A stretch of DNA of 64,000 bases from Leptolyngbyaceae cyanobacterium (lineage in GTDB: Bacteria > Cyanobacteriota > Cyanobacteriia > Phormidesmidales > Phormidesmidaceae). The number at the start of each line of letters is the position of its first letter. Within the stretch, counting starts at the first letter, position 1. This document shows positions 1 to 64,000 of this stretch, piece after piece. The stretch spans positions 1 to 64,000 of the forward strand of contig CBDHHL010000031.1 in NCBI GenBank assembly GCA_965263355.1, written 5' to 3'. The notes beneath the pieces were generated by a model. It had not been told where the DNA came from and did not search any database. It was given only the letters and a program-made list of their open reading frames with translations. A program made the position numbers and the translations under genes.

Positions 1-1059
1 CGTATTGTCGGTGTCTGTCAGCAGCGTCGGGACAACGCCAGAATTATCCATAGTGAGAACTCTAGGCTGTATCTGCAATTCAGCTTGGCGCTCTTCATAT
101 GTAATTACTGTCTGAGGCGCGCCCCCAACTGGCGTTATCGTTTTAGTTTCAGTGCTGGTCAAGGATGTGTAGCCAGGACCAGGAACAGTGCGAACGATTA
201 CGCTAGGATTTTCAACTTCTTGAGCGAGGTCTGAACCGCCCGTTACTGTTAATTCCCCCGGCGGACGTTCTTCAAGATTGACGGGTTCCCATCCGTTCTC
301 GCCAACTTCGTCTCCTCCAATGCCGATAGTTAGGCTAAAATCTGGAGCTGTTTTGAGCGTAAAGTCAGCTGGAGTGAGCCTTAATTCTTCAGCAGCATCA
401 AGCCAAACAACATATTTTTGAGCTGCCGCTATTTCCCCAATCTCACGCACTGTTGACCGTGTAGATTTTTTCTGGACGGCTGTATTGACTGAATAACCGC
501 CCGCGATCGTATCTGATGATGTTGGGATGCCTATCTGAGTCGCAATATTGCGAATTAACGTTGTGGGCGTTGTGGTTGTTCCCTGGGTAATTCCTGAATA
601 ATTATTCTCTGGGGTAAATAAGTCTAGTGATTTGCCAAGATCCCCTAAGTCAATCGTAATCTGGGCTTGGGATTCACTTGTAGGGATTTCTATCCTAGGG
701 GAAGCTTCCCTCAAGATATAAAACGGCGGCCAAAATCTTTCATAATTTGCCCCCGTCCACATGCTCAGTGTGATCCGGTTTCCCATAGCCAGCACTTCAG
801 CACCTGACGGGTTAGAGGCAGTATCGCGATTATCAAGACTAACTGTTGTGGACAATTCTGGACTTAATACAATGCTGCCTTCCCATGCCAGCCAACCGTT
901 TAGCCTGTTCCCCGATCTCAGTTCGGAAAAATCGATATCGACGCTAATTAAAGCATCAGAAATATCATGCGGGCCACTGATTACAGCCCGATTAGCGTCT
1001 AAAATCTCTAGGCTTGCTGTCCAGTCCCTATCTTGAGCGTCAATAGTAAACGAGGTCAT
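1..1059 (-). CDS. Partial tail protein (hub/baseplate-like), runs off the window start
   Basis: ATG at 1059 overlaps the stop of 1056..1547; reads MTSFTIDAQDRDWTASLEIL... and the same frame is open at base 1; lies downstream of the tape measure and distal-tail genes. Confidence 0.6.
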   Translation of the reverse strand, partial: MTSFTIDAQDRDWTASLEILDANRAVISGPHDISDALISVDIDFSELRSGNRLNGWLAWEGSIVLSPELSTTVSLDNRDTASNPSGAEVLAMGNRITLSMWTGANYERFWPPFYILREASPRIEIPTSESQAQITIDLGDLGKSLDLFTPENNYSGITQGTTTTPTTLIRNIATQIGIPTSSDTIAGGYSVNTAVQKKSTRSTVREIGEIAAAQKYVVWLDAAEELRLTPADFTLKTAPDFSLTIGIGGDEVGENGWEPVNLEERPPGELTVTGGSDLAQEVENPSVIVRTVPGPGYTSLTSTETKTITPVGGAPQTVITYEERQAELQIQPRVLTMDNSGVVPTLLTDTDNT

Positions 1060-1547
1060 GGAGCGATAACCCCCGATTCTGTAAACTGAAACTGAGCTAC
1101 ACGAACTCCATCAGCTTTCTCACTGTATTCAAACCCTCGTTGGTTTGTTGGTTCAGCTTGCCATTGGGGATAGTAGCAAATTGTATTAGCGTCAGCTGCT
1201 ACTGTGCTATTGGGTGCGATCGCTCTAGTGTTTGTCGTCCCATTTTCAGACCAATAATTTGTATAGTCATAGATGATCCATGGGCCAGGGTTGCCCCAAT
1301 AAGCAGCTTCCATTCGGATTAAAATCTCTTGCTGGTCAAGGGTTAGACAACCAACAAAATTCCAAATAGCAAATCTAGTTAAAGCCCCCGTCCTAGCAGC
1401 TGCCCCCCGTTTACTACGAACAATCCCTTTATAACGACCATCAACCCGTGGGAATTGACCAGGGTAACGGCCAAACAAAGTGATAGCTAGGCTGTAATCG
1501 GCATGATTTAGAACGATTCCCCGTTCTGTAGTGGTAGGCAGGGCCAT
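1056..1547 (-). CDS. Minor tail protein (distal-tail position)
   Basis: 163-aa ORF directly downstream of tape measure; assignment by synteny only. Confidence 0.5.
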   Translation of the reverse strand: MALPTTTERGIVLNHADYSLAITLFGRYPGQFPRVDGRYKGIVRSKRGAAARTGALTRFAIWNFVGCLTLDQQEILIRMEAAYWGNPGPWIIYDYTNYWSENGTTNTRAIAPNSTVAADANTICYYPQWQAEPTNQRGFEYSEKADGVRVAQFQFTESGVIAP

Positions 1548-4500
1548 TAGATAACTCCCTCCGCAATCTGTTGTTGCCGGGTTAGATCGGCTGTAATTTG
1601 AGCAGCATCAGCGATTGGGTCAGGAGTCGATACGGTTAAATTTTCTATGCCGGTCGGGATGTTCTCAGGCAAAGCAGCAACAGCGTCTCTAACTTCCTCT
1701 AACTTGGTTGTCAGCTGTTCTATCTGAGTATCGGCCAATAAAATTTCTTGCTGAGCTTCAGCAAATGCATTAACTCCACCAAGCCCTAAACTATCCAAAA
1801 TACTTTGAGCAAATGGATTTTGGCTATCTGAAAAATTAAAAGCTTCCTCTACGGTGAATCCGTCGCCAGAACGCGCTAACCGCTGGGCCTGATTAATTCC
1901 TGACTGCAACTGTGACGCAGTTTCACTATCAATTGCGCCTGCTCGCCTGGCTGAACGTAAATTATCTTCAAGCTGGTTCAAGTCTTCTAATGCCTGCTCA
2001 GCACCAACATCTTCTAAGCCGCTTAATGACGAAACAATCGAATCAATAGCACTCTGCCGTCGTTCTGTCTCATCGGCAATATCACTTTCTAAGTCTTTTT
2101 GCTCGTCTAGTAAATCAGTTTGGCGTTCAATTAATGATTCAATGCCCTCCAATCTCCGCTCTCTGATTGCCTCAGCTTCAGCGGTTTCAGCTAAGATGCT
2201 TTGTTCTTCTTCTTGAGCGTCTAAAATACTCAGTTGAACATCTAAATTTGCCCTAGCAGATTCAATTCCTTGCGCCCTGAGTTCAACAATCGACTGAAGC
2301 CCATTAAGTTCCTCTGTCGATATTCCCTGGCTCGAACGGGCTCTATCTACTGCAATCTGGGCTTCATCACGGGCAATCTGAGCTAACGTTATTTGTCTCT
2401 GACCATCAAGCGTTACTATTTGCCGTTGGATAGCAATCTGTTGCTGTTGAGCTTGAGTGCCTGCTCGAATTGATTGCAACTGATTAAGCAATAGCCGATC
2501 TCTGGCTTCCTCAACTGCTGCAAAGTTTTCAGTTGCCTCTGCTTGAGCCAATTGAGCACTAATTAATTGAGCCGCTGAATCAATTCTCGCAGCATCAACA
2601 TTAGCTAAAGCCTGGGATATTGATAATTGATTTTCTAAACCAGAATTATCAACCTCAAACTGCAAATTTGTTTGTTCGGATGCCAGGGCATTTAACCGCT
2701 CTCTAGCTGACAATTCCTCTTCAATCCGTTCTCTAACAGCATCAGCAGCAGCTTGTTCAGCTGCGATCTGCTGCTCAATCGCCTGCACTGACAATTCGGC
2801 AGACTCCTGTTTAGCGGTGACCAACCGTTGCTCAGCTTCCTCAGCTGTAATAATGCCATCGGCTCTTAGTTGATTGATTTGATCAATTTCATCTTGAGCG
2901 ATCTGGATTCGTTGCTGGGCAAAATCAGCTTGAATATCACGAATGGCCGAATCTGCATTACTTTCGGCTGTTGGATTTTCAGGGCCAGCTGCCAATTGAG
3001 CCTGACGAATATCATTAATCTGTTCAGCTTCTTCAGCTGCTAATCTTGCCAGGGCAGCCGATTGAGTATCCTCCAATGCCTGCAACGATTCTTCTCTAAG
3101 CTGCTCTTTTCTCCGTTCAGATGATTCAACGCCATTGGCTTCAATATCTCCCAACTGCCCAGCCAATGCTTGGGCTGCTGCCAACTGTTCCTCTCTGCTA
3201 TTTTGGCCAGCATCAGAAGATAATCTACTTCCGGCATTCACTAACGCCTGGACGCCCTCAGCACCAGCATCGGTAATTACAGCTGGCTGGACTGCCTCAG
3301 CTGTTAAAAACCCTAACTGTTCCCGCAATAATTGAACTGTATTAGTGACCCCGGTAAAGGCTAGGCCTATCGCGCCAATAGCTGGGCCTAAGGTGCCAAA
3401 CTGATTTATTAAATCGCCAACCAAGGAAAAGCGATCTAAAAATTCAGTGACCGGATTTACTAAACCGGATATTGAATCTCTAACCTGAATTGCAACCGGG
3501 ACAATCCCTTCAAGAATTAATGAAAATTGCCCAATTGCCTCAGCTGGACCGTCGCCTATCGTGTCAGAATATGCAGCTGATAGTACAGTAAACGCTTCAG
3601 CAGCAACGCCCGCAATTCTTAAGGTTCCACCCAGGACAGTTCCAAGATTTTCAATTGATTGACCAAATCTATCGAGATTTTCAGGATCACTCAATATATT
3701 AGATAGCGAATCAATCAGGCTAGCTGCCCCCGCATCAACTGAATCAAATAAGCTACGAAGGCTAGCTGATAAAACGTCGACAACTTCAGACCCGTCAACA
3801 GCCTCCAATAGCGCCTCGACTGAAGCCGCTGTGTCCCCAAAAGCATCACCGTCTTCAATGGCAGCATTAATTGACGCGGTTAATGTTCTAACGCCCGCCT
3901 CTATACCTGGTGTCAGCGCCAAACCAAGATCGGTTCCGGCAGTGGTCAGGGTTCCTTGCAGTCGATTAACCGCCGCAGCAACGCCCTGATTTAAATTGTC
4001 TGCAGCTTCACCGGATGCGCCGAAGCCCTGTTCAAGCTCATCAGTTTTTGCGATTACATCGTCTAAACCTTGCAATAACAATCCTATCTGTGAAGCACTT
4101 CTGCCACCAAAAATATCTTGTAAAGCTGTAAATCGATCTTCTTCACTTAGCGGCTCAAGTGCATCCCTAAGATCTATTAATGTATCTGTAAATGCGGTCG
4201 GACCTTGATTATCAAAGAATGAAACGTTCAGCTTATCTAATGCTTTTCTTGCTACATCAGTCCTGCCTCTTAAACCATCCAGGGCATTCCTGGTTGCAGT
4301 CGCGGCCACTTCAGGAGTGGCTGTCTCGGAGAATTTAGCAAATGTTGCCAATAATGTTGACGCGCTAACATCGGCATCGACAAACGAACCGCCCGCTTTA
4401 CCAAATGCCTGCAAAATGCCTTCAGCTGATGTAACTGCTGTTGTATTGGCAAGTAGCGTGATTTTATCGGCCAAAGCATCGGCAGACTCGTTAAAAATAT

Positions 4501-6019
4501 TTGTTCCCGCCTGAATAGCTTTAGCAGTCGCATCAATATTAGTAAAACCAGTCCCTTCTAGTGCAGCTACAACGCCTGCAACATTATCCCCAACTTCAGT
4601 GACTTCACCGCCTAATTCGACCATTCGAGTAGCGATGCGCGCCACTTCTTCAGGTGTTTTACTGGTTTCAATTCCTAATCGTCTAGACTCCTCGGTGACT
4701 GCCGCGATCGCTTCCTCAGCTCCACCCGCACGAGCGCTAAACGTAACTAATGCCTGCTCAAAGCCAACTGCATTTTGAACAGTTGAAAGCCCTGCTCTGA
4801 TGCCCCCTCCAATAGCGTTAGCTAGAGTATCAAAAACTCTTTGGCCAATCCCCTGGAAAATTCCTTGAACAATTCCGCTACTATTCCGGATGCCACTAAG
4901 ATCTAGATTGGGCGATATTGTGGGAGAACTTAATTGCCTTAGTTCCCTGTTAATTTGCCGTAATGCCTGTCTAGCGTTCCCGCCCCCTAATGCCTCTAAC
5001 CGTCTATCGAGAGTGCGAATCTGTTCAGTTGCGTTGTCGGCATCGACATTTAATCGAACTCGTTTATCGTCAAGCGTACCGAGCTGAGTCTGAATCTGCC
5101 TAATGCGTGGCTCGGCTTGGCGTGTATCAGCCTCTAGCCGAAGTCGTCGTGATTGAATTCTGCCGATCCTATCTTCTATCTGCAGAATTTGATTCTGTAA
5201 CGTGCTATCGGTTTCTAGCTTAATTCGCTCGTTGCTTAATTGCTGGATTCGCTGATCCAACAAATTAAGTGCTTGGTTACTGGTGGATGGGTTTAGCTCT
5301 AAATTTATTCGAGTATTTCTAAGCCGTTCTATCGTTTGCTCGATAGTATTTATTTCTTCAGTGCGAGCATCAATCCTTAGCTGGATATCAGAACGATTAC
5401 GCTGAAGTTCAGTAACTTGAGCGTCTAAATTCCGAATTGTTGCTTCAGCTGCTCTAGAATTTGCTCGAATCTGAATCTCTTTGTCACGCAGTTGTTGAAT
5501 TCTGGCATCAACCGCCGCAATCTGATTTTGAATATTTCGAGCATTAACTTCTAGGTTGATCCTCTCACGATTCAATCCATCAACAGCCTGTTGAACCGTT
5601 GCAAACCCACGCCTTAACTCCTGAACATTACGCTGGGCAGCATTCGTATTGACAGTTACTGGAATATTTGATTGGGCTCTTAGCTGAGTCAGTGACTGAG
5701 CGATCGCGTCAGCTTGAGCAGCACTGCGCCCAAAGTCAACACTTGCCTGAGTTCTGTTGATAGCTTCTAACTGTTGTCTAAGCTGGGTTATCTCTCTCGT
5801 AATTGAATCGTCAAGGTTAACATCCAGCCGAACATTATCAGCATTACTAAGCTGCTGTCTAATGTCGCTAATGCCACGAATAACAGTCTCATCATTCAGC
5901 CTGACATCAATAGCAAGGTCATCAACCCGGTTGAACCGTGTCCGCAAGTCAGCGATCGCAGCCGTAATACTCGACTCCGAAAATTCAACTGCGAATTCAA
6001 CCGAACCAGCTTGAACCAC
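1547..6019 (-). CDS. Tail tape measure protein
   Basis: 1490 aa, Ala/Gln-rich helical, N-terminal coiled-coil repeats, TP901-type TMP core (ESRRLGIETSKTPEEVA...AATATRNAL); follows the chaperone pair. Confidence 0.92.
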   Translation of the reverse strand: MVQAGSVEFAVEFSESSITAAIADLRTRFNRVDDLAIDVRLNDETVIRGISDIRQQLSNADNVRLDVNLDDSITREITQLRQQLEAINRTQASVDFGRSAAQADAIAQSLTQLRAQSNIPVTVNTNAAQRNVQELRRGFATVQQAVDGLNRERINLEVNARNIQNQIAAVDARIQQLRDKEIQIRANSRAAEATIRNLDAQVTELQRNRSDIQLRIDARTEEINTIEQTIERLRNTRINLELNPSTSNQALNLLDQRIQQLSNERIKLETDSTLQNQILQIEDRIGRIQSRRLRLEADTRQAEPRIRQIQTQLGTLDDKRVRLNVDADNATEQIRTLDRRLEALGGGNARQALRQINRELRQLSSPTISPNLDLSGIRNSSGIVQGIFQGIGQRVFDTLANAIGGGIRAGLSTVQNAVGFEQALVTFSARAGGAEEAIAAVTEESRRLGIETSKTPEEVARIATRMVELGGEVTEVGDNVAGVVAALEGTGFTNIDATAKAIQAGTNIFNESADALADKITLLANTTAVTSAEGILQAFGKAGGSFVDADVSASTLLATFAKFSETATPEVAATATRNALDGLRGRTDVARKALDKLNVSFFDNQGPTAFTDTLIDLRDALEPLSEEDRFTALQDIFGGRSASQIGLLLQGLDDVIAKTDELEQGFGASGEAADNLNQGVAAAVNRLQGTLTTAGTDLGLALTPGIEAGVRTLTASINAAIEDGDAFGDTAASVEALLEAVDGSEVVDVLSASLRSLFDSVDAGAASLIDSLSNILSDPENLDRFGQSIENLGTVLGGTLRIAGVAAEAFTVLSAAYSDTIGDGPAEAIGQFSLILEGIVPVAIQVRDSISGLVNPVTEFLDRFSLVGDLINQFGTLGPAIGAIGLAFTGVTNTVQLLREQLGFLTAEAVQPAVITDAGAEGVQALVNAGSRLSSDAGQNSREEQLAAAQALAGQLGDIEANGVESSERRKEQLREESLQALEDTQSAALARLAAEEAEQINDIRQAQLAAGPENPTAESNADSAIRDIQADFAQQRIQIAQDEIDQINQLRADGIITAEEAEQRLVTAKQESAELSVQAIEQQIAAEQAAADAVRERIEEELSARERLNALASEQTNLQFEVDNSGLENQLSISQALANVDAARIDSAAQLISAQLAQAEATENFAAVEEARDRLLLNQLQSIRAGTQAQQQQIAIQRQIVTLDGQRQITLAQIARDEAQIAVDRARSSQGISTEELNGLQSIVELRAQGIESARANLDVQLSILDAQEEEQSILAETAEAEAIRERRLEGIESLIERQTDLLDEQKDLESDIADETERRQSAIDSIVSSLSGLEDVGAEQALEDLNQLEDNLRSARRAGAIDSETASQLQSGINQAQRLARSGDGFTVEEAFNFSDSQNPFAQSILDSLGLGGVNAFAEAQQEILLADTQIEQLTTKLEEVRDAVAALPENIPTGIENLTVSTPDPIADAAQITADLTRQQQIAEGVI

Positions 6020-6441
6020 TATTCAACTTTTCCTGCTAATAACGTCATATCGCGTTCAGACATAATCGCCCTCGCCCAATCTGGCACTCGGTTTTTCTTC
6101 AGCAACTTCACATAGATTTTTGCGGCCTCAGGGGGGATAGTCTTAGCAAGCTCATTCCTGCGCTGGGTTAATCCCCAACGATTAAAATCAGTCGCGCTGG
6201 CGTCTTCAGCGTTCTTGAAATTCGCCCGTGCGATCAATGCCGCAACCTCACTAGTCGCGGTGGCTTCCTCAGCTAGCTCGGCTATGCGGTCATCGCGCCA
6301 GACTCTGGCGGCATCCAAGGCGAGTTTTGACGGACAGTTTCTAAACTGGGTAGGTCTGAAATATTCGCAGCCTGGATACCAGCGCTGTAGTTGCCAGCAG
6401 AGTTTTCCCCAGTCGATTGGCTCTGATTTTCGTCGTTTCCC
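6019..6441 (-). CDS. Tail assembly chaperone, frameshifted (gpT-like) part
   Basis: Frame of ORF 6019..6318 stays open upstream (GKRRKSEPIDWGKLCWQLQRWYP...) to the slippery GGGAAAC at 6441..6435. Confidence 0.7.
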   Translation of the reverse strand, partial: GKRRKSEPIDWGKLCWQLQRWYPGCEYFRPTQFRNCPSKLALDAARVWRDDRIAELAEEATATSEVAALIARANFKNAEDASATDFNRWGLTQRRNELAKTIPPEAAKIYVKLLKKNRVPDWARAIMSERDMTLLAGKVE

Positions 6442-6794
6442 AACTCAGTTTCAGGATCGTAAATATACTCAGTTGGATTTACTCGCTTCCCTGGCAAGCC
6501 ATAGATAAATAAACTAAACAAAGCTTCAGCCAATGGCCTGGGAGTATTTGCAATAATCTTTTCAGTAGGGACATCATCGCCAAGTACGCCACGATGTTTA
6601 AGGCAAAACGCAACTAACAGGTCCATCAATCGCTTATCGCTAATCTCTTCGTTGTCCCTAAGACTCTGAAAATACTCTTCTTCAGCTACTAATAAGGACG
6701 GATAAACCGGAACAGTAACCGGGGCCATCCCAGGCACTCGAACCACGCGATCTACTGATTTAATTTCCCATAAGGTCTGAGTCACAACGAACAA
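6282..6794 (-). CDS. Tail assembly chaperone (gpG-like)
   Basis: Between major tail and tape measure genes; contains in-frame G GGA AAC slippery heptamer. Confidence 0.7.
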   Translation of the reverse strand: MFVVTQTLWEIKSVDRVVRVPGMAPVTVPVYPSLLVAEEEYFQSLRDNEEISDKRLMDLLVAFCLKHRGVLGDDVPTEKIIANTPRPLAEALFSLFIYGLPGKRVNPTEYIYDPETELGNDENQSQSTGENSAGNYSAGIQAANISDLPSLETVRQNSPWMPPESGAMTA

Positions 6795-7017
6795 CCTCCA
6801 AGTCTAAGTATGTATAAATTGCTTCTAGGTCACTCGGCATTACAACAACAATTTCAGTATTGTTCTGCCGATACGGTTCGACCAGTAACGCCTCTTGCCC
6901 TGCGAAACCAGCACACATTTTAGGTTTAGTAAAGCTAAGTAATGCCCTTAGCCTTGACCCCTCAACTGTGCAGCCAAGCATGAAAATATGCTGGTTTTGC
7001 AAGGCTTCAATCTTCAC
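6760..7017 (-). CDS. Hypothetical protein in tail operon
   Basis: 85-aa ORF tightly packed between neighbouring tail genes. Confidence 0.5.
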   Translation of the reverse strand: MKIEALQNQHIFMLGCTVEGSRLRALLSFTKPKMCAGFAGQEALLVEPYRQNNTEIVVVMPSDLEAIYTYLDLEVVRCDSDLMGN

Positions 7018-7727
7018 TAAGCAGCAGCCTCAAGTTCGGTCACAGCGCCAGAGAACGTGCCATTAAGAGACAGTGCCAACTTGTTTCCGTTCTGACCGTC
7101 CTTAGAACCATCCGACATTCGAGCAACACCAAACGATAACGGTGGGGTAGTAAACGTGACGGCATCAGGGTTCGGGTCTTGAACTTCAAGGTAAACGTCG
7201 TTCTCAGCATTCACGGCATAGCGTAAAATCCGTTGCCCGCTGGAATACTCAGATAAGTTAGCCGCGATCGTGAAAGTTCTAGTCGTATCCTGACGTGAAG
7301 ATTCACCAGAACCAATGTGCTGATATGTCGAAACATTATTCAGCGTGGTCTGGACCCCCAGGTTATGAGAAGTGATTAGATCGACTTCACCGGGCCAGTT
7401 GGCAACTGCCCCGTTGGGGATATCTTCATTGGCAGTCAGTTCAATATTGCTCCCATCGTTGCTATCAGCCGTGACAATGGCCATATAAGATCCAGCTGCA
7501 TCGACAAACCGCAATACTGTCCCCGCGATAATCGGCACTGTAGGAGCAGCGCTCGCAGTCATCGTTGATGCAGTTCCGGTAGTTGTGGCCGTGAACGCAG
7601 CACCCAGGGTCAGGGTGATCGGGACAACCCGACCGGGCACGCTTGTATTATTTGTTACTAAAGCTGCAAAGATTTTTGTCTCCCGTGAGTCGGGCATTAA
7701 TAGCGGATTATTACCAGCACCTGGCAT
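7017..7727 (-). CDS. Major tail (tube) protein
   Basis: 236 aa, beta-rich, Thr/Ala-rich, canonical position upstream of chaperones and TMP. Confidence 0.65.
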   Translation of the reverse strand: MPGAGNNPLLMPDSRETKIFAALVTNNTSVPGRVVPITLTLGAAFTATTTGTASTMTASAAPTVPIIAGTVLRFVDAAGSYMAIVTADSNDGSNIELTANEDIPNGAVANWPGEVDLITSHNLGVQTTLNNVSTYQHIGSGESSRQDTTRTFTIAANLSEYSSGQRILRYAVNAENDVYLEVQDPNPDAVTFTTPPLSFGVARMSDGSKDGQNGNKLALSLNGTFSGAVTELEAAA

Positions 7728-7732
7728 AGTGA

Positions 7733-8176
7733 TTAACTCCTGATTTGATGGACAATTCGAAAACTTTCAGACTCAATCGTGTCGAGTCTTGAATCCCTTG
7801 GCGTCTTAACCGACACTCCAGCCTGAAACAGATAGCCCATGCCACTAATCAACGCAGCAGCAGCAGCCGCTACCGTGCCCGCTTCGTCCCACTGTTTTAG
7901 CGTGATAGTCGTCGTATATTCCAAGCCAAGCTGTTGAGAATAAAACTGTGTAAGCGTCGCTTGCTGCTGAGGCGTAATAACAACCTCCAAGCCTTCTAAA
8001 CTCTTAGGCTGTCTCTGCCATTGAATGCCGCCAACGTCTTGAGTTTTCCCATAGTCCAACACCAACGACGGCAACGTTTGAGTGCCTGTAGCCGTGACAT
8101 ACGTTCGAGTGCCCAGATAGGGAGTCATTAGGGTCTGAACTTGGTCTCTAATTTGAGCAATGCTAATAACGGGCAT
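7733..8176 (-). CDS. Tail terminator/completion protein (putative)
   Basis: 147 aa immediately upstream of major tail gene; synteny. Confidence 0.5.
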   Translation of the reverse strand: MPVISIAQIRDQVQTLMTPYLGTRTYVTATGTQTLPSLVLDYGKTQDVGGIQWQRQPKSLEGLEVVITPQQQATLTQFYSQQLGLEYTTTITLKQWDEAGTVAAAAAALISGMGYLFQAGVSVKTPRDSRLDTIESESFRIVHQIRS

Positions 8177-8568
8177 CAGAATATCTCCCGTAATTGCTGG
8201 GCCAGGACAGCAGCCAAGTCATATTGTTCTACTGTCTGTAATACTGGATTACGAGCGGGATACGTTGAGCCGCTACGAGTCGTGAACCCGTTAAATACAA
8301 ATACTGAATGTTGAGCAGTCCATTCAAATAAAATAGTCAATTGGGAAGGGAAACTATATTGCTGCGAGTCCCTAAATTCTCCCAAGTCCACAATATTTCT
8401 AGGGCTAAAAACTTCCTCACCAGACTTCCGCTTAGTGAACCCTGGCCATGGATATAACGGTTGCTCAATCGATTCAGTTAGCAACCTATCCATATCTACA
8501 GCAAAACCTCGTAGCCCCCTATCAAGGCCACGATTAAACGCTGTTCTGTCAAAGTTTAATATTGCCAT
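8176..8568 (-). CDS. Neck/tail-completion protein (HK97 gp10-like)
   Basis: PRNIVDLGEFRDS resembles the P-vD-tG-Lr-S motif of gp10-like proteins; synteny. Confidence 0.6.
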   Translation of the reverse strand: MAILNFDRTAFNRGLDRGLRGFAVDMDRLLTESIEQPLYPWPGFTKRKSGEEVFSPRNIVDLGEFRDSQQYSFPSQLTILFEWTAQHSVFVFNGFTTRSGSTYPARNPVLQTVEQYDLAAVLAQQLREIF

Positions 8569-8632
8569 AACTGCAGCCTACAGTCATTTTTGGCAATATG
8601 TTAAAATTTCCAAGATACTTGGAAAACGTTAC

Positions 8633-8965
8633 ATGCCTGGAGAAATAAGAGCTGGCGGTTTATCTGAAGAAACTTTGAAGCGGTTTTCAGAGTTAAAAGA
8701 TTACTTAGGGGCCAATACTCAGGCTGGCACGATGGAAGTGTTGGTTAATATCTTGCATCTTCATTTATTAGGCAGCAGTCGTGTAGCGTTGTTTAGAAAA
8801 GCTGCCAAGTTAGTCAGTGCCAATGAGCAATTAAGCCGGGAATTGCAGCCTAGTGAAGTACAACGGGTTTCTATTCAAAAAGGCTTAGTCCTTGTTTGGG
8901 CTTGGCATCAAGGCGAGCCGTATAAAATTAGTGAGCAAGTTTGGGAGCAAGGAATCAATGATTGA
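8633..8965 (+). CDS. Hypothetical protein (possible N-terminal RHH-like DNA-binding region)
   Basis: Likely start MPGEIRAGGLSEETLKRFSELKDYLG within ORF 8435..8965. Confidence 0.4.
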   Translation: MPGEIRAGGLSEETLKRFSELKDYLGANTQAGTMEVLVNILHLHLLGSSRVALFRKAAKLVSANEQLSRELQPSEVQRVSIQKGLVLVWAWHQGEPYKISEQVWEQGIND

Positions 8966-9368
8966 ATTAAGTAACTTAAAAATTAGCACATTAAAAATCC
9001 CATTGAATATCTGTGCAGGTCCAGACACAGTAGTTGATGGGAAAAATGTTGATTTTTATATTAATGGGGTTAGATTACCTTTCTTGACCGCATGGAGTTT
9101 TTATTCGGTGTATCAAATGTACCGATGTGTAACCGCACTATTCCATGGGGGTGTTGATGACTGTGAGCTGGACACCGACCCAACCATTTTACTGCCGAGC
9201 TATGAGATTCGGCTGGCTTTTGACTATGGTCCTTCTGGAGTGATGAGGGAGCTTGGGCGATGCGAGGGAGATCATTTAGTGATGACCTTTGACTATGTAA
9301 TCTTTTCTAGCCAATTTGATAGCACCCCATTGCGTGAACTAGGCCAAAAAATTTGTATGCTTAGCTAG
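8958..9368 (+). CDS. Hypothetical protein
   Basis: Likely start MIELSNLK overlapping the upstream stop; part of ORF 8892..9368. Confidence 0.4.
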   Translation: MIELSNLKISTLKIPLNICAGPDTVVDGKNVDFYINGVRLPFLTAWSFYSVYQMYRCVTALFHGGVDDCELDTDPTILLPSYEIRLAFDYGPSGVMRELGRCEGDHLVMTFDYVIFSSQFDSTPLRELGQKICMLS

Positions 9369-9765
9369 CTGTCCATCTTGCAATAAACCGTTCGCCAATG
9401 TCAGAGGCCGCATCAGCGATCGCGAACGGTTGAATAAGCACTTCAACTTTGCCGCTAGTCCCGTTTAATTCCATCGTCCCAGTCGGTGGTTCAGGCCAGC
9501 CTCTAAGGTTATTAGGGAATAAATACTCAGTTGGTGCTGCTTCGGTACCACACCAACCAAGCAACATCACACTATTATTATTAGTTCCTTCAAACGCGCT
9601 AGTGTTGAACTGGCTTGCTCTATTTTGAGTCGCGACTTTTACCCGACATGGCACCGTGACAGCGGTTAGGCCATCAGCGGATCCACCCTCAAAATCATCA
9701 GTTATAACAGTGGGTAGTTGAAAAATAATAGAAGTTGGGTATAGACCGAGGTTAGTGATTGCCAT
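9361..9765 (-). CDS. Head-closure/head-tail joining protein (putative)
   Basis: 134 aa beta-rich (AVTVPCRVKV), typical size, upstream of neck/tail genes. Confidence 0.45.
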   Translation of the reverse strand: MAITNLGLYPTSIIFQLPTVITDDFEGGSADGLTAVTVPCRVKVATQNRASQFNTSAFEGTNNNSVMLLGWCGTEAAPTEYLFPNNLRGWPEPPTGTMELNGTSGKVEVLIQPFAIADAASDIGERFIARWTAS

Positions 9766-10310
9766 TATCGATTTTTAGCCAAAATATCAACCCCCCCAAA
9801 CATGCCAGACTTAGCCACAGTTTGGCCAGCTTGCGTTTTCAAAACTAACACCGATGTGCAATCGCAAGTTTTATCAGAAACATTTTTAAGATTCAGAATC
9901 ATTTCTGACAACTGCAAGTCACTTTGGGCAAACAATGCAGCAGTGCCGGTAATCGAAACCACTGGGCGCACTGTATCTACTCGAATATCTTTGATAACAA
10001 GACCATTCGGATCGACAACTCCAACTATATCCTTAAATGACTTGATTTCAGCTGCGTCAAACCCTTTCTTGTCTTGATTAGCAGCTTCAACTACAGCATC
10101 TATCTCTGCTTGATATTTTTCAGGATTCGCCTGACGCTCTAACCAAGCCTGATGGATTTTTTCTCGTCTAGCGTCTGCCTGGACTTTTTGTGTGACTACG
10201 GTGCCCACAGTTAAGCCAATGGCACCGACTGTGCAAGCGATCGCGATTAAAGCATTCTTATTCATTGCCTTTATCCCCTTAAAAATTAACTGAGAGTATG
10301 ATTTTTCCAT
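9765..10310 (-). CDS. Hypothetical membrane-anchored/secreted protein
   Basis: Hydrophobic N-terminal segment MNKNALIAIACTVGAIGLTVG. Confidence 0.5.
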   Translation of the reverse strand: MEKSYSQLIFKGIKAMNKNALIAIACTVGAIGLTVGTVVTQKVQADARREKIHQAWLERQANPEKYQAEIDAVVEAANQDKKGFDAAEIKSFKDIVGVVDPNGLVIKDIRVDTVRPVVSITGTAALFAQSDLQLSEMILNLKNVSDKTCDCTSVLVLKTQAGQTVAKSGMFGGVDILAKNR

Positions 10311-10600
10311 TCTTCTAGTTTGGCCAAAGTATCTTTAATTAATTCCAGTTTTTGGTCTTGTTTTTGATTGTAACTTTGCAAAATAATTGCCCTGACAAAT
10401 GAGTTAGACAAGTGATTGTCAATATCTATGTTTACCGCTGCTTTAGCATCGTCTATAGACATTCCGCAAAGCATTAAATCTAAAGCAATCTCAGTTTTGC
10501 TTAAACCAAATTCTTGAATGAAATCATCAGCCTCACCAGAAGTGCATCCAACCACTGTGATTAACTTTTGTTTAACGTACACCACCTTCCACCTCACCAA
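10286..10600 (-). CDS. Hypothetical protein
   Basis: 104-aa ORF overlapping both neighbours. Confidence 0.45.
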   Translation of the reverse strand: MVRWKVVYVKQKLITVVGCTSGEADDFIQEFGLSKTEIALDLMLCGMSIDDAKAAVNIDIDNHLSNSFVRAIILQSYNQKQDQKLELIKDTLAKLEEWKNHTLS

Positions 10601-11015
10601 GGCTAGTGCCTGGAATTACGCTGAACGTAATATCCGTTCTACGATCCCCACGAATATATGTTACTGCAGGCAGAGATGTTAACTCTTCTACGCCTGCATA
10701 TCGCAAATACGGAACTACGCGATCGCCTGGGTTGGCAGCAGTTCTCGAAAAACTAACCGTCCCAGTCGCCGTCCAATTGGTTCTATTAATGCGACGGACT
10801 TGAAAGGTAGCTTTAGGTGATTCTATGGCAGCTTCCACTGCGGGTTCAGGTGCTCGTCTAGCAGAGATCGTTACTGGCTGCTCAGATGCTGGACACATAT
10901 GGGACAGGTCAGTAATGTCTCCGTCTTCAGTCATGCTGTAGCAGACGGGTAACGCGTTGGCCGTAGTGGCCATAAAAAGGTTAAAAGCGATCGCTGCTGT
11001 GATTAGTTTTTTCAT
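10572..11015 (-). CDS. Secreted hypothetical protein
   Basis: Signal peptide MKKLITAAIAFNLFMATTANA followed by a CYSMTEDGDITDLSHMC motif. Confidence 0.6.
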   Translation of the reverse strand: MKKLITAAIAFNLFMATTANALPVCYSMTEDGDITDLSHMCPASEQPVTISARRAPEPAVEAAIESPKATFQVRRINRTNWTATGTVSFSRTAANPGDRVVPYLRYAGVEELTSLPAVTYIRGDRRTDITFSVIPGTSLGEVEGGVR

Positions 11016-11063
11016 TTTTGTTTTCGGTGGTGTAAGTATTTATACGATCAGGATTACGTGAAA

Positions 11064-11306
11064 TCAGACTTGATCAAGCCGATCCATTGCTAACAGCCTC
11101 GCGGTTGTTTCCTCGACAACCTGCAATCCGTATTCACTCAGAACGACCTTAGCCCGCCAAAGTTGATCCGGCTCAGTCAGAAACCATAAGCCTCCAACAT
11201 CAACGCCGCACTCAAAACCTCTTTGCTTTAGCTGATCTAAAGCGGCGCGATCGTTTTTGTAGTCGCCTGTCGCGTTGGCTTTATATGCTTCCATATATGT
11301 TTCCAT
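11064..11306 (-). CDS. Hypothetical protein
   Basis: 80-aa ORF co-oriented with neighbours. Confidence 0.45.
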   Translation of the reverse strand: METYMEAYKANATGDYKNDRAALDQLKQRGFECGVDVGGLWFLTEPDQLWRAKVVLSEYGLQVVEETTARLLAMDRLDQV

Positions 11307-11455
11307 GGCTAGTCATCATCAAGTTCAAATATGAATCCGTCAACTGAGAATTCACCGTTACTTTCGATTGCCTTGTGCTTGATTAGCACGGGCTTGTAGC
11401 AGTTCAGTAATTTCTAGACATATCTGGTCATAGCTTCCTTATTTGGGTATATTTT

Positions 11456-12727
11456 CTAGGCATACTTGTAACCATCCTTACGGTGAACAAATTTGGTGAT
11501 ATAGGACAACTTTGTCCCTAACCTTTTTCTACCTTTGGGATAGATCTCACAGTCGCCATTAGAGTAAGGGCAGAGTCGCGCTGTCCATTGCCCTTTATTC
11601 TTGCCCTTAGGGATATCAACTTGCACAACATCGCCTGTCTGGTAGCCGTGTATAGGTCTCAGTGGTCTATGTTTTTGCGGATAGCCGTATTTGTCTGTCT
11701 GGCATCGTTGCCGCCCTCCTGCGCCGGTAGCTGTGACCATCAATGGACGATCCGATAAAAACACCAAGTTAGGCGTATCACCCACACAGGCTGCATCAAT
11801 ATCATGGCCCTTAGGCAGACCAAGGTTGACGCGGTTCATTTTGGTTTGAGCCCCGGTAGCTGTTTTCACAGTGCCATGAATGCTCATTACCTCGACAATT
11901 TTGAACCTGGTTGCATTGACCGCTGATGTATCTCGTAACGGTTGCTTAGCCTTGCGCTTGATGCTGGCTAGTAAATCAGGCTTACGCTTCAAGAACTGTT
12001 CAACAGGTTTATCCGATTTCCGCTGATTACACTTTTCACAAGCTAAGCAAAGATTAGAGACCCGATTACTGCCACCTTTAGACTTAGGTTGGATGTGCTC
12101 AATCTGTAAAGGTATATTTTCTTTTTTACAGTAGGTGCATTGTCGGCCCCATTTTTCTAATAAGTACTCACGGACGGTGTAACCCTGTAGTGCGCCTTGC
12201 TGATATTCGACTCCGCTGATGTCTGGATTCTGCATTAATTGAGTATCAAACTTAACTCGCTCAATCCAGATTTCAGCGACCGGGCAAAACTTGATAATTC
12301 GCTTTACCCAAGTCTCAGTAGTCAGCACCCGATGCATTAAAGACGGTGGCAGCCAGCCTTTAGGGCGAGTTCTGTTTAAAAATCTTGGTTGACGATAGCG
12401 AAGTCTAGACCGTCGTTGTCTACGAAGATTACGACGCTGTTCTAGTTTCTTCTTAATCAGTCCACCACGGTGTTGCAGCTGCATCCTCCAAACAACCTCG
12501 CCTCTATCTGTGACCAGCGCAAAACCCGTCACTTTAGAACCGGGATCGATTTTCAGTGTTAACGGATAGATAACAGGTTCTGATATTTCACGCTTAAGAA
12601 TTAAGGTGAACGGAAAGCGACGAAAGACAGCCGCTTTACCTTTGCCTAAGAACTCACGCGCTTTTGCCGGATGGACCGGCATTAAAGGTGTTTTGTTCTG
12701 GTCTATCAGAAAAACGTAGTTGCTCAT
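11456..12727 (-). CDS. iscB: IscB RNA-guided endonuclease (OMEGA system)
   Basis: N-terminal PLMP motif (KTPLMP), RuvC-I LKIDPGSK, Arg-rich bridge helix, HNH (CTYC...EHIQPKSKGGSNRVSNLCLACEKCN), RuvC-III HDIDAAC. Confidence 0.95.
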   Translation of the reverse strand: MSNYVFLIDQNKTPLMPVHPAKAREFLGKGKAAVFRRFPFTLILKREISEPVIYPLTLKIDPGSKVTGFALVTDRGEVVWRMQLQHRGGLIKKKLEQRRNLRRQRRSRLRYRQPRFLNRTRPKGWLPPSLMHRVLTTETWVKRIIKFCPVAEIWIERVKFDTQLMQNPDISGVEYQQGALQGYTVREYLLEKWGRQCTYCKKENIPLQIEHIQPKSKGGSNRVSNLCLACEKCNQRKSDKPVEQFLKRKPDLLASIKRKAKQPLRDTSAVNATRFKIVEVMSIHGTVKTATGAQTKMNRVNLGLPKGHDIDAACVGDTPNLVFLSDRPLMVTATGAGGRQRCQTDKYGYPQKHRPLRPIHGYQTGDVVQVDIPKGKNKGQWTARLCPYSNGDCEIYPKGRKRLGTKLSYITKFVHRKDGYKYA

Positions 12728-12734
12728 TGTCTTA

Positions 12735-13010
12735 AAAAGTTGTGGGATCTTCTCCCAAACATTGCTGTAAAGTTTGCCTCGAAAAACTTCAAAACGTTTG
12801 TCATGCTTGAGACACAGCCTTATATAACTTCGGCTTTTTGTTTAATCTCAAACCACAGTGCATAGAGCTGGCGGTCACTCTAAGGTGTGATGGCGTAATG
12901 AAGGTAGTCTGCTTTGTTACAAGACTTACGACTGATTCTGCACGTTACTCCCCTTATGGGTAGACTTGTCTGGTTTTGACCAGATTTGTCTAGTTATTTA
13001 GTAACGGCTT
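12735..13010 (-). ncRNA. omega RNA (HEARO-like) of IscB
   Basis: Minus strand carries HEARO-type segments (CAGACTAC...CACACCTTAGAGTGACCGCCAGCTCTATGCACTGTG...ATTAAACA...TCGAGGCAAACTTTAC) directly upstream of iscB; boundaries approximate. Confidence 0.8.
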
Positions 13011-13229
13011 GCTGTTCTTTTAGTTAGTCATTTTGTTTGTCCTCCCACCTTCGGCTCCTTCCGAACTTTACGACCGACACCGTTTGGTGTGGTACCGCGA
13101 TGAGTAGGCGGTTACTTCCGCTATATCAGGGTAAAAACCCGTCGTTTATCTTGACTAATCCCAAGAGTTGAAATGCGTGTCTCCCCTCGCCAGTGGTCTT
13201 GGCTGCGGGGTTGCATCCCGTCTCTCACA

Positions 13230-13272
13230 TTTATAACGAATCTCTTTTTAAGTGTCAAGTAATTTATTGACA
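13230..13272 (-). promoter_or_regulatory. sigma70 promoter TTGACA-N17-TATAAA with overlapping TGTCAA-N8-TTGACA palindrome
   Basis: -35 at 13258..13253, -10 at 13235..13230; palindrome 13253..13272. Confidence 0.75.
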
Positions 13273-13311
13273 AAAAAGAACCCCGCTAACCGGGGTGTGG
13301 TTAGCGGGGTT
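13272..13311 (-). terminator. Intrinsic terminator (copy 1)
   Basis: 13-bp perfect stem AACCCCGCTAACC/GGTTAGCGGGGTT followed by a T-run on the minus strand; identical copy at 14084..14116. Confidence 0.85.
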
Positions 13312-13942
13312 AGATGGTGTTGAGAGTTTCAGTTGCTTTGCGAATCTTGGCTGTATTGCGGACAAGTAAATCGGAAAGTGTATGTGGGTTTATCCACCCC
13401 CTCTCACGTTTCCGAAGTTCAAACCATCGCTCGGTTAGTTGTTGAACCGCATCAATGCCTTTGAATACATCGGAAGAAATATCGCCGTCGACTACGATCA
13501 TCGCATCGCCTAAAACTAGCTTTGTGCAATCCTTCCTAGCCCATAGCTTGTCATGGTATGTGATGATCATTTCATCAGTACAGCCAGCATCGCGAATAGA
13601 TGTGTTTTCTGCCCATTCGTCAAGCACCGCATTATTTTCATAGGCTTTCACAATTTTTAGTTGCTCAGCTTTGAGCTTCGGTAATCGCTTTGCAGCGTTA
13701 ACCTTGCTGCGGAGATGCTTGATATCATGACTTTCGAACTCTTGTTTTAGCATGCAGCCAGTGCCTACAACAGCGCTAGAACCATCATCGAGAATGACAG
13801 TTGCGTGAACTTCGTGATCACGTCCGCAAGCTTCACAACTAAGAGTTATCCCAGTACCAGGAACCGGAATAAACCGATCATCCTTTTCAATCACATCGCG
13901 AGTATCTTCAATGGAAACGACTTCACGGATAAGCATAATCAT
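13310..13942 (-). CDS. Hypothetical protein with N-terminal Zn-ribbon
   Basis: CEACGR...VGTGC motif; GGAG RBS and its own promoter cassette. Confidence 0.65.
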   Translation of the reverse strand: MIMLIREVVSIEDTRDVIEKDDRFIPVPGTGITLSCEACGRDHEVHATVILDDGSSAVVGTGCMLKQEFESHDIKHLRSKVNAAKRLPKLKAEQLKIVKAYENNAVLDEWAENTSIRDAGCTDEMIITYHDKLWARKDCTKLVLGDAMIVVDGDISSDVFKGIDAVQQLTERWFELRKRERGWINPHTLSDLLVRNTAKIRKATETLNTI

Positions 13943-14076
13943 TTCTCCTTTAGTTAGTTATACTGCTCAGGCTTTTTCCGGCTAAGACTCGTTAGAGGGG
14001 AGCCGATATGCCCTGCTTGCTTTGTTACTAACAAATATGCCTTTTTTATTTTCAGGTGTCAAGTAATTTATTGACA
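13941..14076 (-). repeat. Promoter/operator/structured 5' UTR cassette, copy 1
   Basis: About 135-bp near-identical copy of 14453..14585. Confidence 0.85.
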
Positions 14077-14116
14077 AAAAAAGAACCCCGCTAACCGGGG
14101 TGTGGTTAGCGGGGTT
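14076..14116 (-). terminator. Intrinsic terminator (copy 2)
   Basis: Hairpin identical to 13279..13311. Confidence 0.85.
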
Positions 14117-14448
14117 TAGAGTCCTGCTTTTATCTTGTTCGCCAGTTGGTTTGCGAACCAATTGGACAAAACAATTGCTTTTTCTCCGTCTTGAACCAGC
14201 TCTTCTTTGATCTGAGATTTTGGAACCCATAACTCAGTGCCGTGAGCATGTCCTGTCCAATTACCTCTAGAAGGAAGAAACCATGAACCCTCAATCAATA
14301 AAGCCTTTTCAGTTTCCTTTTTAATTAACAGAACTTCACAACCGAATTTATCGCCAGAGCAAAGCAATTCAGTTACAGCGTCTACCCCAGGACCAGCGCT
14401 TAGTAAAGCGTTAACACTTTCGTCAGACAGGTTAGTAATATCAATCAT
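14116..14448 (-). CDS. Hypothetical protein
   Basis: 110 aa, KETEKALLI...WVPKSQI motif seen in small phage proteins; AAGGAG RBS. Confidence 0.65.
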   Translation of the reverse strand: MIDITNLSDESVNALLSAGPGVDAVTELLCSGDKFGCEVLLIKKETEKALLIEGSWFLPSRGNWTGHAHGTELWVPKSQIKEELVQDGEKAIVLSNWFANQLANKIKAGL

Positions 14449-14452
14449 AGCT

Positions 14453-14585
14453 GTTCTCCTTAGTTAGTTATGCTGCTCAGGCTTTTTCGGCTATGTCCTT
14501 TCGGGGGAGCCGGTGCATGCCCTGCTTGCTTTGTTACTAATAAGTATGCCTTTTTTATTTTCAGATGTCAAGAAATTACTTGACA
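14453..14585 (-). repeat. Promoter/operator/structured 5' UTR cassette, copy 2
   Basis: TTGACA-N17-CATACT; palindrome at 14566..14585. Confidence 0.85.
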
Positions 14586-14590
14586 AAAAA

Positions 14591-15085
14591 TCAGGCTAAT
14601 AAATCCATCCTGTAATTTTCGGCTTCCCTCACAAAGTACGATAGTCCATGGCGCAAACAGAAAGAATAAGCAACGTCAGCAGCCATATCATTTAGCATGA
14701 TGTCTCTTCCGCCCCAACGGATTGAATATCCTTTCTTATTTTTCTTCAGCTGGTAGCCACTTACAAGATCTCTATTTTTCTTAAGCCCAGTCACAAGGAC
14801 TAGGTACTCACATACAAATTCGTGCCATGTTTTTTCTTGTGCCGAATTGACAGACAGTAGGCTTTCTATGGCTTGCTGCCTTTTTGATTTCGGCTTGATG
14901 GTTGTTTCCTCCACTGAAACTATCGCTCCATACTTAGCCGCGATCTCCATGGCTTCTTTTTGGTCTTTAGCCTGGATAAACTCAATCGCATAGAAAAGAT
15001 TTTCGGATTCTTCCCACGATCTATCGCCCACTAGCCCAAGCTGTCTAGGTGGGATTTGTGTTTTGACTTTAAATACTTTTGCCAT
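14591..15085 (-). CDS. Hypothetical protein
   Basis: 164-aa ORF preceded by the same palindrome at 15133..15152. Confidence 0.6.
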   Translation of the reverse strand: MAKVFKVKTQIPPRQLGLVGDRSWEESENLFYAIEFIQAKDQKEAMEIAAKYGAIVSVEETTIKPKSKRQQAIESLLSVNSAQEKTWHEFVCEYLVLVTGLKKNRDLVSGYQLKKNKKGYSIRWGGRDIMLNDMAADVAYSFCLRHGLSYFVREAENYRMDLLA

Positions 15086-15168
15086 TGCTCGGACTCAATT
15101 ACACTTCAAATGCTAAACGACACCTTTTCAGGTGTCAAGTAATTTCTTGACTATTTGCAAAATGAATT

Positions 15169-15477
15169 TTGCTTTGCTATAGTCCAGATGTAAATACTAG
15201 ACTTGACATGAAATTAAGCGAGTTTATCGAAGCGCTGCCAGATCTTTTGATTGAATGGAGAAGGTCACAAGTCCCTGTTAAGGCGCAAGCCGCTAGAGCA
15301 CTGGGGCTAAAGAACAGGCAGGGAATTGACGAGAGGGAGAAGAAACTCCCTAACGCTCAACTTGGCTCTATATTGGAGTATGTAAAGATGATCGAAAAAG
15401 AGTCCAAAAATAGTCCAACAATCGTCATACTGCCAATAAAAAGCTTGACAGAAAAGGATTCTGACGATGTTGATTAG
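15169..15477 (+). CDS. HTH (XRE/Cro-like) transcriptional regulator
   Basis: LLIEWRRSQ...AQAARALGLKNRQGIDEREK HTH pattern; divergent from the operator-bearing cassettes; probable start MKLSEF. Confidence 0.6.
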   Translation: MLCYSPDVNTRLDMKLSEFIEALPDLLIEWRRSQVPVKAQAARALGLKNRQGIDEREKKLPNAQLGSILEYVKMIEKESKNSPTIVILPIKSLTEKDSDDVD

Positions 15478-15527
15478 TTGCCCTGGACGCAGCTAGTCAA
15501 GAAAAAGAATATTTGGAGGTGGTTTAA

Positions 15528-15863
15528 TTGACTACTCAAGAAGAAGAGCTGACAATGTTAAAAGAGATTTACAGAGAAGAATTACTAGCTAATCAAAACG
15601 AGTGGCTAGTGAAACGAATTTCTCAAGCTATTCCCGATTTAGACATCCGACAACCTAGCCATGAGGTTGGATGGTCATGGACGTATCACTGTTTCGAACA
15701 GGAGTCTGATTGCTGTCCCACTGCTATGGATGCTTTGCTTGATTTTCTAAAAACTCATATGCATGGGATTGATCAGGCGCTGGGTGTTAAAGATGCTGAC
15801 GGGAATGAAAATAAAGCAAGGATGCAAAGTACTTCACTAAGGAAAAGTTTGGAGAATCCTTAG
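15528..15863 (+). CDS. Hypothetical protein
   Basis: 111-aa ORF with GGAGG RBS. Confidence 0.55.
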   Translation: MTTQEEELTMLKEIYREELLANQNEWLVKRISQAIPDLDIRQPSHEVGWSWTYHCFEQESDCCPTAMDALLDFLKTHMHGIDQALGVKDADGNENKARMQSTSLRKSLENP

Positions 15864-16063
15864 CGATCAACCAAACGGGCTTGAACTAGGTGAATGCGCC
15901 TAGTCGACCGTATAACCCAAACCAGGGAATCTTTTTACCTTGAAAAACCTCAAAAATCGTCGAGACTAAAAGCTTGGCGGTTTGTCTTTTTATCCGTACA
16001 TATATACACACACAATTAATTAGGTGTGTGCTAAATTAAAAAAGTAGTTGAGCGGCTAAGGTC

Positions 16064-16435
16064 ATGAACACTGAAAAAAGCTTTTACATAAGAGAAACCT
16101 CAACAGGGGTTGAATACTCTAGGGATGGGATTGAATTCCAGTCTGGCGATTATTGCCAAGTGGTTCTTACCACAGAGAATATTCGCCATGCTATTGCTCG
16201 CTTTTCCAACACAGGACACAGCCAGCTTGCATTAGACGCTGGCGGCGAAGTTATCGAGACCAACGAAGGCTGGTATGGCGGCACAAAGAAAACTGTAAAA
16301 GTTTCGCTGACGTTGCTTGAAACGTTCTGCGAGCAATTTGCACCGGCTGAAAATGACCACACCGGCATGATGCAGACATCCACCGGGGAGTGGATCATGG
16401 CTGATGACTGGGACGCAATTGAGGGGAATGTGTAA
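16064..16435 (+). CDS. Hypothetical protein
   Basis: 123-aa ORF; upstream inverted repeat CACACAC-N10-GTGTGTG. Confidence 0.55.
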   Translation: MNTEKSFYIRETSTGVEYSRDGIEFQSGDYCQVVLTTENIRHAIARFSNTGHSQLALDAGGEVIETNEGWYGGTKKTVKVSLTLLETFCEQFAPAENDHTGMMQTSTGEWIMADDWDAIEGNV

Positions 16436-16440
16436 GTGCC

Positions 16441-16617
16441 ATGAAAAGCAATCCACGCAATGCAGGCGCTAAGCCGATAGGGGACAAGCGCAGAGTCCGG
16501 ACCAACGTCATGCTAGACACTGCGTTAAAGGCCAGGGCAGCCAATAAGGCAGCCGAGATGGGATTAAGCCTTAGCCAGCTCATAAATAACTTGCTCTCGG
16601 CCTATCTGTCTCCCTAA
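16441..16617 (+). CDS. Ribbon-helix-helix (CopG/Arc-like) protein, not in ORF track
   Basis: MKSNPRNAGAKPIGDKRRVRTNVMLDTALKARAANKAAEMGLSLSQLINNLLSAYLSP (58 aa), strand-helix-helix pattern; terminator follows at about 16640. Confidence 0.65.
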   Translation: MKSNPRNAGAKPIGDKRRVRTNVMLDTALKARAANKAAEMGLSLSQLINNLLSAYLSP

Positions 16618-16679
16618 AAACCAACTGAATCAATCCACTGCCGTCGAGCCTAAAAGCTTGACGGTTTTTTAGTGGCCAT

Positions 16680-17560
16680 TTTTTTTGGCCCCCTTCCCCC
16701 TTCCCCCTTCCCCCTTTCTAGAACGACGAGCAAGGGCGGTGTGTGCCAGTTATTTCAATGCATATAAGCGCTTATCTGTCAAATTTTAGCAAACTGTATC
16801 ATGGTTGTTACAGAATAAAGGGGGTAAAACGCTAAAAGTACCGCCAATAAAGGATTCTTATTTTGATAAGTCCTAGACTCAGGCATGTACATTGATGTAC
16901 ATATCGTTTGTATCATGGGTGTTACAGAATCCAACTTACGGACATAGGACTGGCACACTATTTTTTTCAAACGGTATAATCTGATACAAAATAGGCAAAG
17001 CGCTGAAAGTACTGAAAACTCGTTAGTGGTGAATAAAAGTCATTCAAAAAATCACTGGGTTTCCCCTACTAATCCCCTGCTTTTCAGCAGTTATTTCATA
17101 GTTATTTCAAGCGCTTTCTGTCGGCTGTATCCCTTGCTATATATACATTATAGCGTTTTCTATGTCTTAATATTCTATATTTTTCAATTTCAAACTTTCT
17201 GTTTTAGAAAAAAATGGAGAGTAAAAAGGGATGATTATAAAAAAGTGGCACAGTGCATATAAAGATTTTTAGGCCAGATTTTCAAAGTAAAAAATAGTTT
17301 TCAGAGCCCAAAAAAGCCCTTTTTCGGCCTATCCCTTATATATCAAGGGATACAGCGATTCTAGTTTGTGCATTTACAATGTATTTCTTGATTTTTTTTG
17401 TGAATAAACTGAACTTGATTACTCGAATTAGGGGTAGTCAATTACGGACGTTCGTTTTTAGCCCTCGTTCTGTTTGTGAAGGGGGAAGGGGGAGAGTGTG
17501 CCAGTTCGTGAGTTTAGCCTTGGGTTTGCCGGTAGCTTTCGCGATGTTATGCCTTGGCTA
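16680..17560. other. AT-rich non-coding region with direct and inverted repeats (candidate origin or packaging region)
   Basis: 22-bp repeat at 16795/16909, GTGTGCCAGTT at 16741/17496, inverted CCCCCTT tracts at both ends. Confidence 0.4.
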
Positions 17561-17677
17561 GTGAGTGCGATCGCACTCTAAGCCATAATCAAGCTGCCTC
17601 AGAAAATGTCAAGAAAAGACTTGACAACTGAAATAAAAAAAAGCAATACTGTTAGCAACACCGATTGAGGCAAACAA

Positions 17678-17851
17678 ATGACATTCGATACAATCCTTTC
17701 CGTCTTGAGCAACGCAATTCAGTCCGGCGCACAGCCCACTCAGCACAGCCTAGAACTAATGGCCCAGCACATTGCAAACGCCCAGCTAGACGACGACCAA
17801 AGAGACCACCTTGAGGCGATGCTGGAGCAACTGGTTTTCAATCCTGAGTGA
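17678..17851 (+). CDS. Small hypothetical protein, not in ORF track
   Basis: 57 aa MTFDTILSVLSNAIQ...; preceded by operator/promoter 17607..17650 and GAGG RBS; terminator AGGGGCTTCGGCCCCT-T6 at 17900. Confidence 0.6.
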   Translation: MTFDTILSVLSNAIQSGAQPTQHSLELMAQHIANAQLDDDQRDHLEAMLEQLVFNPE

Positions 17852-17919
17852 TAATGACCAGCGGCTGTCGCTCGCAATCCATTCCAATAAACTAACGCTA
17901 GGGGCTTCGGCCCCTTTTT

Positions 17920-18501
17920 TTATCGAATATTGAGACCTAGCTCTCTTAACTGCTTAGGTGTGCTGGAACTAGCCTTGAGCGCTGCTGCACGGTCAGCATT
18001 GCTAGCTCCTGACCACATTTTATTTAACTTATATTTACCTACCTCGTAGGCTTGCTTAGCAGTTGCTACAGATAGAGATCCGATACTTTCTCCACGACCA
18101 CGGGCAATATCATTTTTAAGGTTGTTAGCGAAGGTTAGAGTAGCCAAAAATCCACCACCGGAAGTGTCGACCATTTGCGATCGCGTTGGCTTGGCATAGC
18201 TAGAATCCCAATCCATGCGGGCCATGGTGCCGTCGTTGTCAAATACACGCAAGTTTTGAGCTGAGACTATCTCGCTCATGGCTGTTGCGGCTGCATCGTT
18301 GGTTAGAGCAGAGGTTAAAGTTATTTCTGCATTGGCGGCAATTGGTTCTAATTTTTTTTCGGATTCAGCAGCTAAGAAAGTTGAGTCAGAAATGCCACCA
18401 CTACCGGAGCCACTACCAGCAACTTTCTGGCTGCTATGATTTCCGGCCTTTACGGCAGAACCGCCATTACCAACTTGAATTACAAATATTGCTGGCTCCA
18501 T
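17920..18501 (-). CDS. Hypothetical protein
   Basis: 193 aa, overlaps the end of the radical SAM gene. Confidence 0.55.
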   Translation of the reverse strand: MEPAIFVIQVGNGGSAVKAGNHSSQKVAGSGSGSGGISDSTFLAAESEKKLEPIAANAEITLTSALTNDAAATAMSEIVSAQNLRVFDNDGTMARMDWDSSYAKPTRSQMVDTSGGGFLATLTFANNLKNDIARGRGESIGSLSVATAKQAYEVGKYKLNKMWSGASNADRAAALKASSSTPKQLRELGLNIR

Positions 18502-19763
18502 AATCCGTTTGCCTCAGGATTAAACACTAATATAGGATGCCCATCTTTATCCGTCCAACGAGACCAGCCTACAGTCCCGTCAGACTGCCGTTCATAATCG
18601 CCAGCCCACTGGAAGCAGCCAACGTTAGCAGGGCACAGGACAGAATCTAACCAATCCCATATTAAGCCTAACAATTCTTGATACGTCATTTGATTAGTAA
18701 TTCCCAAGTCGCGAGTTTTAGACCAAAATCCAGGCCCAGCCACTGCACCAATATGTTGTCCAATCGGCCATACACCTTCAGGAAGGCTAGGCAGTATCAG
18801 GTCTAACCAAGCCTCAAAATAAATAAGATCACCAGGTTCATGGGAATCATGGCACCAATTGACGAACTCCTGCATCATTGGATATCGAGTCGGATAAGTT
18901 TCTATATAAGGCTTAAAGTATTCTGTTCGTTGCGGCTGCTGATTATCGTAAACAGCCAATCCAATCTCGTCGGCTTTAGTTCTAAGGGCTGATAACGTCT
19001 CAGCGATCGCAGGATAATTTTTATGATTCCTTGGCAGCGCCATATCAAGGATCTCATCCCCCAACCGCTTTTTGTCAGCGACAGACATTTTTGCAATTTG
19101 CTTGTGACTTAAGTGTAAGGGTTGAATCCATATGCCCTCCACGCCGATGCTGTGCAGCGTTGTGACTATCAGTTCAGGGTCAGGCAACCATTGAGGCACA
19201 ACTGGATTAACGCCAACACAAACACGATGGCCGTGGGCGATTAGTGTTTCAATCATCTCTAGCCGTAACGATGGCCTAGGCGCACCAGGGGCAGATACTT
19301 TCTTGCCGATGTCATCGTCCAACGTCTCTAAGCTCACATAAAAGACCGTGGGCTTGATTAGGTCTAATGCTGAGCAGTGATATTTGTTTGGCTTTTTGAG
19401 CAGGCCATGGCCCCCTTTGGTTTGAAGAGAACAGGGGATATCTAATTCTGATAATGTCTCTAAGGTTCGTAGGCTTAGCTCATAGTTATTGCCTGCAAAC
19501 GGGTCTATGTGATTACTAAATTGGATCGGGTATCCAGACCTCAGTAAATGTTTTTCTAGGGTTAGTTTGCCAGGGGAAAAAGCATTTTTGAGTAGACCGA
19601 ATATCTGGCTAGTGTTAGCGACGCGATCGGGTTTGTTTAGGTTGGCAAAGCAGAATGGGCAATGGTGACTGCACACATTTAGACTTAGCTCTAGCGGGCA
19701 TGGGGCGTTTAGTAAAAAGCCTCCATAGTATGTGGTTAGTGATTGCCTTTCCACTGCCGCCAC
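18480..19763 (-). CDS. Radical SAM protein (SPL-like)
   Basis: CxxxCxxC (CSHHCPFC), DPF, LQTKG, SLETLDD, PSLRLE motifs. Confidence 0.85.
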   Translation of the reverse strand: MAAVERQSLTTYYGGFLLNAPCPLELSLNVCSHHCPFCFANLNKPDRVANTSQIFGLLKNAFSPGKLTLEKHLLRSGYPIQFSNHIDPFAGNNYELSLRTLETLSELDIPCSLQTKGGHGLLKKPNKYHCSALDLIKPTVFYVSLETLDDDIGKKVSAPGAPRPSLRLEMIETLIAHGHRVCVGVNPVVPQWLPDPELIVTTLHSIGVEGIWIQPLHLSHKQIAKMSVADKKRLGDEILDMALPRNHKNYPAIAETLSALRTKADEIGLAVYDNQQPQRTEYFKPYIETYPTRYPMMQEFVNWCHDSHEPGDLIYFEAWLDLILPSLPEGVWPIGQHIGAVAGPGFWSKTRDLGITNQMTYQELLGLIWDWLDSVLCPANVGCFQWAGDYERQSDGTVGWSRWTDKDGHPILVFNPEANGLWSQQYL

Positions 19764-20377
19764 ATCTCCTTAAATGCTTTGCTATCCGTAGCATATCCCA
19801 ATCTTTCTTTATCCAAATTCCATTCAAACGCTTCATCCTGAGTCAATACGATCGCTAACGGCACTTTATCGCTATCGCCTAATGGGGGCATTTGCTCAGG
19901 TTCAGGGTTTTGTTGAGGTTCGGCGCGATTGCTGTCGGTGGGTTCTTCTATTAATTCGTCTAAATCTTCATCATTGAACCGTGAAATTAAATCACTAATT
20001 TCTTGCTCATCGTAACCAGTGTATATGTCTTCATCAATAGCTGAGATTGCCTCTAGCTCACTGATTAACGCTTCTAGTTCATAGCCTGAGTCTTGGGTTT
20101 TGTTATCAAGCAATCTAGCGGCTTTTATAGCGACATCGCCTGACAGTGACGACACATAGCAAGGTAGTTTGGGCATTCCAAGCATAAGGCCAGCTAACCG
20201 CCTGCCATGGCCTTTAACGATTAGAAACTTATCGCCATCAGGGACAACGACCAGCGGCACATCGAAGCCCGTTTGTTTAATAGAACGAGCAATTGATTTG
20301 ACCTGCCAATCTGGGTGAAGCTTGGCGTTATTTTCGTAGGGGATGAGCAGATCAATATCAATATCTTGAATTTCCAT
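19736..20377 (-). CDS. ParB/Srx N-terminal domain protein
   Basis: LIPYENNAKLH...SIKQTGFDVPLVV...GHGRRLA...RLLDNK. Confidence 0.9.
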   Translation of the reverse strand: MEIQDIDIDLLIPYENNAKLHPDWQVKSIARSIKQTGFDVPLVVVPDGDKFLIVKGHGRRLAGLMLGMPKLPCYVSSLSGDVAIKAARLLDNKTQDSGYELEALISELEAISAIDEDIYTGYDEQEISDLISRFNDEDLDELIEEPTDSNRAEPQQNPEPEQMPPLGDSDKVPLAIVLTQDEAFEWNLDKERLGYATDSKAFKEMWRQWKGNH

Positions 20378-20457
20378 TAGTAGGCAGGTTGTTTTATTGC
20401 TACTAATATAGTAGGAAAGTACCTTGGTACTTTTGTTGTACTTTCAGGTACTTTGCT

Positions 20458-20976
20458 GTGGGCGGACGGGCTGTAGACTGGGATTATTGGCGTAAAGAGT
20501 ATGTTCAGGGGGGGTTTGACGTTACCCTGAGGAGTTTATCTGAACGTTCAAATTCGCCAGCGTTGCAGACACTTAAGAATAGATCGGCAGAGGAGGATTG
20601 GGACGACCAGCGGAAGCGATATAGGCGGGAATTAGGGAATTTAGGTGCTTATGACTTTGGCAAGCAAGAGATAAAGCCAGAGGTAGCGCATGTCATCGAT
20701 CAAACGAATAAGATTATCGATGCGGCTGAAATGCTAACTCAGCATAATAAGTTAGCTAAGGCGTTGATTGCTGTTGGCGCTGCGAGCATAGCGGAATTAC
20801 AGAAGAATAATTATGAAAAAGCTAAAAAGATGAAGCCGAATGAGGCGATCAATTTTATTTTGAAAGGGATCGATGTTCAGCGGACGACCGAAGGGTTAGC
20901 TACCAGTAAGACAGAGATTGATTTTGTAAATATGTCTGATACGGATTTGGACGCATTTATTAATGGTGACGCTTAG
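20458..20976 (+). CDS. terS: Terminase small subunit (putative)
   Basis: N-terminal HTH (DWDYWRKEY...TLRSLSE), directly upstream of terL. Confidence 0.7.
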   Translation: MGGRAVDWDYWRKEYVQGGFDVTLRSLSERSNSPALQTLKNRSAEEDWDDQRKRYRRELGNLGAYDFGKQEIKPEVAHVIDQTNKIIDAAEMLTQHNKLAKALIAVGAASIAELQKNNYEKAKKMKPNEAINFILKGIDVQRTTEGLATSKTEIDFVNMSDTDLDAFINGDA

Positions 20977-22882
20977 GCAACGTGCATTAGCTGAAAGGGA
21001 GAGGCGCAGGCGACGAAGAGAGCGTGAGCGTGAGGGACAAGTAACGGAGGCTCAAAGCTACTATACGACTGGCGAGCAGTTTATAGAAGCCGTTAAATCA
21101 TTTGGCTGCAATGAGAACGGAGATCCGATTCGTTTAAGGCCATGGTTTATTGAATATCTAAAATGGTTGGGAGAATTACGAATTCCTAAGAAAGCTATCA
21201 GTGGCGCTCAGCAGTCTGGCAAGTCGTTAGGATGCACGTTGTTTTTAGCCTATGCGGTACAGGAACTAGGCTTAAAAATGATTTATTCTTATGATTCTCA
21301 GGCGGCTCGTAACTCTCAGGTGACTTTGAACCTTAGGCCGATTCTGAATGCTTGGGAGGAGGCCAAAGAATTGAATGGAAATAATTTAGACCGCAACACC
21401 GAGATATGGAAATCATTATCAGGCGGTTTTGCTAAATATGTTTATTCGAGTGTTAATCGCAATGTAGGGCAGAGAAAGGGCTTAGCGGCTGCTGGCGGTG
21501 TTAACGTGGGCTTCCAGGCCGATGGGTTGATTGACGAAGAACGTTCTCAGTCGCCGCCGGGTGCAAGAGATGCTTTTTATAGACGATTAGCTGAGTCTAA
21601 ACTTAAGCCATATCCACCGCATATCAATCTAGGAACACCGGGGGGTGGGTTAGGGATTGAGTTAGATTTTCAGCAATACGATCATCATTTTTATCCGTTT
21701 TATAAATGTCCTGAATGTGGCGCTGTTAAACCCCTTCATCCAAAAGGATGCTTATTAAAACCGGTGACGTTGTTTGAGCGTGGGGAAGAAATACAACGGT
21801 GGTTTTCACCATCGGGCAAGCCGTTAGAATGGTGGCATTCAGACCCAAACAAAATAGAATCGTCTGCCTATATTGGATGTTCTGAATGTGGGGCTAAGTT
21901 GCCTGACGAAGTGAGGATCGGGGCTTGGTTCCAGGGAGTAAGGTTTAATATTAAATTTGATATTGAGTCAGTAAAAGATATTACGTTGTCTCAGTTTCTC
22001 CAAGGGTTACCTGATGGCGAGCCAAAAGAGCAGATTAGTAGTGCGTTGATTATTTCGCCATTGCTCAGGGATTCAGATACAGCAGCGACAATGATACGCC
22101 AGTTGCTTGGGTCCAAAGATATTGCTGATGCACATCAACAGGTGCTGGGTATCCCGTCAGAAGCAGGCAGCGGGGTCATTACAGAAGAGATGATCCAACG
22201 ATGCATCGAACTACCTATCCCTGAACGTGAGCCTGATTGTGTAGTTGCAGGGGGAGATCAGGGAGTTAATCAAGACTGGCTATGGGTAGCTAGATGCTGG
22301 TTACCCAGTGGCTATGGTCAAATGTTGTCGTCTGAGATTGCGGATAAGACGGTGATGGAGGTTGTTTTTTACGGACCAATCCAGCGTTCAGAGGTAGGGG
22401 CGATTATCCAAAAATATAATATTGATGCTATTGCCTATGACTCTAAGCCTGAGGTTGCTGACGGCATCGCGCTAGCCCGCAACCATGGCGTGTTCTTAGG
22501 AAAGCAAATGAGTTTGCCAGAGTATGACATTAGGTCAGAGAATAAAATTCACGATGGTGAGAATTATTGTTTGTATAGTTTTAGACAAGAAGACTTCCAA
22601 GACCAGGTAGCCGCGTCGTTTGATTTGATTGCCTCAGATGGGTATCCGTTATGGAGGCTACCAGAGAGTTTCCATAAATGGTTGCAGCTAAGGAATGATG
22701 AGCGCTCACCTGTTAGGCACCTATGCGCAATGCAAAAAGATGGGGAGCTGGGTAAATGGGTCAGACCGGATGATCATGTTGACGATCAGTTTTTCGCGGC
22801 CATGTTTTTGAAATTAGCCTTTAGGTTATGGTTGGATGAGAAGAATACAAGTGTTTTTGTTGTAGGCAGGGCTAAATGGTAA
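20963..22882 (+). CDS. terL: Terminase large subunit (lambda GpA-like)
   Basis: Walker A-like GAQQSGKS, LIDE Walker B, GTP motif, CPECG/CSECG Zn-finger, nuclease GGDQG and DDQFFA. Confidence 0.88.
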   Translation: MVTLRQRALAERERRRRRREREREGQVTEAQSYYTTGEQFIEAVKSFGCNENGDPIRLRPWFIEYLKWLGELRIPKKAISGAQQSGKSLGCTLFLAYAVQELGLKMIYSYDSQAARNSQVTLNLRPILNAWEEAKELNGNNLDRNTEIWKSLSGGFAKYVYSSVNRNVGQRKGLAAAGGVNVGFQADGLIDEERSQSPPGARDAFYRRLAESKLKPYPPHINLGTPGGGLGIELDFQQYDHHFYPFYKCPECGAVKPLHPKGCLLKPVTLFERGEEIQRWFSPSGKPLEWWHSDPNKIESSAYIGCSECGAKLPDEVRIGAWFQGVRFNIKFDIESVKDITLSQFLQGLPDGEPKEQISSALIISPLLRDSDTAATMIRQLLGSKDIADAHQQVLGIPSEAGSGVITEEMIQRCIELPIPEREPDCVVAGGDQGVNQDWLWVARCWLPSGYGQMLSSEIADKTVMEVVFYGPIQRSEVGAIIQKYNIDAIAYDSKPEVADGIALARNHGVFLGKQMSLPEYDIRSENKIHDGENYCLYSFRQEDFQDQVAASFDLIASDGYPLWRLPESFHKWLQLRNDERSPVRHLCAMQKDGELGKWVRPDDHVDDQFFAAMFLKLAFRLWLDEKNTSVFVVGRAKW

Positions 22883-24351
22883 GCGATGCAGTCGGGCCAG
22901 ATTGGAAGCCAGCATCCTGGATAGGAAAGTATACGATCTTATGGCAGCGCATTAATGATGTGTATCAGGCTTTATGTACTTCCGATTTAAGAAGGGCTTA
23001 CTTAGAGCAAGCCAAGGCAGAGACTGACATTAGTTATCAATCTCGAGTTGAACTGGCGACTATGGATGAGTCGCTAAAAAAAGCGATTGCTGCGAATGCT
23101 GGATTGTTAAATGAATTCGAGGTAAGCGAAAATTCGCCAGACGAGTTACAAGGCGAAGCAACCAGTGTCACAATTGAGAATGACAACCTAAAAACGTATC
23201 AAGGCAAGGTTTTACATGGTGCATTCAAGTATGGAGTCGTGTTATGCGGTTGCCATATTGCGCCACAGTCTGAAGACCCAGACGGAAGGGTGCCATATTT
23301 TAGTGTGGTTTCTCCAGACGATTTGTCATCTCCATTAGTTCAGCGTCGTTATGATAGGCAATCAGGACAATACAGGAATGTATTAACTCGAATTGCGATC
23401 CGGTCGTATGAGGACAGACCTAGCGATAACGGATTCTCTGTGCAAAAGGTTGAAACCTATTGGGTATATCGGCACGGGGAAGATGATGTTGTTACAAAAG
23501 AACGCTGGGAACGCAGAAAAGCTGAAACGACGCAAAGCCAGGGCAAATTAGCCATCATGGGGCCACCTGAGGTGATCACTAATGCAGCAGGCGAGCCGTT
23601 AGGACGGTTACCGTTTATATGGTTTTCATTAGATCCAGCGGCTAAGGTAGGCCAGCCGGTTATTCCTCCATTCATGAGCTTAACCGATAAGCTGATTCGG
23701 TTATTTAATATGGAATCTGAGTTAGACGCAATTCAGCGGGCTGTTAATATTCCTATTCCTGCTCAAGGATGGCCTAACAAGATTCCAAATGAACCTCCTG
23801 AAATTCCAATGAGTCGTGATTTTGTTTGGCATTATGTGCAAGGTGGTGACGTTAAATTTGTAGAACCCGCAGGGACTGGCATGATGATTAGCGACCAGCG
23901 GATTCAAACATTGAAAAACGAGATCAGAGAAGAGAAAGAAAAGTATATAAATATTAGCCAGACAGCAACGGCGGCATTATTAGAGGCTGGTCAAACTCAG
24001 ATGACGATGCAGTGGTTTGCAAATGCGATTGAATCTGGATTTGAGGAGTTGTTTAAGTTATGGGCGCTGCTAAGCGATCGCAGTTATAACCCTGAGGAAT
24101 CAGCGGGTGGAATAAGGATTAGCCTTAAATTCTTAAAACCGTCGGCATCCCCTCAAGAATTGCAGTTAATCCCCTTATTGCTTGAAACGGGTGGCTTCAA
24201 GGATACATTCGAGGTTAGAGCATATTTAGAAGCGATTAATTTCTGGACTAAAGAAATGGAAATGAAAGCCGAACTTAAGCGAGAAAATTCAAATGACGAT
24301 GCAACCCCTCCAATGCTGATGGACCGGGGTGACCAATTAGTTTTAGGTTAA
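22876..24351 (+). CDS. Portal protein
   Basis: 491 aa after terL; Y..R...A, LPFIW, PPF..L, KFVEP, TAT motifs typical of DUF4055-type portals. Confidence 0.8.
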   Translation: MVSDAVGPDWKPASWIGKYTILWQRINDVYQALCTSDLRRAYLEQAKAETDISYQSRVELATMDESLKKAIAANAGLLNEFEVSENSPDELQGEATSVTIENDNLKTYQGKVLHGAFKYGVVLCGCHIAPQSEDPDGRVPYFSVVSPDDLSSPLVQRRYDRQSGQYRNVLTRIAIRSYEDRPSDNGFSVQKVETYWVYRHGEDDVVTKERWERRKAETTQSQGKLAIMGPPEVITNAAGEPLGRLPFIWFSLDPAAKVGQPVIPPFMSLTDKLIRLFNMESELDAIQRAVNIPIPAQGWPNKIPNEPPEIPMSRDFVWHYVQGGDVKFVEPAGTGMMISDQRIQTLKNEIREEKEKYINISQTATAALLEAGQTQMTMQWFANAIESGFEELFKLWALLSDRSYNPEESAGGIRISLKFLKPSASPQELQLIPLLLETGGFKDTFEVRAYLEAINFWTKEMEMKAELKRENSNDDATPPMLMDRGDQLVLG

Positions 24352-24355
24352 TGCT

Positions 24356-24778
24356 ATGCCATTTTTACCTGGTGACCGCTCACGATTGGTTGATGCACTG
24401 CAGTTAGTAGTAACGCAGGATGACCCTATTAGCCTGTTAGCTACACTAATGATTGATGTTGAGCTAAGAGATACAACGAATTCGACTGACAGAGCGGGTC
24501 AAATAAGATTGCTCGTAGATAAGATTGAATCAGCTCAAGATAGCCTTGATTCGATTGACGATGCTGTTTTGACTGAGACTCAGAAAGGTCCAATCACGGA
24601 AGAAACTGTTGTTGATCATTATACCCGGCAATATGGCAGCGGCAGCGGTGGAGGCCAAACAACTGAGGGGATGAAGATTGAGCGATTAAATAATATGCGC
24701 CAACGAATAAGACGGTTATTAGACCCATATGGTTACTTGAATCGTTATAGAGGTGTGGGCCGTGCCATTGATGGATAG
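24356..24778 (+). CDS. Head-tail adaptor-like structural protein
   Basis: 140 aa helical protein after portal; synteny. Confidence 0.4.
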   Translation: MPFLPGDRSRLVDALQLVVTQDDPISLLATLMIDVELRDTTNSTDRAGQIRLLVDKIESAQDSLDSIDDAVLTETQKGPITEETVVDHYTRQYGSGSGGGQTTEGMKIERLNNMRQRIRRLLDPYGYLNRYRGVGRAIDG

Positions 24779-25070
24779 GTTTATTCCAGCTGAAAGCCAG
24801 GGGGAAGGGCTAAGTATTAGCCAATTGAATTTATTAACTGAGCTACGATTAATTGACTATAAGAAGTCTCGACGGCGGGCAAAAAAAGAACGCAAACAAT
24901 TAATAGAGGCACCGACTCATGACGATTCAACGCAACCCATTGGATAGAGACGGCATTACCCGTAAAGGACAGCGATGGAGGTTAAACCCGCTAGTCATCC
25001 CAGACAAAAAGGTAGTCTATTGGGATCTTAGAGGGTTTACTGGAGCAGTAAAGACTAGCACTAAGCCTAA

Positions 25071-25766
25071 TTGATTGAACTTGAAGGCGTTTATTTTGAC
25101 TCAACTATTGGCCGTTATCGCTTTAGTGACGGTCGACGAATATCAACGGCTGAACTCAGGTTAGTTGTTAATGGGGAAAGATTAAAGCTCGAAGGCAGAC
25201 TATTAACTATTACTGAACGATATTTATCAGGCGAGCTAACGACAGAAGAGTGGCAACGCTTGATAATGGCTGAAATAAAAGAATCTAATATCATAATTCT
25301 TATATTGGCAGCAGGCGGGCATATCGCGCTAAATGCAAACCGGCAAAACCGACAATATTTTGAACAGCTTCGAGATGATCTGACCGGCATTGCAGCAGCC
25401 TTAGCCGCATTCACTTTAGCAATGCTGGCAGGGCAGAAAACACCAGGACAAATAAGAGGCTGGCTTAAGCTGCAATCTAAAAAAGTATTTAGGACGTTTC
25501 ATAGAACTGAACGGCTAACACAAAAAAGCATCCTTAGCCACAATGAGGCATTAAGAATGCTAGACCCGTTCGCGATTCATTGTCCAGAATGCCCAGCCTA
25601 CGACACAGGAGGGCAATGGTTAGCAATAGATGATGTAGTGCCTGCTACGGTGGCCTGTACTTGCGGCCCTAACTGCAGATGTACCGTAATTACTCGATTT
25701 AATCCAGCTAGAGCGATTGGAATAATCGGGGAAGCCTCATTAGTTGATGCCGTCATTTCCCCCTGA
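25071..25766 (+). CDS. Minor head morphogenesis protein (Mu gpF-like)
   Basis: C-terminal HCPECP...CTCGPNCRC motif. Confidence 0.7.
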   Translation: MIELEGVYFDSTIGRYRFSDGRRISTAELRLVVNGERLKLEGRLLTITERYLSGELTTEEWQRLIMAEIKESNIIILILAAGGHIALNANRQNRQYFEQLRDDLTGIAAALAAFTLAMLAGQKTPGQIRGWLKLQSKKVFRTFHRTERLTQKSILSHNEALRMLDPFAIHCPECPAYDTGGQWLAIDDVVPATVACTCGPNCRCTVITRFNPARAIGIIGEASLVDAVISP

Positions 25767-25897
25767 AATGATAAAACACGGCCAAAAAACCAGCAACTAA
25801 AGCATTGATGAGAATACTACTCCGCAAAATATTTGAAGCTTCCGGCAAAAGCGCCAAACACTGCAAGCAAATAATCACACATAATAGTAATTTTATA

Positions 25898-26107
25898 CTA
25901 ATCATTTTTTAGCCTTAATTTCCAGCCGAAATAATTCTCAACTCTAAACAGCATTATTGCGTCCGGCGCACCCTCACCACGTTCATACCTGCGCCATGTT
26001 TTACGACTGCATTTGGCAATTTCAGAGACAGCTTGGAGAGACACCCGTCTAGAGTCTTTCCGTCGTGTCTCCCATAAGATATTGCCAAAGCGTTTATAGT
26101 CGTCCAT
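25898..26107 (-). CDS. XRE-family HTH regulator
   Basis: SLQAVSEIAKCSRKTWRRYERGEGAP. Confidence 0.8.
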   Translation of the reverse strand: MDDYKRFGNILWETRRKDSRRVSLQAVSEIAKCSRKTWRRYERGEGAPDAIMLFRVENYFGWKLRLKND

Positions 26108-26214
26108 ATTTTACCCGCAATGGGTTAATTGTTCTCATTTTCCCAATTTTAGCAATTACGGCTATTTTTGGCAGCTTATATTTGAGGATATAAGTCTTTT
26201 AGGAATAGCATTCT

Positions 26215-27069
26215 ATGTCCGGCAATCCCCAAGGGATGGAGACTAACCTGGAATCTCAGGAAAAAGCAACTCCTCCAAACGCAACGGCTGACAATCAGCC
26301 AACTGTAGAAATCAAGAACCCTAATGCCTTGGTCAACGCTCACGAACGCGTCAAGGCAGAAAATGTAGAGCTAAAAGCCACGCTCGAAGCTTTGCAGAAG
26401 AAAGTAGGCGTAATTGAAAGTGTCTTTGGCCAGCTTGACGCGAATCAAGCTGAGCAAATTAAACAGCAGATTGCAGAGGCGGAACGCTTGAAGTCTGAGA
26501 AAGAACAGACTGAGCAGCGTTTGATTACATCGACAATTGCGAAACAAGAGGAAATTTTTAAACCTCAGATTATGCAATTAGAGCAGTCAAATTTAGCTCA
26601 GGCGCAAACGATCCAATCATTTTTAGAAGACCAGGCATTAAGCCAAGTTTTCTCTACAAATAATGGATCTGATTTTTACGCTTTCAAATCTTTATTTCCC
26701 CAATATTGGAAAGCTGAATTTGTTGACATTGAAGACCGTTTTGCCCCTGGTGGAATACGTAAGCAAGTCAAACGATTTGTAAAAGTTGATGGCACTCCAG
26801 TCACTGATGAGTCAGGCGTTGAGCTATCAATCAACCAATTATTCCAACAGGCCAATAAAGGTGTTTACGGGAACCCATTGAAAGCATCTTTCAATGAGTT
26901 TAATGCAGCTAGTGGAGATGGCTTCTATCAGGGTGCGACTGGCGAATCTGGCATTAAAAACCCATTCACTGAACAGCATTGGAATGTAACGGCTCAAGGA
27001 AATTTGCTAAGGCAGAATCGGGCATTAGCTCAACAAATGGCAGCACAAGCGGGGAAAAAGATCGGTTAA
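26215..27069 (+). CDS. Capsid scaffolding protein
   Basis: Coiled-coil; C-terminal KNPF...WNVTAQGNLLRQN..LA motif; upstream of MCP. Confidence 0.75.
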   Translation: MSGNPQGMETNLESQEKATPPNATADNQPTVEIKNPNALVNAHERVKAENVELKATLEALQKKVGVIESVFGQLDANQAEQIKQQIAEAERLKSEKEQTEQRLITSTIAKQEEIFKPQIMQLEQSNLAQAQTIQSFLEDQALSQVFSTNNGSDFYAFKSLFPQYWKAEFVDIEDRFAPGGIRKQVKRFVKVDGTPVTDESGVELSINQLFQQANKGVYGNPLKASFNEFNAASGDGFYQGATGESGIKNPFTEQHWNVTAQGNLLRQNRALAQQMAAQAGKKIG

Positions 27070-27085
27070 CCCATCCTTTTAAATA

Positions 27086-28048
27086 ATGGCATTTCTAGCG
27101 GACATAATTGTACCTGAAATCTTTGTTCCATATGCAGTTGAAAGAACAGCGCAAAAGTCGCTGTTACTTTCCTCTGCTATGGTTGAACGCAACAACGAAC
27201 TAGACCGATTGGCTAGTGGAGGCGGCAATAATATAAATATGCCGTTCTTCACCGATCTAACTGGTGATGATCTTGTATGGGATGAGACTGCAGAAGTCCC
27301 TGGTCGTATCCAAACGGCTCAAGACGTAGCAACTATTCTATATCGGAAAAAAGCATGGACTTCTAGCCAATTGGCTAAATATAAGTCTGGTGATGACCCC
27401 ATGGGTGAGATTGCTGACTTAGTGGCTGATTATTGGGCTAGACGGATGCAAACGGCATTAATTAGCACATTAACAGGTGTTTTTGCTAGTGCAACAATGC
27501 TGGCTCAACATGTTAATGATCAAAATGCCACGCCAATGAGCCGAACAATTGCAGTGAATACACTGGCATTGCTAGGGGATGAAATCAACGCACTTGGTTT
27601 CATGTTCTGTCACTCCACGGTTTATTGGAACCTGGTTGCACAAGAACAAATCAACTTCATCGTCCCATCAGAGATCGATACCACACTAGGCGGGCCTGAC
27701 GGTCAAATCCCAACTTACATGGGCAAGATTGTCATTGTCGATGATTCAGTTCCATCGAATGGCGGAGCTGGGCCATATACAACGTATTTTGCCGGTGCTG
27801 GTGCGATTGGCTATGGTGAAGCTCGGATGGACCCAGGGGACGCAGTTAAAACAGATGAAGACATTTTGGCGGGCACTGAATTTTTAGTGAACCGTCGAAT
27901 CTTTATCCTTCATCCGTTTGGTGTTCGTTGGGGTGGTACTCCTGCGGGTTCTGCTGCAACCAATGCTGAACTAGCGGTAGGCGCTAGTTGGACCCGTGTT
28001 TATGAACGCAAAAATGTACGTCTAGCGGCTGCTATTACTAGTCAGTAA
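27086..28048 (+). CDS. Major capsid protein
   Basis: LADIIVPEIF.PY, GG..INMPFF.DL.G, DPM..IA..VA.YW, IVDD motifs of HK97-fold coat proteins. Confidence 0.92.
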   Translation: MAFLADIIVPEIFVPYAVERTAQKSLLLSSAMVERNNELDRLASGGGNNINMPFFTDLTGDDLVWDETAEVPGRIQTAQDVATILYRKKAWTSSQLAKYKSGDDPMGEIADLVADYWARRMQTALISTLTGVFASATMLAQHVNDQNATPMSRTIAVNTLALLGDEINALGFMFCHSTVYWNLVAQEQINFIVPSEIDTTLGGPDGQIPTYMGKIVIVDDSVPSNGGAGPYTTYFAGAGAIGYGEARMDPGDAVKTDEDILAGTEFLVNRRIFILHPFGVRWGGTPAGSAATNAELAVGASWTRVYERKNVRLAAAITSQ

Positions 28049-28050
28049 CC

Positions 28051-28362
28051 ATGATTTATTCTTTGCACTATCCCCAGAAAATTGGCAAGAATGGCGCGAG
28101 GCCAACAACGCAAGCTGATCAAACAGCAGCCCGCAAAAAGGCTAATGAACCAGCGGATCGCGTTAAAGAGTTAATGGAGTCTCATACAGTTGCAGAACTG
28201 CGTGAGATCGCCAAAGGGCTTGGCTTGACAGTAGGGGGTAGGGCTAAAGAAGAGACGATCGCGACTCAAATCTATCAACACGAGGTAAAGGATCATGAGC
28301 CCAGCACAAATGCAACGGATGGCCAAAATAGCACGGATGGCAATGCGCAATCCAATGACTGA
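28051..28362 (+). CDS. Small protein with HeH/Rho-N-like domain
   Basis: TVAELREIAKGLGLTVGGRAKEETI. Confidence 0.6.
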   Translation: MIYSLHYPQKIGKNGARPTTQADQTAARKKANEPADRVKELMESHTVAELREIAKGLGLTVGGRAKEETIATQIYQHEVKDHEPSTNATDGQNSTDGNAQSND

Positions 28363-28468
28363 AAGGCAAGCGACCACCACCGCAACACCTTATAACCGAA
28401 TTAAAAGGACTGGCGGCAACCGTCGTACAGTTGATTACTCTCGACGTTATAACGGCGGCATGTAATCG

Positions 28469-28918
28469 ATGGTTCGTCGTGGCTACAGGAGACATAATCG
28501 GGTACTAATCGGTGGCAGTTCTCGCAACCTGGGGAACCATAACCTTTTAGTAACCCGTGGCAAATCTGTTAGTGACGAACCTAGGGTAGTTAATGGCATA
28601 GGAGAAATCCAAGCCAATGGAACGTTCAACGTCAGGGCAACATGGCTAGTCCCTAGTGATCCTGACATCATAATTACTGGTTACGAGATCGAGCATGAAC
28701 AGGTTGAGGCTCCTACAGTTGCATGGACAGGCACTCAAGTTGTGACCGGCCTGACAAATACATTTATTAATTTGCCTGAGGGAGTCTATAGGGTTAGGGT
28801 TAGAACTTTACACGGGTCTGGGCCTAGTGAGTGGGTAGAAAGTTCTACTATTAATGCATTTATAAATATTTCGTTTAATTGGAACGGCCAACCATCATTC
28901 CATACAGTGGCAGCATAA
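28469..28918 (+). CDS. Fibronectin type III domain structural protein
   Basis: ATWLVP...ITGYEIE...NLPEGVYRVRVR....GPSEW. Confidence 0.75.
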   Translation: MVRRGYRRHNRVLIGGSSRNLGNHNLLVTRGKSVSDEPRVVNGIGEIQANGTFNVRATWLVPSDPDIIITGYEIEHEQVEAPTVAWTGTQVVTGLTNTFINLPEGVYRVRVRTLHGSGPSEWVESSTINAFINISFNWNGQPSFHTVAA

Positions 28919-28921
28919 TAG

Positions 28922-30205
28922 ATGGCAAATATTCAGGCTAGAGACGCTAACAATAGTATTGTCTTTCTGAGTGCGACCGGTGCCGGGACAGACCCCGATC
29001 CGTTTGTACAACAATTTGCCAGTTCGTCGTCTGGCTCGCCAACCGCAACGCCCTACCAAATTAATGGCACTGGGCCTATTCTGTTTGGCATCCTATCAGC
29101 CGATGGAACGACCCTGGCCAATATCCCATCAGGGGCAACCGTAACAATTGGCACTGGACCAACAGAAGCCCAGCTGACAGCAAGTTCTTCCACTGGCGGT
29201 TTAGGCTCGCTTGAATCTGTCACTTACGATATCAGTGATGGGGCCGGTGGCACTACTAGCACGGGCAATAGTGGTTTTGCTGTCATTGGTCGCGATGACC
29301 TTGTTTATCCCACTGCCAATGACGCGTTTGCCGATGAGAACGGAGTTACGATTGGGACCGCTAATGGGAACGCGATCGTCACGGCAGTAGTTGGAGCTTC
29401 GAGCACTAACGACCCGATACTATTAGTTTCTGAATCTGTTCTCGAAATCCCAGCAACTGGCGATGCAGCAGCCACAGCGAACAGGCCAATTGTAGGCGGA
29501 CTCGTCACAGGCGCAACTGGATTCACTGTGGCCCCTGTAACGACGTTCGCAACTATCACATTTGAAATCGCTCAAGATAGGCTTGCTCAAATCAACACTG
29601 AGAGTGAGACGACGGCAGTCGCGACAGAGAATGAGTGGCTAGTGATTTTCACGACCGATGGCACCGTCCCGAACCCCACGATCGCATCAGAGTTAGGGCA
29701 ATGGGCAAGCAACGGGACTACGATAACGATTAGCCGCAGTGCATTGGAGGCCTTGCGAGTATTCGGCAACCAAGATATTGCGGGGGCAGCTACAGCATTT
29801 AGCCGCTCGCGAATGACGATCCGTCAATATCAAGGCGCATTCCCTGGTCCTAGGATTGCTAGGAATAAGCCTGATTTATCTTGGTTTTTAACGGGTGGGG
29901 TTACAACAGCTAATACGGCAGTCCAACAAAGTGCATCGGCTCCGGTTGTACTTAGTGCCAATCTCAACACTGATCAACAGTTAGTGCCTGCGAATATCAA
30001 CCGGAAAAGCATTGTTATCCGTAACAGCACGAATCAAACAATTTTTGTGCAGTATGGTTCAACGCCAGCCGCTACAACCGGGGCTAATTATGTCTATCAG
30101 ATTCTGTCTGGTCAATTTGACTCAGATGATTTCAACGGAGAAATTCGAGTAATCGCAGCGGCAGCCGCAACCGGTGAAATTGTTGGTCGGGAGGTTACTG
30201 AATAA
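28922..30205 (+). CDS. Virion structural/fibre protein
   Basis: Thr/Ala/Gly-rich beta protein; C-terminal NRKSIVIRN.....IFV.YG decoration-like domain. Confidence 0.55.
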   Translation: MANIQARDANNSIVFLSATGAGTDPDPFVQQFASSSSGSPTATPYQINGTGPILFGILSADGTTLANIPSGATVTIGTGPTEAQLTASSSTGGLGSLESVTYDISDGAGGTTSTGNSGFAVIGRDDLVYPTANDAFADENGVTIGTANGNAIVTAVVGASSTNDPILLVSESVLEIPATGDAAATANRPIVGGLVTGATGFTVAPVTTFATITFEIAQDRLAQINTESETTAVATENEWLVIFTTDGTVPNPTIASELGQWASNGTTITISRSALEALRVFGNQDIAGAATAFSRSRMTIRQYQGAFPGPRIARNKPDLSWFLTGGVTTANTAVQQSASAPVVLSANLNTDQQLVPANINRKSIVIRNSTNQTIFVQYGSTPAATTGANYVYQILSGQFDSDDFNGEIRVIAAAAATGEIVGREVTE

Positions 30206-30858
30206 TGCCTCCAGTGAGTAGACGGTTTCTACTGCCTAGAATCCCTGATAGCATGGCCTGGTTGGCGATGCCTGCTAATGGCGCGCCAGGTTCAGCTCAG
30301 CCAACGAATATCACGTTTAGGCCAAACAGTAACGACCCTGAAGACGCAAAAGTCCCACTAATTAGAACAACCTTCACGTTTGGCACGGGTGGAGCCGCGA
30401 GAGTTTCACAGGCCAGGATTAAAGGAGCAAAAATTAAGCTACTGGACTCTAGCGGGGCTGAAATCCCTGAAGGTTCTAGTACCGTTGGCAAGGATTTTGA
30501 ATTGCAAAACGGCTTTTTCTACAGGGGTAACTACAATTTTGGCTTCCAAAATTGGAGCAATGGCGAATATATCGATATCGGGCTAATGGACGCTGATCTA
30601 TTTGAGTCTCAAGTAATCGCCTCAGATCCGGGTCCGCACGCAGCGGGCCTATTGAATTATCAAGCGGACGGCACTGGGGAGAACGACAATTTGGGTACGT
30701 TGCGGCTATTGGCTGGTGAGTTTTATTTGGACTTATCAGGAGAAACAAGCCCTAAAAAGTTGTGCCTGGGGGCTTACAACGCTGACGGAGGGTCGAACAC
30801 CACCAAAGGTATAGCTTGGTGGCACATGTCTTTATTCATTTATGAGGTGATGGTATGA
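30205..30858 (+). CDS. Hypothetical structural protein
   Basis: 217 aa, translationally coupled. Confidence 0.55.
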   Translation: MPPVSRRFLLPRIPDSMAWLAMPANGAPGSAQPTNITFRPNSNDPEDAKVPLIRTTFTFGTGGAARVSQARIKGAKIKLLDSSGAEIPEGSSTVGKDFELQNGFFYRGNYNFGFQNWSNGEYIDIGLMDADLFESQVIASDPGPHAAGLLNYQADGTGENDNLGTLRLLAGEFYLDLSGETSPKKLCLGAYNADGGSNTTKGIAWWHMSLFIYEVMV

Positions 30859-31052
30859 GTACTGAAGTATTGAAGGCTATCCCTATCGGAAAGTTAGTTG
30901 CTGGTCAATCAGTGACTATTGAACTAGCTGATAAAAGCATGGTTGAACTATTTTTTAATGCAACTAATCAGCTTGTTGTTTTCAATAAAGGCGATGACGA
31001 TTTGTACTATGCCGGGGCTTATCTTGAATCAGTAGAGGAGGAAGAAGAATAA
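30855..31052 (+). CDS. Small hypothetical protein
   Basis: 65 aa, coupled to both neighbours. Confidence 0.55.
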   Translation: MSTEVLKAIPIGKLVAGQSVTIELADKSMVELFFNATNQLVVFNKGDDDLYYAGAYLESVEEEEE

Positions 31053-31690
31053 TGCCAGCTATCGGTGCTTTTCTCCCAGCGGTTCAATCATCTAGCTCTA
31101 CAACAACGCCTAAGAATATCTATGAAGAAACAATACGATTGAATTCTCAATTTGCTGCTGCGACCACTGCAGCAGTGAATCGTATCGCTACCAATGGTGG
31201 CCCTGGAGCTGCGACGGGAACAGACGGTAGTCAATTCACAATATCCTCTGCTGACTTTGCAAGCATTCAAGCGATATATGTTGTTCCGTCAATTGGCAAC
31301 AGCAACGGTTCACAGCTTTGGTATCAGGGAATAAATTACACAACTGGGGTTAATGAATTTGGCGTTGAAGGGCCAACTCCGCAACCGGGAACGTTCGATG
31401 GGGACACGTTCACCCAAGATATAACCTGGCAAGCTGGATTTGGACTAACCGGTACAGGGACACCAGGTGAAGCGATCACAGTTACTCTGAACGCGGCTGC
31501 CTTGACCCATATAGACGGAAACAACAGCGTGACCGTTGATACTGACGGCAATTGGTTTTTCTATCCCAATGCGCCACAAGTCGATGACCCAACAGCATCA
31601 CTGATAGAGGTTCGTTCAAACGGAGTCGTGATCACAACGTTCACCGTTCAACATTGTGCGTTTGAAATTAATATTCGGAGGTCCTTTTAG
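31052..31690 (+). CDS. Structural protein with Ig-like C-terminal segment
   Basis: LTGTGTPGEAITVTLN...VTVDTDGNW. Confidence 0.55.
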   Translation: MPAIGAFLPAVQSSSSTTTPKNIYEETIRLNSQFAAATTAAVNRIATNGGPGAATGTDGSQFTISSADFASIQAIYVVPSIGNSNGSQLWYQGINYTTGVNEFGVEGPTPQPGTFDGDTFTQDITWQAGFGLTGTGTPGEAITVTLNAAALTHIDGNNSVTVDTDGNWFFYPNAPQVDDPTASLIEVRSNGVVITTFTVQHCAFEINIRRSF

Positions 31691-31796
31691 TGCCGTACAC
31701 AGGAAAGGGTAGGGGCTCCTTCCATTCTTAGATCCCATGGAGCAGGGACGGACTTTAGTTTTTGTTGTTCAAAGAAGCTCTTAAGGAGGTTGTCGC

Positions 31797-32411
31797 ATGA
31801 CCTTACTGACTAGTGGACAAATATCAAAACCAGCTAGTACTTTGACGGCTAGCTCTGCCAATGCAACGAATCAGTTAACTCCTGTCCAGTATCAACTGAA
31901 TGATGGGACGCTTGACCGTGGCTGGTTTAACCAAGGCACTCAAGCTTTATTTTTAGATGTTAATGGCACTAACTCAGTTACGATTGGGGCAGGGCCAACC
32001 GAAGCCATACTAAATAGTATCGAGGGAATATCAGGAGAAAGGGCAACAGAATTTAACCGAACAACCTTTACTCTGAGCACTCAAGACGAAATATCAACAC
32101 CGGTAACCGTTCCAACGGGCAGAAAGCTTGCTTCTGTCCTAGCAGCGATCAAAGTTACTAATTATAGTTCTGCTCTTAATGGGCCACTTGTTTTCTATCC
32201 AGAAATTTCTTTTTTTGAGACAGCAGCAGCTGATGAATTTGATTTGATTGAGGCAGATTCAGCGGCACCAGCCCAGGGGGATACGGTCGGGCATACGGGT
32301 TCAGATTCAGGAGCATTGGAGGGCGCATATGCCGTCAGGTTGCGTCGAGAAGATAGCACAGCAGATATAACAGCGACAGTTGATTGTAGATTGATCCTTA
32401 CTCTGAGATAG
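31797..32411 (+). CDS. Structural protein, partly paralogous to 28922..30205
   Basis: VTIGAGPTEAIL versus VTIGTGPTEAQL; GGAGG RBS. Confidence 0.55.
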   Translation: MTLLTSGQISKPASTLTASSANATNQLTPVQYQLNDGTLDRGWFNQGTQALFLDVNGTNSVTIGAGPTEAILNSIEGISGERATEFNRTTFTLSTQDEISTPVTVPTGRKLASVLAAIKVTNYSSALNGPLVFYPEISFFETAAADEFDLIEADSAAPAQGDTVGHTGSDSGALEGAYAVRLRREDSTADITATVDCRLILTLR

Positions 32412-32413
32412 TC

Positions 32414-35071
32414 ATGAGCGTAATTAACAGTTTTATTGCACAACTTAAACTATCTGCTCAACCTGAAGTAGGTGCGACTGAACAAATCCCAAACATTACG
32501 GATACGCAAGTTTTTCTTAGAACGGTTGGCAATGTCCCAAATGATATAACTGGGGTCACTTTTTATGTGTCGTCTGCTGTCCCTAGCAATGCGACGATAT
32601 CAATTAATGATTCTACTCCATTACCACTTGGTAGCTCTATCGGATTTGGGTATGCCCCTGGCAATGCGACAGCGCTAGAGGATTTGATATCAGGGTTAGT
32701 AACGAATCCATCGTTAGTTGCTTCGACAGGATCAATCATTACAGTAGATGTGACATATTACGCTAGAGATATGTCTCCTGTAACGGGCGGGCCAACTTTA
32801 TCGTTAGCATCAGCCAGTGTGGAAGATGCTAATCCCGACCAGATTCTGCTTACGTTTAGCAGCGCATTAGATGGCGCTAGTGTCCCCGCAACAACTGACT
32901 TTACAGCATCAGGCGGAAAGACTGTAAATAATGTTGCCATTGCAGGCTCAGCAATCACCCTAACCGTAGATTCTGCTTATATAAACTCTGATACGATCAC
33001 AATTTCTCACACGCCGGGGGGTAACCCGATTACGGGCACTAATACGGCAACGGTTGGGGCATTTAGTAATTTTGCAGTAACTAACAATATCGCTGGAGTC
33101 ACAGACACTACAGCACCCACAGCTGTGTTAGTTGGAGTCCTTCCCACTGCAACAACGGGAGTTGCAGCGACGGTAGTAGTTGACTTTACTGACGAAACGG
33201 ACTTTAACCCAGCGTCTGTGACTATTGGCTCATTGTCGGCTGTTGATGGCGCTAATGTGGCGACAATTGCAATTGCAAGCACTACAGCTATTGGCAACAA
33301 CGGTGTAAGGGTTGATTTTGACGTGACAGCCCCTGTGGATGGCAGTTACACAGTCACAGTTCCAGTTAATAGTTATTCTGACGTGGCAGGTAATCAGGGG
33401 GCATTGGTCAACTTGGGGACAATGACAGCCAGTGGAGCCGCAGACACTACAGCACCAACAGCTGTGTTAGTTGGGGTCCTTCCCACGGCAACAACCGGAT
33501 CTCCTGCAACTATCACGGTTGACTTTGATGATGAAACGGCATTTAACCCAGCATCTGTTGGTATCGCATCGCTTAGCGCTGTTGACGGTGGCAATACAGC
33601 AACTATTGCAATAGCGAACACTACAACCATTGGCAACAACGGTGTGCGTGTTGATTTTGACGTGACAGCACCTGTAGACGGCGATTACACAGTCACAGTC
33701 CCGGCTAATAGCTATACTGACGCAGCGGGGAATCAAGGAGCGCTGGTCAGTCTAGGAACAATGACATCTGCTGGATTTAATGGCACATTTGCAAGTCTAA
33801 CGGCTGCAGATACTATTGTATGGACACTTGCAGGGCAATCCAACGCAATAATTGGCCCTATTGATGGGGGATCTATTGCCCAAGATTTTGGTGCATTTGG
33901 AGACAGTCAACCTTGGTCTTACAACGTCGTTAATGTTGGTCAAGGGTCTACAGGTTTTCTTAGAGGGACTGGAGCTTGGGTGCCTTCAGATACGCTTGCA
34001 AATCAGTTAGTGTCAGACATAAATGCCGCTAATGCCGCTGTAACAGATAAGGCTACTCTTAAGTGGGGGCCTATTATATGGTTCCAGTGGAATAGTGATG
34101 CTGGAACAACTAATCAAGCACTTTATCCAGAACAGCTCTTAAATCTAAAGGCGTATATCGAGGAAAAAACAGGTCTAATTTTGCCTTGGCTAATCATTAA
34201 GCCCAATGCAACTTCGGATAACTTTAACACTGGAATTCAAACAGTATTCACTGACTTGGCAGCGAATAACGCTGATATTTACATTGCAAACATTGACTCT
34301 ATTGACCTTCAAGCTACGCCTGGTGGAGACGGTATTCATTATTCTGATGCCCAATATGGACAAATAGAGGATATTCTTACTGCACAAATCAATACAGACC
34401 AACTAATCAGAGAGCACTCTGCAGCTAATGTTGGATTGCCTGTCATCACACCAGCAGGTGAAGTGTTTAGGCACTCATTCACAGGCACTTTAGGCGCAGA
34501 TATCAGTACAGTTCCCCCAGATACAGGAACTATTTTTGATTATAGGAGCGGCGGAGAGTTTCAGATTACATCTGATAACAGGGCAGAGAATATTGGGACT
34601 ATAACGGGTTACTATCAGCCTAAACCTTCACCGGCAAACATTTATGACGGTATTGTGAGAAGAATAGACTTTGAATTACAAGATTCTAGAGCGTCTAAAC
34701 CCAGTGCAACATTCTTTTTGCAGCTATACCTTAGGTACAACGAGTCCTTAGGTACCGCTGGCAATGCCGATCTGAATCAGTCTCTTGTTTTAACTTTATT
34801 CCCTAGGACAACCAACAGCATCGTTTTAACTGACAACGATACTGGCAGTATTCTTTCGCAAGAAAATCAAAATTTGAACCTGTCTAATGCTTTTAATGTA
34901 GTAGTTGAGTTTTCGAAAAACACCATCAAATATCAGCTTAATAGTGGAACCGTGAGGGATTTACTTAATAGCACATTTACTGACCATGATGGAATTTTAT
35001 TAAGACTGAGAAACAATGATGTGTTTGTAGATAATTTTGTCGTTACTGAACAAGCAAGCTTTACCTTGTAA
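32414..35071 (+). CDS. Fibre/adhesin with SwmB-like domain, two Ig-like repeats and an SGNH (sialate O-acetylesterase-like) domain
   Basis: ILLTFSSALD..SVP...F; 113-aa tandem repeat; LAGQSNA, IIWFQ, DGIHY catalytic blocks. Confidence 0.75.
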   Translation: MSVINSFIAQLKLSAQPEVGATEQIPNITDTQVFLRTVGNVPNDITGVTFYVSSAVPSNATISINDSTPLPLGSSIGFGYAPGNATALEDLISGLVTNPSLVASTGSIITVDVTYYARDMSPVTGGPTLSLASASVEDANPDQILLTFSSALDGASVPATTDFTASGGKTVNNVAIAGSAITLTVDSAYINSDTITISHTPGGNPITGTNTATVGAFSNFAVTNNIAGVTDTTAPTAVLVGVLPTATTGVAATVVVDFTDETDFNPASVTIGSLSAVDGANVATIAIASTTAIGNNGVRVDFDVTAPVDGSYTVTVPVNSYSDVAGNQGALVNLGTMTASGAADTTAPTAVLVGVLPTATTGSPATITVDFDDETAFNPASVGIASLSAVDGGNTATIAIANTTTIGNNGVRVDFDVTAPVDGDYTVTVPANSYTDAAGNQGALVSLGTMTSAGFNGTFASLTAADTIVWTLAGQSNAIIGPIDGGSIAQDFGAFGDSQPWSYNVVNVGQGSTGFLRGTGAWVPSDTLANQLVSDINAANAAVTDKATLKWGPIIWFQWNSDAGTTNQALYPEQLLNLKAYIEEKTGLILPWLIIKPNATSDNFNTGIQTVFTDLAANNADIYIANIDSIDLQATPGGDGIHYSDAQYGQIEDILTAQINTDQLIREHSAANVGLPVITPAGEVFRHSFTGTLGADISTVPPDTGTIFDYRSGGEFQITSDNRAENIGTITGYYQPKPSPANIYDGIVRRIDFELQDSRASKPSATFFLQLYLRYNESLGTAGNADLNQSLVLTLFPRTTNSIVLTDNDTGSILSQENQNLNLSNAFNVVVEFSKNTIKYQLNSGTVRDLLNSTFTDHDGILLRLRNNDVFVDNFVVTEQASFTL
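33102..33769 (+). repeat. 339-bp-period tandem duplication (Ig-like domains)
   Basis: CAGACACTACAGCACC.ACAGCTGTGTTAGTTGG starts at 33102 and 33441. Confidence 0.9.
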
Positions 35072-35184
35072 AGCTTGCTTGTTCACTTATTAAAGATGAC
35101 TAACCGAAGATTTGGCTATCTGTGGCGATTGCGGACCGTCTTAGAATGCACAGATTGCCAGTAGTTTAATCAATCTGGAAAACA

Positions 35185-36624
35185 ATGCCTATCATCAGAC
35201 GACAAACCCCAACCTCATCCACGGATACACTCGCAGCCACGGCACAAGATCGCACGGTGGTTACAGCCACGGGTAGCGCTGCTGCGATCTCTGCGATATC
35301 TGCTACCTATCCAGCGACAGCCAATAACGGCAATACGCTGATAATTGCAGCAACAGATCGAGATTATGTAGTCAGCAGTAATGGAACGATCTGGACAATT
35401 GAAGCAGACCCAACTACAGACGGACAGAGGCGTTATGTTGTAAATAATGAAAGCGTCACTACCCGAACATTTGCAAGTTGGAGCGCAGAAGATAACAGAT
35501 GGCATTCTGACGCGTTTACTGCAAACGAGGTTCCTGATTCCCAAGAGGACAAACTGGCGGCACTTTTGCCAGAGATTCCTAGCGGGTATGATCCAGCTTT
35601 AGCAGGCGGCTATCTCACGGGAGATCAGGTTTTTCAAGGAGGTACGCTTTACACGGCAAATAAAGCGAGTCTTGACCCACCGGGGCCTTTTGCGGCGGCA
35701 GATTGGGACACGTTTGTTACTGAGGACGACGGAAAAGAAATCACTCAACAGCTGGACGGTGCAACGCTGGGCTATGCGTCCATTGGTTATCTGCAGAACG
35801 GGGGGACTTACCCACTGACGACAAATATAAATACAGCTAAAAAAGTTGACGCGATTATCCCTCCAAACAGCGCTGTTACCGTCGACGGAACACTTTACAC
35901 AAACGCAAGCTTAACTGAATCTCAAGGGCTGAAGTTATACAACGATGGGACAGGCTGGGTTAGGGAATCGGCAGGCGCTGAAGTCCCATCGAGCAGCCTC
36001 AGCTTCCAAGGACTGACATCGTTTTTCCAGTGGACTGGGAATGTGACTTTGGGCACATCGGGGACTGAATCTCCCATCAGCATGGGCAATGGGACAGCGG
36101 TTGACCTGTCTCTAGCTACCCATGCCCTTTTTACCTATAAGGCGTTTCTATCGGCTAACAATCCCTATCTCTTTAGTGATTTTCAGGATCTTACTGCAGA
36201 TCCCAGTACCCCATATCTATCGTTGGTCTATAACAACGGGCATATAGACGTGGAGTACGACCGTGCGGAAACCGATCTCTCGGTGGGAGATATCATTTTC
36301 AGGCGAGGGGGATCTTATCAGGTAGTTTTAGTAAAGGCCGAGTTTTTCACACTGATTGAGACCGGATTAACAGCCCCTACTACCCATATAATCTCTTTAG
36401 ACCAAGCAGGAAGCGTTAAAACGTTTCTAAACGGTCAGACCTTTGTTAATCTCTATGATATGAAATTCGCTGAAATAGCGGTAACCCTGGACCCTGGCTT
36501 CAGATTAGCGTTATCAAACCCTAACCCGGCTCCGGGAGTGACTATACGAGATTATGACTTAGGGATAATTAGCGTTGTCACTGCCTCAGATAGAACCATT
36601 AGGCTAGAGCAGGAAGCAATATAA
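35185..36624 (+). CDS. Fibre/structural protein with CBM5/12-like motif
   Basis: YLTGDQVFQGGTLYTA.....PPG.....DW. Confidence 0.55.
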   Translation: MPIIRRQTPTSSTDTLAATAQDRTVVTATGSAAAISAISATYPATANNGNTLIIAATDRDYVVSSNGTIWTIEADPTTDGQRRYVVNNESVTTRTFASWSAEDNRWHSDAFTANEVPDSQEDKLAALLPEIPSGYDPALAGGYLTGDQVFQGGTLYTANKASLDPPGPFAAADWDTFVTEDDGKEITQQLDGATLGYASIGYLQNGGTYPLTTNINTAKKVDAIIPPNSAVTVDGTLYTNASLTESQGLKLYNDGTGWVRESAGAEVPSSSLSFQGLTSFFQWTGNVTLGTSGTESPISMGNGTAVDLSLATHALFTYKAFLSANNPYLFSDFQDLTADPSTPYLSLVYNNGHIDVEYDRAETDLSVGDIIFRRGGSYQVVLVKAEFFTLIETGLTAPTTHIISLDQAGSVKTFLNGQTFVNLYDMKFAEIAVTLDPGFRLALSNPNPAPGVTIRDYDLGIISVVTASDRTIRLEQEAI

Positions 36625-38619
36625 ATGGGCATCATTCGCTATCTTCAAGGCCTCGCAGAGTATCCTAATCTCAGTGAATCCGATGTTGCTCAAGCCCATG
36701 TCTATCATGCATTTGATCAGTCTGCAGATTCCGCTATAGAGTATAACCTACAATTAAATAACATAGGGGTTGATGTCTCGGTAACTGCTATACAGTTTAA
36801 TCCAGGAGATTCTAGCGGACTTAAACCAATTATTTCTCCCTATGCGATATCGCATATTTATTCTCCGGGCACGTACTATCCGTCTTATGTGATTACGTTA
36901 TCCGATGGATCTAGCTTCACTCAGCCGTTACCGGTGCTGAAGATCGAGGCCCGGACTGAGCTTTTCTTATTCGAGGCAGCCGGAAGCTTTTCCTTCACAA
37001 CGCCTACCTATCCTTATAGCCATATGTCGATATACGGGGCAGGCGGAGGTGGGGGCGGCGGCGGCGGCCAGTTTAACACGTTCTCTTTTGCTATTCTCTC
37101 AGGTGGCGGAGGTGGCGGGGGTGGCGCTGCTTTTGAGCTTGTACGTTGGCCCTACGGGACTGATTTAAGGGGCCAAAGTGTTACCGGCTCTGTAGGGTCT
37201 GGGGGAAGCGCGGGAACCGGGGGCGACGGGGGTCCTACTCCAGGGGGCAGCGGGAGAAGCACTATTATTAATGCCTGGGGTAACTTTCCGAGGATCGTTG
37301 CTCGCGGTGGCTCTGGGGGGCAACATGCTGGCCTAACAAACCCTCAAGGGGGAGCCGGTGGCCAGGTCACCGAGGGGTTCGCCTCACTAGTCACTATTCC
37401 CGGTGGTAGGGGCGGCAATGGCGCTAGGGGGGTAGCTAACACTAACAACACTCCTGGCAATGGGGAGTCTCAAGGGGGCCCTGCTGGCGGAGGTGGCGGG
37501 GGTCACTCATCGGGAAACTTATTTCCGGCTAACGTTGCAACCGGGGCATCCGGTTTTAATAGTGCTCAGGAGATAACGCAAGACAACCCGAGAGTCTATG
37601 GCGATGGGGGCGATGGGGGCAATGCTCGATTGTTCTTGAGGGCTCAATCAGGAGAATTAAGAGGAGCCGGGGGAGGTGGTGGCCCAGGAGCACCGGGCAA
37701 TACGGGTATCTCTCCCAGGGGAGGATCGGGGGCTAGAGGATACGTCTTTTTTGTTTTTGAGGATCTGAGCCTAAGTGCTCCAGCGACAGCTGATGAGATC
37801 ATACTATTTAACACTCCAGGGTCATTCAGTTTCACAGTGCCGATCAACATTTATAGCGAATTTAGACTATATGCCTCGGCTCCCGGTGGCGGAGGTGGCG
37901 GCGGCGCTCAAAGTGACTATAGTAACGGTAAATCCGGTGGCGGAGGTGGCGGATCGGGAGATCATTTAGAACTGGTGCAGGCGTTTCCGCTATCACTGCA
38001 AGGGCAAACGATAACCGGGACTATCGGCAATCCTGGCATCGGTGGGACTGCAAACTCTAACGGTTCCTCGGGAGGTCAGGTAACCATAGATGCTGTAGGA
38101 CCTTTTGACGCTATAACACTTAGGGGCGGTGTTGGGGGTGGTGCTGGCCAGATCTCCACCGTAGATACTGTAGATGTAGCCGGAGGCCTAGGTGGACCAG
38201 GGGGCAACGGCAGCTCTAGTATTCCTGGCATCGTCTATCGTAATGGTGCACAAGGGGGCGACGGTGCTAGTGCGTTACCTAATGGACAGCTGGGGGCTAC
38301 TCAATCTCAAGGGGGCACAAATAACGGGGGGCCTGGATCTGGCAGTGGGGGCGGATCAGCCAGCGGGGGGACCGGTCCAACGGCGTTTGGTATTCCCGGT
38401 GGTGGCGCAGGCAATGGCGTCGTTACCCCTGATAAAGATAACCCTAATGCCTTTGGAACCGGGGGTAAGGGGGGCAACTTTGGAGGTACTACGAATCCGG
38501 CTAGTGATGGCTCAGGACCAGGCTCTGGCGGAGGGGGCGGCACTGGCTCGGATGGTACTGTAGATGCGTCAGGAGGTAACGGCGGCCAGGGCTATGTCCT
38601 CATTGTTCTAGTTGCTTAA
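36625..38619 (+). CDS. Glycine-rich fibre protein (two glycine-rich domains)
   Basis: Two GSFSFT.P...GGGGGGG...GG.G..GYV repeats. Confidence 0.75.
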   Translation: MGIIRYLQGLAEYPNLSESDVAQAHVYHAFDQSADSAIEYNLQLNNIGVDVSVTAIQFNPGDSSGLKPIISPYAISHIYSPGTYYPSYVITLSDGSSFTQPLPVLKIEARTELFLFEAAGSFSFTTPTYPYSHMSIYGAGGGGGGGGGQFNTFSFAILSGGGGGGGGAAFELVRWPYGTDLRGQSVTGSVGSGGSAGTGGDGGPTPGGSGRSTIINAWGNFPRIVARGGSGGQHAGLTNPQGGAGGQVTEGFASLVTIPGGRGGNGARGVANTNNTPGNGESQGGPAGGGGGGHSSGNLFPANVATGASGFNSAQEITQDNPRVYGDGGDGGNARLFLRAQSGELRGAGGGGGPGAPGNTGISPRGGSGARGYVFFVFEDLSLSAPATADEIILFNTPGSFSFTVPINIYSEFRLYASAPGGGGGGGAQSDYSNGKSGGGGGGSGDHLELVQAFPLSLQGQTITGTIGNPGIGGTANSNGSSGGQVTIDAVGPFDAITLRGGVGGGAGQISTVDTVDVAGGLGGPGGNGSSSIPGIVYRNGAQGGDGASALPNGQLGATQSQGGTNNGGPGSGSGGGSASGGTGPTAFGIPGGGAGNGVVTPDKDNPNAFGTGGKGGNFGGTTNPASDGSGPGSGGGGGTGSDGTVDASGGNGGQGYVLIVLVA

Positions 38620-38686
38620 TCTTCTGTAAAACAGGGTGCTGTAAGAATAGAGAGACTATGGATTATTGAACTGAAAATGGTTTAAT

Positions 38687-39433
38687 TTGATGCCTGACGC
38701 AGCGTTAGCAAGAGCTGGATTTGAATTCAATCCTGATCCCGTCATCTTTGGGAATTCACAACGCAAAATAGTCCTTGCTAACCCAGCAGCGGCTAGACTT
38801 TTTGAGTACGAAAATCCAACGGCAATGGTTGGCTTGAAAGTCTACAGTTTGGTTCCTGAATCTCTTATATCAGAAAGCGCTCATGACAGAATGTATGACG
38901 CGTTTCTACGTGGGCAGAGGACCCGTGATATGGGTTCTGAAGCTCCGCTATTTGGCAAAACACGAATGGGACGACAGATCCCTATCTGGCTACGACTATT
39001 TATTGTCAATCACGAAGGTGAAACCTATGTAGGCGAAGTCGTTCGAGACCGCACAGAATATTTACGCCAAGAAGAACAAATAAAGGAGCAAGAGCAACAA
39101 GAGCGAGATTTGATCTTGCAATTGGAGAAATCCAATAAAGAACTGAAAGCGTCCAACAAGGATATGCAAGTTCAATTGCGCCAGTCTGAGCTACAAGAAC
39201 TTGTCGTTAAGTGGCTGATCTATGCGGGTGTTTTTTTCTATCTGACCCCATTTTTATTAAGTATTTTTAGGCGAGTGCCAACGGAACTGATGTCTTTTGG
39301 CAGAGACGCTACGATCCTAGTAATCGGGGCGCTCGTTAATGCAACCGGTGCAGCTGTTGGGATTGTATCAAAGGCTAAGGACATGGCTAATGAAAAGTCA
39401 ATAGATAGCAAAACTCCTAATGCGAAACGATAG
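38687..39433 (+). CDS. PAS domain + coiled coil + two TM helices
   Basis: NPDPVIF...IVLANPAAARLFEY...MVGLKVYSLVP...GKTRMGRQIPI...VRDRTE. Confidence 0.85.
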   Translation: MMPDAALARAGFEFNPDPVIFGNSQRKIVLANPAAARLFEYENPTAMVGLKVYSLVPESLISESAHDRMYDAFLRGQRTRDMGSEAPLFGKTRMGRQIPIWLRLFIVNHEGETYVGEVVRDRTEYLRQEEQIKEQEQQERDLILQLEKSNKELKASNKDMQVQLRQSELQELVVKWLIYAGVFFYLTPFLLSIFRRVPTELMSFGRDATILVIGALVNATGAAVGIVSKAKDMANEKSIDSKTPNAKR

Positions 39434-40055
39434 AGCATTGTTTCCATTCCTTAGAACACAATTAGGTCGGGCGTTCATAATCGCATCGATTGGGTTATTT
39501 TTCGGCCTAGTTCTTTTCTGGACGAGTCATACTCAGTTTAGCGAGGCTTGCTTGCAAATCAAAACGCCTGGTTCTATAGCACAGGGGATAGCCCGAGGTC
39601 TTATATATCAGCAAAGTATTGAGGACGTAATAACCTCCATGGGCGATAGGCTGAACGCTCAATGGGTAGGGTCATTTTTGTACGACGAGGACCAACGTCG
39701 ACGTTTTAGTTTTGCGATCGCACGGATCGGAGTGCCTGTGTCCGCAACATATGGATGGCTGGACATCCAGCAAGAGGACATATATCTAGAGCAACTTGAT
39801 TATCATAAGTTAGGTCAATGCTGGGTTAAGCCTACTCAGGATCTCCCAGAAGGCCTATTGAAGCAGCAACTTGAGCCTAATAATATCCAGCTAACTATTT
39901 CTTGCCCCATACTGGCTCAAAATGGCGATATATTTGGGTATGTAGCCTTTGGCTTCGACCGGGTCATGGCAAACAAAGAGACCGTTGCGGAGTCTATTAG
40001 GGCAAGTCCTATCTTTGCGTTTGATGCTAGTAATGCAGGATTTTTCGGGAGCTAA
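39420..40055 (+). CDS. Single-TM + GAF-domain protein
   Basis: TM at about aa 17-34; LNAQWV...DLPEGLLKQQLE.NNI..TISCPI...NG.IFGYV. Confidence 0.7.
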   Translation: MRNDRALFPFLRTQLGRAFIIASIGLFFGLVLFWTSHTQFSEACLQIKTPGSIAQGIARGLIYQQSIEDVITSMGDRLNAQWVGSFLYDEDQRRRFSFAIARIGVPVSATYGWLDIQQEDIYLEQLDYHKLGQCWVKPTQDLPEGLLKQQLEPNNIQLTISCPILAQNGDIFGYVAFGFDRVMANKETVAESIRASPIFAFDASNAGFFGS

Positions 40056-40060
40056 TTTCA

Positions 40061-41218
40061 ATGAGATACATCATCGAGACATCAGATCAATTTCAAAATG
40101 CACTCAAAGTTGTTGAGGCAAGCGATCGTATCCTGCTAAAGTCTGGCGTTTATCAACATGAAGAGTACAACACTTCATGGGAAACACGAACACGTGGAAA
40201 TGCTTTTTTTGCCAGCGGGCTAAAAGGAACAGCCGAAGATCCAATTAGGATAATGCCGTTTGGGGATGGCCCTGTGACTATACTTTCTGACGTGAATGGT
40301 TTAGCGATAAAAGATTCTAAGTATATTATTATCGAGGGCATAGAGTTTGTAGGGCCGAATTCAAACCTGAGTGCTGAGCAAGCTTTAGAGGTCTGGTGGA
40401 ACGAAAACCCTATAATGATAACGGGCAGAGGAATTGCCTTAAATCGTTGCAGCAATATCGATATAACAAGATGCCGAGTGCATCATTTCCCAGGGGCGGG
40501 AATATCCAGCAAGCACGGTTACGATATCAGCATTTACGATAACGCTATCTATAACAATTGCTGGTTCTCAATATCAGGATCGCATGGTATCGCGAATAGC
40601 GAGCCTAAAGGGCCTAGCGGATCTTCAATGAAGATCTACCGTAACCTGGTTTTTGGGAACCAATGCTGTGTTATATCAAGGGTATTTTCCAAGGGTTATG
40701 TCACTTTGGCCTTAGATGAAGGGAACGGCATTCACTTTCAGAATGATGAGAAGATGTATAGGGGCGGGCTGCTGATAAAAGAGAACATTAGCGTGTTCAA
40801 CGGGAAGGCAGGAATAGGCCTTAATAGAGTGTCGACAAACCAGCTAGACTCAGCCATCATAAAAGATAATCTGCTAGCTGGTAATTGTATAACAACAGAC
40901 TCAGGGCAGCTTAGTGAGCGAGAAAGTCAAGTCTCTTTTATCCGTAACATATTGGGCGGTGAACCTTACGTTAAGAGCATAGGGCTCTCTGCAAGCGATT
41001 ACGCTAGCAATATCAAGGCACCTGAGTTCACTAGTCTATCGGATTTACTTCCTCCCGAAGGAACAGATCTTAGGGATACTTTCACCAATATTCTGTCTCA
41101 GTTTAGTATGTTCGTTGCGCCTTGCGACCAGGAGATAAACTTGGAAAGCATGATTAAAACGATAAAAGATACTCAGCCAGCGGATATGGCGCATATAGAG
41201 TTTATAGAGCATTGCTGA
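40061..41218 (+). CDS. Right-handed parallel beta-helix protein (pectate-lyase-like; possible depolymerase)
   Basis: DRILLKSGVY, GTAEDPIRI, repeated I.I.dN.I.NN and G.GI motifs. Confidence 0.8.
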   Translation: MRYIIETSDQFQNALKVVEASDRILLKSGVYQHEEYNTSWETRTRGNAFFASGLKGTAEDPIRIMPFGDGPVTILSDVNGLAIKDSKYIIIEGIEFVGPNSNLSAEQALEVWWNENPIMITGRGIALNRCSNIDITRCRVHHFPGAGISSKHGYDISIYDNAIYNNCWFSISGSHGIANSEPKGPSGSSMKIYRNLVFGNQCCVISRVFSKGYVTLALDEGNGIHFQNDEKMYRGGLLIKENISVFNGKAGIGLNRVSTNQLDSAIIKDNLLAGNCITTDSGQLSERESQVSFIRNILGGEPYVKSIGLSASDYASNIKAPEFTSLSDLLPPEGTDLRDTFTNILSQFSMFVAPCDQEINLESMIKTIKDTQPADMAHIEFIEHC

Positions 41219-41974
41219 GTTTCAGTCCCTTAGCAGAAATTAAAGCTTTAGCAGCCGGTGAGCCTTACGTTAAGAGCATAGGGTTCTCGTTTCAGTCCCT
41301 TAGCAGAAATTAAAGCTTTAGCAGCCTTCATCTAAGGCCATGGTTGCGAAGCCCTTAGAAAAGTTTCAGTCCCTTAGCAGGGATTAAAGTTTTAGCAGCA
41401 GTTTGCTCCTCTACTGTTTCAGTCCCTTAGCAGGGATTAAAGCTTTAGTAGCTTCCCTGGAATCCCGCTAGCTCAGTGTGTAGAGAGTGTTTCAGTCCCT
41501 TAGCAGGGATTAAAACTTTAGCAGCGCTCGCACTTCAGCAAGTAAAGCGGGATATGGCCGTTTCAGTCCCTTAGCAGGGATTAAAGCTTTAGCAGCTTTA
41601 CACGCCCGCGTTAAAATTGGTAGGGCATACGAGTTTCAGTCTCTTGTTTCAGCCCCTTAGCAGGGATTAAAGCTTTAGCAGCCAGCGTCGGGATTACGCC
41701 CACTGACAGACAACAGGTTTCAGTCCCTTAGCAGGGATTAAAGCTTTAGCAGCTATTACAGCAGGGCACTGTCAGACCGCATCGGCAACTCAGTTTCAGT
41801 CCCTTAGCAGGGATTAAAGCTTTAGCAGCTTTTTGGACTTCTAACGCCCTTGTTCTAGCCTAGTGTTTCAGTCCCTTAACAGGGATTAAAGCTTTGGCAG
41901 CCCGTGCCTCTGCATACTCCTGCCGCTCGTGAGCAAAGTTTCAGTCCCTTAACAGGGATTAAAGCTTTGGCAGC
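41219..41974 (-). CRISPR. CRISPR array: 11 full 37-nt repeats, one 13-nt truncated repeat, 10 spacers
   Basis: Plus-strand consensus GTTTCAGTCCCTTAGCAGGGATTAAAGCTTTAGCAGC starting at 41219, 41289, 41363, 41416, 41489, 41560, 41646, 41717, 41793, 41865, 41938; spacers 33-39 nt except one of 16 nt; minus strand ends TGAAAC and degenerate repeats sit at the 41219 end. Confidence 0.98.
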
Positions 41975-42045
41975 TGCATGAGCTGCATCCCTTTAGCTGC
42001 AAGGCTTTTATGAGCGATTCTGGCAAAGCTCAGAAAATGGCAATC

Positions 42046-42068
42046 CTGCCAAAGCTTTAATCCCTGTT
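42046..42068 (-). repeat. 23-nt anti-repeat in leader
   Basis: CTGCCAAAGCTTTAATCCCTGTT is an exact inverted copy of part of repeats 10-11. Confidence 0.9.
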
Positions 42069-42104
42069 TTTCAAGGTTCTTCTTTTGGCTTCGCTTAGCT
42101 TTGC

Positions 42105-42297
42105 CAAAAAAAAGATGAGACTGTTCGCCATAGATCCGGCGAATCTATAAGGGCCTCACGGACTCCTTTTGCTCCTATCTTGCCTTTCGGCTGGTGTTTG
42201 CCAGTTTCCCAGCAAAAGATGCCCATAGCCCCCTAAAGAGCCTTAGCGCTGAAGCCATCCAACAACGTTTCCGCTGCCTTGTCGCCCAAACTGCGAT
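42105..42297 (-). ncRNA. Candidate tracrRNA
   Basis: Downstream of TTGACG-N18-TAATAT; several GNRA-capped hairpins; CAGUCUC and UUCAG segments complementary to the repeat 3' end; ends in U8. Confidence 0.6.
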
Positions 42298-42303
42298 GTC
42301 CTT

Positions 42304-42333
42304 ATATTAGCGTGCTATGATTTTGTACGTCAA
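42304..42333 (-). promoter_or_regulatory. sigma70 promoter for tracrRNA/array
   Basis: -35 TTGACG (42333..42328), -10 TAATAT (42309..42304). Confidence 0.6.
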
Positions 42334-42349
42334 GCATTTTTTAATATAA

Positions 42350-42526
42350 ATGGGGAAAGAGAATAGAGAAGGCAGGATTTACGCCCGCATCAAGCAAAGT
42401 CGCAAACAAAAGCTAGAGCAATATTGTAAGCTTTGGAATATATCGATCGCTGACCTATTGGAACGCTTTATTGATATGCTGCCAGAACTCCCGAAAATAG
42501 ACGCACAAAACAATGAAGACAATTAA
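42350..42526 (+). CDS. Ribbon-helix-helix regulator upstream of cas12, not in ORF track
   Basis: MGKENREGRIYARIKQSRKQKLEQYCKLWNISIADLLERFIDMLPELPKIDAQNNEDN (58 aa); overlaps the cas12 start. Confidence 0.7.
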   Translation: MGKENREGRIYARIKQSRKQKLEQYCKLWNISIADLLERFIDMLPELPKIDAQNNEDN

Positions 42527-44288
42527 AGTAAAAGTTCAGCCAACTCCGGAGACACTAATTAAATACGAGAAAATTTGCAAAGAACTTGAATGGCTATGGA
42601 ACTATGTGAGGGCCGTAGCCTTACATAATCATTGCCTTGAATGGTATGAATGGGCCGAGGGGAAAGGCGCTGATGTGCTTGAATGGCCTCTCTGGGCCAA
42701 AGAAAAAGGCGCTGACTTGTCAGGCTGCATTAAAACGCCATTGCGCTTTTCGAAAAGTGGCGGATGGATTGGAGCAGCTTGTCAGATTGCTAAAGGAGGG
42801 CCATATTTTAAGAAATCAGATAAAGCTCCTTTGATTCACTATGGCGATGGCAAAACGAAACAAGGCTATGAATTAGTGGCTGGGGATAAGCCATATGAGC
42901 CAATAAAGCCAAAGCGTCATAGATATCGCGAAGTCTCTTATTCCAGTAAAGGCACCTCAATAACCCGTTCCAGTAAAAGCACCTCAATAACCCGCGAGCT
43001 AAAAGGAAAAGGTTGGGGCCTAGACAATATGGCGTTACTAAATGCGTCACGAAGTTCTCAGGGTCTTGATGAATTAACTTGCCATAGCGATTTTGTTGGA
43101 GGGCTACTAGCTGACTTTGAAGTTGCTTGGAAGGCTTATTTAGACGGGAAACTGCTCGCCAGAAAGCAGCCAAAGTATAAGGACGGCAAGCAACGTAAAA
43201 TTAGCACGTTGAACAATAATCAAAAAACTATCCCGTTCAAAAAAGGACAATTCAACGGTCAAGGCTTAGTTTTAGAGCCGTGCGATCGCAGCTATAAAAA
43301 AAGGCTTGAAGGCTACGTAACAAAAACTTATAAGTTGACATTAAAGCCGAGCGGCTTCTATTTATGCTTAATTGCTCAAAGTGAAGCAGAAGTAGAACAT
43401 AGAGCAAAACTTAATAATCAAGGGAAAGTTTTAAGCGCCATCAAGAAAAAAGTTCTTGATAGCATTAAAGGGAAGAAAGAACAAACTAAGGCATTAGCTA
43501 ACAGTGAAGAATATCAAGCGGCATTAGCCAAGAAAAAGTCAATAGAGAATGAGTTGCCATACTTGCTAATAGAAGACTCAAAATGCGCTAAACGAACCGG
43601 GCATATGGCGGGCATTGACCCTGGGATTAAGGCAATTGTAGCGACTGACGAAGGTCATTTATTTAATCCTAACGAAAGCCGAGAACGCATACAAAATCAT
43701 ATTGAAAAGCTGCAATCAAAGCTTGATATTATGACTGAAAAAAATGATAAGCGGCTAGACCAAATATGGAAGCGTGGGCAGCGTGAAGCCACTAATAACG
43801 AGCAAAAACTTAGAGATAAAATATCCAGGCTGCATGAACGAGCTGCTAATAGTTCAAACGCGTTTAATCATAAGTTATCAACCAGGTTAGCAAGAACTTA
43901 TGATGTCATCGCCTGGGAGGCTACGGCGTTAACTAACATGGGGAGACAGACAACGCCTAAATTAGCTGAAGATGGAAGTTATTACGAGCAAAACGGCAGA
44001 GCAGCTAAGGCAGGATTGAATAGATCTTTGAAAACAGCTTGCATGGGAGATCTTAGAGCTAAGACAAAATCTAAATTAAAAGAAGCCAGGAAAACATATA
44101 CAGAAGCCGAAGCTAGATACTCCTCCCAACGCTGTCATTGTTGTGGGGAGAAAGGCATTAGACCTATTCAAGATACGTTTATTTGTTTGAATAAACAATG
44201 TGATTTATTCAATGAAAAACAAAACGCAGACACTAACGCTGCTAAGAACCACAAGAACAATGGCTTGAAGATGCTTAAAGCTAGTTGA
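42513..44288 (+). CDS. cas12: Compact type V CRISPR effector (TnpB-derived Cas12, V-U/Cas12f-like)
   Basis: 591 aa; RuvC-I GIDPG, RuvC-II IAWE, CHCC...C....C Zn finger, RuvC-III NADTNAA; adjacent array and anti-repeat; no tnpA. Confidence 0.85.
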   Translation: MKTIKVKVQPTPETLIKYEKICKELEWLWNYVRAVALHNHCLEWYEWAEGKGADVLEWPLWAKEKGADLSGCIKTPLRFSKSGGWIGAACQIAKGGPYFKKSDKAPLIHYGDGKTKQGYELVAGDKPYEPIKPKRHRYREVSYSSKGTSITRSSKSTSITRELKGKGWGLDNMALLNASRSSQGLDELTCHSDFVGGLLADFEVAWKAYLDGKLLARKQPKYKDGKQRKISTLNNNQKTIPFKKGQFNGQGLVLEPCDRSYKKRLEGYVTKTYKLTLKPSGFYLCLIAQSEAEVEHRAKLNNQGKVLSAIKKKVLDSIKGKKEQTKALANSEEYQAALAKKKSIENELPYLLIEDSKCAKRTGHMAGIDPGIKAIVATDEGHLFNPNESRERIQNHIEKLQSKLDIMTEKNDKRLDQIWKRGQREATNNEQKLRDKISRLHERAANSSNAFNHKLSTRLARTYDVIAWEATALTNMGRQTTPKLAEDGSYYEQNGRAAKAGLNRSLKTACMGDLRAKTKSKLKEARKTYTEAEARYSSQRCHCCGEKGIRPIQDTFICLNKQCDLFNEKQNADTNAAKNHKNNGLKMLKAS

Positions 44289-44377
44289 GCATCAGTAGAA
44301 ATGCTATGATTGGCAGCAGCTGACAGTATTGGAAGTGCTGACAGCTGCTTAACCACAATTTAGAAAAGGGCTAAACT

Positions 44378-45463
44378 ATGGCTTACGAATATATTACTAC
44401 TGACAGGACCAGCTCGGTTTCTTTGGGCAGTAGGCTAGAAAAACCCGTATCTAACCTAAAAGCTAAGTGCAGCAATATAATTGCCGAACAGATATTACGC
44501 AGCACCTTTTTTAGGCCACATTTCGAAGATGAACTAATAGAGTACGGAGAATCTTTGTGTTACGAGATAGCAACACGGGTGCTTGATGGAGAGCTGTTAA
44601 CACTTAAAGTCACTCTTGACAATGGTGATTGCGGAAATTACGAACTAATCACAAAAACGCCAAAAGAATTTATAAAGGCTCGTAAACGAGATCTAAGTAA
44701 ATGGGAAGACTTGCATGTCCTTTCAAACGATCCTGAAATTGTCCGATTAGCCAAGCGGGAAATAGATAATATCAATTGTTGCTTGAAATTAAATACTAAC
44801 TCTAAGCTTCAGTCAGCATCTAAGCTTCTGCGTACAGGCTTCCTGAAGTTAGAAATAGAAGATTACTTTGTCGAGCAAAGATTAAATGTGTGGGATGAAA
44901 ATATAAATTTTGCTTGCTGCACTTTGATTCCTCTTTATATTCCTGACCTATTAAATCTTGTAGAGGGTCTAACTATTCAAGACCATCTGAGAAATAGCTT
45001 CGAGGGCAATAAAAATGAAGTCTTGACGAGCTACGAAAGCGACACTTCACCGTGTCAGAGGGAAGGAAATTCTTTAGGGGTAAACCCTAGACTGCCAGTA
45101 ACAATCAAGAAAAAGAAAAAGCCCAAAAAACTAGAACGTGATTTAGAGGCAGAACTACTTTACTGGCTCGATCAAAAAGATGTGATGGCAGAACAGCAAG
45201 TGTCTTCACGAGGTAGACGAACCGATATATGGATACCTGGCAAGTGTTTTCTTGAACTTAAACGGCAAAAAGTAACAGGTGAAGATGTTTGTCAAGCAGC
45301 TAAATATTTTGCACTATACTCTCGTCAAATTATTTTAGTTGGAGAGACATTAAGCACAAGGGCCGGTGAAGGCATCGCAGCTATGAACGCGATAGCAGGT
45401 GAAAACGCTTTATCCTTTGTGACTTGGAGCGCCATTTATTCATATCTGGAAGTGTTTCTGTGA
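44378..45463 (+). CDS. Protein with C-terminal PD-(D/E)xK nuclease domain
   Basis: E...L...RTDIWIPGKCFLELK...VCQAAKY. Confidence 0.6.
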   Translation: MAYEYITTDRTSSVSLGSRLEKPVSNLKAKCSNIIAEQILRSTFFRPHFEDELIEYGESLCYEIATRVLDGELLTLKVTLDNGDCGNYELITKTPKEFIKARKRDLSKWEDLHVLSNDPEIVRLAKREIDNINCCLKLNTNSKLQSASKLLRTGFLKLEIEDYFVEQRLNVWDENINFACCTLIPLYIPDLLNLVEGLTIQDHLRNSFEGNKNEVLTSYESDTSPCQREGNSLGVNPRLPVTIKKKKKPKKLERDLEAELLYWLDQKDVMAEQQVSSRGRRTDIWIPGKCFLELKRQKVTGEDVCQAAKYFALYSRQIILVGETLSTRAGEGIAAMNAIAGENALSFVTWSAIYSYLEVFL

Positions 45464-45498
45464 AAACGCACTGTTTATATGCCGTTTGGAATTGAAAA

Positions 45499-45918
45499 AT
45501 GAACTTAATCACTAAATTTGATGCTGCTTATAAAGGCGTAAACCAGCCGATGCCAGACCTCGACGCCTATATTTCAGGCGATGAATCAAAGCAGCAAACA
45601 ACAGACTTTAGCTTATTTGAATTGCCTGAATCTGTAGCACTAGAAATGCTGAATGCAGAAGAGACTTATTGGGGGCATTACGGCTGGTTTGATGCCTGCA
45701 TGGATGCAATTTATCAGTTAGCCAGTGATGGCGAATATGCCAAAGCACAACAACATGCACAATGGCTTTTTGCCCGTAAACCTCAAGGTCTCGAAAAAAT
45801 GCCAGGGTATTCAAAGCTAACTAAATATATCGATGGGATATTCCCTACAGATGAATTCGAAAAACGCAATGCTATGGCACAGATGCTCAAAACACGCATA
45901 TTCGAAGAGGAGGAGTAA
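45499..45918 (+). CDS. Hypothetical protein
   Basis: 139-aa ORF. Confidence 0.55.
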   Translation: MNLITKFDAAYKGVNQPMPDLDAYISGDESKQQTTDFSLFELPESVALEMLNAEETYWGHYGWFDACMDAIYQLASDGEYAKAQQHAQWLFARKPQGLEKMPGYSKLTKYIDGIFPTDEFEKRNAMAQMLKTRIFEEEE

Positions 45919-45923
45919 TTGTC

Positions 45924-46412
45924 ATGAATAAGCCAGATTTAATTGTTTGCATCCCTGACATGGATCGAATCCCTGACGAGCATTACAACGAAGCTCAGGA
46001 CATGACTTGTGTTTTAGTAGATTACAGCGGCAATTCAAAAATTAAAAACGGACGACGCATGGGGACTGAAAAGAAAATAGACCCTGACAGCGTAGATCCT
46101 AGGTTCCCCGGCGCACCTACTCATCAACGTTTGGGACCATGGCTAATTGATGATGAGTATGAAGAATATATTCCTGATATTCCTATGGTCAATGATGACT
46201 ATGTAGAATATATTCCTGCTATCCCTACTCACGCATACAATGCAGTCTATACGTTTAAGTTTAGCTATGCCCCATTGCCAGATAAAGAGAACCCATGGGT
46301 AAAAATCGAGCGGACGCAAGACTTGAGCAATCTTCCAAGGCAAGTTTTGCTTAATATGGGCTTGTCAGAAGAACAAATTGATTCGGGCGTGTTAGAGCAG
46401 TTTAAGCTTTAG
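45924..46412 (+). CDS. Hypothetical protein
   Basis: 162-aa ORF with GAGGAG RBS. Confidence 0.55.
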   Translation: MNKPDLIVCIPDMDRIPDEHYNEAQDMTCVLVDYSGNSKIKNGRRMGTEKKIDPDSVDPRFPGAPTHQRLGPWLIDDEYEEYIPDIPMVNDDYVEYIPAIPTHAYNAVYTFKFSYAPLPDKENPWVKIERTQDLSNLPRQVLLNMGLSEEQIDSGVLEQFKL

Positions 46413-46425
46413 AGCTTAGCGCCAT

Positions 46426-46475
46426 AAAACAAAAAACCTCGCTAATCAAGAAAAGGTTAGCGAGGTTTTTTGTTT
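46426..46475. terminator. Bidirectional intrinsic terminator
   Basis: AAACAAAAAACCTCGCTAA...TTAGCGAGGTTTTTTGTTT between convergent genes. Confidence 0.85.
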
Positions 46476-46735
46476 TATGCTGCCTTAACTTTACGTTCAG
46501 CGCGAATTTCTTTTTTATATCGCTTACAAAATACCCCGTTAAACTTACGAAGAGAGTTAAATGCATTGCCATAAGCGATTTTAGCTTCCTGCCAACCGAC
46601 CATGGCCTTTGTAGATGCAGGTGTTAGCCCATTGGCTTCTCTTGGATATTCGTTAAGTTTTTTGCTAGCTGCTTTTACTTGTTCCTCTAGAACGTTTTTA
46701 GCGGCTTTGTCAATGCAATAGTTGCCAGTCAACAT
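46475..46735 (-). CDS. Hypothetical protein
   Basis: 86 aa with its own repeated promoter. Confidence 0.55.
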   Translation of the reverse strand: MLTGNYCIDKAAKNVLEEQVKAASKKLNEYPREANGLTPASTKAMVGWQEAKIAYGNAFNSLRKFNGVFCKRYKKEIRAERKVKAA

Positions 46736-46803
46736 AATCTTTTTCTCTCTCGCTTGCTACTCTTCTAATATACCCTCACCCTTTGTCACATGTCTATAGG
46801 GTG

Positions 46804-47067
46804 TCATTCATCCGTACGTTTTGCTGCCCTACTTTTCCGCTGTCTAAGCGTTGCTGCTGACGGGTCATCGACTGGGGGCCTGCCGCCTACGGTTTTTCCT
46901 GGGGTATGGCAGCGCTTGCATACGGTGCATTTATACTGTTGTCTGCCTGACTTCAGAAGTTTGTTCTTTTGGGTCTTTCCTTGACAGTGCGGGCACTGTG
47001 GGTTAGGCGTTTTTGGTGTTGGTGACATGGCTGAAAAATAGCCCCATTGCTGGGGCCGTGGCATCAC
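46804..47067 (-). CDS. InsA-like Zn-ribbon DNA-binding protein
   Basis: CPHC...KSGRQQYKCTVC, followed by GGRPP...RQRKSR. Confidence 0.6.
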   Translation of the reverse strand: MMPRPQQWGYFSAMSPTPKTPNPQCPHCQGKTQKNKLLKSGRQQYKCTVCKRCHTPGKTVGGRPPVDDPSAATLRQRKSRAAKRTDE

Positions 47068-47303
47068 TAAGATAAAATTGATTTACGCTGCTTACAAAGC
47101 TTAACTAGCGTTGAAACTTCAGTCGGGATGATTTCCCAAATTTCTTTTTTTTGCAAGATGAATTCATCATCCGAATACTGATCCGCTTCCTCTGAGTAAA
47201 TTGACTCAACAACAGGAGCTTCTAAAAATTCTTTTATTTCTCGCTTCTTTTGAACTATCTTTTCGTTTAATCTCTGAAGTCTAGCAATTTCTTGGTCAGT
47301 CAT
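47067..47303 (-). CDS. Hypothetical protein
   Basis: 78 aa downstream of the repeated promoter. Confidence 0.5.
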   Translation of the reverse strand: MTDQEIARLQRLNEKIVQKKREIKEFLEAPVVESIYSEEADQYSDDEFILQKKEIWEIIPTEVSTLVKLCKQRKSILS

Positions 47304-47678
47304 AATCCTTGTCTCTCAGCTACTCTTCTAATATACCCTCACCCTTTGTCACGATGCAACCCCCTGTCATTCATCCGTACATTGGGCATGACTGCCTGGA
47401 AAAGTTTTTTCAGTAATTTCTTTTGCCAAAAACTGAACGCAGCTGAAATCCTTGAATGATAGCGATCGTTTACGAGGGGACAGCTTCACCAGTGCCAGGA
47501 ACAGACCAAGGCGAGACGATGAAGACTAATACAATAACCCCGTTTATTGCACCTGGGATGAGTACGACGTTACAGCAAGCGGTTTAAGCGTCAAAAACGC
47601 TTTCTAGACTACAAGCAAAATCACGAATGGCTTCGTCGATGTCGCTCGCGGCCACTTCCCGGCTCAGCAATGTAACAT

Positions 47679-47915
47679 TTAAGGTTGGTTCATAAAACTC
47701 AAGTAAAAATCAATCCCTTCTAATTCCACATAATAAATTTGCACTTTTCCTACTTTCTCTTTGCCTGGGATAATTCGTGGATCAATGTTGAGCTCCACCG
47801 CATCTAAAATAGCGTCCTTCAAAACGTCATCAGTAACACCATCTGCCACTGATGCAAAGACCTTGATGTGCCCGTAGATAGGGATTGTCAATAGTGTCAA
47901 TAGTTCTTCTTTCAT
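47679..47915 (-). CDS. Hypothetical protein
   Basis: 78-aa ORF. Confidence 0.45.
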   Translation of the reverse strand: MKEELLTLLTIPIYGHIKVFASVADGVTDDVLKDAILDAVELNIDPRIIPGKEKVGKVQIYYVELEGIDFYLSFMNQP

Positions 47916-48034
47916 TTTTTATCAAAAACTCGGCCTACTAAATTACTTTGACTTGCTGCTGCAACCGCAACTAATCAACTACGCTACAACCCTTGTTATT
48001 CAATACTTCTGTTGAAAGCGTTTTTTGTTCTGGA

Positions 48035-48304
48035 CTACTTTTGGACTAGATCTGAAAGGGCTTTTACAACCTCTCTTAATCTCCACAGTTTAACACCATG
48101 GTATGAACTTTTTTCGTATCTAGAAATCGTAGTGCTAGCTGAAGACTTTGTTAAGCCTAGCTTTAAGCCTAAGTCTTCTTGAGTCAAGCCATGGGTTTCT
48201 ACTTTAAGTAGTTCAGGCAAAGCGTCAAGAACTTTTTCGGCCAGCTCCAGCGTAATCTCTATGTTTACGTCTGGCATCAATTCAATATTTATGTTGACAC
48301 TCAA
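48035..48304 (-). CDS. XRE-family HTH regulator
   Basis: GLTQEDLGLKLGL.....TISRYE. Confidence 0.8.
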   Translation of the reverse strand: MSVNINIELMPDVNIEITLELAEKVLDALPELLKVETHGLTQEDLGLKLGLTKSSASTTISRYEKSSYHGVKLWRLREVVKALSDLVQK

Positions 48305-48351
48305 AAAAAATAGCGTGTAAATTAGGAGATGTCAATAGATGTTAGAAAGCA

Positions 48352-48714
48352 ATGGCGTTTGTAACTACAAGAAAAGCTGCCCATGGTGTCATCATTGCTC
48401 AGAAAATTATCAATGATAGGCACCCTATGGAAGATTTTGATTCTTTGCGAGTTGAAGAAGGCTTCGTGCTTGCGTATTCAAATCATTCACGCCGATTGTT
48501 TAAGGAGATGCGGTTAGCTGCATCGCTAGATGAAAGAACTAAGTTTTTAAGATTAGAAGGTGTTGAGTACAGAGAAGACTGGGCTTTTGGGAAAGGATAT
48601 TATTTGGCAGGTTCATTGAAAACAAAAGGATGGAGGGTAATTAAACGACTGCCTCAATACGCTCAATCTGCATTGCCATTAAATGCTAATTTACCTGATC
48701 GTATTTCTTATTAG
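48352..48714 (+). CDS. Hypothetical protein
   Basis: 120 aa, divergent from the HTH gene. Confidence 0.55.
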   Translation: MAFVTTRKAAHGVIIAQKIINDRHPMEDFDSLRVEEGFVLAYSNHSRRLFKEMRLAASLDERTKFLRLEGVEYREDWAFGKGYYLAGSLKTKGWRVIKRLPQYAQSALPLNANLPDRISY

Positions 48715-48917
48715 ACCTAGATATTTATCTTAAAACATTCAAAACTTTGGTTGAATCCATGCAAATCTTAAACGGTGCTCAAGGACTACTGCCGTCTTTT
48801 GTATGGCAAACAAAATTAGATGTGCTAGACTAGAGCACATTAAATCCCCTAGCCGTCTGGCATGGTCACCACTGACAAAAACGCTCTTAGACTGAGAAGC
48901 TTGAGCGTTTTTGTCGT

Positions 48918-49328
48918 TTAAGGGATAAAATTTACCTCCATTCCGTAAAGTGTCGCCTTAAGACAGCCCGTATCTCCAGCTGACGACGGCAATTGAAATC
49001 CCATATGAGCATAGTCAGTGTCACCACCAGGGGGATCGATACTCACGGGTTCTACTGGGCTGCTGAATGTCGGTGGCGTAGGTTCAGGTGTGGGGACTGT
49101 AGGCTCAGGATCAGGGATGTCTTTTTCCTCTTTCTTTTTTCCACCACCTTGCGCTAAGCCCGCAGCGCCACTTAACCCGGTTGTAGCTACGGCATAGCCC
49201 CCAGTCGTCTCAGCAGCGCCCATTTTGTCAGATACAGCCGATGCAACAATTGTGATCGCGCCTAAGGCTAGAGAGCCCGCAGCAATCATCAAAGCTACAT
49301 AATCATCGCTATCAGTTACGTTCATCAC
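48918..49328 (-). CDS. Membrane protein with Pro-rich tail
   Basis: Two hydrophobic segments followed by a PDPEPTVPTPEPTPP tract. Confidence 0.55.
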   Translation of the reverse strand: MMNVTDSDDYVALMIAAGSLALGAITIVASAVSDKMGAAETTGGYAVATTGLSGAAGLAQGGGKKKEEKDIPDPEPTVPTPEPTPPTFSSPVEPVSIDPPGGDTDYAHMGFQLPSSAGDTGCLKATLYGMEVNFIP

Positions 49329-49440
49329 CGCTCACAGTATATCCAAAGTTGACAGCTTAGCTCTATTCTGGCATTTTCAGGGGATAATGTACTAGTGCGA
49401 TCGTGTTGAGTTTTATCATGGAATAAGGAGGTGATCATTA

Positions 49441-50252
49441 GTGAAGGAAGATCTAGTTCAACTATTTCAAGGCGAATGCCTTGATGTAATGGGCCAACTA
49501 ATAGCTGACAAAGTAACTGTAGACGCTATTATTACAGATCCACCTTACGGTTGAGCACGACCGCTTGCAAATGGGATAGCGTAATCCCGTTTGATGAAAT
49601 GTGGATGAGATTAAAGAAACTAGTTAAGCCTAATGGGGCAATAGCTTTATTTGGAAGTGAGCCTTTTAGTAGTGCTCTTAGGATGAGTAATATTAAAGAC
49701 TATAAATATGATTGGGTGTGGGATAAAAAACTAGCTGCCAATTTTGCAAATGCCCCATACCAACCTCTAAAAGTTACTGAAAATATATTGGTGTTTGGGA
49801 AGCATTGTTATTTCCCTCTAAAAAAGAAAGGGAAATTAAAAACAAAAGGGAGCGGCAATCAGTGGGTGGGAGTGTTCAATAACGGCACTCGCAATGATGG
49901 CACTCGCAATGATGAGTATTACCCCACTAATCTTATTCAAGTTAGCAATGCGAATAGGATTGACCGACTCCACCCTACCCAAAAGCCCGTTGCTCTCATG
50001 GAGTACCTAATCAAAACCTACACGCTACCAGGGGAAACCGTCCTAGACTTTACTATGGGCAGTGGCAGTACCGGAGTTGCGGCCAAAAAACTAGGTCGTA
50101 AGTTTATTGGGATTGAACTAGATACTGATTATTTTGAGATCGCTAAAAACCGTATTAATGAAGTATGGGCACCGGGGCAAACAGAGCCTAGCGACAAGAA
50201 ACCTATTGCAGAAAAAGAGCAGCTAGATATCTGGGATGCATTGGCAAGCTGA
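49441..50252 (+). pseudogene. N4/N6 DNA methyltransferase split by a frameshift after DPPYG
   Basis: 49441..49554 encodes ...ITDPPYG*, and 49556.. continues in another frame TTACKWD...HPTQKP...DFTMGSGS. Confidence 0.8.
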
Positions 50253-50346
50253 ACGGAATCTCACGACATATCCAAGGTTGACAGCTTAGCTCTATTCTGG
50301 CATTTTCAGGGGATAATGTCCTAGTGTGATTGTGCTAAGTTTTGCT

Positions 50347-51459
50347 ATGGAATTAAATCAAGTTATTCAGGGCGATTGCTTGGAAGTGATGGACGGCATC
50401 CCTGATAGCAGCATTGATCTAATAGCGACTGACCCGCCTTTTTTTAAGGTAAAAGGGGGTGGTTCTAAAGGTAAATTCGAGTGGTGGGATCGCGCCTGGG
50501 ATAATTCAGCAGAATTCTTGAGATGGATTGACCAGCTAGCCGCACAATGGCAACGCATCCTAAAACCTAATGGCAGCCTGTATTGTTTCGCGAGCACAAA
50601 AATGTCAGCACAAGTTGAGGTGTTGTTGAGCGATCGGTTTAATGTGCTGAATAATATTCGATGGCGGAAGGAACAAGGAAGACATAAAGCATCATGCAAA
50701 GAAATTCTTAGAGGCTATTTTCCTGCATCGGAATCAATTATCTTTTGTGAACATTACGGCGCAGATAACGCAGCTAAAGGCGCAGCAGGTTATCAGGCAA
50801 AGTGTGATGAGTTGCGCGGGTTTGTTTTTGAACCGTTGCGAGCGTATTTGGATGGAGAGAGGACCAAAGCCAAAATTGCACATAGACGAATAATACATAT
50901 TCTTGGGATGCGGGGGCATGACTCGCATTTTTTTAGCCCTATTCAATGGAAGTTGCCTCTAGAAGACCAGTACAAAACCCTCCAAGACTCATTCCCCGGT
51001 TACTTTCAACGCCCATACGAAGAACTACGTCAGCAATACGAAGAACTATGTCAGCAATACGAAGAACTACGTAGACCGTTTATCGTATCGTCAGACGTAC
51101 CCTACACCGATATATGGGACTTTCCCACAGTGCAAAGCTACCCAGGCAAGCACCCATGCGAGAAGCCATTGACCATGATGGCGCACATAATAAACGCTAG
51201 TTCTAAGCCTAATTCAGTAGTCCTAGATTGCTTTTGTGGTTCCGGCAATACTCTAGTAGCTGCCAAAAAGCACGGACGACATTTTATCGGGATTGATATT
51301 GATCCTCATTGGGCAGATGTAGCCCGTGGCAAAGTCGGCAAAGAACAAAGCTTTGTATCACAGCAGGCTAGATTAGACTGGCTAAAACAACAGACCGCAA
51401 CACCTGAGGAAGCCCCCAAAAAGCAACAGCTAAGCTTATTGGATTTACTTGCAAGCTAG
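50347..51459 (+). CDS. N4/N6 DNA methyltransferase (beta class)
   Basis: GDCLE, TDPPF, HPCEKP, VLDCFCGSG; internal 21-bp QQYEEL repeats. Confidence 0.9.
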   Translation: MELNQVIQGDCLEVMDGIPDSSIDLIATDPPFFKVKGGGSKGKFEWWDRAWDNSAEFLRWIDQLAAQWQRILKPNGSLYCFASTKMSAQVEVLLSDRFNVLNNIRWRKEQGRHKASCKEILRGYFPASESIIFCEHYGADNAAKGAAGYQAKCDELRGFVFEPLRAYLDGERTKAKIAHRRIIHILGMRGHDSHFFSPIQWKLPLEDQYKTLQDSFPGYFQRPYEELRQQYEELCQQYEELRRPFIVSSDVPYTDIWDFPTVQSYPGKHPCEKPLTMMAHIINASSKPNSVVLDCFCGSGNTLVAAKKHGRHFIGIDIDPHWADVARGKVGKEQSFVSQQARLDWLKQQTATPEEAPKKQQLSLLDLLAS

Positions 51460-51469
51460 GCATCAATCA

Positions 51470-52234
51470 TCAATCCCCAGATTGCGTCTTTATAACTCCA
51501 AAAGCAGTCAACGACACAATAACACCGCTAATCAATTTATTAATCAACTCAGGGTCAATCCCCAGTAGAACGACTGCAATCAACGCGATTAAAACGCCCA
51601 GCACCGTCCAAAGCTTTTTCAATTTCTGCCATGACGTGTAAAGTTGAGCAATCTTATGATTTTGCTCAACTTCTGCTAATTTCTCTTTTTGATGCTGAGC
51701 AGTTAAATATTCTACTTGTTCCTGCAACGCGATCACATCGCCCACTAGCTGAGAGTTTTCAGCATTTTTAGACTCTAACTGCGACTCCAAATATACGTTG
51801 CGAGCACCCATCGTTTTAAGGGGATCAACCTCGTTTTCCCCCTCTAACTGTTCGCTTTTCAGCCATTGAAACCGGCATTCATATTTAGCCCCTTGAAGCT
51901 GAGGAACAATCAATAATTCACGGATGCCAGGATGCAATTTTAGAGGCGTTTCAATTCGCTTCCCATCATAATAAACGCCTAGCCCGCTTTCAGTCCCGTT
52001 GCCATCTTTAATATAGTATTCTCCGTCTGAACTGTAAGTAATAGTGGCCTGACATCGACTAATGCGTTTCTGAATTAAGGCAGGAGCAATAGCACCAATC
52101 CGAATATACGAATCAGCTTCATATACCCCAGGTGATCGACCGATGCGAACCGGCACCTGAGCCAGGTTGATTTCATGCGTTAGTTCTCTGTCTCCGCATC
52201 GCTCAATTACGCGTGGGCTTAACCATGTATCCAT
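51470..52234 (-). CDS. FHA domain + coiled coil + two TM helices
   Basis: VRIGR...ISRCQATI...YIKDG...S..GVYY. Confidence 0.8.
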   Translation of the reverse strand: MDTWLSPRVIERCGDRELTHEINLAQVPVRIGRSPGVYEADSYIRIGAIAPALIQKRISRCQATITYSSDGEYYIKDGNGTESGLGVYYDGKRIETPLKLHPGIRELLIVPQLQGAKYECRFQWLKSEQLEGENEVDPLKTMGARNVYLESQLESKNAENSQLVGDVIALQEQVEYLTAQHQKEKLAEVEQNHKIAQLYTSWQKLKKLWTVLGVLIALIAVVLLGIDPELINKLISGVIVSLTAFGVIKTQSGD

Positions 52235-52331
52235 TGGAGGTGAAAATAATGGGCCGGTCGGTAGATGACCCTAGGTAGCCGTAGAATAGGCTATGAACCG
52301 TTATACAGCCTACGTTAACACGATTTGATTT

Positions 52332-52559
52332 GTGTTGATACGGCAAATTGATATCACCATGCCCCCAACTGACCACCAAGGCGACTCCAAAACGACTGTG
52401 ATTTTTACTCAAGCGATCGAATCGTTGATAGCTGAATATTGTAATGCAACAGGGATAACGAAAGCTGATTTTGTCAGAACAGCAGCCGTACGCTATTTGC
52501 AGGATGTCATGGGAATTGATTATGTGTGGGAGAAATTGCGCGGGCATCCCAAAAAATAA
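52332..52559 (+). CDS. RHH/CopG-like regulator
   Basis: TTVIF....ESLIAEYC...GITKADFVRTAAVRYL. Confidence 0.65.
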   Translation: MLIRQIDITMPPTDHQGDSKTTVIFTQAIESLIAEYCNATGITKADFVRTAAVRYLQDVMGIDYVWEKLRGHPKK

Positions 52560-52707
52560 AACCCCCGTGCTCAAGCAGACACAGGGGTTATTTTGTAACT
52601 ATCGAACCGACCTCGTTACTGGATATTGTATCCAATTTTGGTAGCTACAGATGAACTACCTCACCGTGTAGACGGATAGGGAATTCCGCTTATTTGTTAA
52701 AATTAGC

Positions 52708-53160
52708 GTGAAGCTACTGCGAGAAAAAATGACTATCGATTTTGACACATTGACCCCTATTCTTGCAGGGGCATTGGCACCTGCATTGTCCACCGTACTA
52801 CTAGTGATCAACCCACGGTTAGCACGGACACTAAAAGGATTTATCCCAGGAATTAATAAATACACTGAGATCGCTAAAACGATTCTCCCCATGATTGATG
52901 CAAAGCTGGCTCAACATATTGATCTGGTTGATGGTACTGCTGATGTGCTGCGCAAAGTAGCCGCTGGTGAAGTCACTGTTCTCGGCATGACATCCCGGAT
53001 GCGTCAAGTCGCCGGAAAAATCGGTGAAAACCCACGAGAGCTAAAAATTCTTCTAGATGAGATCGATGAAGAATTCAAAGCCACCGAGTTCAATAAACTG
53101 AACAAGAATGGCCCTGTGCAAACATCTGAGTTCGTTTCTGTTGACGCGCCTGGTCATTGA
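52708..53160 (+). CDS. Membrane-anchored hypothetical protein (possible holin-like)
   Basis: N-terminal hydrophobic helix; stop codon supplied by the IS605 end. Confidence 0.5.
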   Translation: MKLLREKMTIDFDTLTPILAGALAPALSTVLLVINPRLARTLKGFIPGINKYTEIAKTILPMIDAKLAQHIDLVDGTADVLRKVAAGEVTVLGMTSRMRQVAGKIGENPRELKILLDEIDEEFKATEFNKLNKNGPVQTSEFVSVDAPGH

Positions 53161-53196
53161 CATGCTCCCCGTGCTGAAGCAGCGGGGATTCTATAG

Positions 53197-54411
53197 CTAA
53201 AGGTTCAGCCTAAGCTGCTCCCCTACTAAACGGCTAGACGGTTCAACACACCCTGCCGGAAGCCCGGTCTTACAAGTGCTCCCCTGTCCATTTTTATGCT
53301 GTCGTGGGCTATCTCCAGCCCCGACAAAGTTTATATTCTTGGCTGCATTGCGGTCTCTATCGTGTAGAGCGCCGCAACTAAGACAGCGTATTTCCCGTAC
53401 AGAAAGGTCTAACTTCCCCCAATGAGAGCCACAGTCAGAGCAATACTGACTGGTAGGCTCCCATCGGTCAATGACCCTCACTTCACGGCCATACATGGCT
53501 GCTTTCGCTTCCAGCATCGTCCTGAACTCTCTCCAGCCTTGCTGGGATATTGCACGGGATAACTTACGGTTTTTCACCATACCCGATACATTCAGGTCCT
53601 CTAAGCAGATCACCTGGTTTTCTTTCACCAGCTGCGTACTGAGCTTGTGGAGGAAATCTTTACGGATATTTCGCGCCTTGGCTTTGAGCTTGGCAACACG
53701 TAACCGTGCTCGTTCTCTCCGCTTAGACCCCTTCTGCCTGCGAGACAAGACCCGTTGCGCTTTCCTAAGCTTGCGGTCTAGCTTGCTATAGTCTGGCCCT
53801 TCTATCGGCTCTCCATAGCTAGGAAAGGCAAACACCTTTATACCTAGATCGATACCGATAGAAGGATTTGTTACTGATTCCATGCTGGGCTCAGCTTCTA
53901 CAACAAAGCTCAGGTAATAATGGTTCTGCCTATCTTTGATGACGGTTACAGAACTTGGCTCACTGGGTAAAGGTCGAGACCATTTGGTTTTCACAGTCCC
54001 TATCTTTGCCAGGTAAACCTTATTTCCTTTGAGGGAAAAAGCGGTCTTTGCAAACCTAGCCGTTTGCTTGTTGTCTCTTTTTTTGAACCTAGGAAACTGG
54101 ATGGGTTTCCCCTTTCGCTTACCCTTGCGGCTATCGAAAAAGTTCTTAAATGCCGTCCCTAGATCAATCAATGATTGCTGTAGGGGTACAGCAGAAACAT
54201 CAGACAACCAGCTACGCTCAACAGTCTTTTTGGCTTGGGTGATACATTGCTTCGATAGCTCTGTACTCGTCGGCCATTTCTCACCCCTAGGAATGGCCTT
54301 GATGGTTGCCAGTGCATCATTCCAAACGACACGGGTGCAACCGAACAACTTTGCTAAGTTGGCCTGTTGCTCCTTATTTGGATAGATTCTATACTGGTAC
54401 CTGAGTTTCAT
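53197..54411 (-). CDS. tnpB: TnpB RNA-guided endonuclease
   Basis: YRIYP...FGCTRVVWN, GIDLG, LEDL, CSDCG/CLSCG, DRDRNAA. Confidence 0.97.
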   Translation of the reverse strand: MKLRYQYRIYPNKEQQANLAKLFGCTRVVWNDALATIKAIPRGEKWPTSTELSKQCITQAKKTVERSWLSDVSAVPLQQSLIDLGTAFKNFFDSRKGKRKGKPIQFPRFKKRDNKQTARFAKTAFSLKGNKVYLAKIGTVKTKWSRPLPSEPSSVTVIKDRQNHYYLSFVVEAEPSMESVTNPSIGIDLGIKVFAFPSYGEPIEGPDYSKLDRKLRKAQRVLSRRQKGSKRRERARLRVAKLKAKARNIRKDFLHKLSTQLVKENQVICLEDLNVSGMVKNRKLSRAISQQGWREFRTMLEAKAAMYGREVRVIDRWEPTSQYCSDCGSHWGKLDLSVREIRCLSCGALHDRDRNAAKNINFVGAGDSPRQHKNGQGSTCKTGLPAGCVEPSSRLVGEQLRLNL

Positions 54412-54439
54412 TATTTAAGTATACTTGGTCTGAAGCAAA

Positions 54440-54841
54440 ATGGGTGCAGATTTAAGGCGGGAAAGGCATAGCGTCACTAACCTGTTAATTCATTTGGTCT
54501 GTGTCACTAAATATCGTAGAAAAGTCCTAACTCCCGAAGGGCTTGATACCATAGAAGCCGCGTTTAACTCGGTCGCTAAAAGCCTTAACTTTCAGGTGAC
54601 AGAGTTTAATGGTGAATCCGACCATGTACACGCCCTGATTGAGTACCCACCAAAACTGTCGGTGTCTCAACTGGTCAACTCGTTAAAAGGCGTCTCTAGT
54701 AGGCGGTATGGGCAAGCTGGGCACCTTAAGCCCTACGGTAGAAAAGCTTTGTGGAGCCCTAGTTATTTTGTTAGCTCAGTAGGCGGGGCACCTCTGGATG
54801 TACTCAAAAAGTACATCCAGGAGCAAGAAAAGCCGTCCTAG
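54440..54841 (+). CDS. tnpA: IS200-type Y1 transposase TnpA
   Basis: HLVCVTKYRR, DHVH (HUH motif), LWSPSYF, YIQEQ. Confidence 0.97.
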   Translation: MGADLRRERHSVTNLLIHLVCVTKYRRKVLTPEGLDTIEAAFNSVAKSLNFQVTEFNGESDHVHALIEYPPKLSVSQLVNSLKGVSSRRYGQAGHLKPYGRKALWSPSYFVSSVGGAPLDVLKKYIQEQEKPS

Positions 54842-55083
54842 AAGGACGGGGTTTTAGACCCAAAATTTTGATAAATAGGACAAAAAAATGGGGCCGTTCC
54901 CATGGCCCCATAATGTTCCCGTATTGAATTCGACTTCATCTAAATATATCTACAGTTTTAATTCTAAAAATCCAGAAAAAAAATACCCCGCAATCCATGA
55001 GTTGCGAGGCAGTAGCCGATTAAGGAGAAAACAAGCTGATAAAAACCCCGCTTTCGATACAATAGTAGCATCAGGGGTCAAAT

Positions 55084-55947
55084 TTGGAAATTGTAGAACA
55101 GGAGAAGGCCATGGTTAAAACCTTGACCGCCAAACAGGACACTTGGCTACTGAGAATAATCACCCAATCTAGCAAGTTACCTGAAGACCAAAAGATCAAA
55201 CTGCATGAAGGCGATGTCCTTGAGTTAAACTGGGCCGAAGCTCAACAGGACGATGCAGGCACACCAATTGATGAGGGCAACTATGCTCAAGTTTCACTAA
55301 AAAGAAAAAAGAAAGAATTTCACAACTGGTTTTGTTTCCTAAAACACGTCAGTATTGGCGGCACTGATGCGCAGAAGAAGCAAAAGGCAGTCGGGAATAC
55401 AATCACAACACTTAATGGCGGGATAGAAAACCAGCCCAAACAAATTGTAAACGCCTACGACTTCAAATTTTCGTTGCCTGGTAGTTCTGGCACCTTTAAC
55501 ATGAGCGCCCCCATTCGCTATGGCAAGGGAAGAAACAAGTGGTATGAGGCGCTACATTTTGACCCAAAAACAAAATCATGGCGCAAGCCTGCTGATGCTG
55601 GCGTTGTAAGTCGAATTGTTGCCCACGATACAACTATTGAAAAATTCAGGGATGTTATTGCAGAGGCGTATCAAACGACGCCTGAGAAAGTCAGCATTTC
55701 ATTCAACAGCTGGTATCGCGACCCTGAAACCAACCGTCGTGTAGGCGGCGCGAGTCGTTCTCGCCATTGCTATGGTGACGGGACGGATTTTCTTGTGTTT
55801 ATTAACAAAAAACAAATTCCATGCCACAAGATCAACGCGATTTTGCGGCCATGGTGCATCAGAAACGGCGTGGCCCTAGCGTCTGCCAGTGTGTTTACGC
55901 ATGGTGACTCTAGGGGTTATTTTGCAGAGTGGAACTACGGATTTTAA
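55084..55947 (+). CDS. Peptidase M15-family endolysin-like protein
   Basis: SWYRDP..NRRVGGASRSRH..G...D...FTH.D.R. Confidence 0.85.
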   Translation: MEIVEQEKAMVKTLTAKQDTWLLRIITQSSKLPEDQKIKLHEGDVLELNWAEAQQDDAGTPIDEGNYAQVSLKRKKKEFHNWFCFLKHVSIGGTDAQKKQKAVGNTITTLNGGIENQPKQIVNAYDFKFSLPGSSGTFNMSAPIRYGKGRNKWYEALHFDPKTKSWRKPADAGVVSRIVAHDTTIEKFRDVIAEAYQTTPEKVSISFNSWYRDPETNRRVGGASRSRHCYGDGTDFLVFINKKQIPCHKINAILRPWCIRNGVALASASVFTHGDSRGYFAEWNYGF

Positions 55948-55951
55948 TAAT

Positions 55952-56689
55952 ATGAAAGTAACATTTTTACAGGATTCATTCCTGAAACACAGGCCAGTCC
56001 CCCCTGATCAGCTGGGGGACTACGAGAAAGAACCAGTCAGAGCGGGCGAATGGATTAATATAATTGCAGCAAGACCCGAATTAGAGCGTGACAATTTATA
56101 TATCACGCTATCTCAAGACCCTGGTGAAAAATTTAAGACTGTTGACGGGCGAAACTCTGTTTATCTCGTACCCAGCCACACCGACTACGAAGTTGCGGAT
56201 ACTACAGATCCTAATGTGCGTGCTGCAGCAGCGACATACAACCGAATTAGTGATCAAGGTCTAGAGTTACTAAAGGCTTTCGAAGGCTGCAAGCTTACTG
56301 CTTACTATTGTGCTGCAAATGTCCTAACAATCGGTTATGGCAGCACTGGCAAGCATATTCAAGAAGGCATGACGATTAGCCAAGATGAAGCCGACGATCT
56401 GCTGCACAAGGATTTGAAACGCTTTATGCATGGGGTCCAAGAACTGGTGACAGTACCCTTGACCCATGATCAGTTTTCGGCGTTAGTCAGCTTTGCGTTC
56501 AACTGTGGACTTGGTGCATTGGAGGATTCCACGCTATTAAAACGGGTTAACAACGAAGAATTCGAAGGCGTAGCCGATGCCTTCAATATGTGGGTTAAGG
56601 GCGGCGGTCGCACGTTGCCTGGTCTAGTGCGACGTCGCAAGTCTGAAGCCCATCTATTTAATAAAGGAGTCTATAAATCGTTCGAATAA
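55952..56689 (+). CDS. Lysozyme (GH24) endolysin
   Basis: GLELLKAFEG....Y...A.V.TIGYG, ALVSFAFN.G, LPGLVRRR..E. Confidence 0.92.
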   Translation: MKVTFLQDSFLKHRPVPPDQLGDYEKEPVRAGEWINIIAARPELERDNLYITLSQDPGEKFKTVDGRNSVYLVPSHTDYEVADTTDPNVRAAAATYNRISDQGLELLKAFEGCKLTAYYCAANVLTIGYGSTGKHIQEGMTISQDEADDLLHKDLKRFMHGVQELVTVPLTHDQFSALVSFAFNCGLGALEDSTLLKRVNNEEFEGVADAFNMWVKGGGRTLPGLVRRRKSEAHLFNKGVYKSFE

Positions 56690-56837
56690 TATTCAGTGAA
56701 AATTGCCACTGGCATTAACAGTAACAGCGCCAGTGGCAATGCAACGTAAAATACAAAATCCATTTTCTGTTTGCCATTAACGACGAGCCTACCGTAACTG
56801 ATCCCCGTCAAGAAAACCGCAACTATAGGTAAATCTG

Positions 56838-57056
56838 ATGTCTCAAAAGCAGAAAGAACTATTCACTTCTAGCGTGGCTCTGATTGGCGCGATCTCTTTG
56901 TGGTTCGTTAAATTCTCAGTGCTGCAAGCGATCGCCACTATCTGGATGTTTGCGACTATCTCAATTGCCATTATCAACGCGGGGTTCGACTTGCATGAAG
57001 AAAGCATATTCAAAAAATGGGAAGGCGACTTCAAAGAAGAAGAAAAAGAAAGCTAA
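56838..57056 (+). CDS. Small two-TM protein (holin candidate)
   Basis: Two hydrophobic helices and a charged C-terminus, downstream of endolysins. Confidence 0.45.
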   Translation: MSQKQKELFTSSVALIGAISLWFVKFSVLQAIATIWMFATISIAIINAGFDLHEESIFKKWEGDFKEEEKES

Positions 57057-57065
57057 AAAGAAAAA

Positions 57066-57284
57066 ATGATCAAGATATTTAATAGGCTCTGGCAACCTAT
57101 CCTGATAGGTTTTTTGCTAATGCATATCCTAAAAGCTGTCCCACTATCTTTTCTGCTGCAAGCATTATCTTTTCTGCTGCAAGCATTTAGTCTATTAGCG
57201 GCCCTCGCGTTCACCTTAGCCGTTCTGCTATTTTTTGCAGGCGTATTAAGCATTGAAATTGCTAATTGTTTCCCGCGAAAATGA
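57066..57284 (+). CDS. Small hydrophobic membrane protein
   Basis: Very hydrophobic, with an LSFLLQA duplication. Confidence 0.4.
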   Translation: MIKIFNRLWQPILIGFLLMHILKAVPLSFLLQALSFLLQAFSLLAALAFTLAVLLFFAGVLSIEIANCFPRK

Positions 57285-58072
57285 AACAAGCTAAACTTAT
57301 CTACCAAGCCCAACTGGCCCACGCTTCTTATCTGCAAAACCCAGCTGGCTTTCTTGAGCACTATAAAAAAATAACGATAGAAAATAATGTCGCTTGGTAT
57401 CTCAAAAGCAAAGAAAAAACAACCATTATTTTTAGAGGCACCGATACCCTATGGTCTGACTGGAAACAATCTAATCTAATTTTTTGGCCCCATAAAGAAT
57501 GCAAAGACTTCAAGGCTCATGCTGGGTTCTATGATGGTGCTTTGAAGTTTATGCAGCATTGCCAGAAAGAACATTTATTAGATAGCCCGTTAGAACTGAT
57601 TGGCCATAGCCTTGGAGGCGCGATCGCTTTGATGTTCGGCATAATTGCCGCTGACAATGGTTTTCCTGTAGAAAGTATCAGCACCTTTGGAGCACCCAGG
57701 GGCATGGATGAAGCCGGGGCCGATAAACACCGGGCATTAGGCCTAGAAAGTAAAACTTGGCAGGTCCGCAATGGGTCAGACCCTGTGTGTAGAATTATGC
57801 TGAGCTTCGATACAACTAAAAAAGTACTAGACCTAATCGGCTTAGATGTCAGGGTAGGCGCGTCACATCCATGGTGCCACGAAATAATCACGAACCATCA
57901 GACGGGGAAAATCATAGAAAGCCCTGACGAATGGCAGAATGTTAGAGCCAAAGAGCCTGACACAGTAACCCGTATTGAAAAGTTTGCCTCAGAGATCAAG
58001 GGGCTGACCGCTGAGGCTTTCATAGTTGATGATCACATGATTTCGAACTATATCAAAGGGCTTGGAGGCTAA
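57266..58072 (+). CDS. Lipase class 3
   Basis: IFRGT, HAGF, GHSLGG, TFGAPR, DPV, terminal H..NY. Confidence 0.9.
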   Translation: MFPAKMKQAKLIYQAQLAHASYLQNPAGFLEHYKKITIENNVAWYLKSKEKTTIIFRGTDTLWSDWKQSNLIFWPHKECKDFKAHAGFYDGALKFMQHCQKEHLLDSPLELIGHSLGGAIALMFGIIAADNGFPVESISTFGAPRGMDEAGADKHRALGLESKTWQVRNGSDPVCRIMLSFDTTKKVLDLIGLDVRVGASHPWCHEIITNHQTGKIIESPDEWQNVRAKEPDTVTRIEKFASEIKGLTAEAFIVDDHMISNYIKGLGG

Positions 58073-58074
58073 TT

Positions 58075-58275
58075 TTGAAGGCGAATATCACAATTCCAGT
58101 GGACTCAGCTGTACTTGAAAAGGCTAGACAGCTGGGGATTCCAGTGCAAGATTTACTAAGAAACGAAATATTAGCGGCAGCCGATAAAGTTCTACTGCCA
58201 TTAATTGGAGAATATGCGGCTAATTGCGATCGTACTGATTATGTTCCAAGCTGGATTAAGCGGCGTTCACATTGA
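58075..58275 (+). CDS. Small RHH-like protein
   Basis: ITIPVD..VLEKARQLGI.V..LLR. Confidence 0.5.
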   Translation: MKANITIPVDSAVLEKARQLGIPVQDLLRNEILAAADKVLLPLIGEYAANCDRTDYVPSWIKRRSH

Positions 58276-58285
58276 ATTTAAGAAC

Positions 58286-58840
58286 TTAGCAATCATTTTT
58301 CTTGAATGTTCTTTCTGCTTCCATGCACCATTCCCATCGGGCTTTAACCGTCTTAGCTCCAAGCAATGCATTATGATTGCCGTCAGTCTCTAAAGATTCG
58401 GGCCAATCATCCTGGGATAAGCCTAGGTCATCTTCAAGAAATTGCACTACATCTCGGCAACGCATAGGCCAGCCTTTTGGTAGTGCCATCATAGTGCCGT
58501 ATAGCTGGCATAAAACAACCCAGTCATAACTGCACCATTCACCCCAAAACTTAGGTGTAGGATCATCGCCAATAAAATCAAGAATCGCTTCGCCAATTGC
58601 GCAATGCCGATACCAGCTATGATCAATCCGCTTTGTGATTGAAGGCGTGTTTAGTTCAGGTTTTGGCGGCAGACATGACAGTACATTATCTTTGACCCAA
58701 TCGCTAGCCTTATCCCAATCGCAATCAAAATTTAGCGCGTAAAATTCCCGTCCATCTTCAGCAACAATGCCAATGCTGATCAAGTCAATCGGGTGAGCAG
58801 CACCACGTTCAATAAATTCCAAGTCGATAAAATAATTCAT
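58286..58840 (-). CDS. DEDDh 3'-5' exonuclease (RNase AS-like)
   Basis: YFIDLEF, LISIGIV.EDG.EFYA, YDWV, HNAL. Confidence 0.85.
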   Translation of the reverse strand: MNYFIDLEFIERGAAHPIDLISIGIVAEDGREFYALNFDCDWDKASDWVKDNVLSCLPPKPELNTPSITKRIDHSWYRHCAIGEAILDFIGDDPTPKFWGEWCSYDWVVLCQLYGTMMALPKGWPMRCRDVVQFLEDDLGLSQDDWPESLETDGNHNALLGAKTVKARWEWCMEAERTFKKNDC

Positions 58841-59073
58841 ACTACCTTCATATGTTTGCCACGTTCATCACTGGAAACGACGCCTCTTTGCCCTATCCAA
58901 TACATCAGTTGTCCAGTCGTCACAGCTCCATTTTTATCACGGGCAAACTTAAGATGACTACGGACGACACGAACGGTGATTTCAAGCTCTCTGGCAATTT
59001 TTTTATTATACCAGCCCTTGCTAATGAGCATAATAATCTCATACTGCCTAGGCGTTAATACTACTGGTTCCAC
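58837..59073 (-). CDS. LuxR-type HTH regulator
   Basis: LTPRQYEII.LI.KG..NK.IAREL.IT...V..H. Confidence 0.85.
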   Translation of the reverse strand: MEPVVLTPRQYEIIMLISKGWYNKKIARELEITVRVVRSHLKFARDKNGAVTTGQLMYWIGQRGVVSSDERGKHMKVV

Positions 59074-59246
59074 AAATTTCCCCTACGGCAAAACATTCAA
59101 ACAAACAATACGACACATGCGAGATTCGCGGTTGTTATCGTCTTTGTCCCTCGGCAAACATCCATGCCCATACAAGGCGGAACAAAGCTTTATCGCCTGC
59201 ATACGCTCGCCATTTTTTATTGATTTCATTTTGGCGAGCAATTATT

Positions 59247-59921
59247 TTAATTTCTTCTGGACAGTTCACGCTTAGTTCCTCTCAAGTATTGTTTAGCTTT
59301 ATTGATTTCCCCGTTAAATAACAGGGCAAAAACATAGTCTTTCTGACTTTCCCTTAACACTTGATATTCCAAGATATCGGCATATTCCAAGCCAGCAAAC
59401 GGGGAAACTTCGCGAATTGGGTCTTGTCTAAAAATTCTTGGTCTAGAATATATCTCTGTTTGAATTGTCCGTTGCCTATTGCTTTTGAACCATAGCTTTC
59501 TGACCAGCTCAGTCGCATGAAAATCATAACGGCCTGAGCCAGACTCTATTAACTTTAGCCTTATAAGTGCATCACGGACCCGCTGATTCATAGGAGTGTG
59601 CATAGTCAAGAAACTCTCGAATTCTCTAGCCTGAATATCAGTTAGTAACTCAAACGCTGTTTCGATTAATTCAACCTCAGTAAATGGTTCAAGTTTTTTA
59701 TACTTCATCCATATTTCACGGACTCCAGGGGCAAGCTCATTGTTTTCTATGAGCAATCCAGCCCGACGAAATGCGCTTAAAACGGCACCTGATCGAGACG
59801 GCGGCAGAACATGGCCCCCACCCTGGCAAATCATATTTAAGATCTTGGTTCTAATCTTTCTGGACTGTTCGTATTTTTCAACTTCGTTCTTAATTTGTTC
59901 TAATGTCCATTCAGCCATCAA
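59247..59921 (-). CDS. Hypothetical protein
   Basis: 224 aa, coupled to the upstream gene. Confidence 0.55.
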   Translation of the reverse strand: MMAEWTLEQIKNEVEKYEQSRKIRTKILNMICQGGGHVLPPSRSGAVLSAFRRAGLLIENNELAPGVREIWMKYKKLEPFTEVELIETAFELLTDIQAREFESFLTMHTPMNQRVRDALIRLKLIESGSGRYDFHATELVRKLWFKSNRQRTIQTEIYSRPRIFRQDPIREVSPFAGLEYADILEYQVLRESQKDYVFALLFNGEINKAKQYLRGTKRELSRRN

Positions 59922-61003
59922 ACCGCCAGCTCCAATAAACTTTTTTGCTCATATTTGCCCAACGTAAAATCACCCCCGAATTCCCAAAACCCCTCAACAA
60001 ACTGATCGTCTCGACTATTGCCGTTAATCCCGTTGTTGCCCCCAGTCAAAACGCTAAGAGGTGTTAACCGCCAATCACGGCCAAATTTATTTATCCGTTC
60101 AATCGCCTCACACAATGGGTCTGAAATATAATTAGTCATCACAACCCGTTCAATTCGAGGGTTAGCCAACAGCCTTTCTAGCGTGCTAACAATCAAATCA
60201 AACAACTCAATTCCCTGTGGGTCACCATGGCAAATGTAAGACGGTGTTAATGCCCCTGTCCCCCGTCGTCCCGGTCTAGACCCTTTCGGCACCCAATAAG
60301 GTGCATCATGCAAAGCGATCGCCTTGCCAGTAAAAGAAAGTTCAAAACTATCAATACAAGCATGGGCGTCATTAGAAAAGTGAAGCCTCCAATCAGGGCC
60401 AAACCAAGGCATCTTATAACCCCAGCCATCATTCAAGGACTCAAGTAACTCTGGCGATAATTGAGGTTCATTTTTCACAAACCCAGACTTTTTTTTGAGG
60501 CTGGCTACCTTATCTCGACTCTCTTTTACGTTTAATCGCCCCTTAGTATTCGCCCTGAGGCAGCTCATAAACGTGAACTCGCGAATCAACAGAGATGCGG
60601 CAGCAAGTGTTACACAGTCGCTTGTATCCTTAGTATCAACAATAGCTTTAAGGTTTTCGTAAACAACCTTTGGCCCCTTCGAGAGCACTTCTTTAGACCA
60701 ATTATTAATAGTCTTCTCTACTTGCTGCCTTAAACTGTCATCTTGCCAGCATCGATAAACTATCTGGACAACAGGATCTATATCAGCCAAGAAAGCCCGC
60801 TTAACAATTCCGTTACCGAGCATCCAATGACTGAAGTGGCCAGCACAGGCAAAAGGTTCAATGCTGGCATCATAAACATAGCGTCTGTCCCATATAGGAT
60901 ACTTAACGCGATCTTTTTTGCTGCCAGGGGTGGGGAATAAACCTGTTTTCATGACCATTTCAAAAAAACAAGACAGCAGAGGCCATGACGACCCCTGCAT
61001 CAA
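59918..61003 (-). CDS. Dam-like (D12 class) adenine methyltransferase, divergent
   Basis: LFPTPGSK, IEPFACAG, ADID, and HDAPY in place of DPPY. Confidence 0.7.
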   Translation of the reverse strand: MMQGSSWPLLSCFFEMVMKTGLFPTPGSKKDRVKYPIWDRRYVYDASIEPFACAGHFSHWMLGNGIVKRAFLADIDPVVQIVYRCWQDDSLRQQVEKTINNWSKEVLSKGPKVVYENLKAIVDTKDTSDCVTLAAASLLIREFTFMSCLRANTKGRLNVKESRDKVASLKKKSGFVKNEPQLSPELLESLNDGWGYKMPWFGPDWRLHFSNDAHACIDSFELSFTGKAIALHDAPYWVPKGSRPGRRGTGALTPSYICHGDPQGIELFDLIVSTLERLLANPRIERVVMTNYISDPLCEAIERINKFGRDWRLTPLSVLTGGNNGINGNSRDDQFVEGFWEFGGDFTLGKYEQKSLLELAV

Positions 61004-61011
61004 ACTAACTA

Positions 61012-62208
61012 TTAAATAGCGGCTGGCTGAGGAGCCTTAGAATTCTCAGCAAGACGAGCCTTGATGCCCGCAACAAAAGAACTTTGAGAAGATTCAGGCA
61101 AACGTAAACGACAAATAACTCGCTTGTTTTTGTTCTTCATCTCTTCAATCCTATCAATAGAAAGGATCGCAGGGGCATCAATGCTTAATTGAGTAGTAGA
61201 GCCCAAAAGCACCCGTTTAATATAAGTATTGCCATTGATCGTCTTCTCAGAGCCATCAACAATGGCATAAATTTCAACCCCATCACCAAACTTGCCCTGA
61301 GTCTTTTTGTAACCAACTACCTTATATTCAGCCTCAGGGGTAAGCTCGGAAAGCTTCATGTAATTGCCTCCCGTCAGCTCAAACTCATGCCCATTGACAC
61401 TAAGTTTTTTGCCTTCCTTGGAAACGGTTAGTTCTTCAGCGAACCAACCATTTTCATCAATAGAAAACTTTGCCCAATCTTCTTTATTGCCTGGTGCGTA
61501 AAAAAGCACTGGTTTTTCACCGATAGCACCTAAGATAGATCCGTAAAATTCACCTTCTTTGTCTCTCTTGGGAACCCATTTAATATGGGCAAACTCAATA
61601 TCTGAACCGTCTTCTACATCCCCCCACTTGATTCTTTCCTCACCTCGCAACAAAAACCCAGTAAGTTTTTCAGGCGTATTTGCCATAGATAAACGAGCAC
61701 TAACGAGTTTTCGCCCATCTTCAGAGCGATGCTCATACTGTAAGCGAACAGGGCAAACCAACGCATATCCAGATGGATCTAAAATCAGCGTGTCATCGCC
61801 TAAATTAAGCGCGTACAAATCGCTAGGAAATACAGTTTCATTAGGGATGACAAATCGCTGCTGTCCCCATCTGACACAAATCCCGTCTTCATAAGCGTAA
61901 ACAGCAGGTGTGGCTAAATAACCGCCATTATCATTGTTTACAAAAACGCAAGTACAGCCATCTGGATTGTACTCAGTAAAACCCAGCTTGCTGCAAAGCT
62001 GGTTAAACGCCTCACGAATATCTTCCGGCAAACTCTGATCTGGAATGTCAATTTTATCTTCGCTAATCCCAGCACTCAATAACTCTGTCTCAAGGTCCAT
62101 TAACCTTTGAGTAAGATTGATGTTTGGTGCAATCGCAGTTGCAGTAGTTTCAACAGCTTGAGTGCTAGAGCCTTTCTTTTGAAATCGAGCCATAATAATA
62201 AATTCCAA
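61012..62208 (-). CDS. Hypothetical protein (replication region)
   Basis: 398-aa ORF divergent from the primase gene. Confidence 0.6.
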   Translation of the reverse strand: MEFIIMARFQKKGSSTQAVETTATAIAPNINLTQRLMDLETELLSAGISEDKIDIPDQSLPEDIREAFNQLCSKLGFTEYNPDGCTCVFVNNDNGGYLATPAVYAYEDGICVRWGQQRFVIPNETVFPSDLYALNLGDDTLILDPSGYALVCPVRLQYEHRSEDGRKLVSARLSMANTPEKLTGFLLRGEERIKWGDVEDGSDIEFAHIKWVPKRDKEGEFYGSILGAIGEKPVLFYAPGNKEDWAKFSIDENGWFAEELTVSKEGKKLSVNGHEFELTGGNYMKLSELTPEAEYKVVGYKKTQGKFGDGVEIYAIVDGSEKTINGNTYIKRVLLGSTTQLSIDAPAILSIDRIEEMKNKNKRVICRLRLPESSQSSFVAGIKARLAENSKAPQPAAI

Positions 62209-62395
62209 TTTTTGAACATCGAGTTAGGGCAAACGTGGCATCGAACCGCCCTAAACCTTACAAGTACAACACTAAAAAATACAATCAAGTTTGTCAAGGG
62301 GCTTGACAAAAAAGAAAAAATACAGCCATGCTTGTAAAGCAATGCCATTATATAAAACGCAGCAAATATAATGGGCTTCCTGGAATTTAATAAAT

Positions 62396-64000
62396 ATGAG
62401 TGGATTAGGAGCTGATTTTGGATGGAAATCAATACGCAAGTTTATTCCCGAGCTGCCCGAGCAGCACTATCTAGAAGCCCATCACGTTAACCATTTGGCA
62501 GAAAGCGGCATAAGCCCCAGTGCTGCCCTAGTAGCTGGCGTATTTAGCGCTGATGCTGCCTTAGCTAGAACGCTCACAGGCCACGGTAGAGCCGGTCTGA
62601 TATTCACTTATTTCACGATTGACGGCAAAGATGTATATCGATGGGGGGATGATAGCAGGCCATTTTTTAGACTCAGGCCAGACAACCCGCCAAGCCCAAA
62701 ATGCAAATATCTATCCCCAAAAGGAGCGCCCCCACGGATTTATTTTCCGAGAGTGGCTAACAAAGTAGATTTTACTAAGTTTTCAGGACTTAACCTGGCC
62801 TTAGCAGAGGGCGAGAAAAAAAGCCTATTAGCAACACTCTGTAATATTCCATGCATAGGGATTGGAGGGGTTTACAGTTACAAGACTGGCGATAAGGATG
62901 AATGGGGTAATCGTGCTCTAGGATGCCTGGTTGATGAGATTGATATTAGAGCCGCGCAAACCTTAACCATAGTTTTTGATAGCGATATCACCCACAAACA
63001 TCAAGTCGCTAGGGCCATTAAAGCATTGGCTGGAAACTTAATAGAGGCTTATCATCAGCTCGAAATAGACGAGACATGTTCTAATGAGCGAGCGCCTACC
63101 CGAACACTAGCATTAGCTAAAAAGCTAAAATATGCACTGCTTCCAACACGGTTGAAGCTTAGTAATGAAAAAAAGACCAAAAAACTAGGCTTAGATGACG
63201 CAATTATGCTATTGGGCGAATCGCCAGTAAAGGAATTGTTAAGACATGCATTGCCATTAGTAAAATGCAAGTGGGAAGACAAATCATTAGATACTGAGTG
63301 CCTGTTTGCGGCTGAACCATTGGGAGACGATGCCCACAAAGATACTCCTATTAATAAACAGCATCATGTTAGGGGGTTAATCAGTTGGCTATCCTTGCAT
63401 GGGATTTATGCCAATATCCCTGATTATTCAAAACGTCAATATTATCCAGAAGGTGTCTGGAAAGACGTAGGCGAGGAAGCCTGGAAATTACTTTCCGAAC
63501 AAATAGCTGATGCCCAGCACTGGCTAAATAGGAAGCGTGCGATCGCGGCGCAAGAACTGAGGTTTGTAGAAAACAAAACCCGATTAAGTAAAGACCAATT
63601 TGACCAGCCGCATCTACTAGGATTTATTAATGGAGTACTGGAGCTTAATAAAAAAAAGCTTATTCCACACTCTCCTCAAAATTATATTACTCAGACATTA
63701 GGGTTTTCCTATGACCCTGAGGCCCAATGCATCCAGTGGCTAACTTGGCTAAATTGGATATTCGAAGATGATGAAAAGTGGCCAGAGATTATTCAAGCCC
63801 TTATCCGTTGGACAATCACGCCCAAAGAGCAAGGCCCCTATCCCGTTCATATCTGGCCTGTTCTAATTGGCCCAGCTGGCATCGGTAAGGGAACATTCTT
63901 GAGCGTGTTAACGCAGCTGGTAGGCGAGGGCAGTTATGCCGCCTGGAATTATCACAATGTAAATGACGCCCGTGGCATGAACGGGATGTCCGGCAAACGG
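62396..64000 (+). CDS. Primase-helicase (DUF3854 Toprim + D5_N + SF3 helicase), truncated by the window end
   Basis: RLRPD.P...KYLSP, AEGEKK, IVFDSD, GFINGVL...HSP..YIT, LIGPAGIGKGT. Confidence 0.88.
   Translation, partial: MSGLGADFGWKSIRKFIPELPEQHYLEAHHVNHLAESGISPSAALVAGVFSADAALARTLTGHGRAGLIFTYFTIDGKDVYRWGDDSRPFFRLRPDNPPSPKCKYLSPKGAPPRIYFPRVANKVDFTKFSGLNLALAEGEKKSLLATLCNIPCIGIGGVYSYKTGDKDEWGNRALGCLVDEIDIRAAQTLTIVFDSDITHKHQVARAIKALAGNLIEAYHQLEIDETCSNERAPTRTLALAKKLKYALLPTRLKLSNEKKTKKLGLDDAIMLLGESPVKELLRHALPLVKCKWEDKSLDTECLFAAEPLGDDAHKDTPINKQHHVRGLISWLSLHGIYANIPDYSKRQYYPEGVWKDVGEEAWKLLSEQIADAQHWLNRKRAIAAQELRFVENKTRLSKDQFDQPHLLGFINGVLELNKKKLIPHSPQNYITQTLGFSYDPEAQCIQWLTWLNWIFEDDEKWPEIIQALIRWTITPKEQGPYPVHIWPVLIGPAGIGKGTFLSVLTQLVGEGSYAAWNYHNVNDARGMNGMSGKR

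What the first reader, a model, noticed from the sequence alone, without database searches (positions are those of the whole stretch)
40685..41362. The two oldest CRISPR spacers target alleles of the gene the array abuts: candidate CRISPR-guided homing or inter-phage competition
Seen: the first repeat starts at 41219, the base after the TGA of the beta-helix gene (40061..41218). Spacer 41256..41288 matches 40957..40989 at 31/33 nt (GAA/GAG synonymous, CTC/TTC Leu/Phe). The reverse complement of spacer 41326..41362 matches 40685..40721 at 29/37 nt and translates FSKGFATMALDE versus the resident FSKGYVTLALDE, so it came from a diverged homologue of the same gene. Both are at the leader-distal (oldest) end. 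Inference: the locus cuts cognate alleles of the flanking gene in related phages, a few hundred bp from its own insertion point. This could drive spread of the cassette by recombinational repair (as for free-standing homing endonucleases or TnpB-mediated transposon retention) or exclude competitors, while the resident allele has escaped.
Basis: partly seen in the sequence, partly recalled or inferred. Interest (0 to 1): 0.92.

Follow-up and report, generated by a model that had tools for sequence, protein, structure and literature searches.

The report
Phage CRISPR guides against neighbour-gene alleles
A phage that carries its own small CRISPR nuclease (Cas12p) keeps two old guides copied from other natural versions of the tail gene lying right beside the guide array, while its own version of that gene is altered exactly where the nuclease would need to grip, which fits warfare between sibling phages and revives an open question about why such targets sit next to viral CRISPR arrays.

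Summary
An 11-repeat array (41219-41974) starts one base after the TGA of a beta-helix gene. Its two end spacers match that gene at 31/33 and 29/37 nt; shuffles reach at most 22 and 24.

The nuclease is a Cas12p (PDB 9jfs, E 1.9e-110). tracrRNA, repeat polarity and PAM show that crRNAs are made from the minus strand, so both spacers sit at the trailer (oldest) end.

Database alleles explain both guides. Spacer 2 encodes FSKGFATMALDE, exact in four divergent alleles, behind a Val-codon GTN PAM. Spacer 1 encodes ...SIGFS, found in two alleles reading SIGFSTS, whose Thr codon would supply the GTN PAM. The resident reads SIGLSAS, which gives PAM GCA plus a mismatch at guide position 5.

Related Cas12p phages also target siblings: 6 of 7 targets carry GTN, and two lie in the rival cas12p gene.

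Best reading: allele-discriminating interviral guides. Homing is possible but untested, and the flank bias in relatives is weak.

Target proximity to virus-borne arrays is already in print as unexplained (PMC6858448). This scan noted similar cases on other DNA. I rate it a new member of a known kind, of moderate interest.

The parts
40061..41218 (+). Right-handed beta-helix gene (385 aa), the last gene of the tail module. Its alleles are the source of spacers 1 and 2.
   Evidence: ORF. Pfam Beta_helix E 8.3e-07. The homologues fall into one resident-type allele cluster and three divergent ones.
40682..40721 (+). Resident counterpart of the spacer-2 target: PAM GTA (40682-40684, the Val codon of SRV|FSKG) followed by a 37-nt site matched at 29/37.
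   Evidence: Mismatches fall at guide positions 6, 12, 14, 15, 17, 18, 21 and 22. The RV motif is present in all 17 alleles that carry the site.
40957..40992 (-). Resident counterpart of the spacer-1 target (40957-40989, matched 31/33), plus its PAM position (40990-40992), which reads GCA on the minus strand.
   Evidence: Mismatches fall at guide positions 5 and 27. Alleles P0071 and P0075 read SIGFSTS, where the resident reads SIGLSAS.
41219..41974 (-). CRISPR array of 11 repeats of 37 nt and 10 spacers, transcribed right to left. In crRNA sense the repeat is GCTGCTAAAGCTTTAATCCCTGCTAAGGGACTGAAAC.
   Evidence: Polarity comes from relatives' repeats, which end ...GAAAC co-directional with cas12p; from the published AAAC:GUUU pairing; and from the PAM side.
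41256..41288 (-). Spacer 1, the trailer-most spacer. It is flanked by the two variant repeats R1 and R2.
41326..41362 (-). Spacer 2, second from the trailer end.
41975..42037 (-). Leader between the tracrRNA terminator and the first-transcribed repeat; this is the acquisition end of the array.
   Evidence: Some population contigs lack spacers 9 and 10 (joint 41829->41979), and others hold alternative spacers.
42031..42297 (-). Predicted tracrRNA. Its 5' end reads AUCGCAGUUUGG (G7-U10 = GUUU). The anti-repeat lies at about 42045-42068, and a hairpin plus T-run terminator at 42051-42031.
   Evidence: Alignment with the cas12p-array intergenic regions of 5 relatives shows an invariant CGCAGTTTGG. 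Promoter TTGACG-18-TAATAT at 42333-42304 and a terminator-like site at 42051-42038. The ends are predicted, not mapped.
42350..42526 (+). 58-aa ORF overlapping the cas12p start by 14 nt. It looks like a ribbon-helix-helix protein by eye; no family hit.
   Evidence: Sequence. No Pfam, PHROG, NCBIfam or PADLOC hit. No homologue next to cas12p in the relatives.
42513..44288 (+). cas12p (591 aa) with the RuvC D369/E469/D573 triad and the zinc-ribbon cysteines conserved.
   Evidence: PDB 9jfs Cas12p, E 1.9e-110. PADLOC Cas12u2 E 2.3e-52. NCBIfam C2c8 at 171 bits, below its cut-off of 350. Invariant columns.
44378..45463 (+). 361-aa ORF of unknown function just downstream of cas12p. It is variable cargo, present in a minority of the population.
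   Evidence: Depth is 14.7-27.6 here against about 100-460 in the flanks, and loose ends occur at 44358/44383 and 45903.

Best explanation
The window is a tailed-phage genome, probably a cyanophage, that carries a complete CRISPR-Cas12p system.

Layout. The tracrRNA-leader-array unit is inverted relative to its relatives and is transcribed divergently from an RHH-like ORF plus cas12p. As a result, the trailer end of the array touches the stop codon of the last tail-module gene, a beta-helix protein.

The two trailer spacers are allele-discriminating guides against sibling phages' versions of that gene.
- Spacer 2 was copied from the divergent allele class. Its peptide is an exact match there, and the GTN PAM comes from a conserved Val codon.
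- Spacer 1 was copied from a close sibling allele reading ...SIGFSTS.... The Thr codon of that allele would supply the GTN PAM on the target strand.
- The carrier's own allele reads ...SIGLSAS.... This removes the PAM (GCA) and puts a mismatch at guide position 5, so the carrier is spared.

Inferred function. In a co-infected cell, Cas12p would cut the rival genome in this gene (interviral exclusion).

Why target and array are neighbours is not shown. My odds within this reading:
- About 40%: selection for linkage. In recombining phage populations, a guide survives only if it stays with the immune allele.
- About 40%: coincidence of two hot spots. Accessory cassettes land after tail genes, and tail genes are the most polymorphic.
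- About 20%: proximity additionally lets cut-and-repair copy the cassette into the rival (homing-like).

Shown here: the anatomy, the family, the polarity, the allele matches, the PAM logic and sibling targeting in relatives. Inferred: cleavage, immunity of the resident allele, and any population effect.
For: Phage context:
- Terminase, portal, major head and tail proteins are present.

Family:
- Cas12p, PDB 9jfs, E 1.9e-110.
- The catalytic D/E/D residues and the zinc-ribbon cysteines are invariant in 14 aligned homologues.

Polarity (crRNA made from the minus strand):
- Relatives' repeats end ...GAAAC, co-directional with cas12p, in 6 of 6 loci inspected.
- The published crRNA 3'-AAAC pairs with tracr G7-U10 (preprint 10.1101/2025.01.20.633832, passages and section 7 read).
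- On the window's minus strand, a promoter is followed by AUCGCAGUUUGG, and CGCAGTTTGG is invariant in the 6-sequence alignment.

PAM:
- The published PAM is GTN, with GTA best.
- The spacer-2 site has GTA.
- Natural cross-phage targets of related arrays carry GTN in 6 of 7 cases.

Alleles:
- FSKGFATMALDE is exact in P0003, P0077, P0078 and P0079.
- SIGFSTS occurs in P0071 and P0075.
- SIGLSAS occurs in the resident and in P0001, P0069, P0072, P0073 and P0074.
- No known allele carries both spacer peptides (0 of 17), so the two acquisitions had different sources.

Co-occurrence:
- One of the three runs that hold the phage (X3) also holds a divergent-class allele. Loose ends at 40068 and 40312 read MAK... 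and NSNHIYISDI by eye.

Relatives:
- 6 of 10 L012 spacers hit the complete phage G001.
- One L012 spacer and one G002 spacer hit the rival's cas12p gene at 33/33 and 36/36.

An active population:
- Contigs show alternative spacers, and some lack spacers 9 and 10.

Literature:
- Virus-borne arrays target close relatives, the carrier's orthologous site is mutated, and targets lie close to the arrays (PMC6858448, passages read).
Against: - No nucleotide sequence of any target allele could be fetched. Perfect DNA-level matches to either spacer are therefore unverified, and 0 exact hits were found in IMG/VR.
- The repeat that would carry spacer 1 (R2), together with R1, differs from the other nine by two transitions. 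These keep G.U pairing with the anti-repeat (by eye), but processing and loading were not tested.
- The array shows decay: a 16-nt spacer and a partial repeat inside spacer 6. The old spacers may be relics.
- No adaptation genes were found among the 64 ORFs scanned.
- Both spacer-1-type alleles appear to sit on contigs that also carry a cas12p. Spacer 1 therefore aims at armed siblings, not naive ones.
- In the related G001 group, targets are spread over about 30 kb, and two perfect self-matches lie 35 and 51-57 kb from the arrays. Tight adjacency is not a family rule.
- The G002 spacer against cas12p has TTG, not GTN, at the PAM position.
Confidence: 0.68

Rival explanations
1. RNA-guided homing (a natural gene drive) is the main role. 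Cas12p cuts the neighbour-gene allele of a co-infecting relative. Recombinational repair from the carrier then copies the immune allele together with the adjacent array, tracrRNA and cas12p cassette.
For: - The targets lie 230-530 bp from the array end.
- The carrier's allele is immune by PAM and seed changes.
A hand-calculated Fisher test gives p of about 0.01; the cases are not independent.
- In relatives, two spacers hit the rival's cas12p gene, which is itself next to the array.
- cas12p sits on otherwise unrelated phage backbones: 0 of 11 window proteins have tblastn hits in 18 related sequences. The cassette therefore moves between phage lineages.
- A related note of this scan on other DNA describes a CRISPR-IscB terminal spacer matching the flanking gene. 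That note is unchecked.
Against: - No cassette-less 'empty site' was seen. No joint across 41218 to the far side of the cassette appears among the rows shown, and most rows were not shown.
- The C-terminal third of the gene is only about 30% identical between the allele classes. The right-hand homology arm would therefore have to lie beyond a heterologous block of at least 5 kb.
- Spacer-1 targets appear to carry a cassette already.
- Flank bias in relatives is weak: 4 of 10, hand binomial p of about 0.04, not independent.
- The linkage is equally explained by shared ancestry.
Confidence: 0.15
2. The two spacers are functionless relics. They were acquired long ago, perhaps partly from the phage's own lineage, and are now blunted. 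They persist at the decaying trailer end, and their position next to the gene has no meaning.
For: - Trailer repeats R1 and R2 are variants; there is a 16-nt spacer 3 and a partial repeat inside spacer 6.
- The depth bin 41273-41569 is the lowest within the array.
- The relative G001 keeps two perfect self-matching spacers without a GTN PAM. Harmless own-lineage spacers therefore do occur in this family.
- Earlier unchecked notes of this scan say the same for other Cas12p phages.
Against: - The spacer-2 site has the optimal GTA PAM.
- The spacer-1 source alleles would supply a GTN PAM, and they still exist in current databases.
- The two R1/R2 transitions keep pairing with the anti-repeat.
- Two independent sources hitting the one adjacent 1.16-kb gene within 63 kb is unlikely by chance. 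A hand estimate gives about 0.018 squared for this gene, and about 0.003 if either neighbour is allowed.
Confidence: 0.1
3. The array reached this site by recombination between a spacer in a donor array and its protospacer in the phage gene (spacer-mediated capture of a CRISPR locus). On this view, adjacency is a scar of that event.
For: - Spacer 1 and its near-match are direct repeats on the same strand, 299 bp apart.
- The tracr-array unit is inverted compared with all 6 relatives inspected, so a rearrangement did occur here.
- R1 and R2 share a variant absent from R3-R11, which fits a trailer unit of separate origin.
Against: - A crossover at the spacer would join the spacer directly to gene sequence. 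Here the gene is intact to its stop codon, with the same C-terminus as homologues, and a full repeat plus 229 bp of gene lie between the two copies.
- Spacer 2 comes from a different allele class and lies on the opposite strand.
Confidence: 0.05
4. The partial matches serve self-regulation: crRNA-guided binding to the phage's own beta-helix gene without cutting.
For: A 31/33 match to the phage's own gene, with transcription of the array running antisense into that gene.
Against: - The spacer-1 site lacks the PAM that DNA binding needs, and the spacer-2 site has 6 mismatches within the first 20 guide positions.
- The RuvC triad is intact.
- Both peptides match other natural alleles better than the resident one.
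Confidence: 0.02

Closest known systems
CRISPR-Cas12p ('Cas12 hacker', type V-P). Sources: Wang et al., bioRxiv 10.1101/2025.01.20.633832 (passages and section 7 read); journal version cited in PMC13728456 (passage read); PDB 9jfs/9jg3.
   Same: - The effector is homologous over residues 1-584 (E 1.9e-110).
- 37-nt repeats.
- A long tracrRNA whose GUUU at positions 7-10 can pair with the repeat's 3' AAAC.
- A GTN PAM.
- Phage association, next to tail genes.
- Rival nucleic acids proposed as targets.
   Different: - The effector is about 50% identical only.
- The tracr-array unit is inverted and lies upstream, divergent from cas12p, instead of downstream.
- The tracrRNA has an insertion of about 70 nt.
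- A small RHH-like ORF overlaps the cas12p start.
- In the passages I read, the preprint does not analyse what native spacers match: its 3 uses of 'spacer', of which only 2 were among the passages shown, refer to engineered constructs.
- TrxA dependence was not testable here.
Virus-borne mini-CRISPR arrays in interviral conflict: portogloboviruses SPV1/SPV2 (Medvedeva et al. 2019, PMC6858448, passages read) and the phage mini-arrays of its reference 58 (not read).
   Same: - Spacers are aimed at closely related viruses of the same population.
- The carrier's orthologous site carries mutations that prevent self-targeting.
[quoted passage not shown]
- The cited survey reported spacers against adjacent genes of related viruses.
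   Different: - Those arrays have 1-2 spacers, no cas genes, and borrow the host's type I/III machinery.
- Here a bacterial virus brings its own type V effector and tracrRNA with a 10-spacer array.
- Here the protective changes can be read as PAM loss plus a seed mismatch.
Type V-U2 locus of cyanophage vB_AphaS-CL131 (PMC6293099, abstract and passages read) and the cas12p-like genes of Cylindrospermopsis phages MH636380 and OQ625504.
   Same: A TnpB-like type V effector plus an array of about 10 spacers on a cyanophage. These phage genes are 32-34% identical to the window's protein.
   Different: - The CL131 authors found one spacer match, to a cyanobacterial pseudogene, and no tracrRNA; they suggested a regulatory role.
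- They report no spacers against alleles of a neighbouring gene.
Free-standing homing endonucleases of T-even phages (marker exclusion) and TnpB/IscB-guided transposon retention.
   Same: - A nuclease gene sits beside a polymorphic gene.
- Relatives' alleles are cut, while the carrier's own allele is immune.
- Repair could co-convert the nuclease cassette.
   Different: - Here specificity would be carried by exchangeable RNA guides stored in an array.
- No cut, empty site or co-conversion gradient has been shown.

Membership tests
CRISPR-Cas12p (type V-P) | Effector homologous to the solved Cas12p chain over its full length | tested here: met
   phmmer against PDB: 9jfs_A, E 1.9e-110. Query residues 1-55 and 56-584 align.
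CRISPR-Cas12p (type V-P) | Intact RuvC D-E-D triad and C-terminal zinc ribbon | tested here: met
   D369, E469, D573 and C541/C544/C558/C563 are invariant in the 14-sequence alignment. GIDPG, WE and ADTNAA align with 9jfs.
CRISPR-Cas12p (type V-P) | 37-nt repeat whose 3' AAAC pairs with GUUU near the tracrRNA 5' end; long tracrRNA with an anti-repeat | tested here: met
   The repeat reverse complement ends CTGAAAC. The minus strand reads AUCGCAGUUUGG 7 nt after TAATAT. The anti-repeat at 42045-42068 is complementary to the repeat. A terminator-like hairpin follows. This rests on sequence only; no RNA data.
CRISPR-Cas12p (type V-P) | 5'-GTN PAM | tested here: met
   The spacer-2 site has GTA. 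6 of 7 cross-phage protospacers of related arrays have GTN. Cleavage was not assayed.
CRISPR-Cas12p (type V-P) | Activation by host thioredoxin | not testable with these tools
   The host is unknown; no complex prediction was run.
Virus-borne CRISPR arrays used in interviral conflict | Spacers match closely related viruses rather than the carrier | tested here: inconclusive
   Peptide-level exact matches exist in natural alleles: 4 for spacer 2 and 2 for spacer 1. Their DNA could not be fetched, and there were 0 exact hits in IMG/VR. The feature is met at DNA level in relatives (L012 against G001).
Virus-borne CRISPR arrays used in interviral conflict | The carrier's orthologous site is mutated so that self-targeting is avoided | tested here: met
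   Spacer-1 site: PAM GCA and a mismatch at guide position 5. Spacer-2 site: 8 mismatches.
Virus-borne CRISPR arrays used in interviral conflict | Exclusion of the rival shown in co-infection | not testable with these tools
   This needs isolates of the phages and the host.
Homing element / gene drive | Presence/absence polymorphism of the cassette at the same site in relatives that carry the cleavable allele | tested here: inconclusive
   Only contig-length linkage is available. cas12p is linked to 6 of 7 resident-class alleles and to 2 of 11 divergent-class alleles. No DNA and no empty-site joint were seen.
Homing element / gene drive | Nuclease cuts the cassette-less allele, and repair co-converts the cassette | not testable with these tools
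   This needs mixed-infection genetics.
TnpB/IscB-type guide that reads out of the element end | The guide is the DNA flanking the element end, and the target is recreated only in the empty site | tested here: inconclusive
   The terminal repeat R1 is followed directly by the antisense 3' end of the gene. In the carrier the PAM position there is the repeat's own AAC. What follows the stop codon in cassette-less relatives is unknown.

The most novel reading that the evidence does not exclude
The Cas12p cassette behaves as a natural RNA-guided gene drive among phages. Its guides are kept against alleles of the genes that flank the cassette: the tail gene here, and the rival's cas12p gene in relatives. 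A cut in a co-infecting sibling would then be repaired from the carrier, copying the immune allele and the whole CRISPR cassette into the rival. This would explain the unexplained proximity of targets to virus-borne arrays reported for archaeal and bacterial viruses.
Probability: 0.15. Interest if true: 0.9.

Novelty: new member of a known kind. Interest (0 to 1): 0.55.

Why it matters
This case gives an unusually readable example of virus-against-virus CRISPR use.

- The guide, the natural target alleles and the carrier's protective changes can all be named. The changes are one PAM base and one seed base, both amino-acid-changing.
- They concern a nuclease whose PAM and structure are already known, so the prediction can be tested at once by plasmid interference.
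- It extends to a self-sufficient type V phage system a pattern noted in print for cas-less mini-arrays: targets sit next to the array, for unknown reasons.
- Two testable explanations for that pattern follow from it. One is linkage of a guide with its immune allele. The other is homing-like co-conversion.
- If the second holds, phages would have evolved RNA-programmed gene drives.

Tried and rejected
Searches that found nothing useful:
- Exact spacers 1 and 2 in IMG/VR: 0 hits each. The window itself is not in that collection.
- GenBank phages: no blastn match to 38600-46500 and no tblastn match to the beta-helix protein.
- Beta-helix relatives in IMG/VR: none, with the single protein or with the alignment.
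- Beta-helix relatives in GTDB genome contigs: one irrelevant 30% hit over 98 residues.
- cas12p as a single protein in IMG/VR: none. The alignment was needed.
- No whole genome is held for the window.
- The look-up of sequencing runs: 3 runs from one study, and no RNA holder listed.
- The search of earlier findings by sequence: nothing.

Limits on what could be tested:
- Contigs of the window's own clade (ENA/NCBI) could not be fetched with any tool.
- The first spacer survey on +-10 kb loci was discarded as a test of flank bias, because its database held only flanks. It was redone on whole records.

Ideas considered and dropped:
- Tandem duplication of the gene's 3' end. Families D3 and D5 share a spacing of about 300 nt. 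However, homologues share the same C-terminus and length.
- Plus-strand crRNA, as implied by cas12p's own direction. This is contradicted.

Other negatives:
- No Cas1, Cas2 or Cas4 among the ORFs scanned (23 ORFs, 41; the sets overlap).
Full report
1. OBSERVATION

The ORF 40061-41218 (+) ends with a TGA at 41216-41218, and the first CRISPR repeat begins at 41219. The array has 11 repeats of 37 nt and 10 spacers and runs to 41974.

Spacer 41256-41288 equals 40957-40989 at 31 of 33 positions (family D3). The reverse complement of spacer 41326-41362 equals 40685-40721 at 29 of 37.

I scored every spacer against the whole window with the array masked, using 30 shuffles per spacer. The shuffles reached at most 22/33 and 24/37 for these two spacers. 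The other eight spacers did not exceed their shuffles.

In a six-frame BLOSUM62 comparison the two spacers score 48 and 50, against shuffle maxima of 35. Seven other spacers score 32 or less, and one was too short to test.

2. WHAT THE LOCUS IS

The window is phage-like. It holds a large terminase (20963-22882), a portal, a major head protein (PHROG 247, E 1.6e-82), a tape-measure protein and minor tail proteins. No tRNA was found. No whole genome is held for it.

The 591-aa protein at 42513-44288 matches the solved Cas12p chain 9jfs_A over nearly its whole length (E 1.9e-110). PADLOC calls it Cas12u2 (E 2.3e-52). NCBIfam gives C2c8 at 171 bits, below that model's cut-off of 350. The RuvC residues D369, E469 and D573 and four zinc-ribbon cysteines are invariant in an alignment of 14 homologues.

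I read passages and section 7 of the Cas12p preprint (10.1101/2025.01.20.633832). It describes:
- a phage-associated family of 500-700 aa;
- a 185-nt tracrRNA;
- 37-nt repeats;
- a pseudoknot between the last four repeat bases (AAAC) and tracrRNA G7-U10;
- a 5'-GTN PAM, with GTA best.

Homologues occur in cyanobacterial records and in isolated cyanophages, so a cyanobacterial host is likely. That is an inference.

3. STRAND, LEADER AND tracrRNA

In six related loci that I inspected, the array lies downstream of cas12p on the same strand, and the repeats end ...GAAAC. In the window the repeat ends CTGAAAC only on the minus strand.

The minus strand between 42349 and 41975 aligns with the cas12p-array intergenic regions of five relatives. 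The aligned features, in order:
- A promoter-like TTGACG-18-TAATAT (42333-42304).
- Seven bases later, AUCGCAGUUUGG. CGCAGTTTGG is invariant in the alignment, and G7-U10 reads GUUU, the same positions as in the paper.
- An anti-repeat at about 42045-42068.
- A hairpin with a T-run (42051-42031).

The tracrRNA, leader and array are thus one intact unit transcribed right to left. It diverges from an RHH-like 58-aa ORF and cas12p, and it is inverted compared with the relatives.

Population contigs from three runs of one study show forms that lack spacers 9 and 10 (joint 41829->41979). They also show alternative spacers. Both fit acquisition at the right-hand, leader end.

4. PAM LOGIC

In crRNA sense, the spacer-2 site in the resident gene is preceded by GTA. 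This is the Val codon of SRV|FSKG. The site carries eight mismatches, six of them within the first 20 guide positions.

The spacer-1 site is preceded by GCA. It has mismatches at guide positions 5 and 27.

As a control for the PAM in nature, I mapped the spacers of related arrays on whole records. Six of seven cross-phage targets carry GTN (GTA, GTG, GTA, GTG, GTG and GTA, with one ATA). Two perfect or near-perfect self-matches in phage G001 carry AGA and TGG.

5. NATURAL ALLELES

A search of the protein collection found four full-length allele clusters, and their members were then listed.

The spacer-2 peptide FSKGFATMALDE is exact in P0003, P0077, P0078 and P0079. Four further alleles differ only at the first residue, and two read FSKGYATMALDE.

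The spacer-1 peptide GEPYVKSIGFS is exact in P0071 and P0075, which continue ...FSTS. The resident (identical to P0072) and P0001, P0069, P0073 and P0074 read ...LSAS.

On the minus strand, the Thr codon (ACN) following the Ser codon reads GTN exactly at the PAM position. The resident's Ala codon (GCA) turns that into GCA. The Phe/Leu difference is the mismatch at guide position 5.

The resident therefore differs from the source allele at the two places that matter most for a type V effector. This is a reading of codons and proteins, because the alleles' DNA could not be fetched.

No known allele carries both spacer peptides (0 of 17). The two spacers therefore came from different sources.

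One run that holds the phage also holds a divergent-class allele. Its loose ends read MAK... and NSNHIYISDI by eye.

6. IS THE ADJACENCY MEANINGFUL?

Suppose two independent spacers each fall at random within 63 kb. The chance that both land in the 1.16-kb gene that touches the array is about 0.018 squared. It is about 0.003 if either neighbour is allowed. These are hand estimates.

This ignores one bias: only homologous-but-diverged genes can yield such spacers, and tail genes are typically the most polymorphic.

A hand-calculated Fisher test gives p of about 0.01, and the cases are not independent. Both spacer-1-type alleles are among the linked ones.

For relatives I first surveyed the +-10 kb loci (336 spacers in 34 arrays, including redundant loci). 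That database holds only flanks, so I fetched whole records. I then mapped 194 spacers (155 unique) from 19 arrays. Outside the window I found ten sibling or self relations, all on the complete 95-kb phage G001 or its fragment G002:
- Two lie inside the rival's cas12p gene: L012 spacer 4 at 33/33, and a G002 spacer at 36/36. The G002 spacer matches its own gene at 35/36, with the mismatch at guide position 6.
- Two lie 2.2 and 3.2 kb from the array.
- Four lie 6.7-15 kb away.
- Two are self-matches, 35 kb and 51-57 kb from the arrays.

Four of ten within 3.5 kb gives a hand binomial p of about 0.04, and the relations are not independent. There is thus a hint of local enrichment, including a second example of a guide against an allele of an array-adjacent gene. 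It is not a strict rule.

None of 11 window proteins, including terminase, portal and head protein, has a tblastn hit in these 18 related sequences. The cas12p cassette therefore sits on unrelated phage backbones.

7. MECHANISM

Best supported: the two trailer spacers are allele-discriminating guides for conflict between sibling phages. The carrier is protected by PAM loss plus a seed mismatch (spacer 1) and by divergence (spacer 2).

Three explanations for the proximity remain open:
- Linkage. A guide is safe only while it is inherited together with the immune allele, so old guides that survive recombination are those next to their immune allele. This is my inference.
- Coincidence of an accessory-gene hot spot with a polymorphic tail gene.
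- Homing-like co-conversion of the cassette after a cut. Nothing here shows this.

A geometry argument speaks against capture of the array by spacer-protospacer recombination. The gene is intact to its stop codon, and a full repeat plus 229 bp separate the two copies.

An unexplained detail: R1 and R2 are identical to each other and differ from the other nine repeats by the same two transitions. In crRNA sense these keep G.U pairing with the anti-repeat. This suggests either an ectopic insertion of spacer 1 at the trailer repeat, or a trailer unit of separate origin.

8. WHAT IS KNOWN

- Cas12p is a published, structurally solved family proposed to act against rival nucleic acids.
- Cyanophage CL131 was reported with a type V-U2 locus (PMC6293099).
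- For virus-borne mini-arrays, Medvedeva et al. 2019 (PMC6858448, passages read) report three things. Spacers are aimed at close relatives. Mutations in the carrier's orthologous loci prevent self-targeting. [quoted passage not shown]
- Those authors also cite a survey (not read here) in which phage mini-array spacers targeted adjacent genes of related viruses.
- A 2024 review (PMC11656645, passages read) summarises the inter-virus competition reading.
- My searches were 'Cas12p', 'vB_AphaS-CL131'+'CRISPR' and 'mini-CRISPR arrays'/'interviral conflicts'/'adjacent'. None turned up a paper that analyses native Cas12p spacers against neighbouring-gene alleles, or that proposes homing for them. 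The supplements of the bioRxiv preprint are closed and may list spacer matches.
- Earlier, unchecked notes of this scan describe similar things on other DNA: a Cas12p array with a spacer against a sibling's nuclease gene, own-lineage spacers blunted by one mismatch, and a CRISPR-IscB terminal spacer matching its flanking gene.

9. VERDICT

The homing half is neither supported nor excluded.

The case is a new member of known kinds: a Cas12p system, and virus-borne arrays aimed at relatives with array-proximal targets. Its guide/target/immune-allele triplet is unusually clear and directly testable.

Noticed in passing
window:11456-12727 (-): A 423-aa ORF with Pfam RRXRR (E 1.6e-69) plus HNH domains, and PHROG 2214 'HNH endonuclease' (E 5.9e-129). 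This is an IscB-like architecture inside the phage. No guide RNA was looked for.
   Followed up: no
window:53197-54411 (-): A full-length TnpB (OrfB_IS605, TNB and HTH domains; PHROG 506, E 1.1e-121). It is a second RNA-guided nuclease gene on the same phage, about 9 kb from cas12p.
   Followed up: no
window:44378-45463 (+): The 361-aa ORF after cas12p has roughly a tenth of the flanking contig depth in three runs. Other strains continue with different sequence at 44358/44383 and 45903. This is a variable cargo slot downstream of cas12p.
   Followed up: partly
window:42636-42715 and 42941-42994 (+), inside cas12p: Two in-frame tandem duplications within cas12p, of 42 nt and 27 nt (families D2 and D4). 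One run has a contig that skips 42 nt at 42657->42700, so the first duplication is polymorphic in the population.
   Followed up: no
window:41400-41415 and 41597-41645: Spacer 3 is only 16 nt long. Spacer 6 (49 nt) ends with a partial repeat, GTTTCAGTCTCTT. Both are signs of internal deletion or decay in the array.
   Followed up: no
window:41219-41325: Repeats R1 and R2 share two transitions that are absent from R3-R11. In crRNA sense the change is CCC->UUC, which still pairs with the anti-repeat's GGG by wobble. Simple leader-end acquisition would not produce this.
   Followed up: partly
G001 (IMG/VR record behind L019/L006): 71497-71529 -> 36438-36470, and 78047-78084 -> 20702-20739: A complete 95-kb Cas12p phage holds two spacers matching its own genome at 33/33 and 37/38. 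Both sites have non-GTN bases at the PAM position (AGA, TGG).
   Followed up: partly
L012:12245-13009 against G001: Six of the ten spacers of one Cas12p phage array hit a single rival phage between 56.5 and 86.9 kb, including its cas12p gene at 33/33. Five of the six sites have GTN PAMs.
   Followed up: yes
L004/L015/L016 (about 12155-14928): Two arrays with different repeat families lie back to back downstream of one cas12p. One is Cas12p-type, ending GTTGAAAC. The other resembles the repeats of the CL131-like V-U2 loci L021, L022, L026 and L029.
   Followed up: no
window:38687-39433 (+): A PAS-domain protein (PAS_9, E 4.7e-07) is encoded inside the tail-gene module, two genes upstream of the beta-helix gene.
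   Followed up: no
contig of 165,173 bases: One contig length is shared by a resident-class allele (P0075), a divergent-class allele (P0002) and a Cas12p (P0088). This is either a phage with two paralogous beta-helix genes or a chimeric or concatenated assembly.
   Followed up: no

Follow-up and report, generated by a model that had tools for sequence, protein, structure and literature searches.

What kind of system is a 3-kb unit of CRISPR array, leader and tracrRNA region, and RuvC nuclease gene that lies among phage genes? We addressed this for one such unit in a window of 64,000 nt (the whole stretch of DNA analyzed), in which an earlier reading of the letters alone (the sequence-only reading) had seen a minimal, phage-encoded type V system with an active miniature nuclease, possibly of subtype V-U2 (C2c8). 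The unit was recovered with its 11 repeats, a 23-nt anti-repeat and a 591-aa ORF (Table 1). As judged from its sequence, the locus is very probably a phage-encoded CRISPR-Cas12p system (type V-P, 'Cas12 hacker') comprising nuclease, tracrRNA and array. The nuclease is a divergent Cas12p member with an unusual gene layout and not a new kind of system; the high novelty first assumed for it was overstated, since Cas12p was published, characterized and structurally solved in 2025 (PDB 9JFS and 9JG3; Wang et al., bioRxiv 10.1101/2025.01.20.633832, hereafter the preprint; journal version Nat Microbiol 2026, 11:81-93, as cited in PMC13728456).

Table 1. Features of the locus and of the TnpB gene pair elsewhere in the window (window positions).
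Feature	Position	Strand	Remarks
beta-helix gene	40061-41218		contains both self-matching protospacers
protospacer for spacer 2 (41326-41362), imperfect	40685..40721	+	29/37 identical; in beta-helix gene
protospacer for spacer 1 (41256-41288), near-perfect	40957..40989	-	31/33 identical
CRISPR array	41219..41974	-	11 repeats of 37 nt and 10 spacers; plus-strand repeat GTTTCAGTCCCTTAGCAGGGATTAAAGCTTTAGCAGC
putative leader, tracrRNA terminator to first repeat	41975..42032	-
tracrRNA gene, ~265 nt	42033..42297	-	homologous to the effector-to-array gap of relatives; putative ends
tracrRNA promoter, sigma-70-type	42304..42333	-	TTGACG, 18 nt, TAATAT
58-aa ORF	42350-42526	+	14-nt overlap with effector start; kept only in closest relatives
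Cas12p-family effector	42513..44288	+	591 aa; RuvC and zinc finger
ordinary TnpB	53197-54411	-	404 aa
Y1 tnpA	54440-54841		adjoins TnpB

Locus organization

Terminase, portal, major head, tape measure, tail, lysozyme and primase genes are all found in the window. A Pfam scan of 66 of its ORFs, mostly of about 80 aa or more, gave no match to Cas1, Cas2, Cas4, TnsB, TnsC or TniQ, in agreement with the sequence-only reading. By its gene content the system is phage-borne, compact and without adaptation genes in the window. In 12 relatives the tracr-array module lies downstream of the nuclease gene on the same strand, whereas here it is upstream and inverted. We read the array on the minus strand because the array of these relatives is on the strand of the effector with repeats that end ...TGAAAC; on the minus strand of the window each repeat terminates in ...GAAAC and is followed at once by its spacer. 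The relatives' layout also supports the divergent transcription of array and effector that had been proposed.

The effector belongs to the Cas12p family

When the PDB was searched with a profile of 18 homologues, chain 9jfs_A ('Cas12p') was matched at E 1.1e-257 and the next best chain at 4.6e-12; the effector alone matched 9jfs_A at E 1.9e-110 (373.5 bits, query residues 1-55 and 56-584). The homology is full-length and includes the N-terminal REC/WED lobe, and the protein falls in the 500-700 aa class of Cas12p. P0027, a relative that scores 1130 bits against 9JFS, is 38% identical to the window effector. Sibling contigs encode effectors that are 98% (P0001, 65 kb) and 82% (P0002, 76 kb) identical to it. 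In a FastTree phylogeny of 83 proteins, whose support values are SH-like only and whose outgroup sits on a long branch, the effector belongs to a clade of 63 rows (support 98) that is separate from the 19-row clade with the C2c8 of phage CL131, and within the larger clade to a 23-row sub-clade (95) that is sister to the 31-row sub-clade (97) holding P0027. The Cas12p placement runs via the solved 9JFS protein and P0027. The HMM search and phylogeny, which had been suggested as a check on the subtype, put the protein in the Cas12p clade and not with C2c8, Cas12f or TnpB.

The three RuvC acidic residues and the zinc finger noted earlier are confirmed: D369, E469 and D573, which align with D378, E478 and D582 of solved Cas12p, and C541, C544, C558 and C563 are invariant in an 18-sequence alignment. 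Three of the four residues that contact the 5'-GTN PAM are also kept (D171, N236 and Q237; D197, N261 and Q262 in solved Cas12p), and the region of the fourth, K332, aligns poorly. The gene carries two lineage-specific tandem duplications (42636-42715 and 42941-42994). With its catalytic residues kept, the nuclease is apparently intact, so that of the proposed miniature V-U2 nuclease the compact size and the catalytic residues stand and the subtype does not.

That subtype was suggested by more than size. Phage vB_AphaS-CL131 (PMC6293099), like this one a phage of filamentous cyanobacteria, has a minimal V-U2 locus of effector and array with no cas1/2/4, and the C2c8 model NF038192 (V_cas_c2c8) is the best-scoring NCBIfam model for the window effector (E 4.4e-50). 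The match reaches 171.1 bits against a curated cut-off of 350 and covers model positions 254-453 only, whereas the 466-aa CL131 effector, our positive control, scores 450.8 bits and all eight Cas12p-like relatives tested score 137-191. The tree separates the Cas12p-like and C2c8 clades, the N-terminal half of the effector matches Cas12p and not C2c8, and identity to CL131 C2c8 over the RuvC/zinc-finger half is 32%. The repeats and the N-terminal lobes differ as well, and the CL131 authors found no tracrRNA. We therefore regard a V-U2 system as highly improbable here.

Two further assignments were rejected. Pfam matches of the effector are OrfB_IS605 and Cas12f1-like_TNB, and Cas12f (type V-F) has no whole-protein homology to it: the NCBIfam Cas12f2 model gives 16.1 bits against a cut-off of 450, and the C-terminal zinc-finger region is the only part matched by Cas12f chains in the PDB, with E no better than 3e-11. 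Cas12k has an inactive RuvC domain, unlike the intact triad here, and the absence of tnsB, tnsC and tniQ families from the 66 ORFs scanned speaks against a Cas12k/CAST (type V-K) system. According to the preprint (10.1101/2025.01.20.633832), Cas12p resembles Cas12k in the layout of its PI domain and in its GTN PAM.

A dual guide RNA with its own promoter

Minus-strand positions 42349-41937 align with the effector-to-array gap of nine relatives, and compensatory changes occur in 11 of the 16 consensus pairs predicted; the tracrRNA fold has a z-score of -3.1. The putative tracrRNA would start at 42297, 7 nt downstream of the promoter, with the sequence A-T-C-G-C-A-GTTT. The GTTT (42291-42288, tracrRNA positions 7-10) complements the AAAC at the repeat's 3' terminus and would form a pseudoknot (R:AR-1); the motif is present in all 18 tracr copies of the window and its relatives, and the TTGAC(A/G) plus TAxxAT arrangement lies upstream of 16 of them. 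The anti-repeat (R:AR-2, 42068-42046) is complementary at 23 of 23 positions to the two nearest repeats and at no more than 21 of 23 to the others, and a terminator-like hairpin (42051-42038) is followed by TTTT. For Cas12p the preprint describes a tracrRNA of 185 nt, a repeat of 37 nt and an AAAC:UUUG pseudoknot found across the family; at the level of sequence and covariation the locus has the corresponding dual-RNA features, namely a GUUU pseudoknot, a 37-nt repeat ending in AAAC and a long anti-repeat duplex. No separate promoter for the array was identified in the putative leader. Rfam gave two matches across 41000-44600, RF00043 at 31 bits (cut-off 55) and RF01956 at 21.5 (cut-off 60), both below threshold and attributed to chance.

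These RNA features also bear on whether the protein is an IS200/IS605-type TnpB with a 3' omega RNA, next to an unrelated array. The two share a RuvC and zinc-ribbon core, the effector has the Pfam OrfB_IS605 match and the PHROG label 'transposase', and the guided_TnpB model comes to 99.2 bits, just under its cut-off of 100 (IS200_TnpB 47.5 against 425, IS607_TnpB 45.1 against 350). The preprint moreover relates the guide-RNA stems of Cas12p to those of omega RNA. The window itself offers a comparison, as its ordinary TnpB has a neighboring tnpA and the effector has none, which had been noted from the letters; the effector is also 187 aa longer (about 190 in the sequence-only reading), with an enlarged REC lobe, and lies far from that TnpB in the tree. 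The effector gene does not sit at a transposon end, and its guide comes in two parts, a tracrRNA and a crRNA array. The scaffold RNA is encoded upstream of the gene on the opposite strand, where it has a promoter of its own and an anti-repeat that pairs with the array repeats. The window contains a single copy of the scaffold motif, which is away from the 3' end of the effector gene, and the 89 nt past the stop codon give only a sub-threshold Rfam match. A TnpB of this type is the least probable of the readings considered, and a Cas12p nuclease with a dual guide the preferred one. A scan of metagenomes yielded TnpBs for the most part and just two further full-length relatives of the effector.

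Between promoter and effector lies the 58-aa ORF, which had been taken for a ribbon-helix-helix (RHH) gene. The ORF is real and has two homologues (66 aa, 90% identity) on contigs of 71 kb and 76 kb; in the relatives fetched, tblastn found none ahead of the effector gene. The RHH fold is unsupported, as the AlphaFold model has two helices without the N-terminal strand of that fold, the best Pfam match has E 0.069 and Foldseek returned no match to the model. Regulation of the divergent promoter region by its product is a guess.

Array wear and the origin of the oldest spacers

The ten spacers are 16-49 nt long. The leader-proximal end of the array is at 41974, where two repeats (41865-41974) have two substitutions in common; the two repeats at the far end (41219-41325) carry a GGG>AAA change. 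Together with a single spacer of only 16 nt and a 13-nt partial repeat inside the 49-nt spacer (~41632-41645), these variants give the array some signs of wear.

Both spacers nearest the far end match the adjoining beta-helix gene (Table 1). The imperfect protospacer of spacer 2 is immediately preceded by GTA on the guide-identical strand, and GTA is the best PAM reported in the preprint. The near-perfect protospacer of spacer 1 is flanked by GCA, not GTN, and one of its mismatches is at guide position 5, so that a GTN flank is found at one of the two. By these matches, the two oldest spacers derive from diverged alleles of the phage's own neighboring beta-helix gene, and competing phages are the likely targets; none of the public-run variants listed makes the beta-helix gene match spacer 1 or 2 exactly. 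The seven further spacers tested have no match of at least 72% identity in the window or the fetched loci. Blastn of the array against 50,697 phage records found nothing, and against 72,556 plasmid records it gave one weak match (E 0.2) to a Picosynechococcus plasmid.

The wear and the lack of an external target in these searches could mean that the locus is a decaying relic, with an intact nuclease gene and an array or guide that no longer interferes, or that it serves regulation only, a role that the CL131 authors raised for their V-U system (PMC6293099). We consider this unlikely. The triad and zinc finger, the PAM contacts, the tracrRNA stems and the promoter have all been preserved, as has the perfect 23-nt anti-repeat, and the GGG>AAA repeats, as read off the sequence, can still form G-U pairs with the latter. 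In addition, the locus is present in contigs of three public runs from one study, one of which has a different 33-nt spacer between two repeats, indicating that arrays vary among co-occurring strains.

The thioredoxin pocket is partly changed

Cas12p is activated by host thioredoxin, and joint mutation of seven basic TB.b residues nearly abolished cleavage (10.1101/2025.01.20.633832). Most of the hydrophobic pocket is kept in the window effector (W44, Y45, W47, L69, I73, L77, C90 and I92), including the thioredoxin-contact cysteine; L69, I73, L77, C90 and I92 align with L107, I111, L115, C127 and I129 of the solved protein, whose pocket residues W102, F105 and L51 are not kept. Five of the seven TB.b basic residues are lost (K149>G, K150>D, K156>Q, K159>E and K162>A), and the 38 residues 56-93 of the solved protein are missing. 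With these basic and pocket residues lost, thioredoxin activation could differ or be weaker. Structure prediction of effector residues 1-260 with a Nostoc thioredoxin gave a score of 0.84 against 0.00 for the best of three controls. In all, 116 of 157 solved complexes reach this mark, as do 2 of 215 mismatched pairs; contact agreement between runs was at least 92% and the partner pLDDT at least 90. C90 contacts thioredoxin residues 32-35 and 75 in the predicted complex. Since a like complex has already been solved, this result speaks for likeness and not for binding.

Proposed mechanism

The published mechanism (tracrRNA plus crRNA, GTN PAM, thioredoxin activation; 10.1101/2025.01.20.633832) fits the sequence of the locus, which retains the triad, three PAM-contact residues, the AAAC:GUUU pseudoknot, the anti-repeat and the cysteine that contacts thioredoxin. 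The minus-strand promoter would drive the tracrRNA, with the array next on the same strand, and each crRNA would consist of the 3' part of a repeat and its spacer. The terminal AAAC of the repeat would pair with GUUU near the tracrRNA 5' end, and the 5' part of the repeat with the anti-repeat. The nuclease, transcribed in the opposite direction after the 58-aa ORF, would bind the dual RNA and recognize a 5'-GTN PAM, and its RuvC domain would cut double-stranded DNA, probably only after host thioredoxin has docked to the pocket of the REC lobe that contains the cysteine. Cleavage, PAM and thioredoxin dependence are here carried over by analogy from the 38%-identical relative in the literature. 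Spacer gain, if ongoing, would need host Cas1-Cas2 acting in trans on host-like repeats.

A further possibility, which we advance tentatively and think doubtful as a whole, is that the lineage is a natural functional variant of Cas12p that combines kin exclusion, regulation by the 58-aa protein and an altered action of thioredoxin. The oldest spacers would have been taken from sibling alleles of the beta-helix (probable tail) gene, and the phage's own allele would be spared by the PAM change (GCA in place of GTN) plus the seed mismatch. The private 58-aa protein would set expression at the fully overlapping, divergent promoters of tracr-array and nuclease at 42279-42333, and the largely uncharged TB.b loop would give thioredoxin an action unlike that on Cas12p-1.

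Relation to known Cas12p systems

Like the published members, this Cas12p system is on a phage and without adaptation genes. It differs from Cas12p-1 in belonging to the sister sub-clade, with about 38% identity (via P0027), and in the missing residues, lost TB.b charges and two private duplications described above; its tracrRNA has an insertion of ~75 nt, its tracr-array is inverted and upstream rather than co-directional and downstream, and an extra ORF precedes the nuclease gene. The 12 Cas12p proteins known to the preprint all derive from MAGs with hosts undetermined, and 11 share more than 70% identity with one another; the main text of the preprint is silent on natural spacer targets, hosts and alternative layouts. 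The locus and its relatives add a second, well-populated sub-clade, and the alternative layout indicates that promoter, tracrRNA and array travel together as a single module. They also link Cas12p to filamentous cyanobacteria, with relatives in Nostocaceae, Scytonema, Anabaena and Sphaerospermopsis records; repeats similar to those of the window array were found in 22 of 151 Nostocaceae genomes. The spacer matches provide natural evidence on what such arrays may be aimed at, namely the genes of sibling phages. The known Cas12p mechanism is unchanged by the locus. For engineers of small nucleases, a variant whose REC lobe is shorter and whose thioredoxin loop is less basic could be of interest.

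Phage context

A 24-kb part of the window had no megablast match among phage records, and the neighboring beta-helix, PAS, glycine-rich, ORF361 and ORF211 genes had no tblastn match in the fetched loci of the relatives. A tRNA search found none. The best phage matches of the capsid gene are to Firmicutes phages at 47% identity or less and are uninformative on the host. The ordinary TnpB of the window is 64% identical to fragments in one Nostocaceae MAG, which gives a weak pointer to the host.

Family placement of the effector

The unit in the window is a phage CRISPR-Cas12p locus of a known kind. We used profile searches, structure-database searches and a phylogeny to place its 591-aa effector. 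The original description, made from the sequence alone, included the three RuvC acidic residues and a zinc finger; the triad (D369, E469, D573) and four zinc-finger cysteines are invariant in an 18-sequence alignment of the effector and 17 homologues. That sequence-only reading had also proposed a V-U2 (C2c8)-like subtype. The best NCBIfam model for the effector, V_cas_c2c8, gives 171 bits where its cut-off is 350, and the match is confined to the RuvC half of the model; eight relatives of the effector score 137-191. The effector of cyanophage vB_AphaS-CL131, published as type V-U2 (PMC6293099) and used as control, scores 450.8. In a FastTree phylogeny of 83 proteins (SH-like support, TnpB outgroup on a long branch), the effector lies within a 63-row clade (support 98), apart from a 19-row clade holding the CL131 protein. 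Scores and tree do not support C2c8.

At the level of sequence, the decisive evidence for family placement is the PDB search. A profile built from the 18 aligned sequences matches chain 9jfs_A, named Cas12p, with an E-value of 1.1e-257 (runner-up chain, 4.6e-12), and the window effector alone matches the same chain over residues 1-584 (E 1.9e-110). Its own sub-clade of 23 rows (support 95) is sister, inside the 63-row clade, to a 31-row sub-clade (97) with P0027, a homologue scoring 1130 bits to 9JFS and 38% identical to the window effector. The window copy stands out by its divergent sub-clade and inverted layout, by a small ORF private to its lineage and by spacers against alleles of its own neighbouring gene.

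The preprint on Cas12p ('Cas12 hacker', type V-P; bioRxiv 10.1101/2025.01.20.633832) describes a phage-associated nuclease of 500-700 aa with a 185-nt tracrRNA, a 37-nt repeat, a GTN PAM and an AAAC:UUUG pseudoknot joining the repeat 3' end to tracrRNA positions 7-10; host thioredoxin on the TB domain is required for DNA cleavage.

Features of the Cas12p locus and of the IS element in the same window
Feature	Position	Strand	Remarks
CRISPR array	41219-41974	read on -	eleven 37-nt repeats, ten spacers of 16-49 nt
Stretch from tracrRNA end to array			58 nt
Terminator-like hairpin and T-run	42051-42038	-	sequence scan
Anti-repeat, 23 nt	42046-42068	-	full complementarity to two nearest repeats
tracrRNA promoter	42333-42304	-	consensus scan
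Promoter-like site beside small ORF	42279-42308	+	overlaps tracrRNA promoter box for box
Small ORF	42350-42526	+	58 aa; 14-nt overlap with effector ORF
Effector	42513-44288	+	591-aa ORF; Pfam OrfB_IS605 and Cas12f1-like_TNB
tnpB of complete IS200/IS605 element	53197-54411	-	404 aa; comparison TnpB for effector
Y1 tnpA beside tnpB, divergent	54440-54841	+	133 aa; whole element 53197-54841

Comparison with the solved Cas12p

Judging by its sequence, the window locus is apparently functional. The catalytic triad aligns with that of the solved Cas12p (9JFS), whose PAM contacts D197, N261 and Q262 have D171, N236 and Q237 as counterparts here. The thioredoxin pocket is kept at W44, Y45, W47, L69, I73, L77, C90 (=C127) and I92 (=I129), whereas W102, F105 and L51 of the solved protein are not retained, its residues 56-93 are missing, and five of the seven basic TB.b-loop residues are changed to G, D, Q, E and A. 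When residues 1-260 of the effector were modelled together with Nostoc thioredoxin, the score was 0.84 (best of three controls, 0.00). Solved complexes reached that value in 116 of 157 cases, mismatched pairs in 2 of 215. Contact agreement between runs was at least 92%, partner pLDDT at least 90, and C90 contacts thioredoxin active-site residues in the model. Because the Cas12p-TrxA complex has been solved, this prediction indicates likeness to that complex rather than binding by the window copy. Two in-frame tandem duplications in the effector, at 42636-42715 (14 aa) and 42941-42994 (9 aa), are absent from P0002, a homologue 82% identical to it; the first copies the W-x-x-W helix, part of the pocket.

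tracrRNA, array and layout

The divergent transcription of array and effector reported initially stood up to comparison with full-length relatives taken from IMG/VR, GTDB genomes and metagenomes. In 12 of 17 scanned loci the array follows the effector on the same strand, starting 285-516 nt past its stop, and its repeats end in ...TGAAAC, as the window repeat does only on the minus strand. The effector-array gap of nine relatives aligns with window minus strand 42349-41937, and a narrower alignment, of 11 tracr copies, has 16 consensus pairs, 11 with compensatory changes. The motif ACCGCAGTTTGGGCGG occurs in 18 copies in the window and 15 loci, the window form ATCGCAGTTTGGGCGA differing by a compensatory C-G to U-A change; 16 of the 18 copies have a TTGAC(A/G), 17-18 nt, TAxxAT box upstream. 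The promoter and terminator-like hairpin together place the tracrRNA at about 42297 to 42033 (-), including a ~75-nt insertion absent from relatives. Since repeat orientation, tracr alignment and promoter site are all minus-strand, array and effector are divergent; among the loci seen here, none but the window has its only tracr-array module upstream and inverted. Two substitutions common to the two tracrRNA-side repeats complete their match to the anti-repeat, and the two farthest repeats carry a GGG>AAA change, a pattern that fits a leader at the 41974 end.

Two IMG/VR phage contigs (L005, 1-1000; L015, 1-530) have two tracrRNA-array modules per Cas12p gene, one downstream and co-directional, the other ~2 kb upstream, inverted and with a different repeat. 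The cultured cyanophages Cylindrospermopsis raciborskii virus RM-2018a (MH636380; L001 4296-5000) and Cr-LKS4 (OQ625504; L251 432-1500) encode a 668-aa Cas12p homologue, 34% identical to the window effector, and the flanks fetched for them hold no CRISPR array. Upstream of it, on the same strand, the gap starts with TTGACA-17-TATAAT and holds a tracr-like scaffold, in two tandem copies in Cr-LKS4. The scaffold pseudoknot motif is GTTC, not GTTT, and a later repeat-like piece ends in GAAC, which would restore pairing. These phages may carry an array-less, fixed-guide form, omega RNA-like.

Small ORF and promoters

The small ORF, initially labelled RHH, is modelled as two helices (pLDDT 83) with no fold match, so that label is unsupported. 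Two homologues, at 90% identity, lie on contigs of 71 kb and 76 kb, the second agreeing in size with the contig of the 82%-identical effector P0002; in more distant relatives the stretch before the effector gave no homologue. Any part in regulation is conjecture. Promoter-like sites on both strands of 42279-42333 have a common AT-rich -10 box (42303-42309), and the consensus scan predicts competition between the nuclease operon and the tracrRNA-array unit for one RNA polymerase binding site.

Spacers

Spacer 1, at the leader-distal extreme, is identical at 31 of 33 positions to 40957-40989 in the adjacent beta-helix gene, and spacer 2 at 29 of 37 to 40685-40721 in the same gene. Five of the eight spacer 2 differences fall at third codon positions and the peptides (FSKGYVTLALD vs FSKGFATMALD) differ conservatively, which implies that both spacers derive from a diverged allele of this gene, most simply that of a sibling phage. 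The phage's own protospacer 2 is immediately preceded by GTA, and protospacer 1 by GCA with a mismatch at guide position 5; we infer that its own allele escapes cutting. None of seven further spacers matched the window or the fetched loci, and the array as a whole hit nothing among phage records and gave one weak hit (E 0.2) among plasmid records. Spacer 4 (41453-41488, plus strand; GCTAGCTCAGT...TAGAG) includes what looks like a tRNA-gene D-arm, so its target may be such a gene in another phage, although the spacer matched nothing. In three public runs, from one study and two samples, contigs carry the locus with diverged co-occurring variants, which shows presence only. In one contig two repeats flank a 33-nt spacer that differs, and in a contig from run X3 the effector is without the first of its tandem duplications (42 nt).

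Phage setting and host

Relatives of the effector occur in records named Nostocaceae, Scytonema, Anabaena and Sphaerospermopsis and in Cylindrospermopsis phages, and in the family of one MAG among these records, 22 of 151 genomes carry array repeats with a shared 3' half, ...TAATCCC-loop-GGGACTGAAAC. These records and the shared half suggest a filamentous cyanobacterium as candidate host, whose Cas1-Cas2 might then load the phage array. The window itself is phage DNA, with genes for large terminase, portal, major head, tape measure, minor tail, glycine-rich tail, lysozyme and primase; tail-side genes lie on one side of the CRISPR unit and a block of unknown ORFs on the other. Pfam scanning of 66 window ORFs matched no Cas1, Cas2, Cas4, TnsB, TnsC or TniQ family, in agreement with the first account, which had also correctly noted an ordinary, shorter TnpB elsewhere in the window.

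A 248-aa PAS-domain protein with a C-terminal hydrophobic segment (38687-39433) sits amid tail-side genes. The 423-aa protein at 11456-12727 (-) has a Pfam RRXRR domain (E 1.6e-69) followed by HNH domains and matches PHROG 2214, 'HNH endonuclease' (E 3e-128), an RRXRR-HNH architecture that we take to be that of IscB-type RNA-guided nucleases. If it is IscB-like, one phage would hold three RNA-guided nuclease lineages: Cas12p, TnpB and IscB-like.
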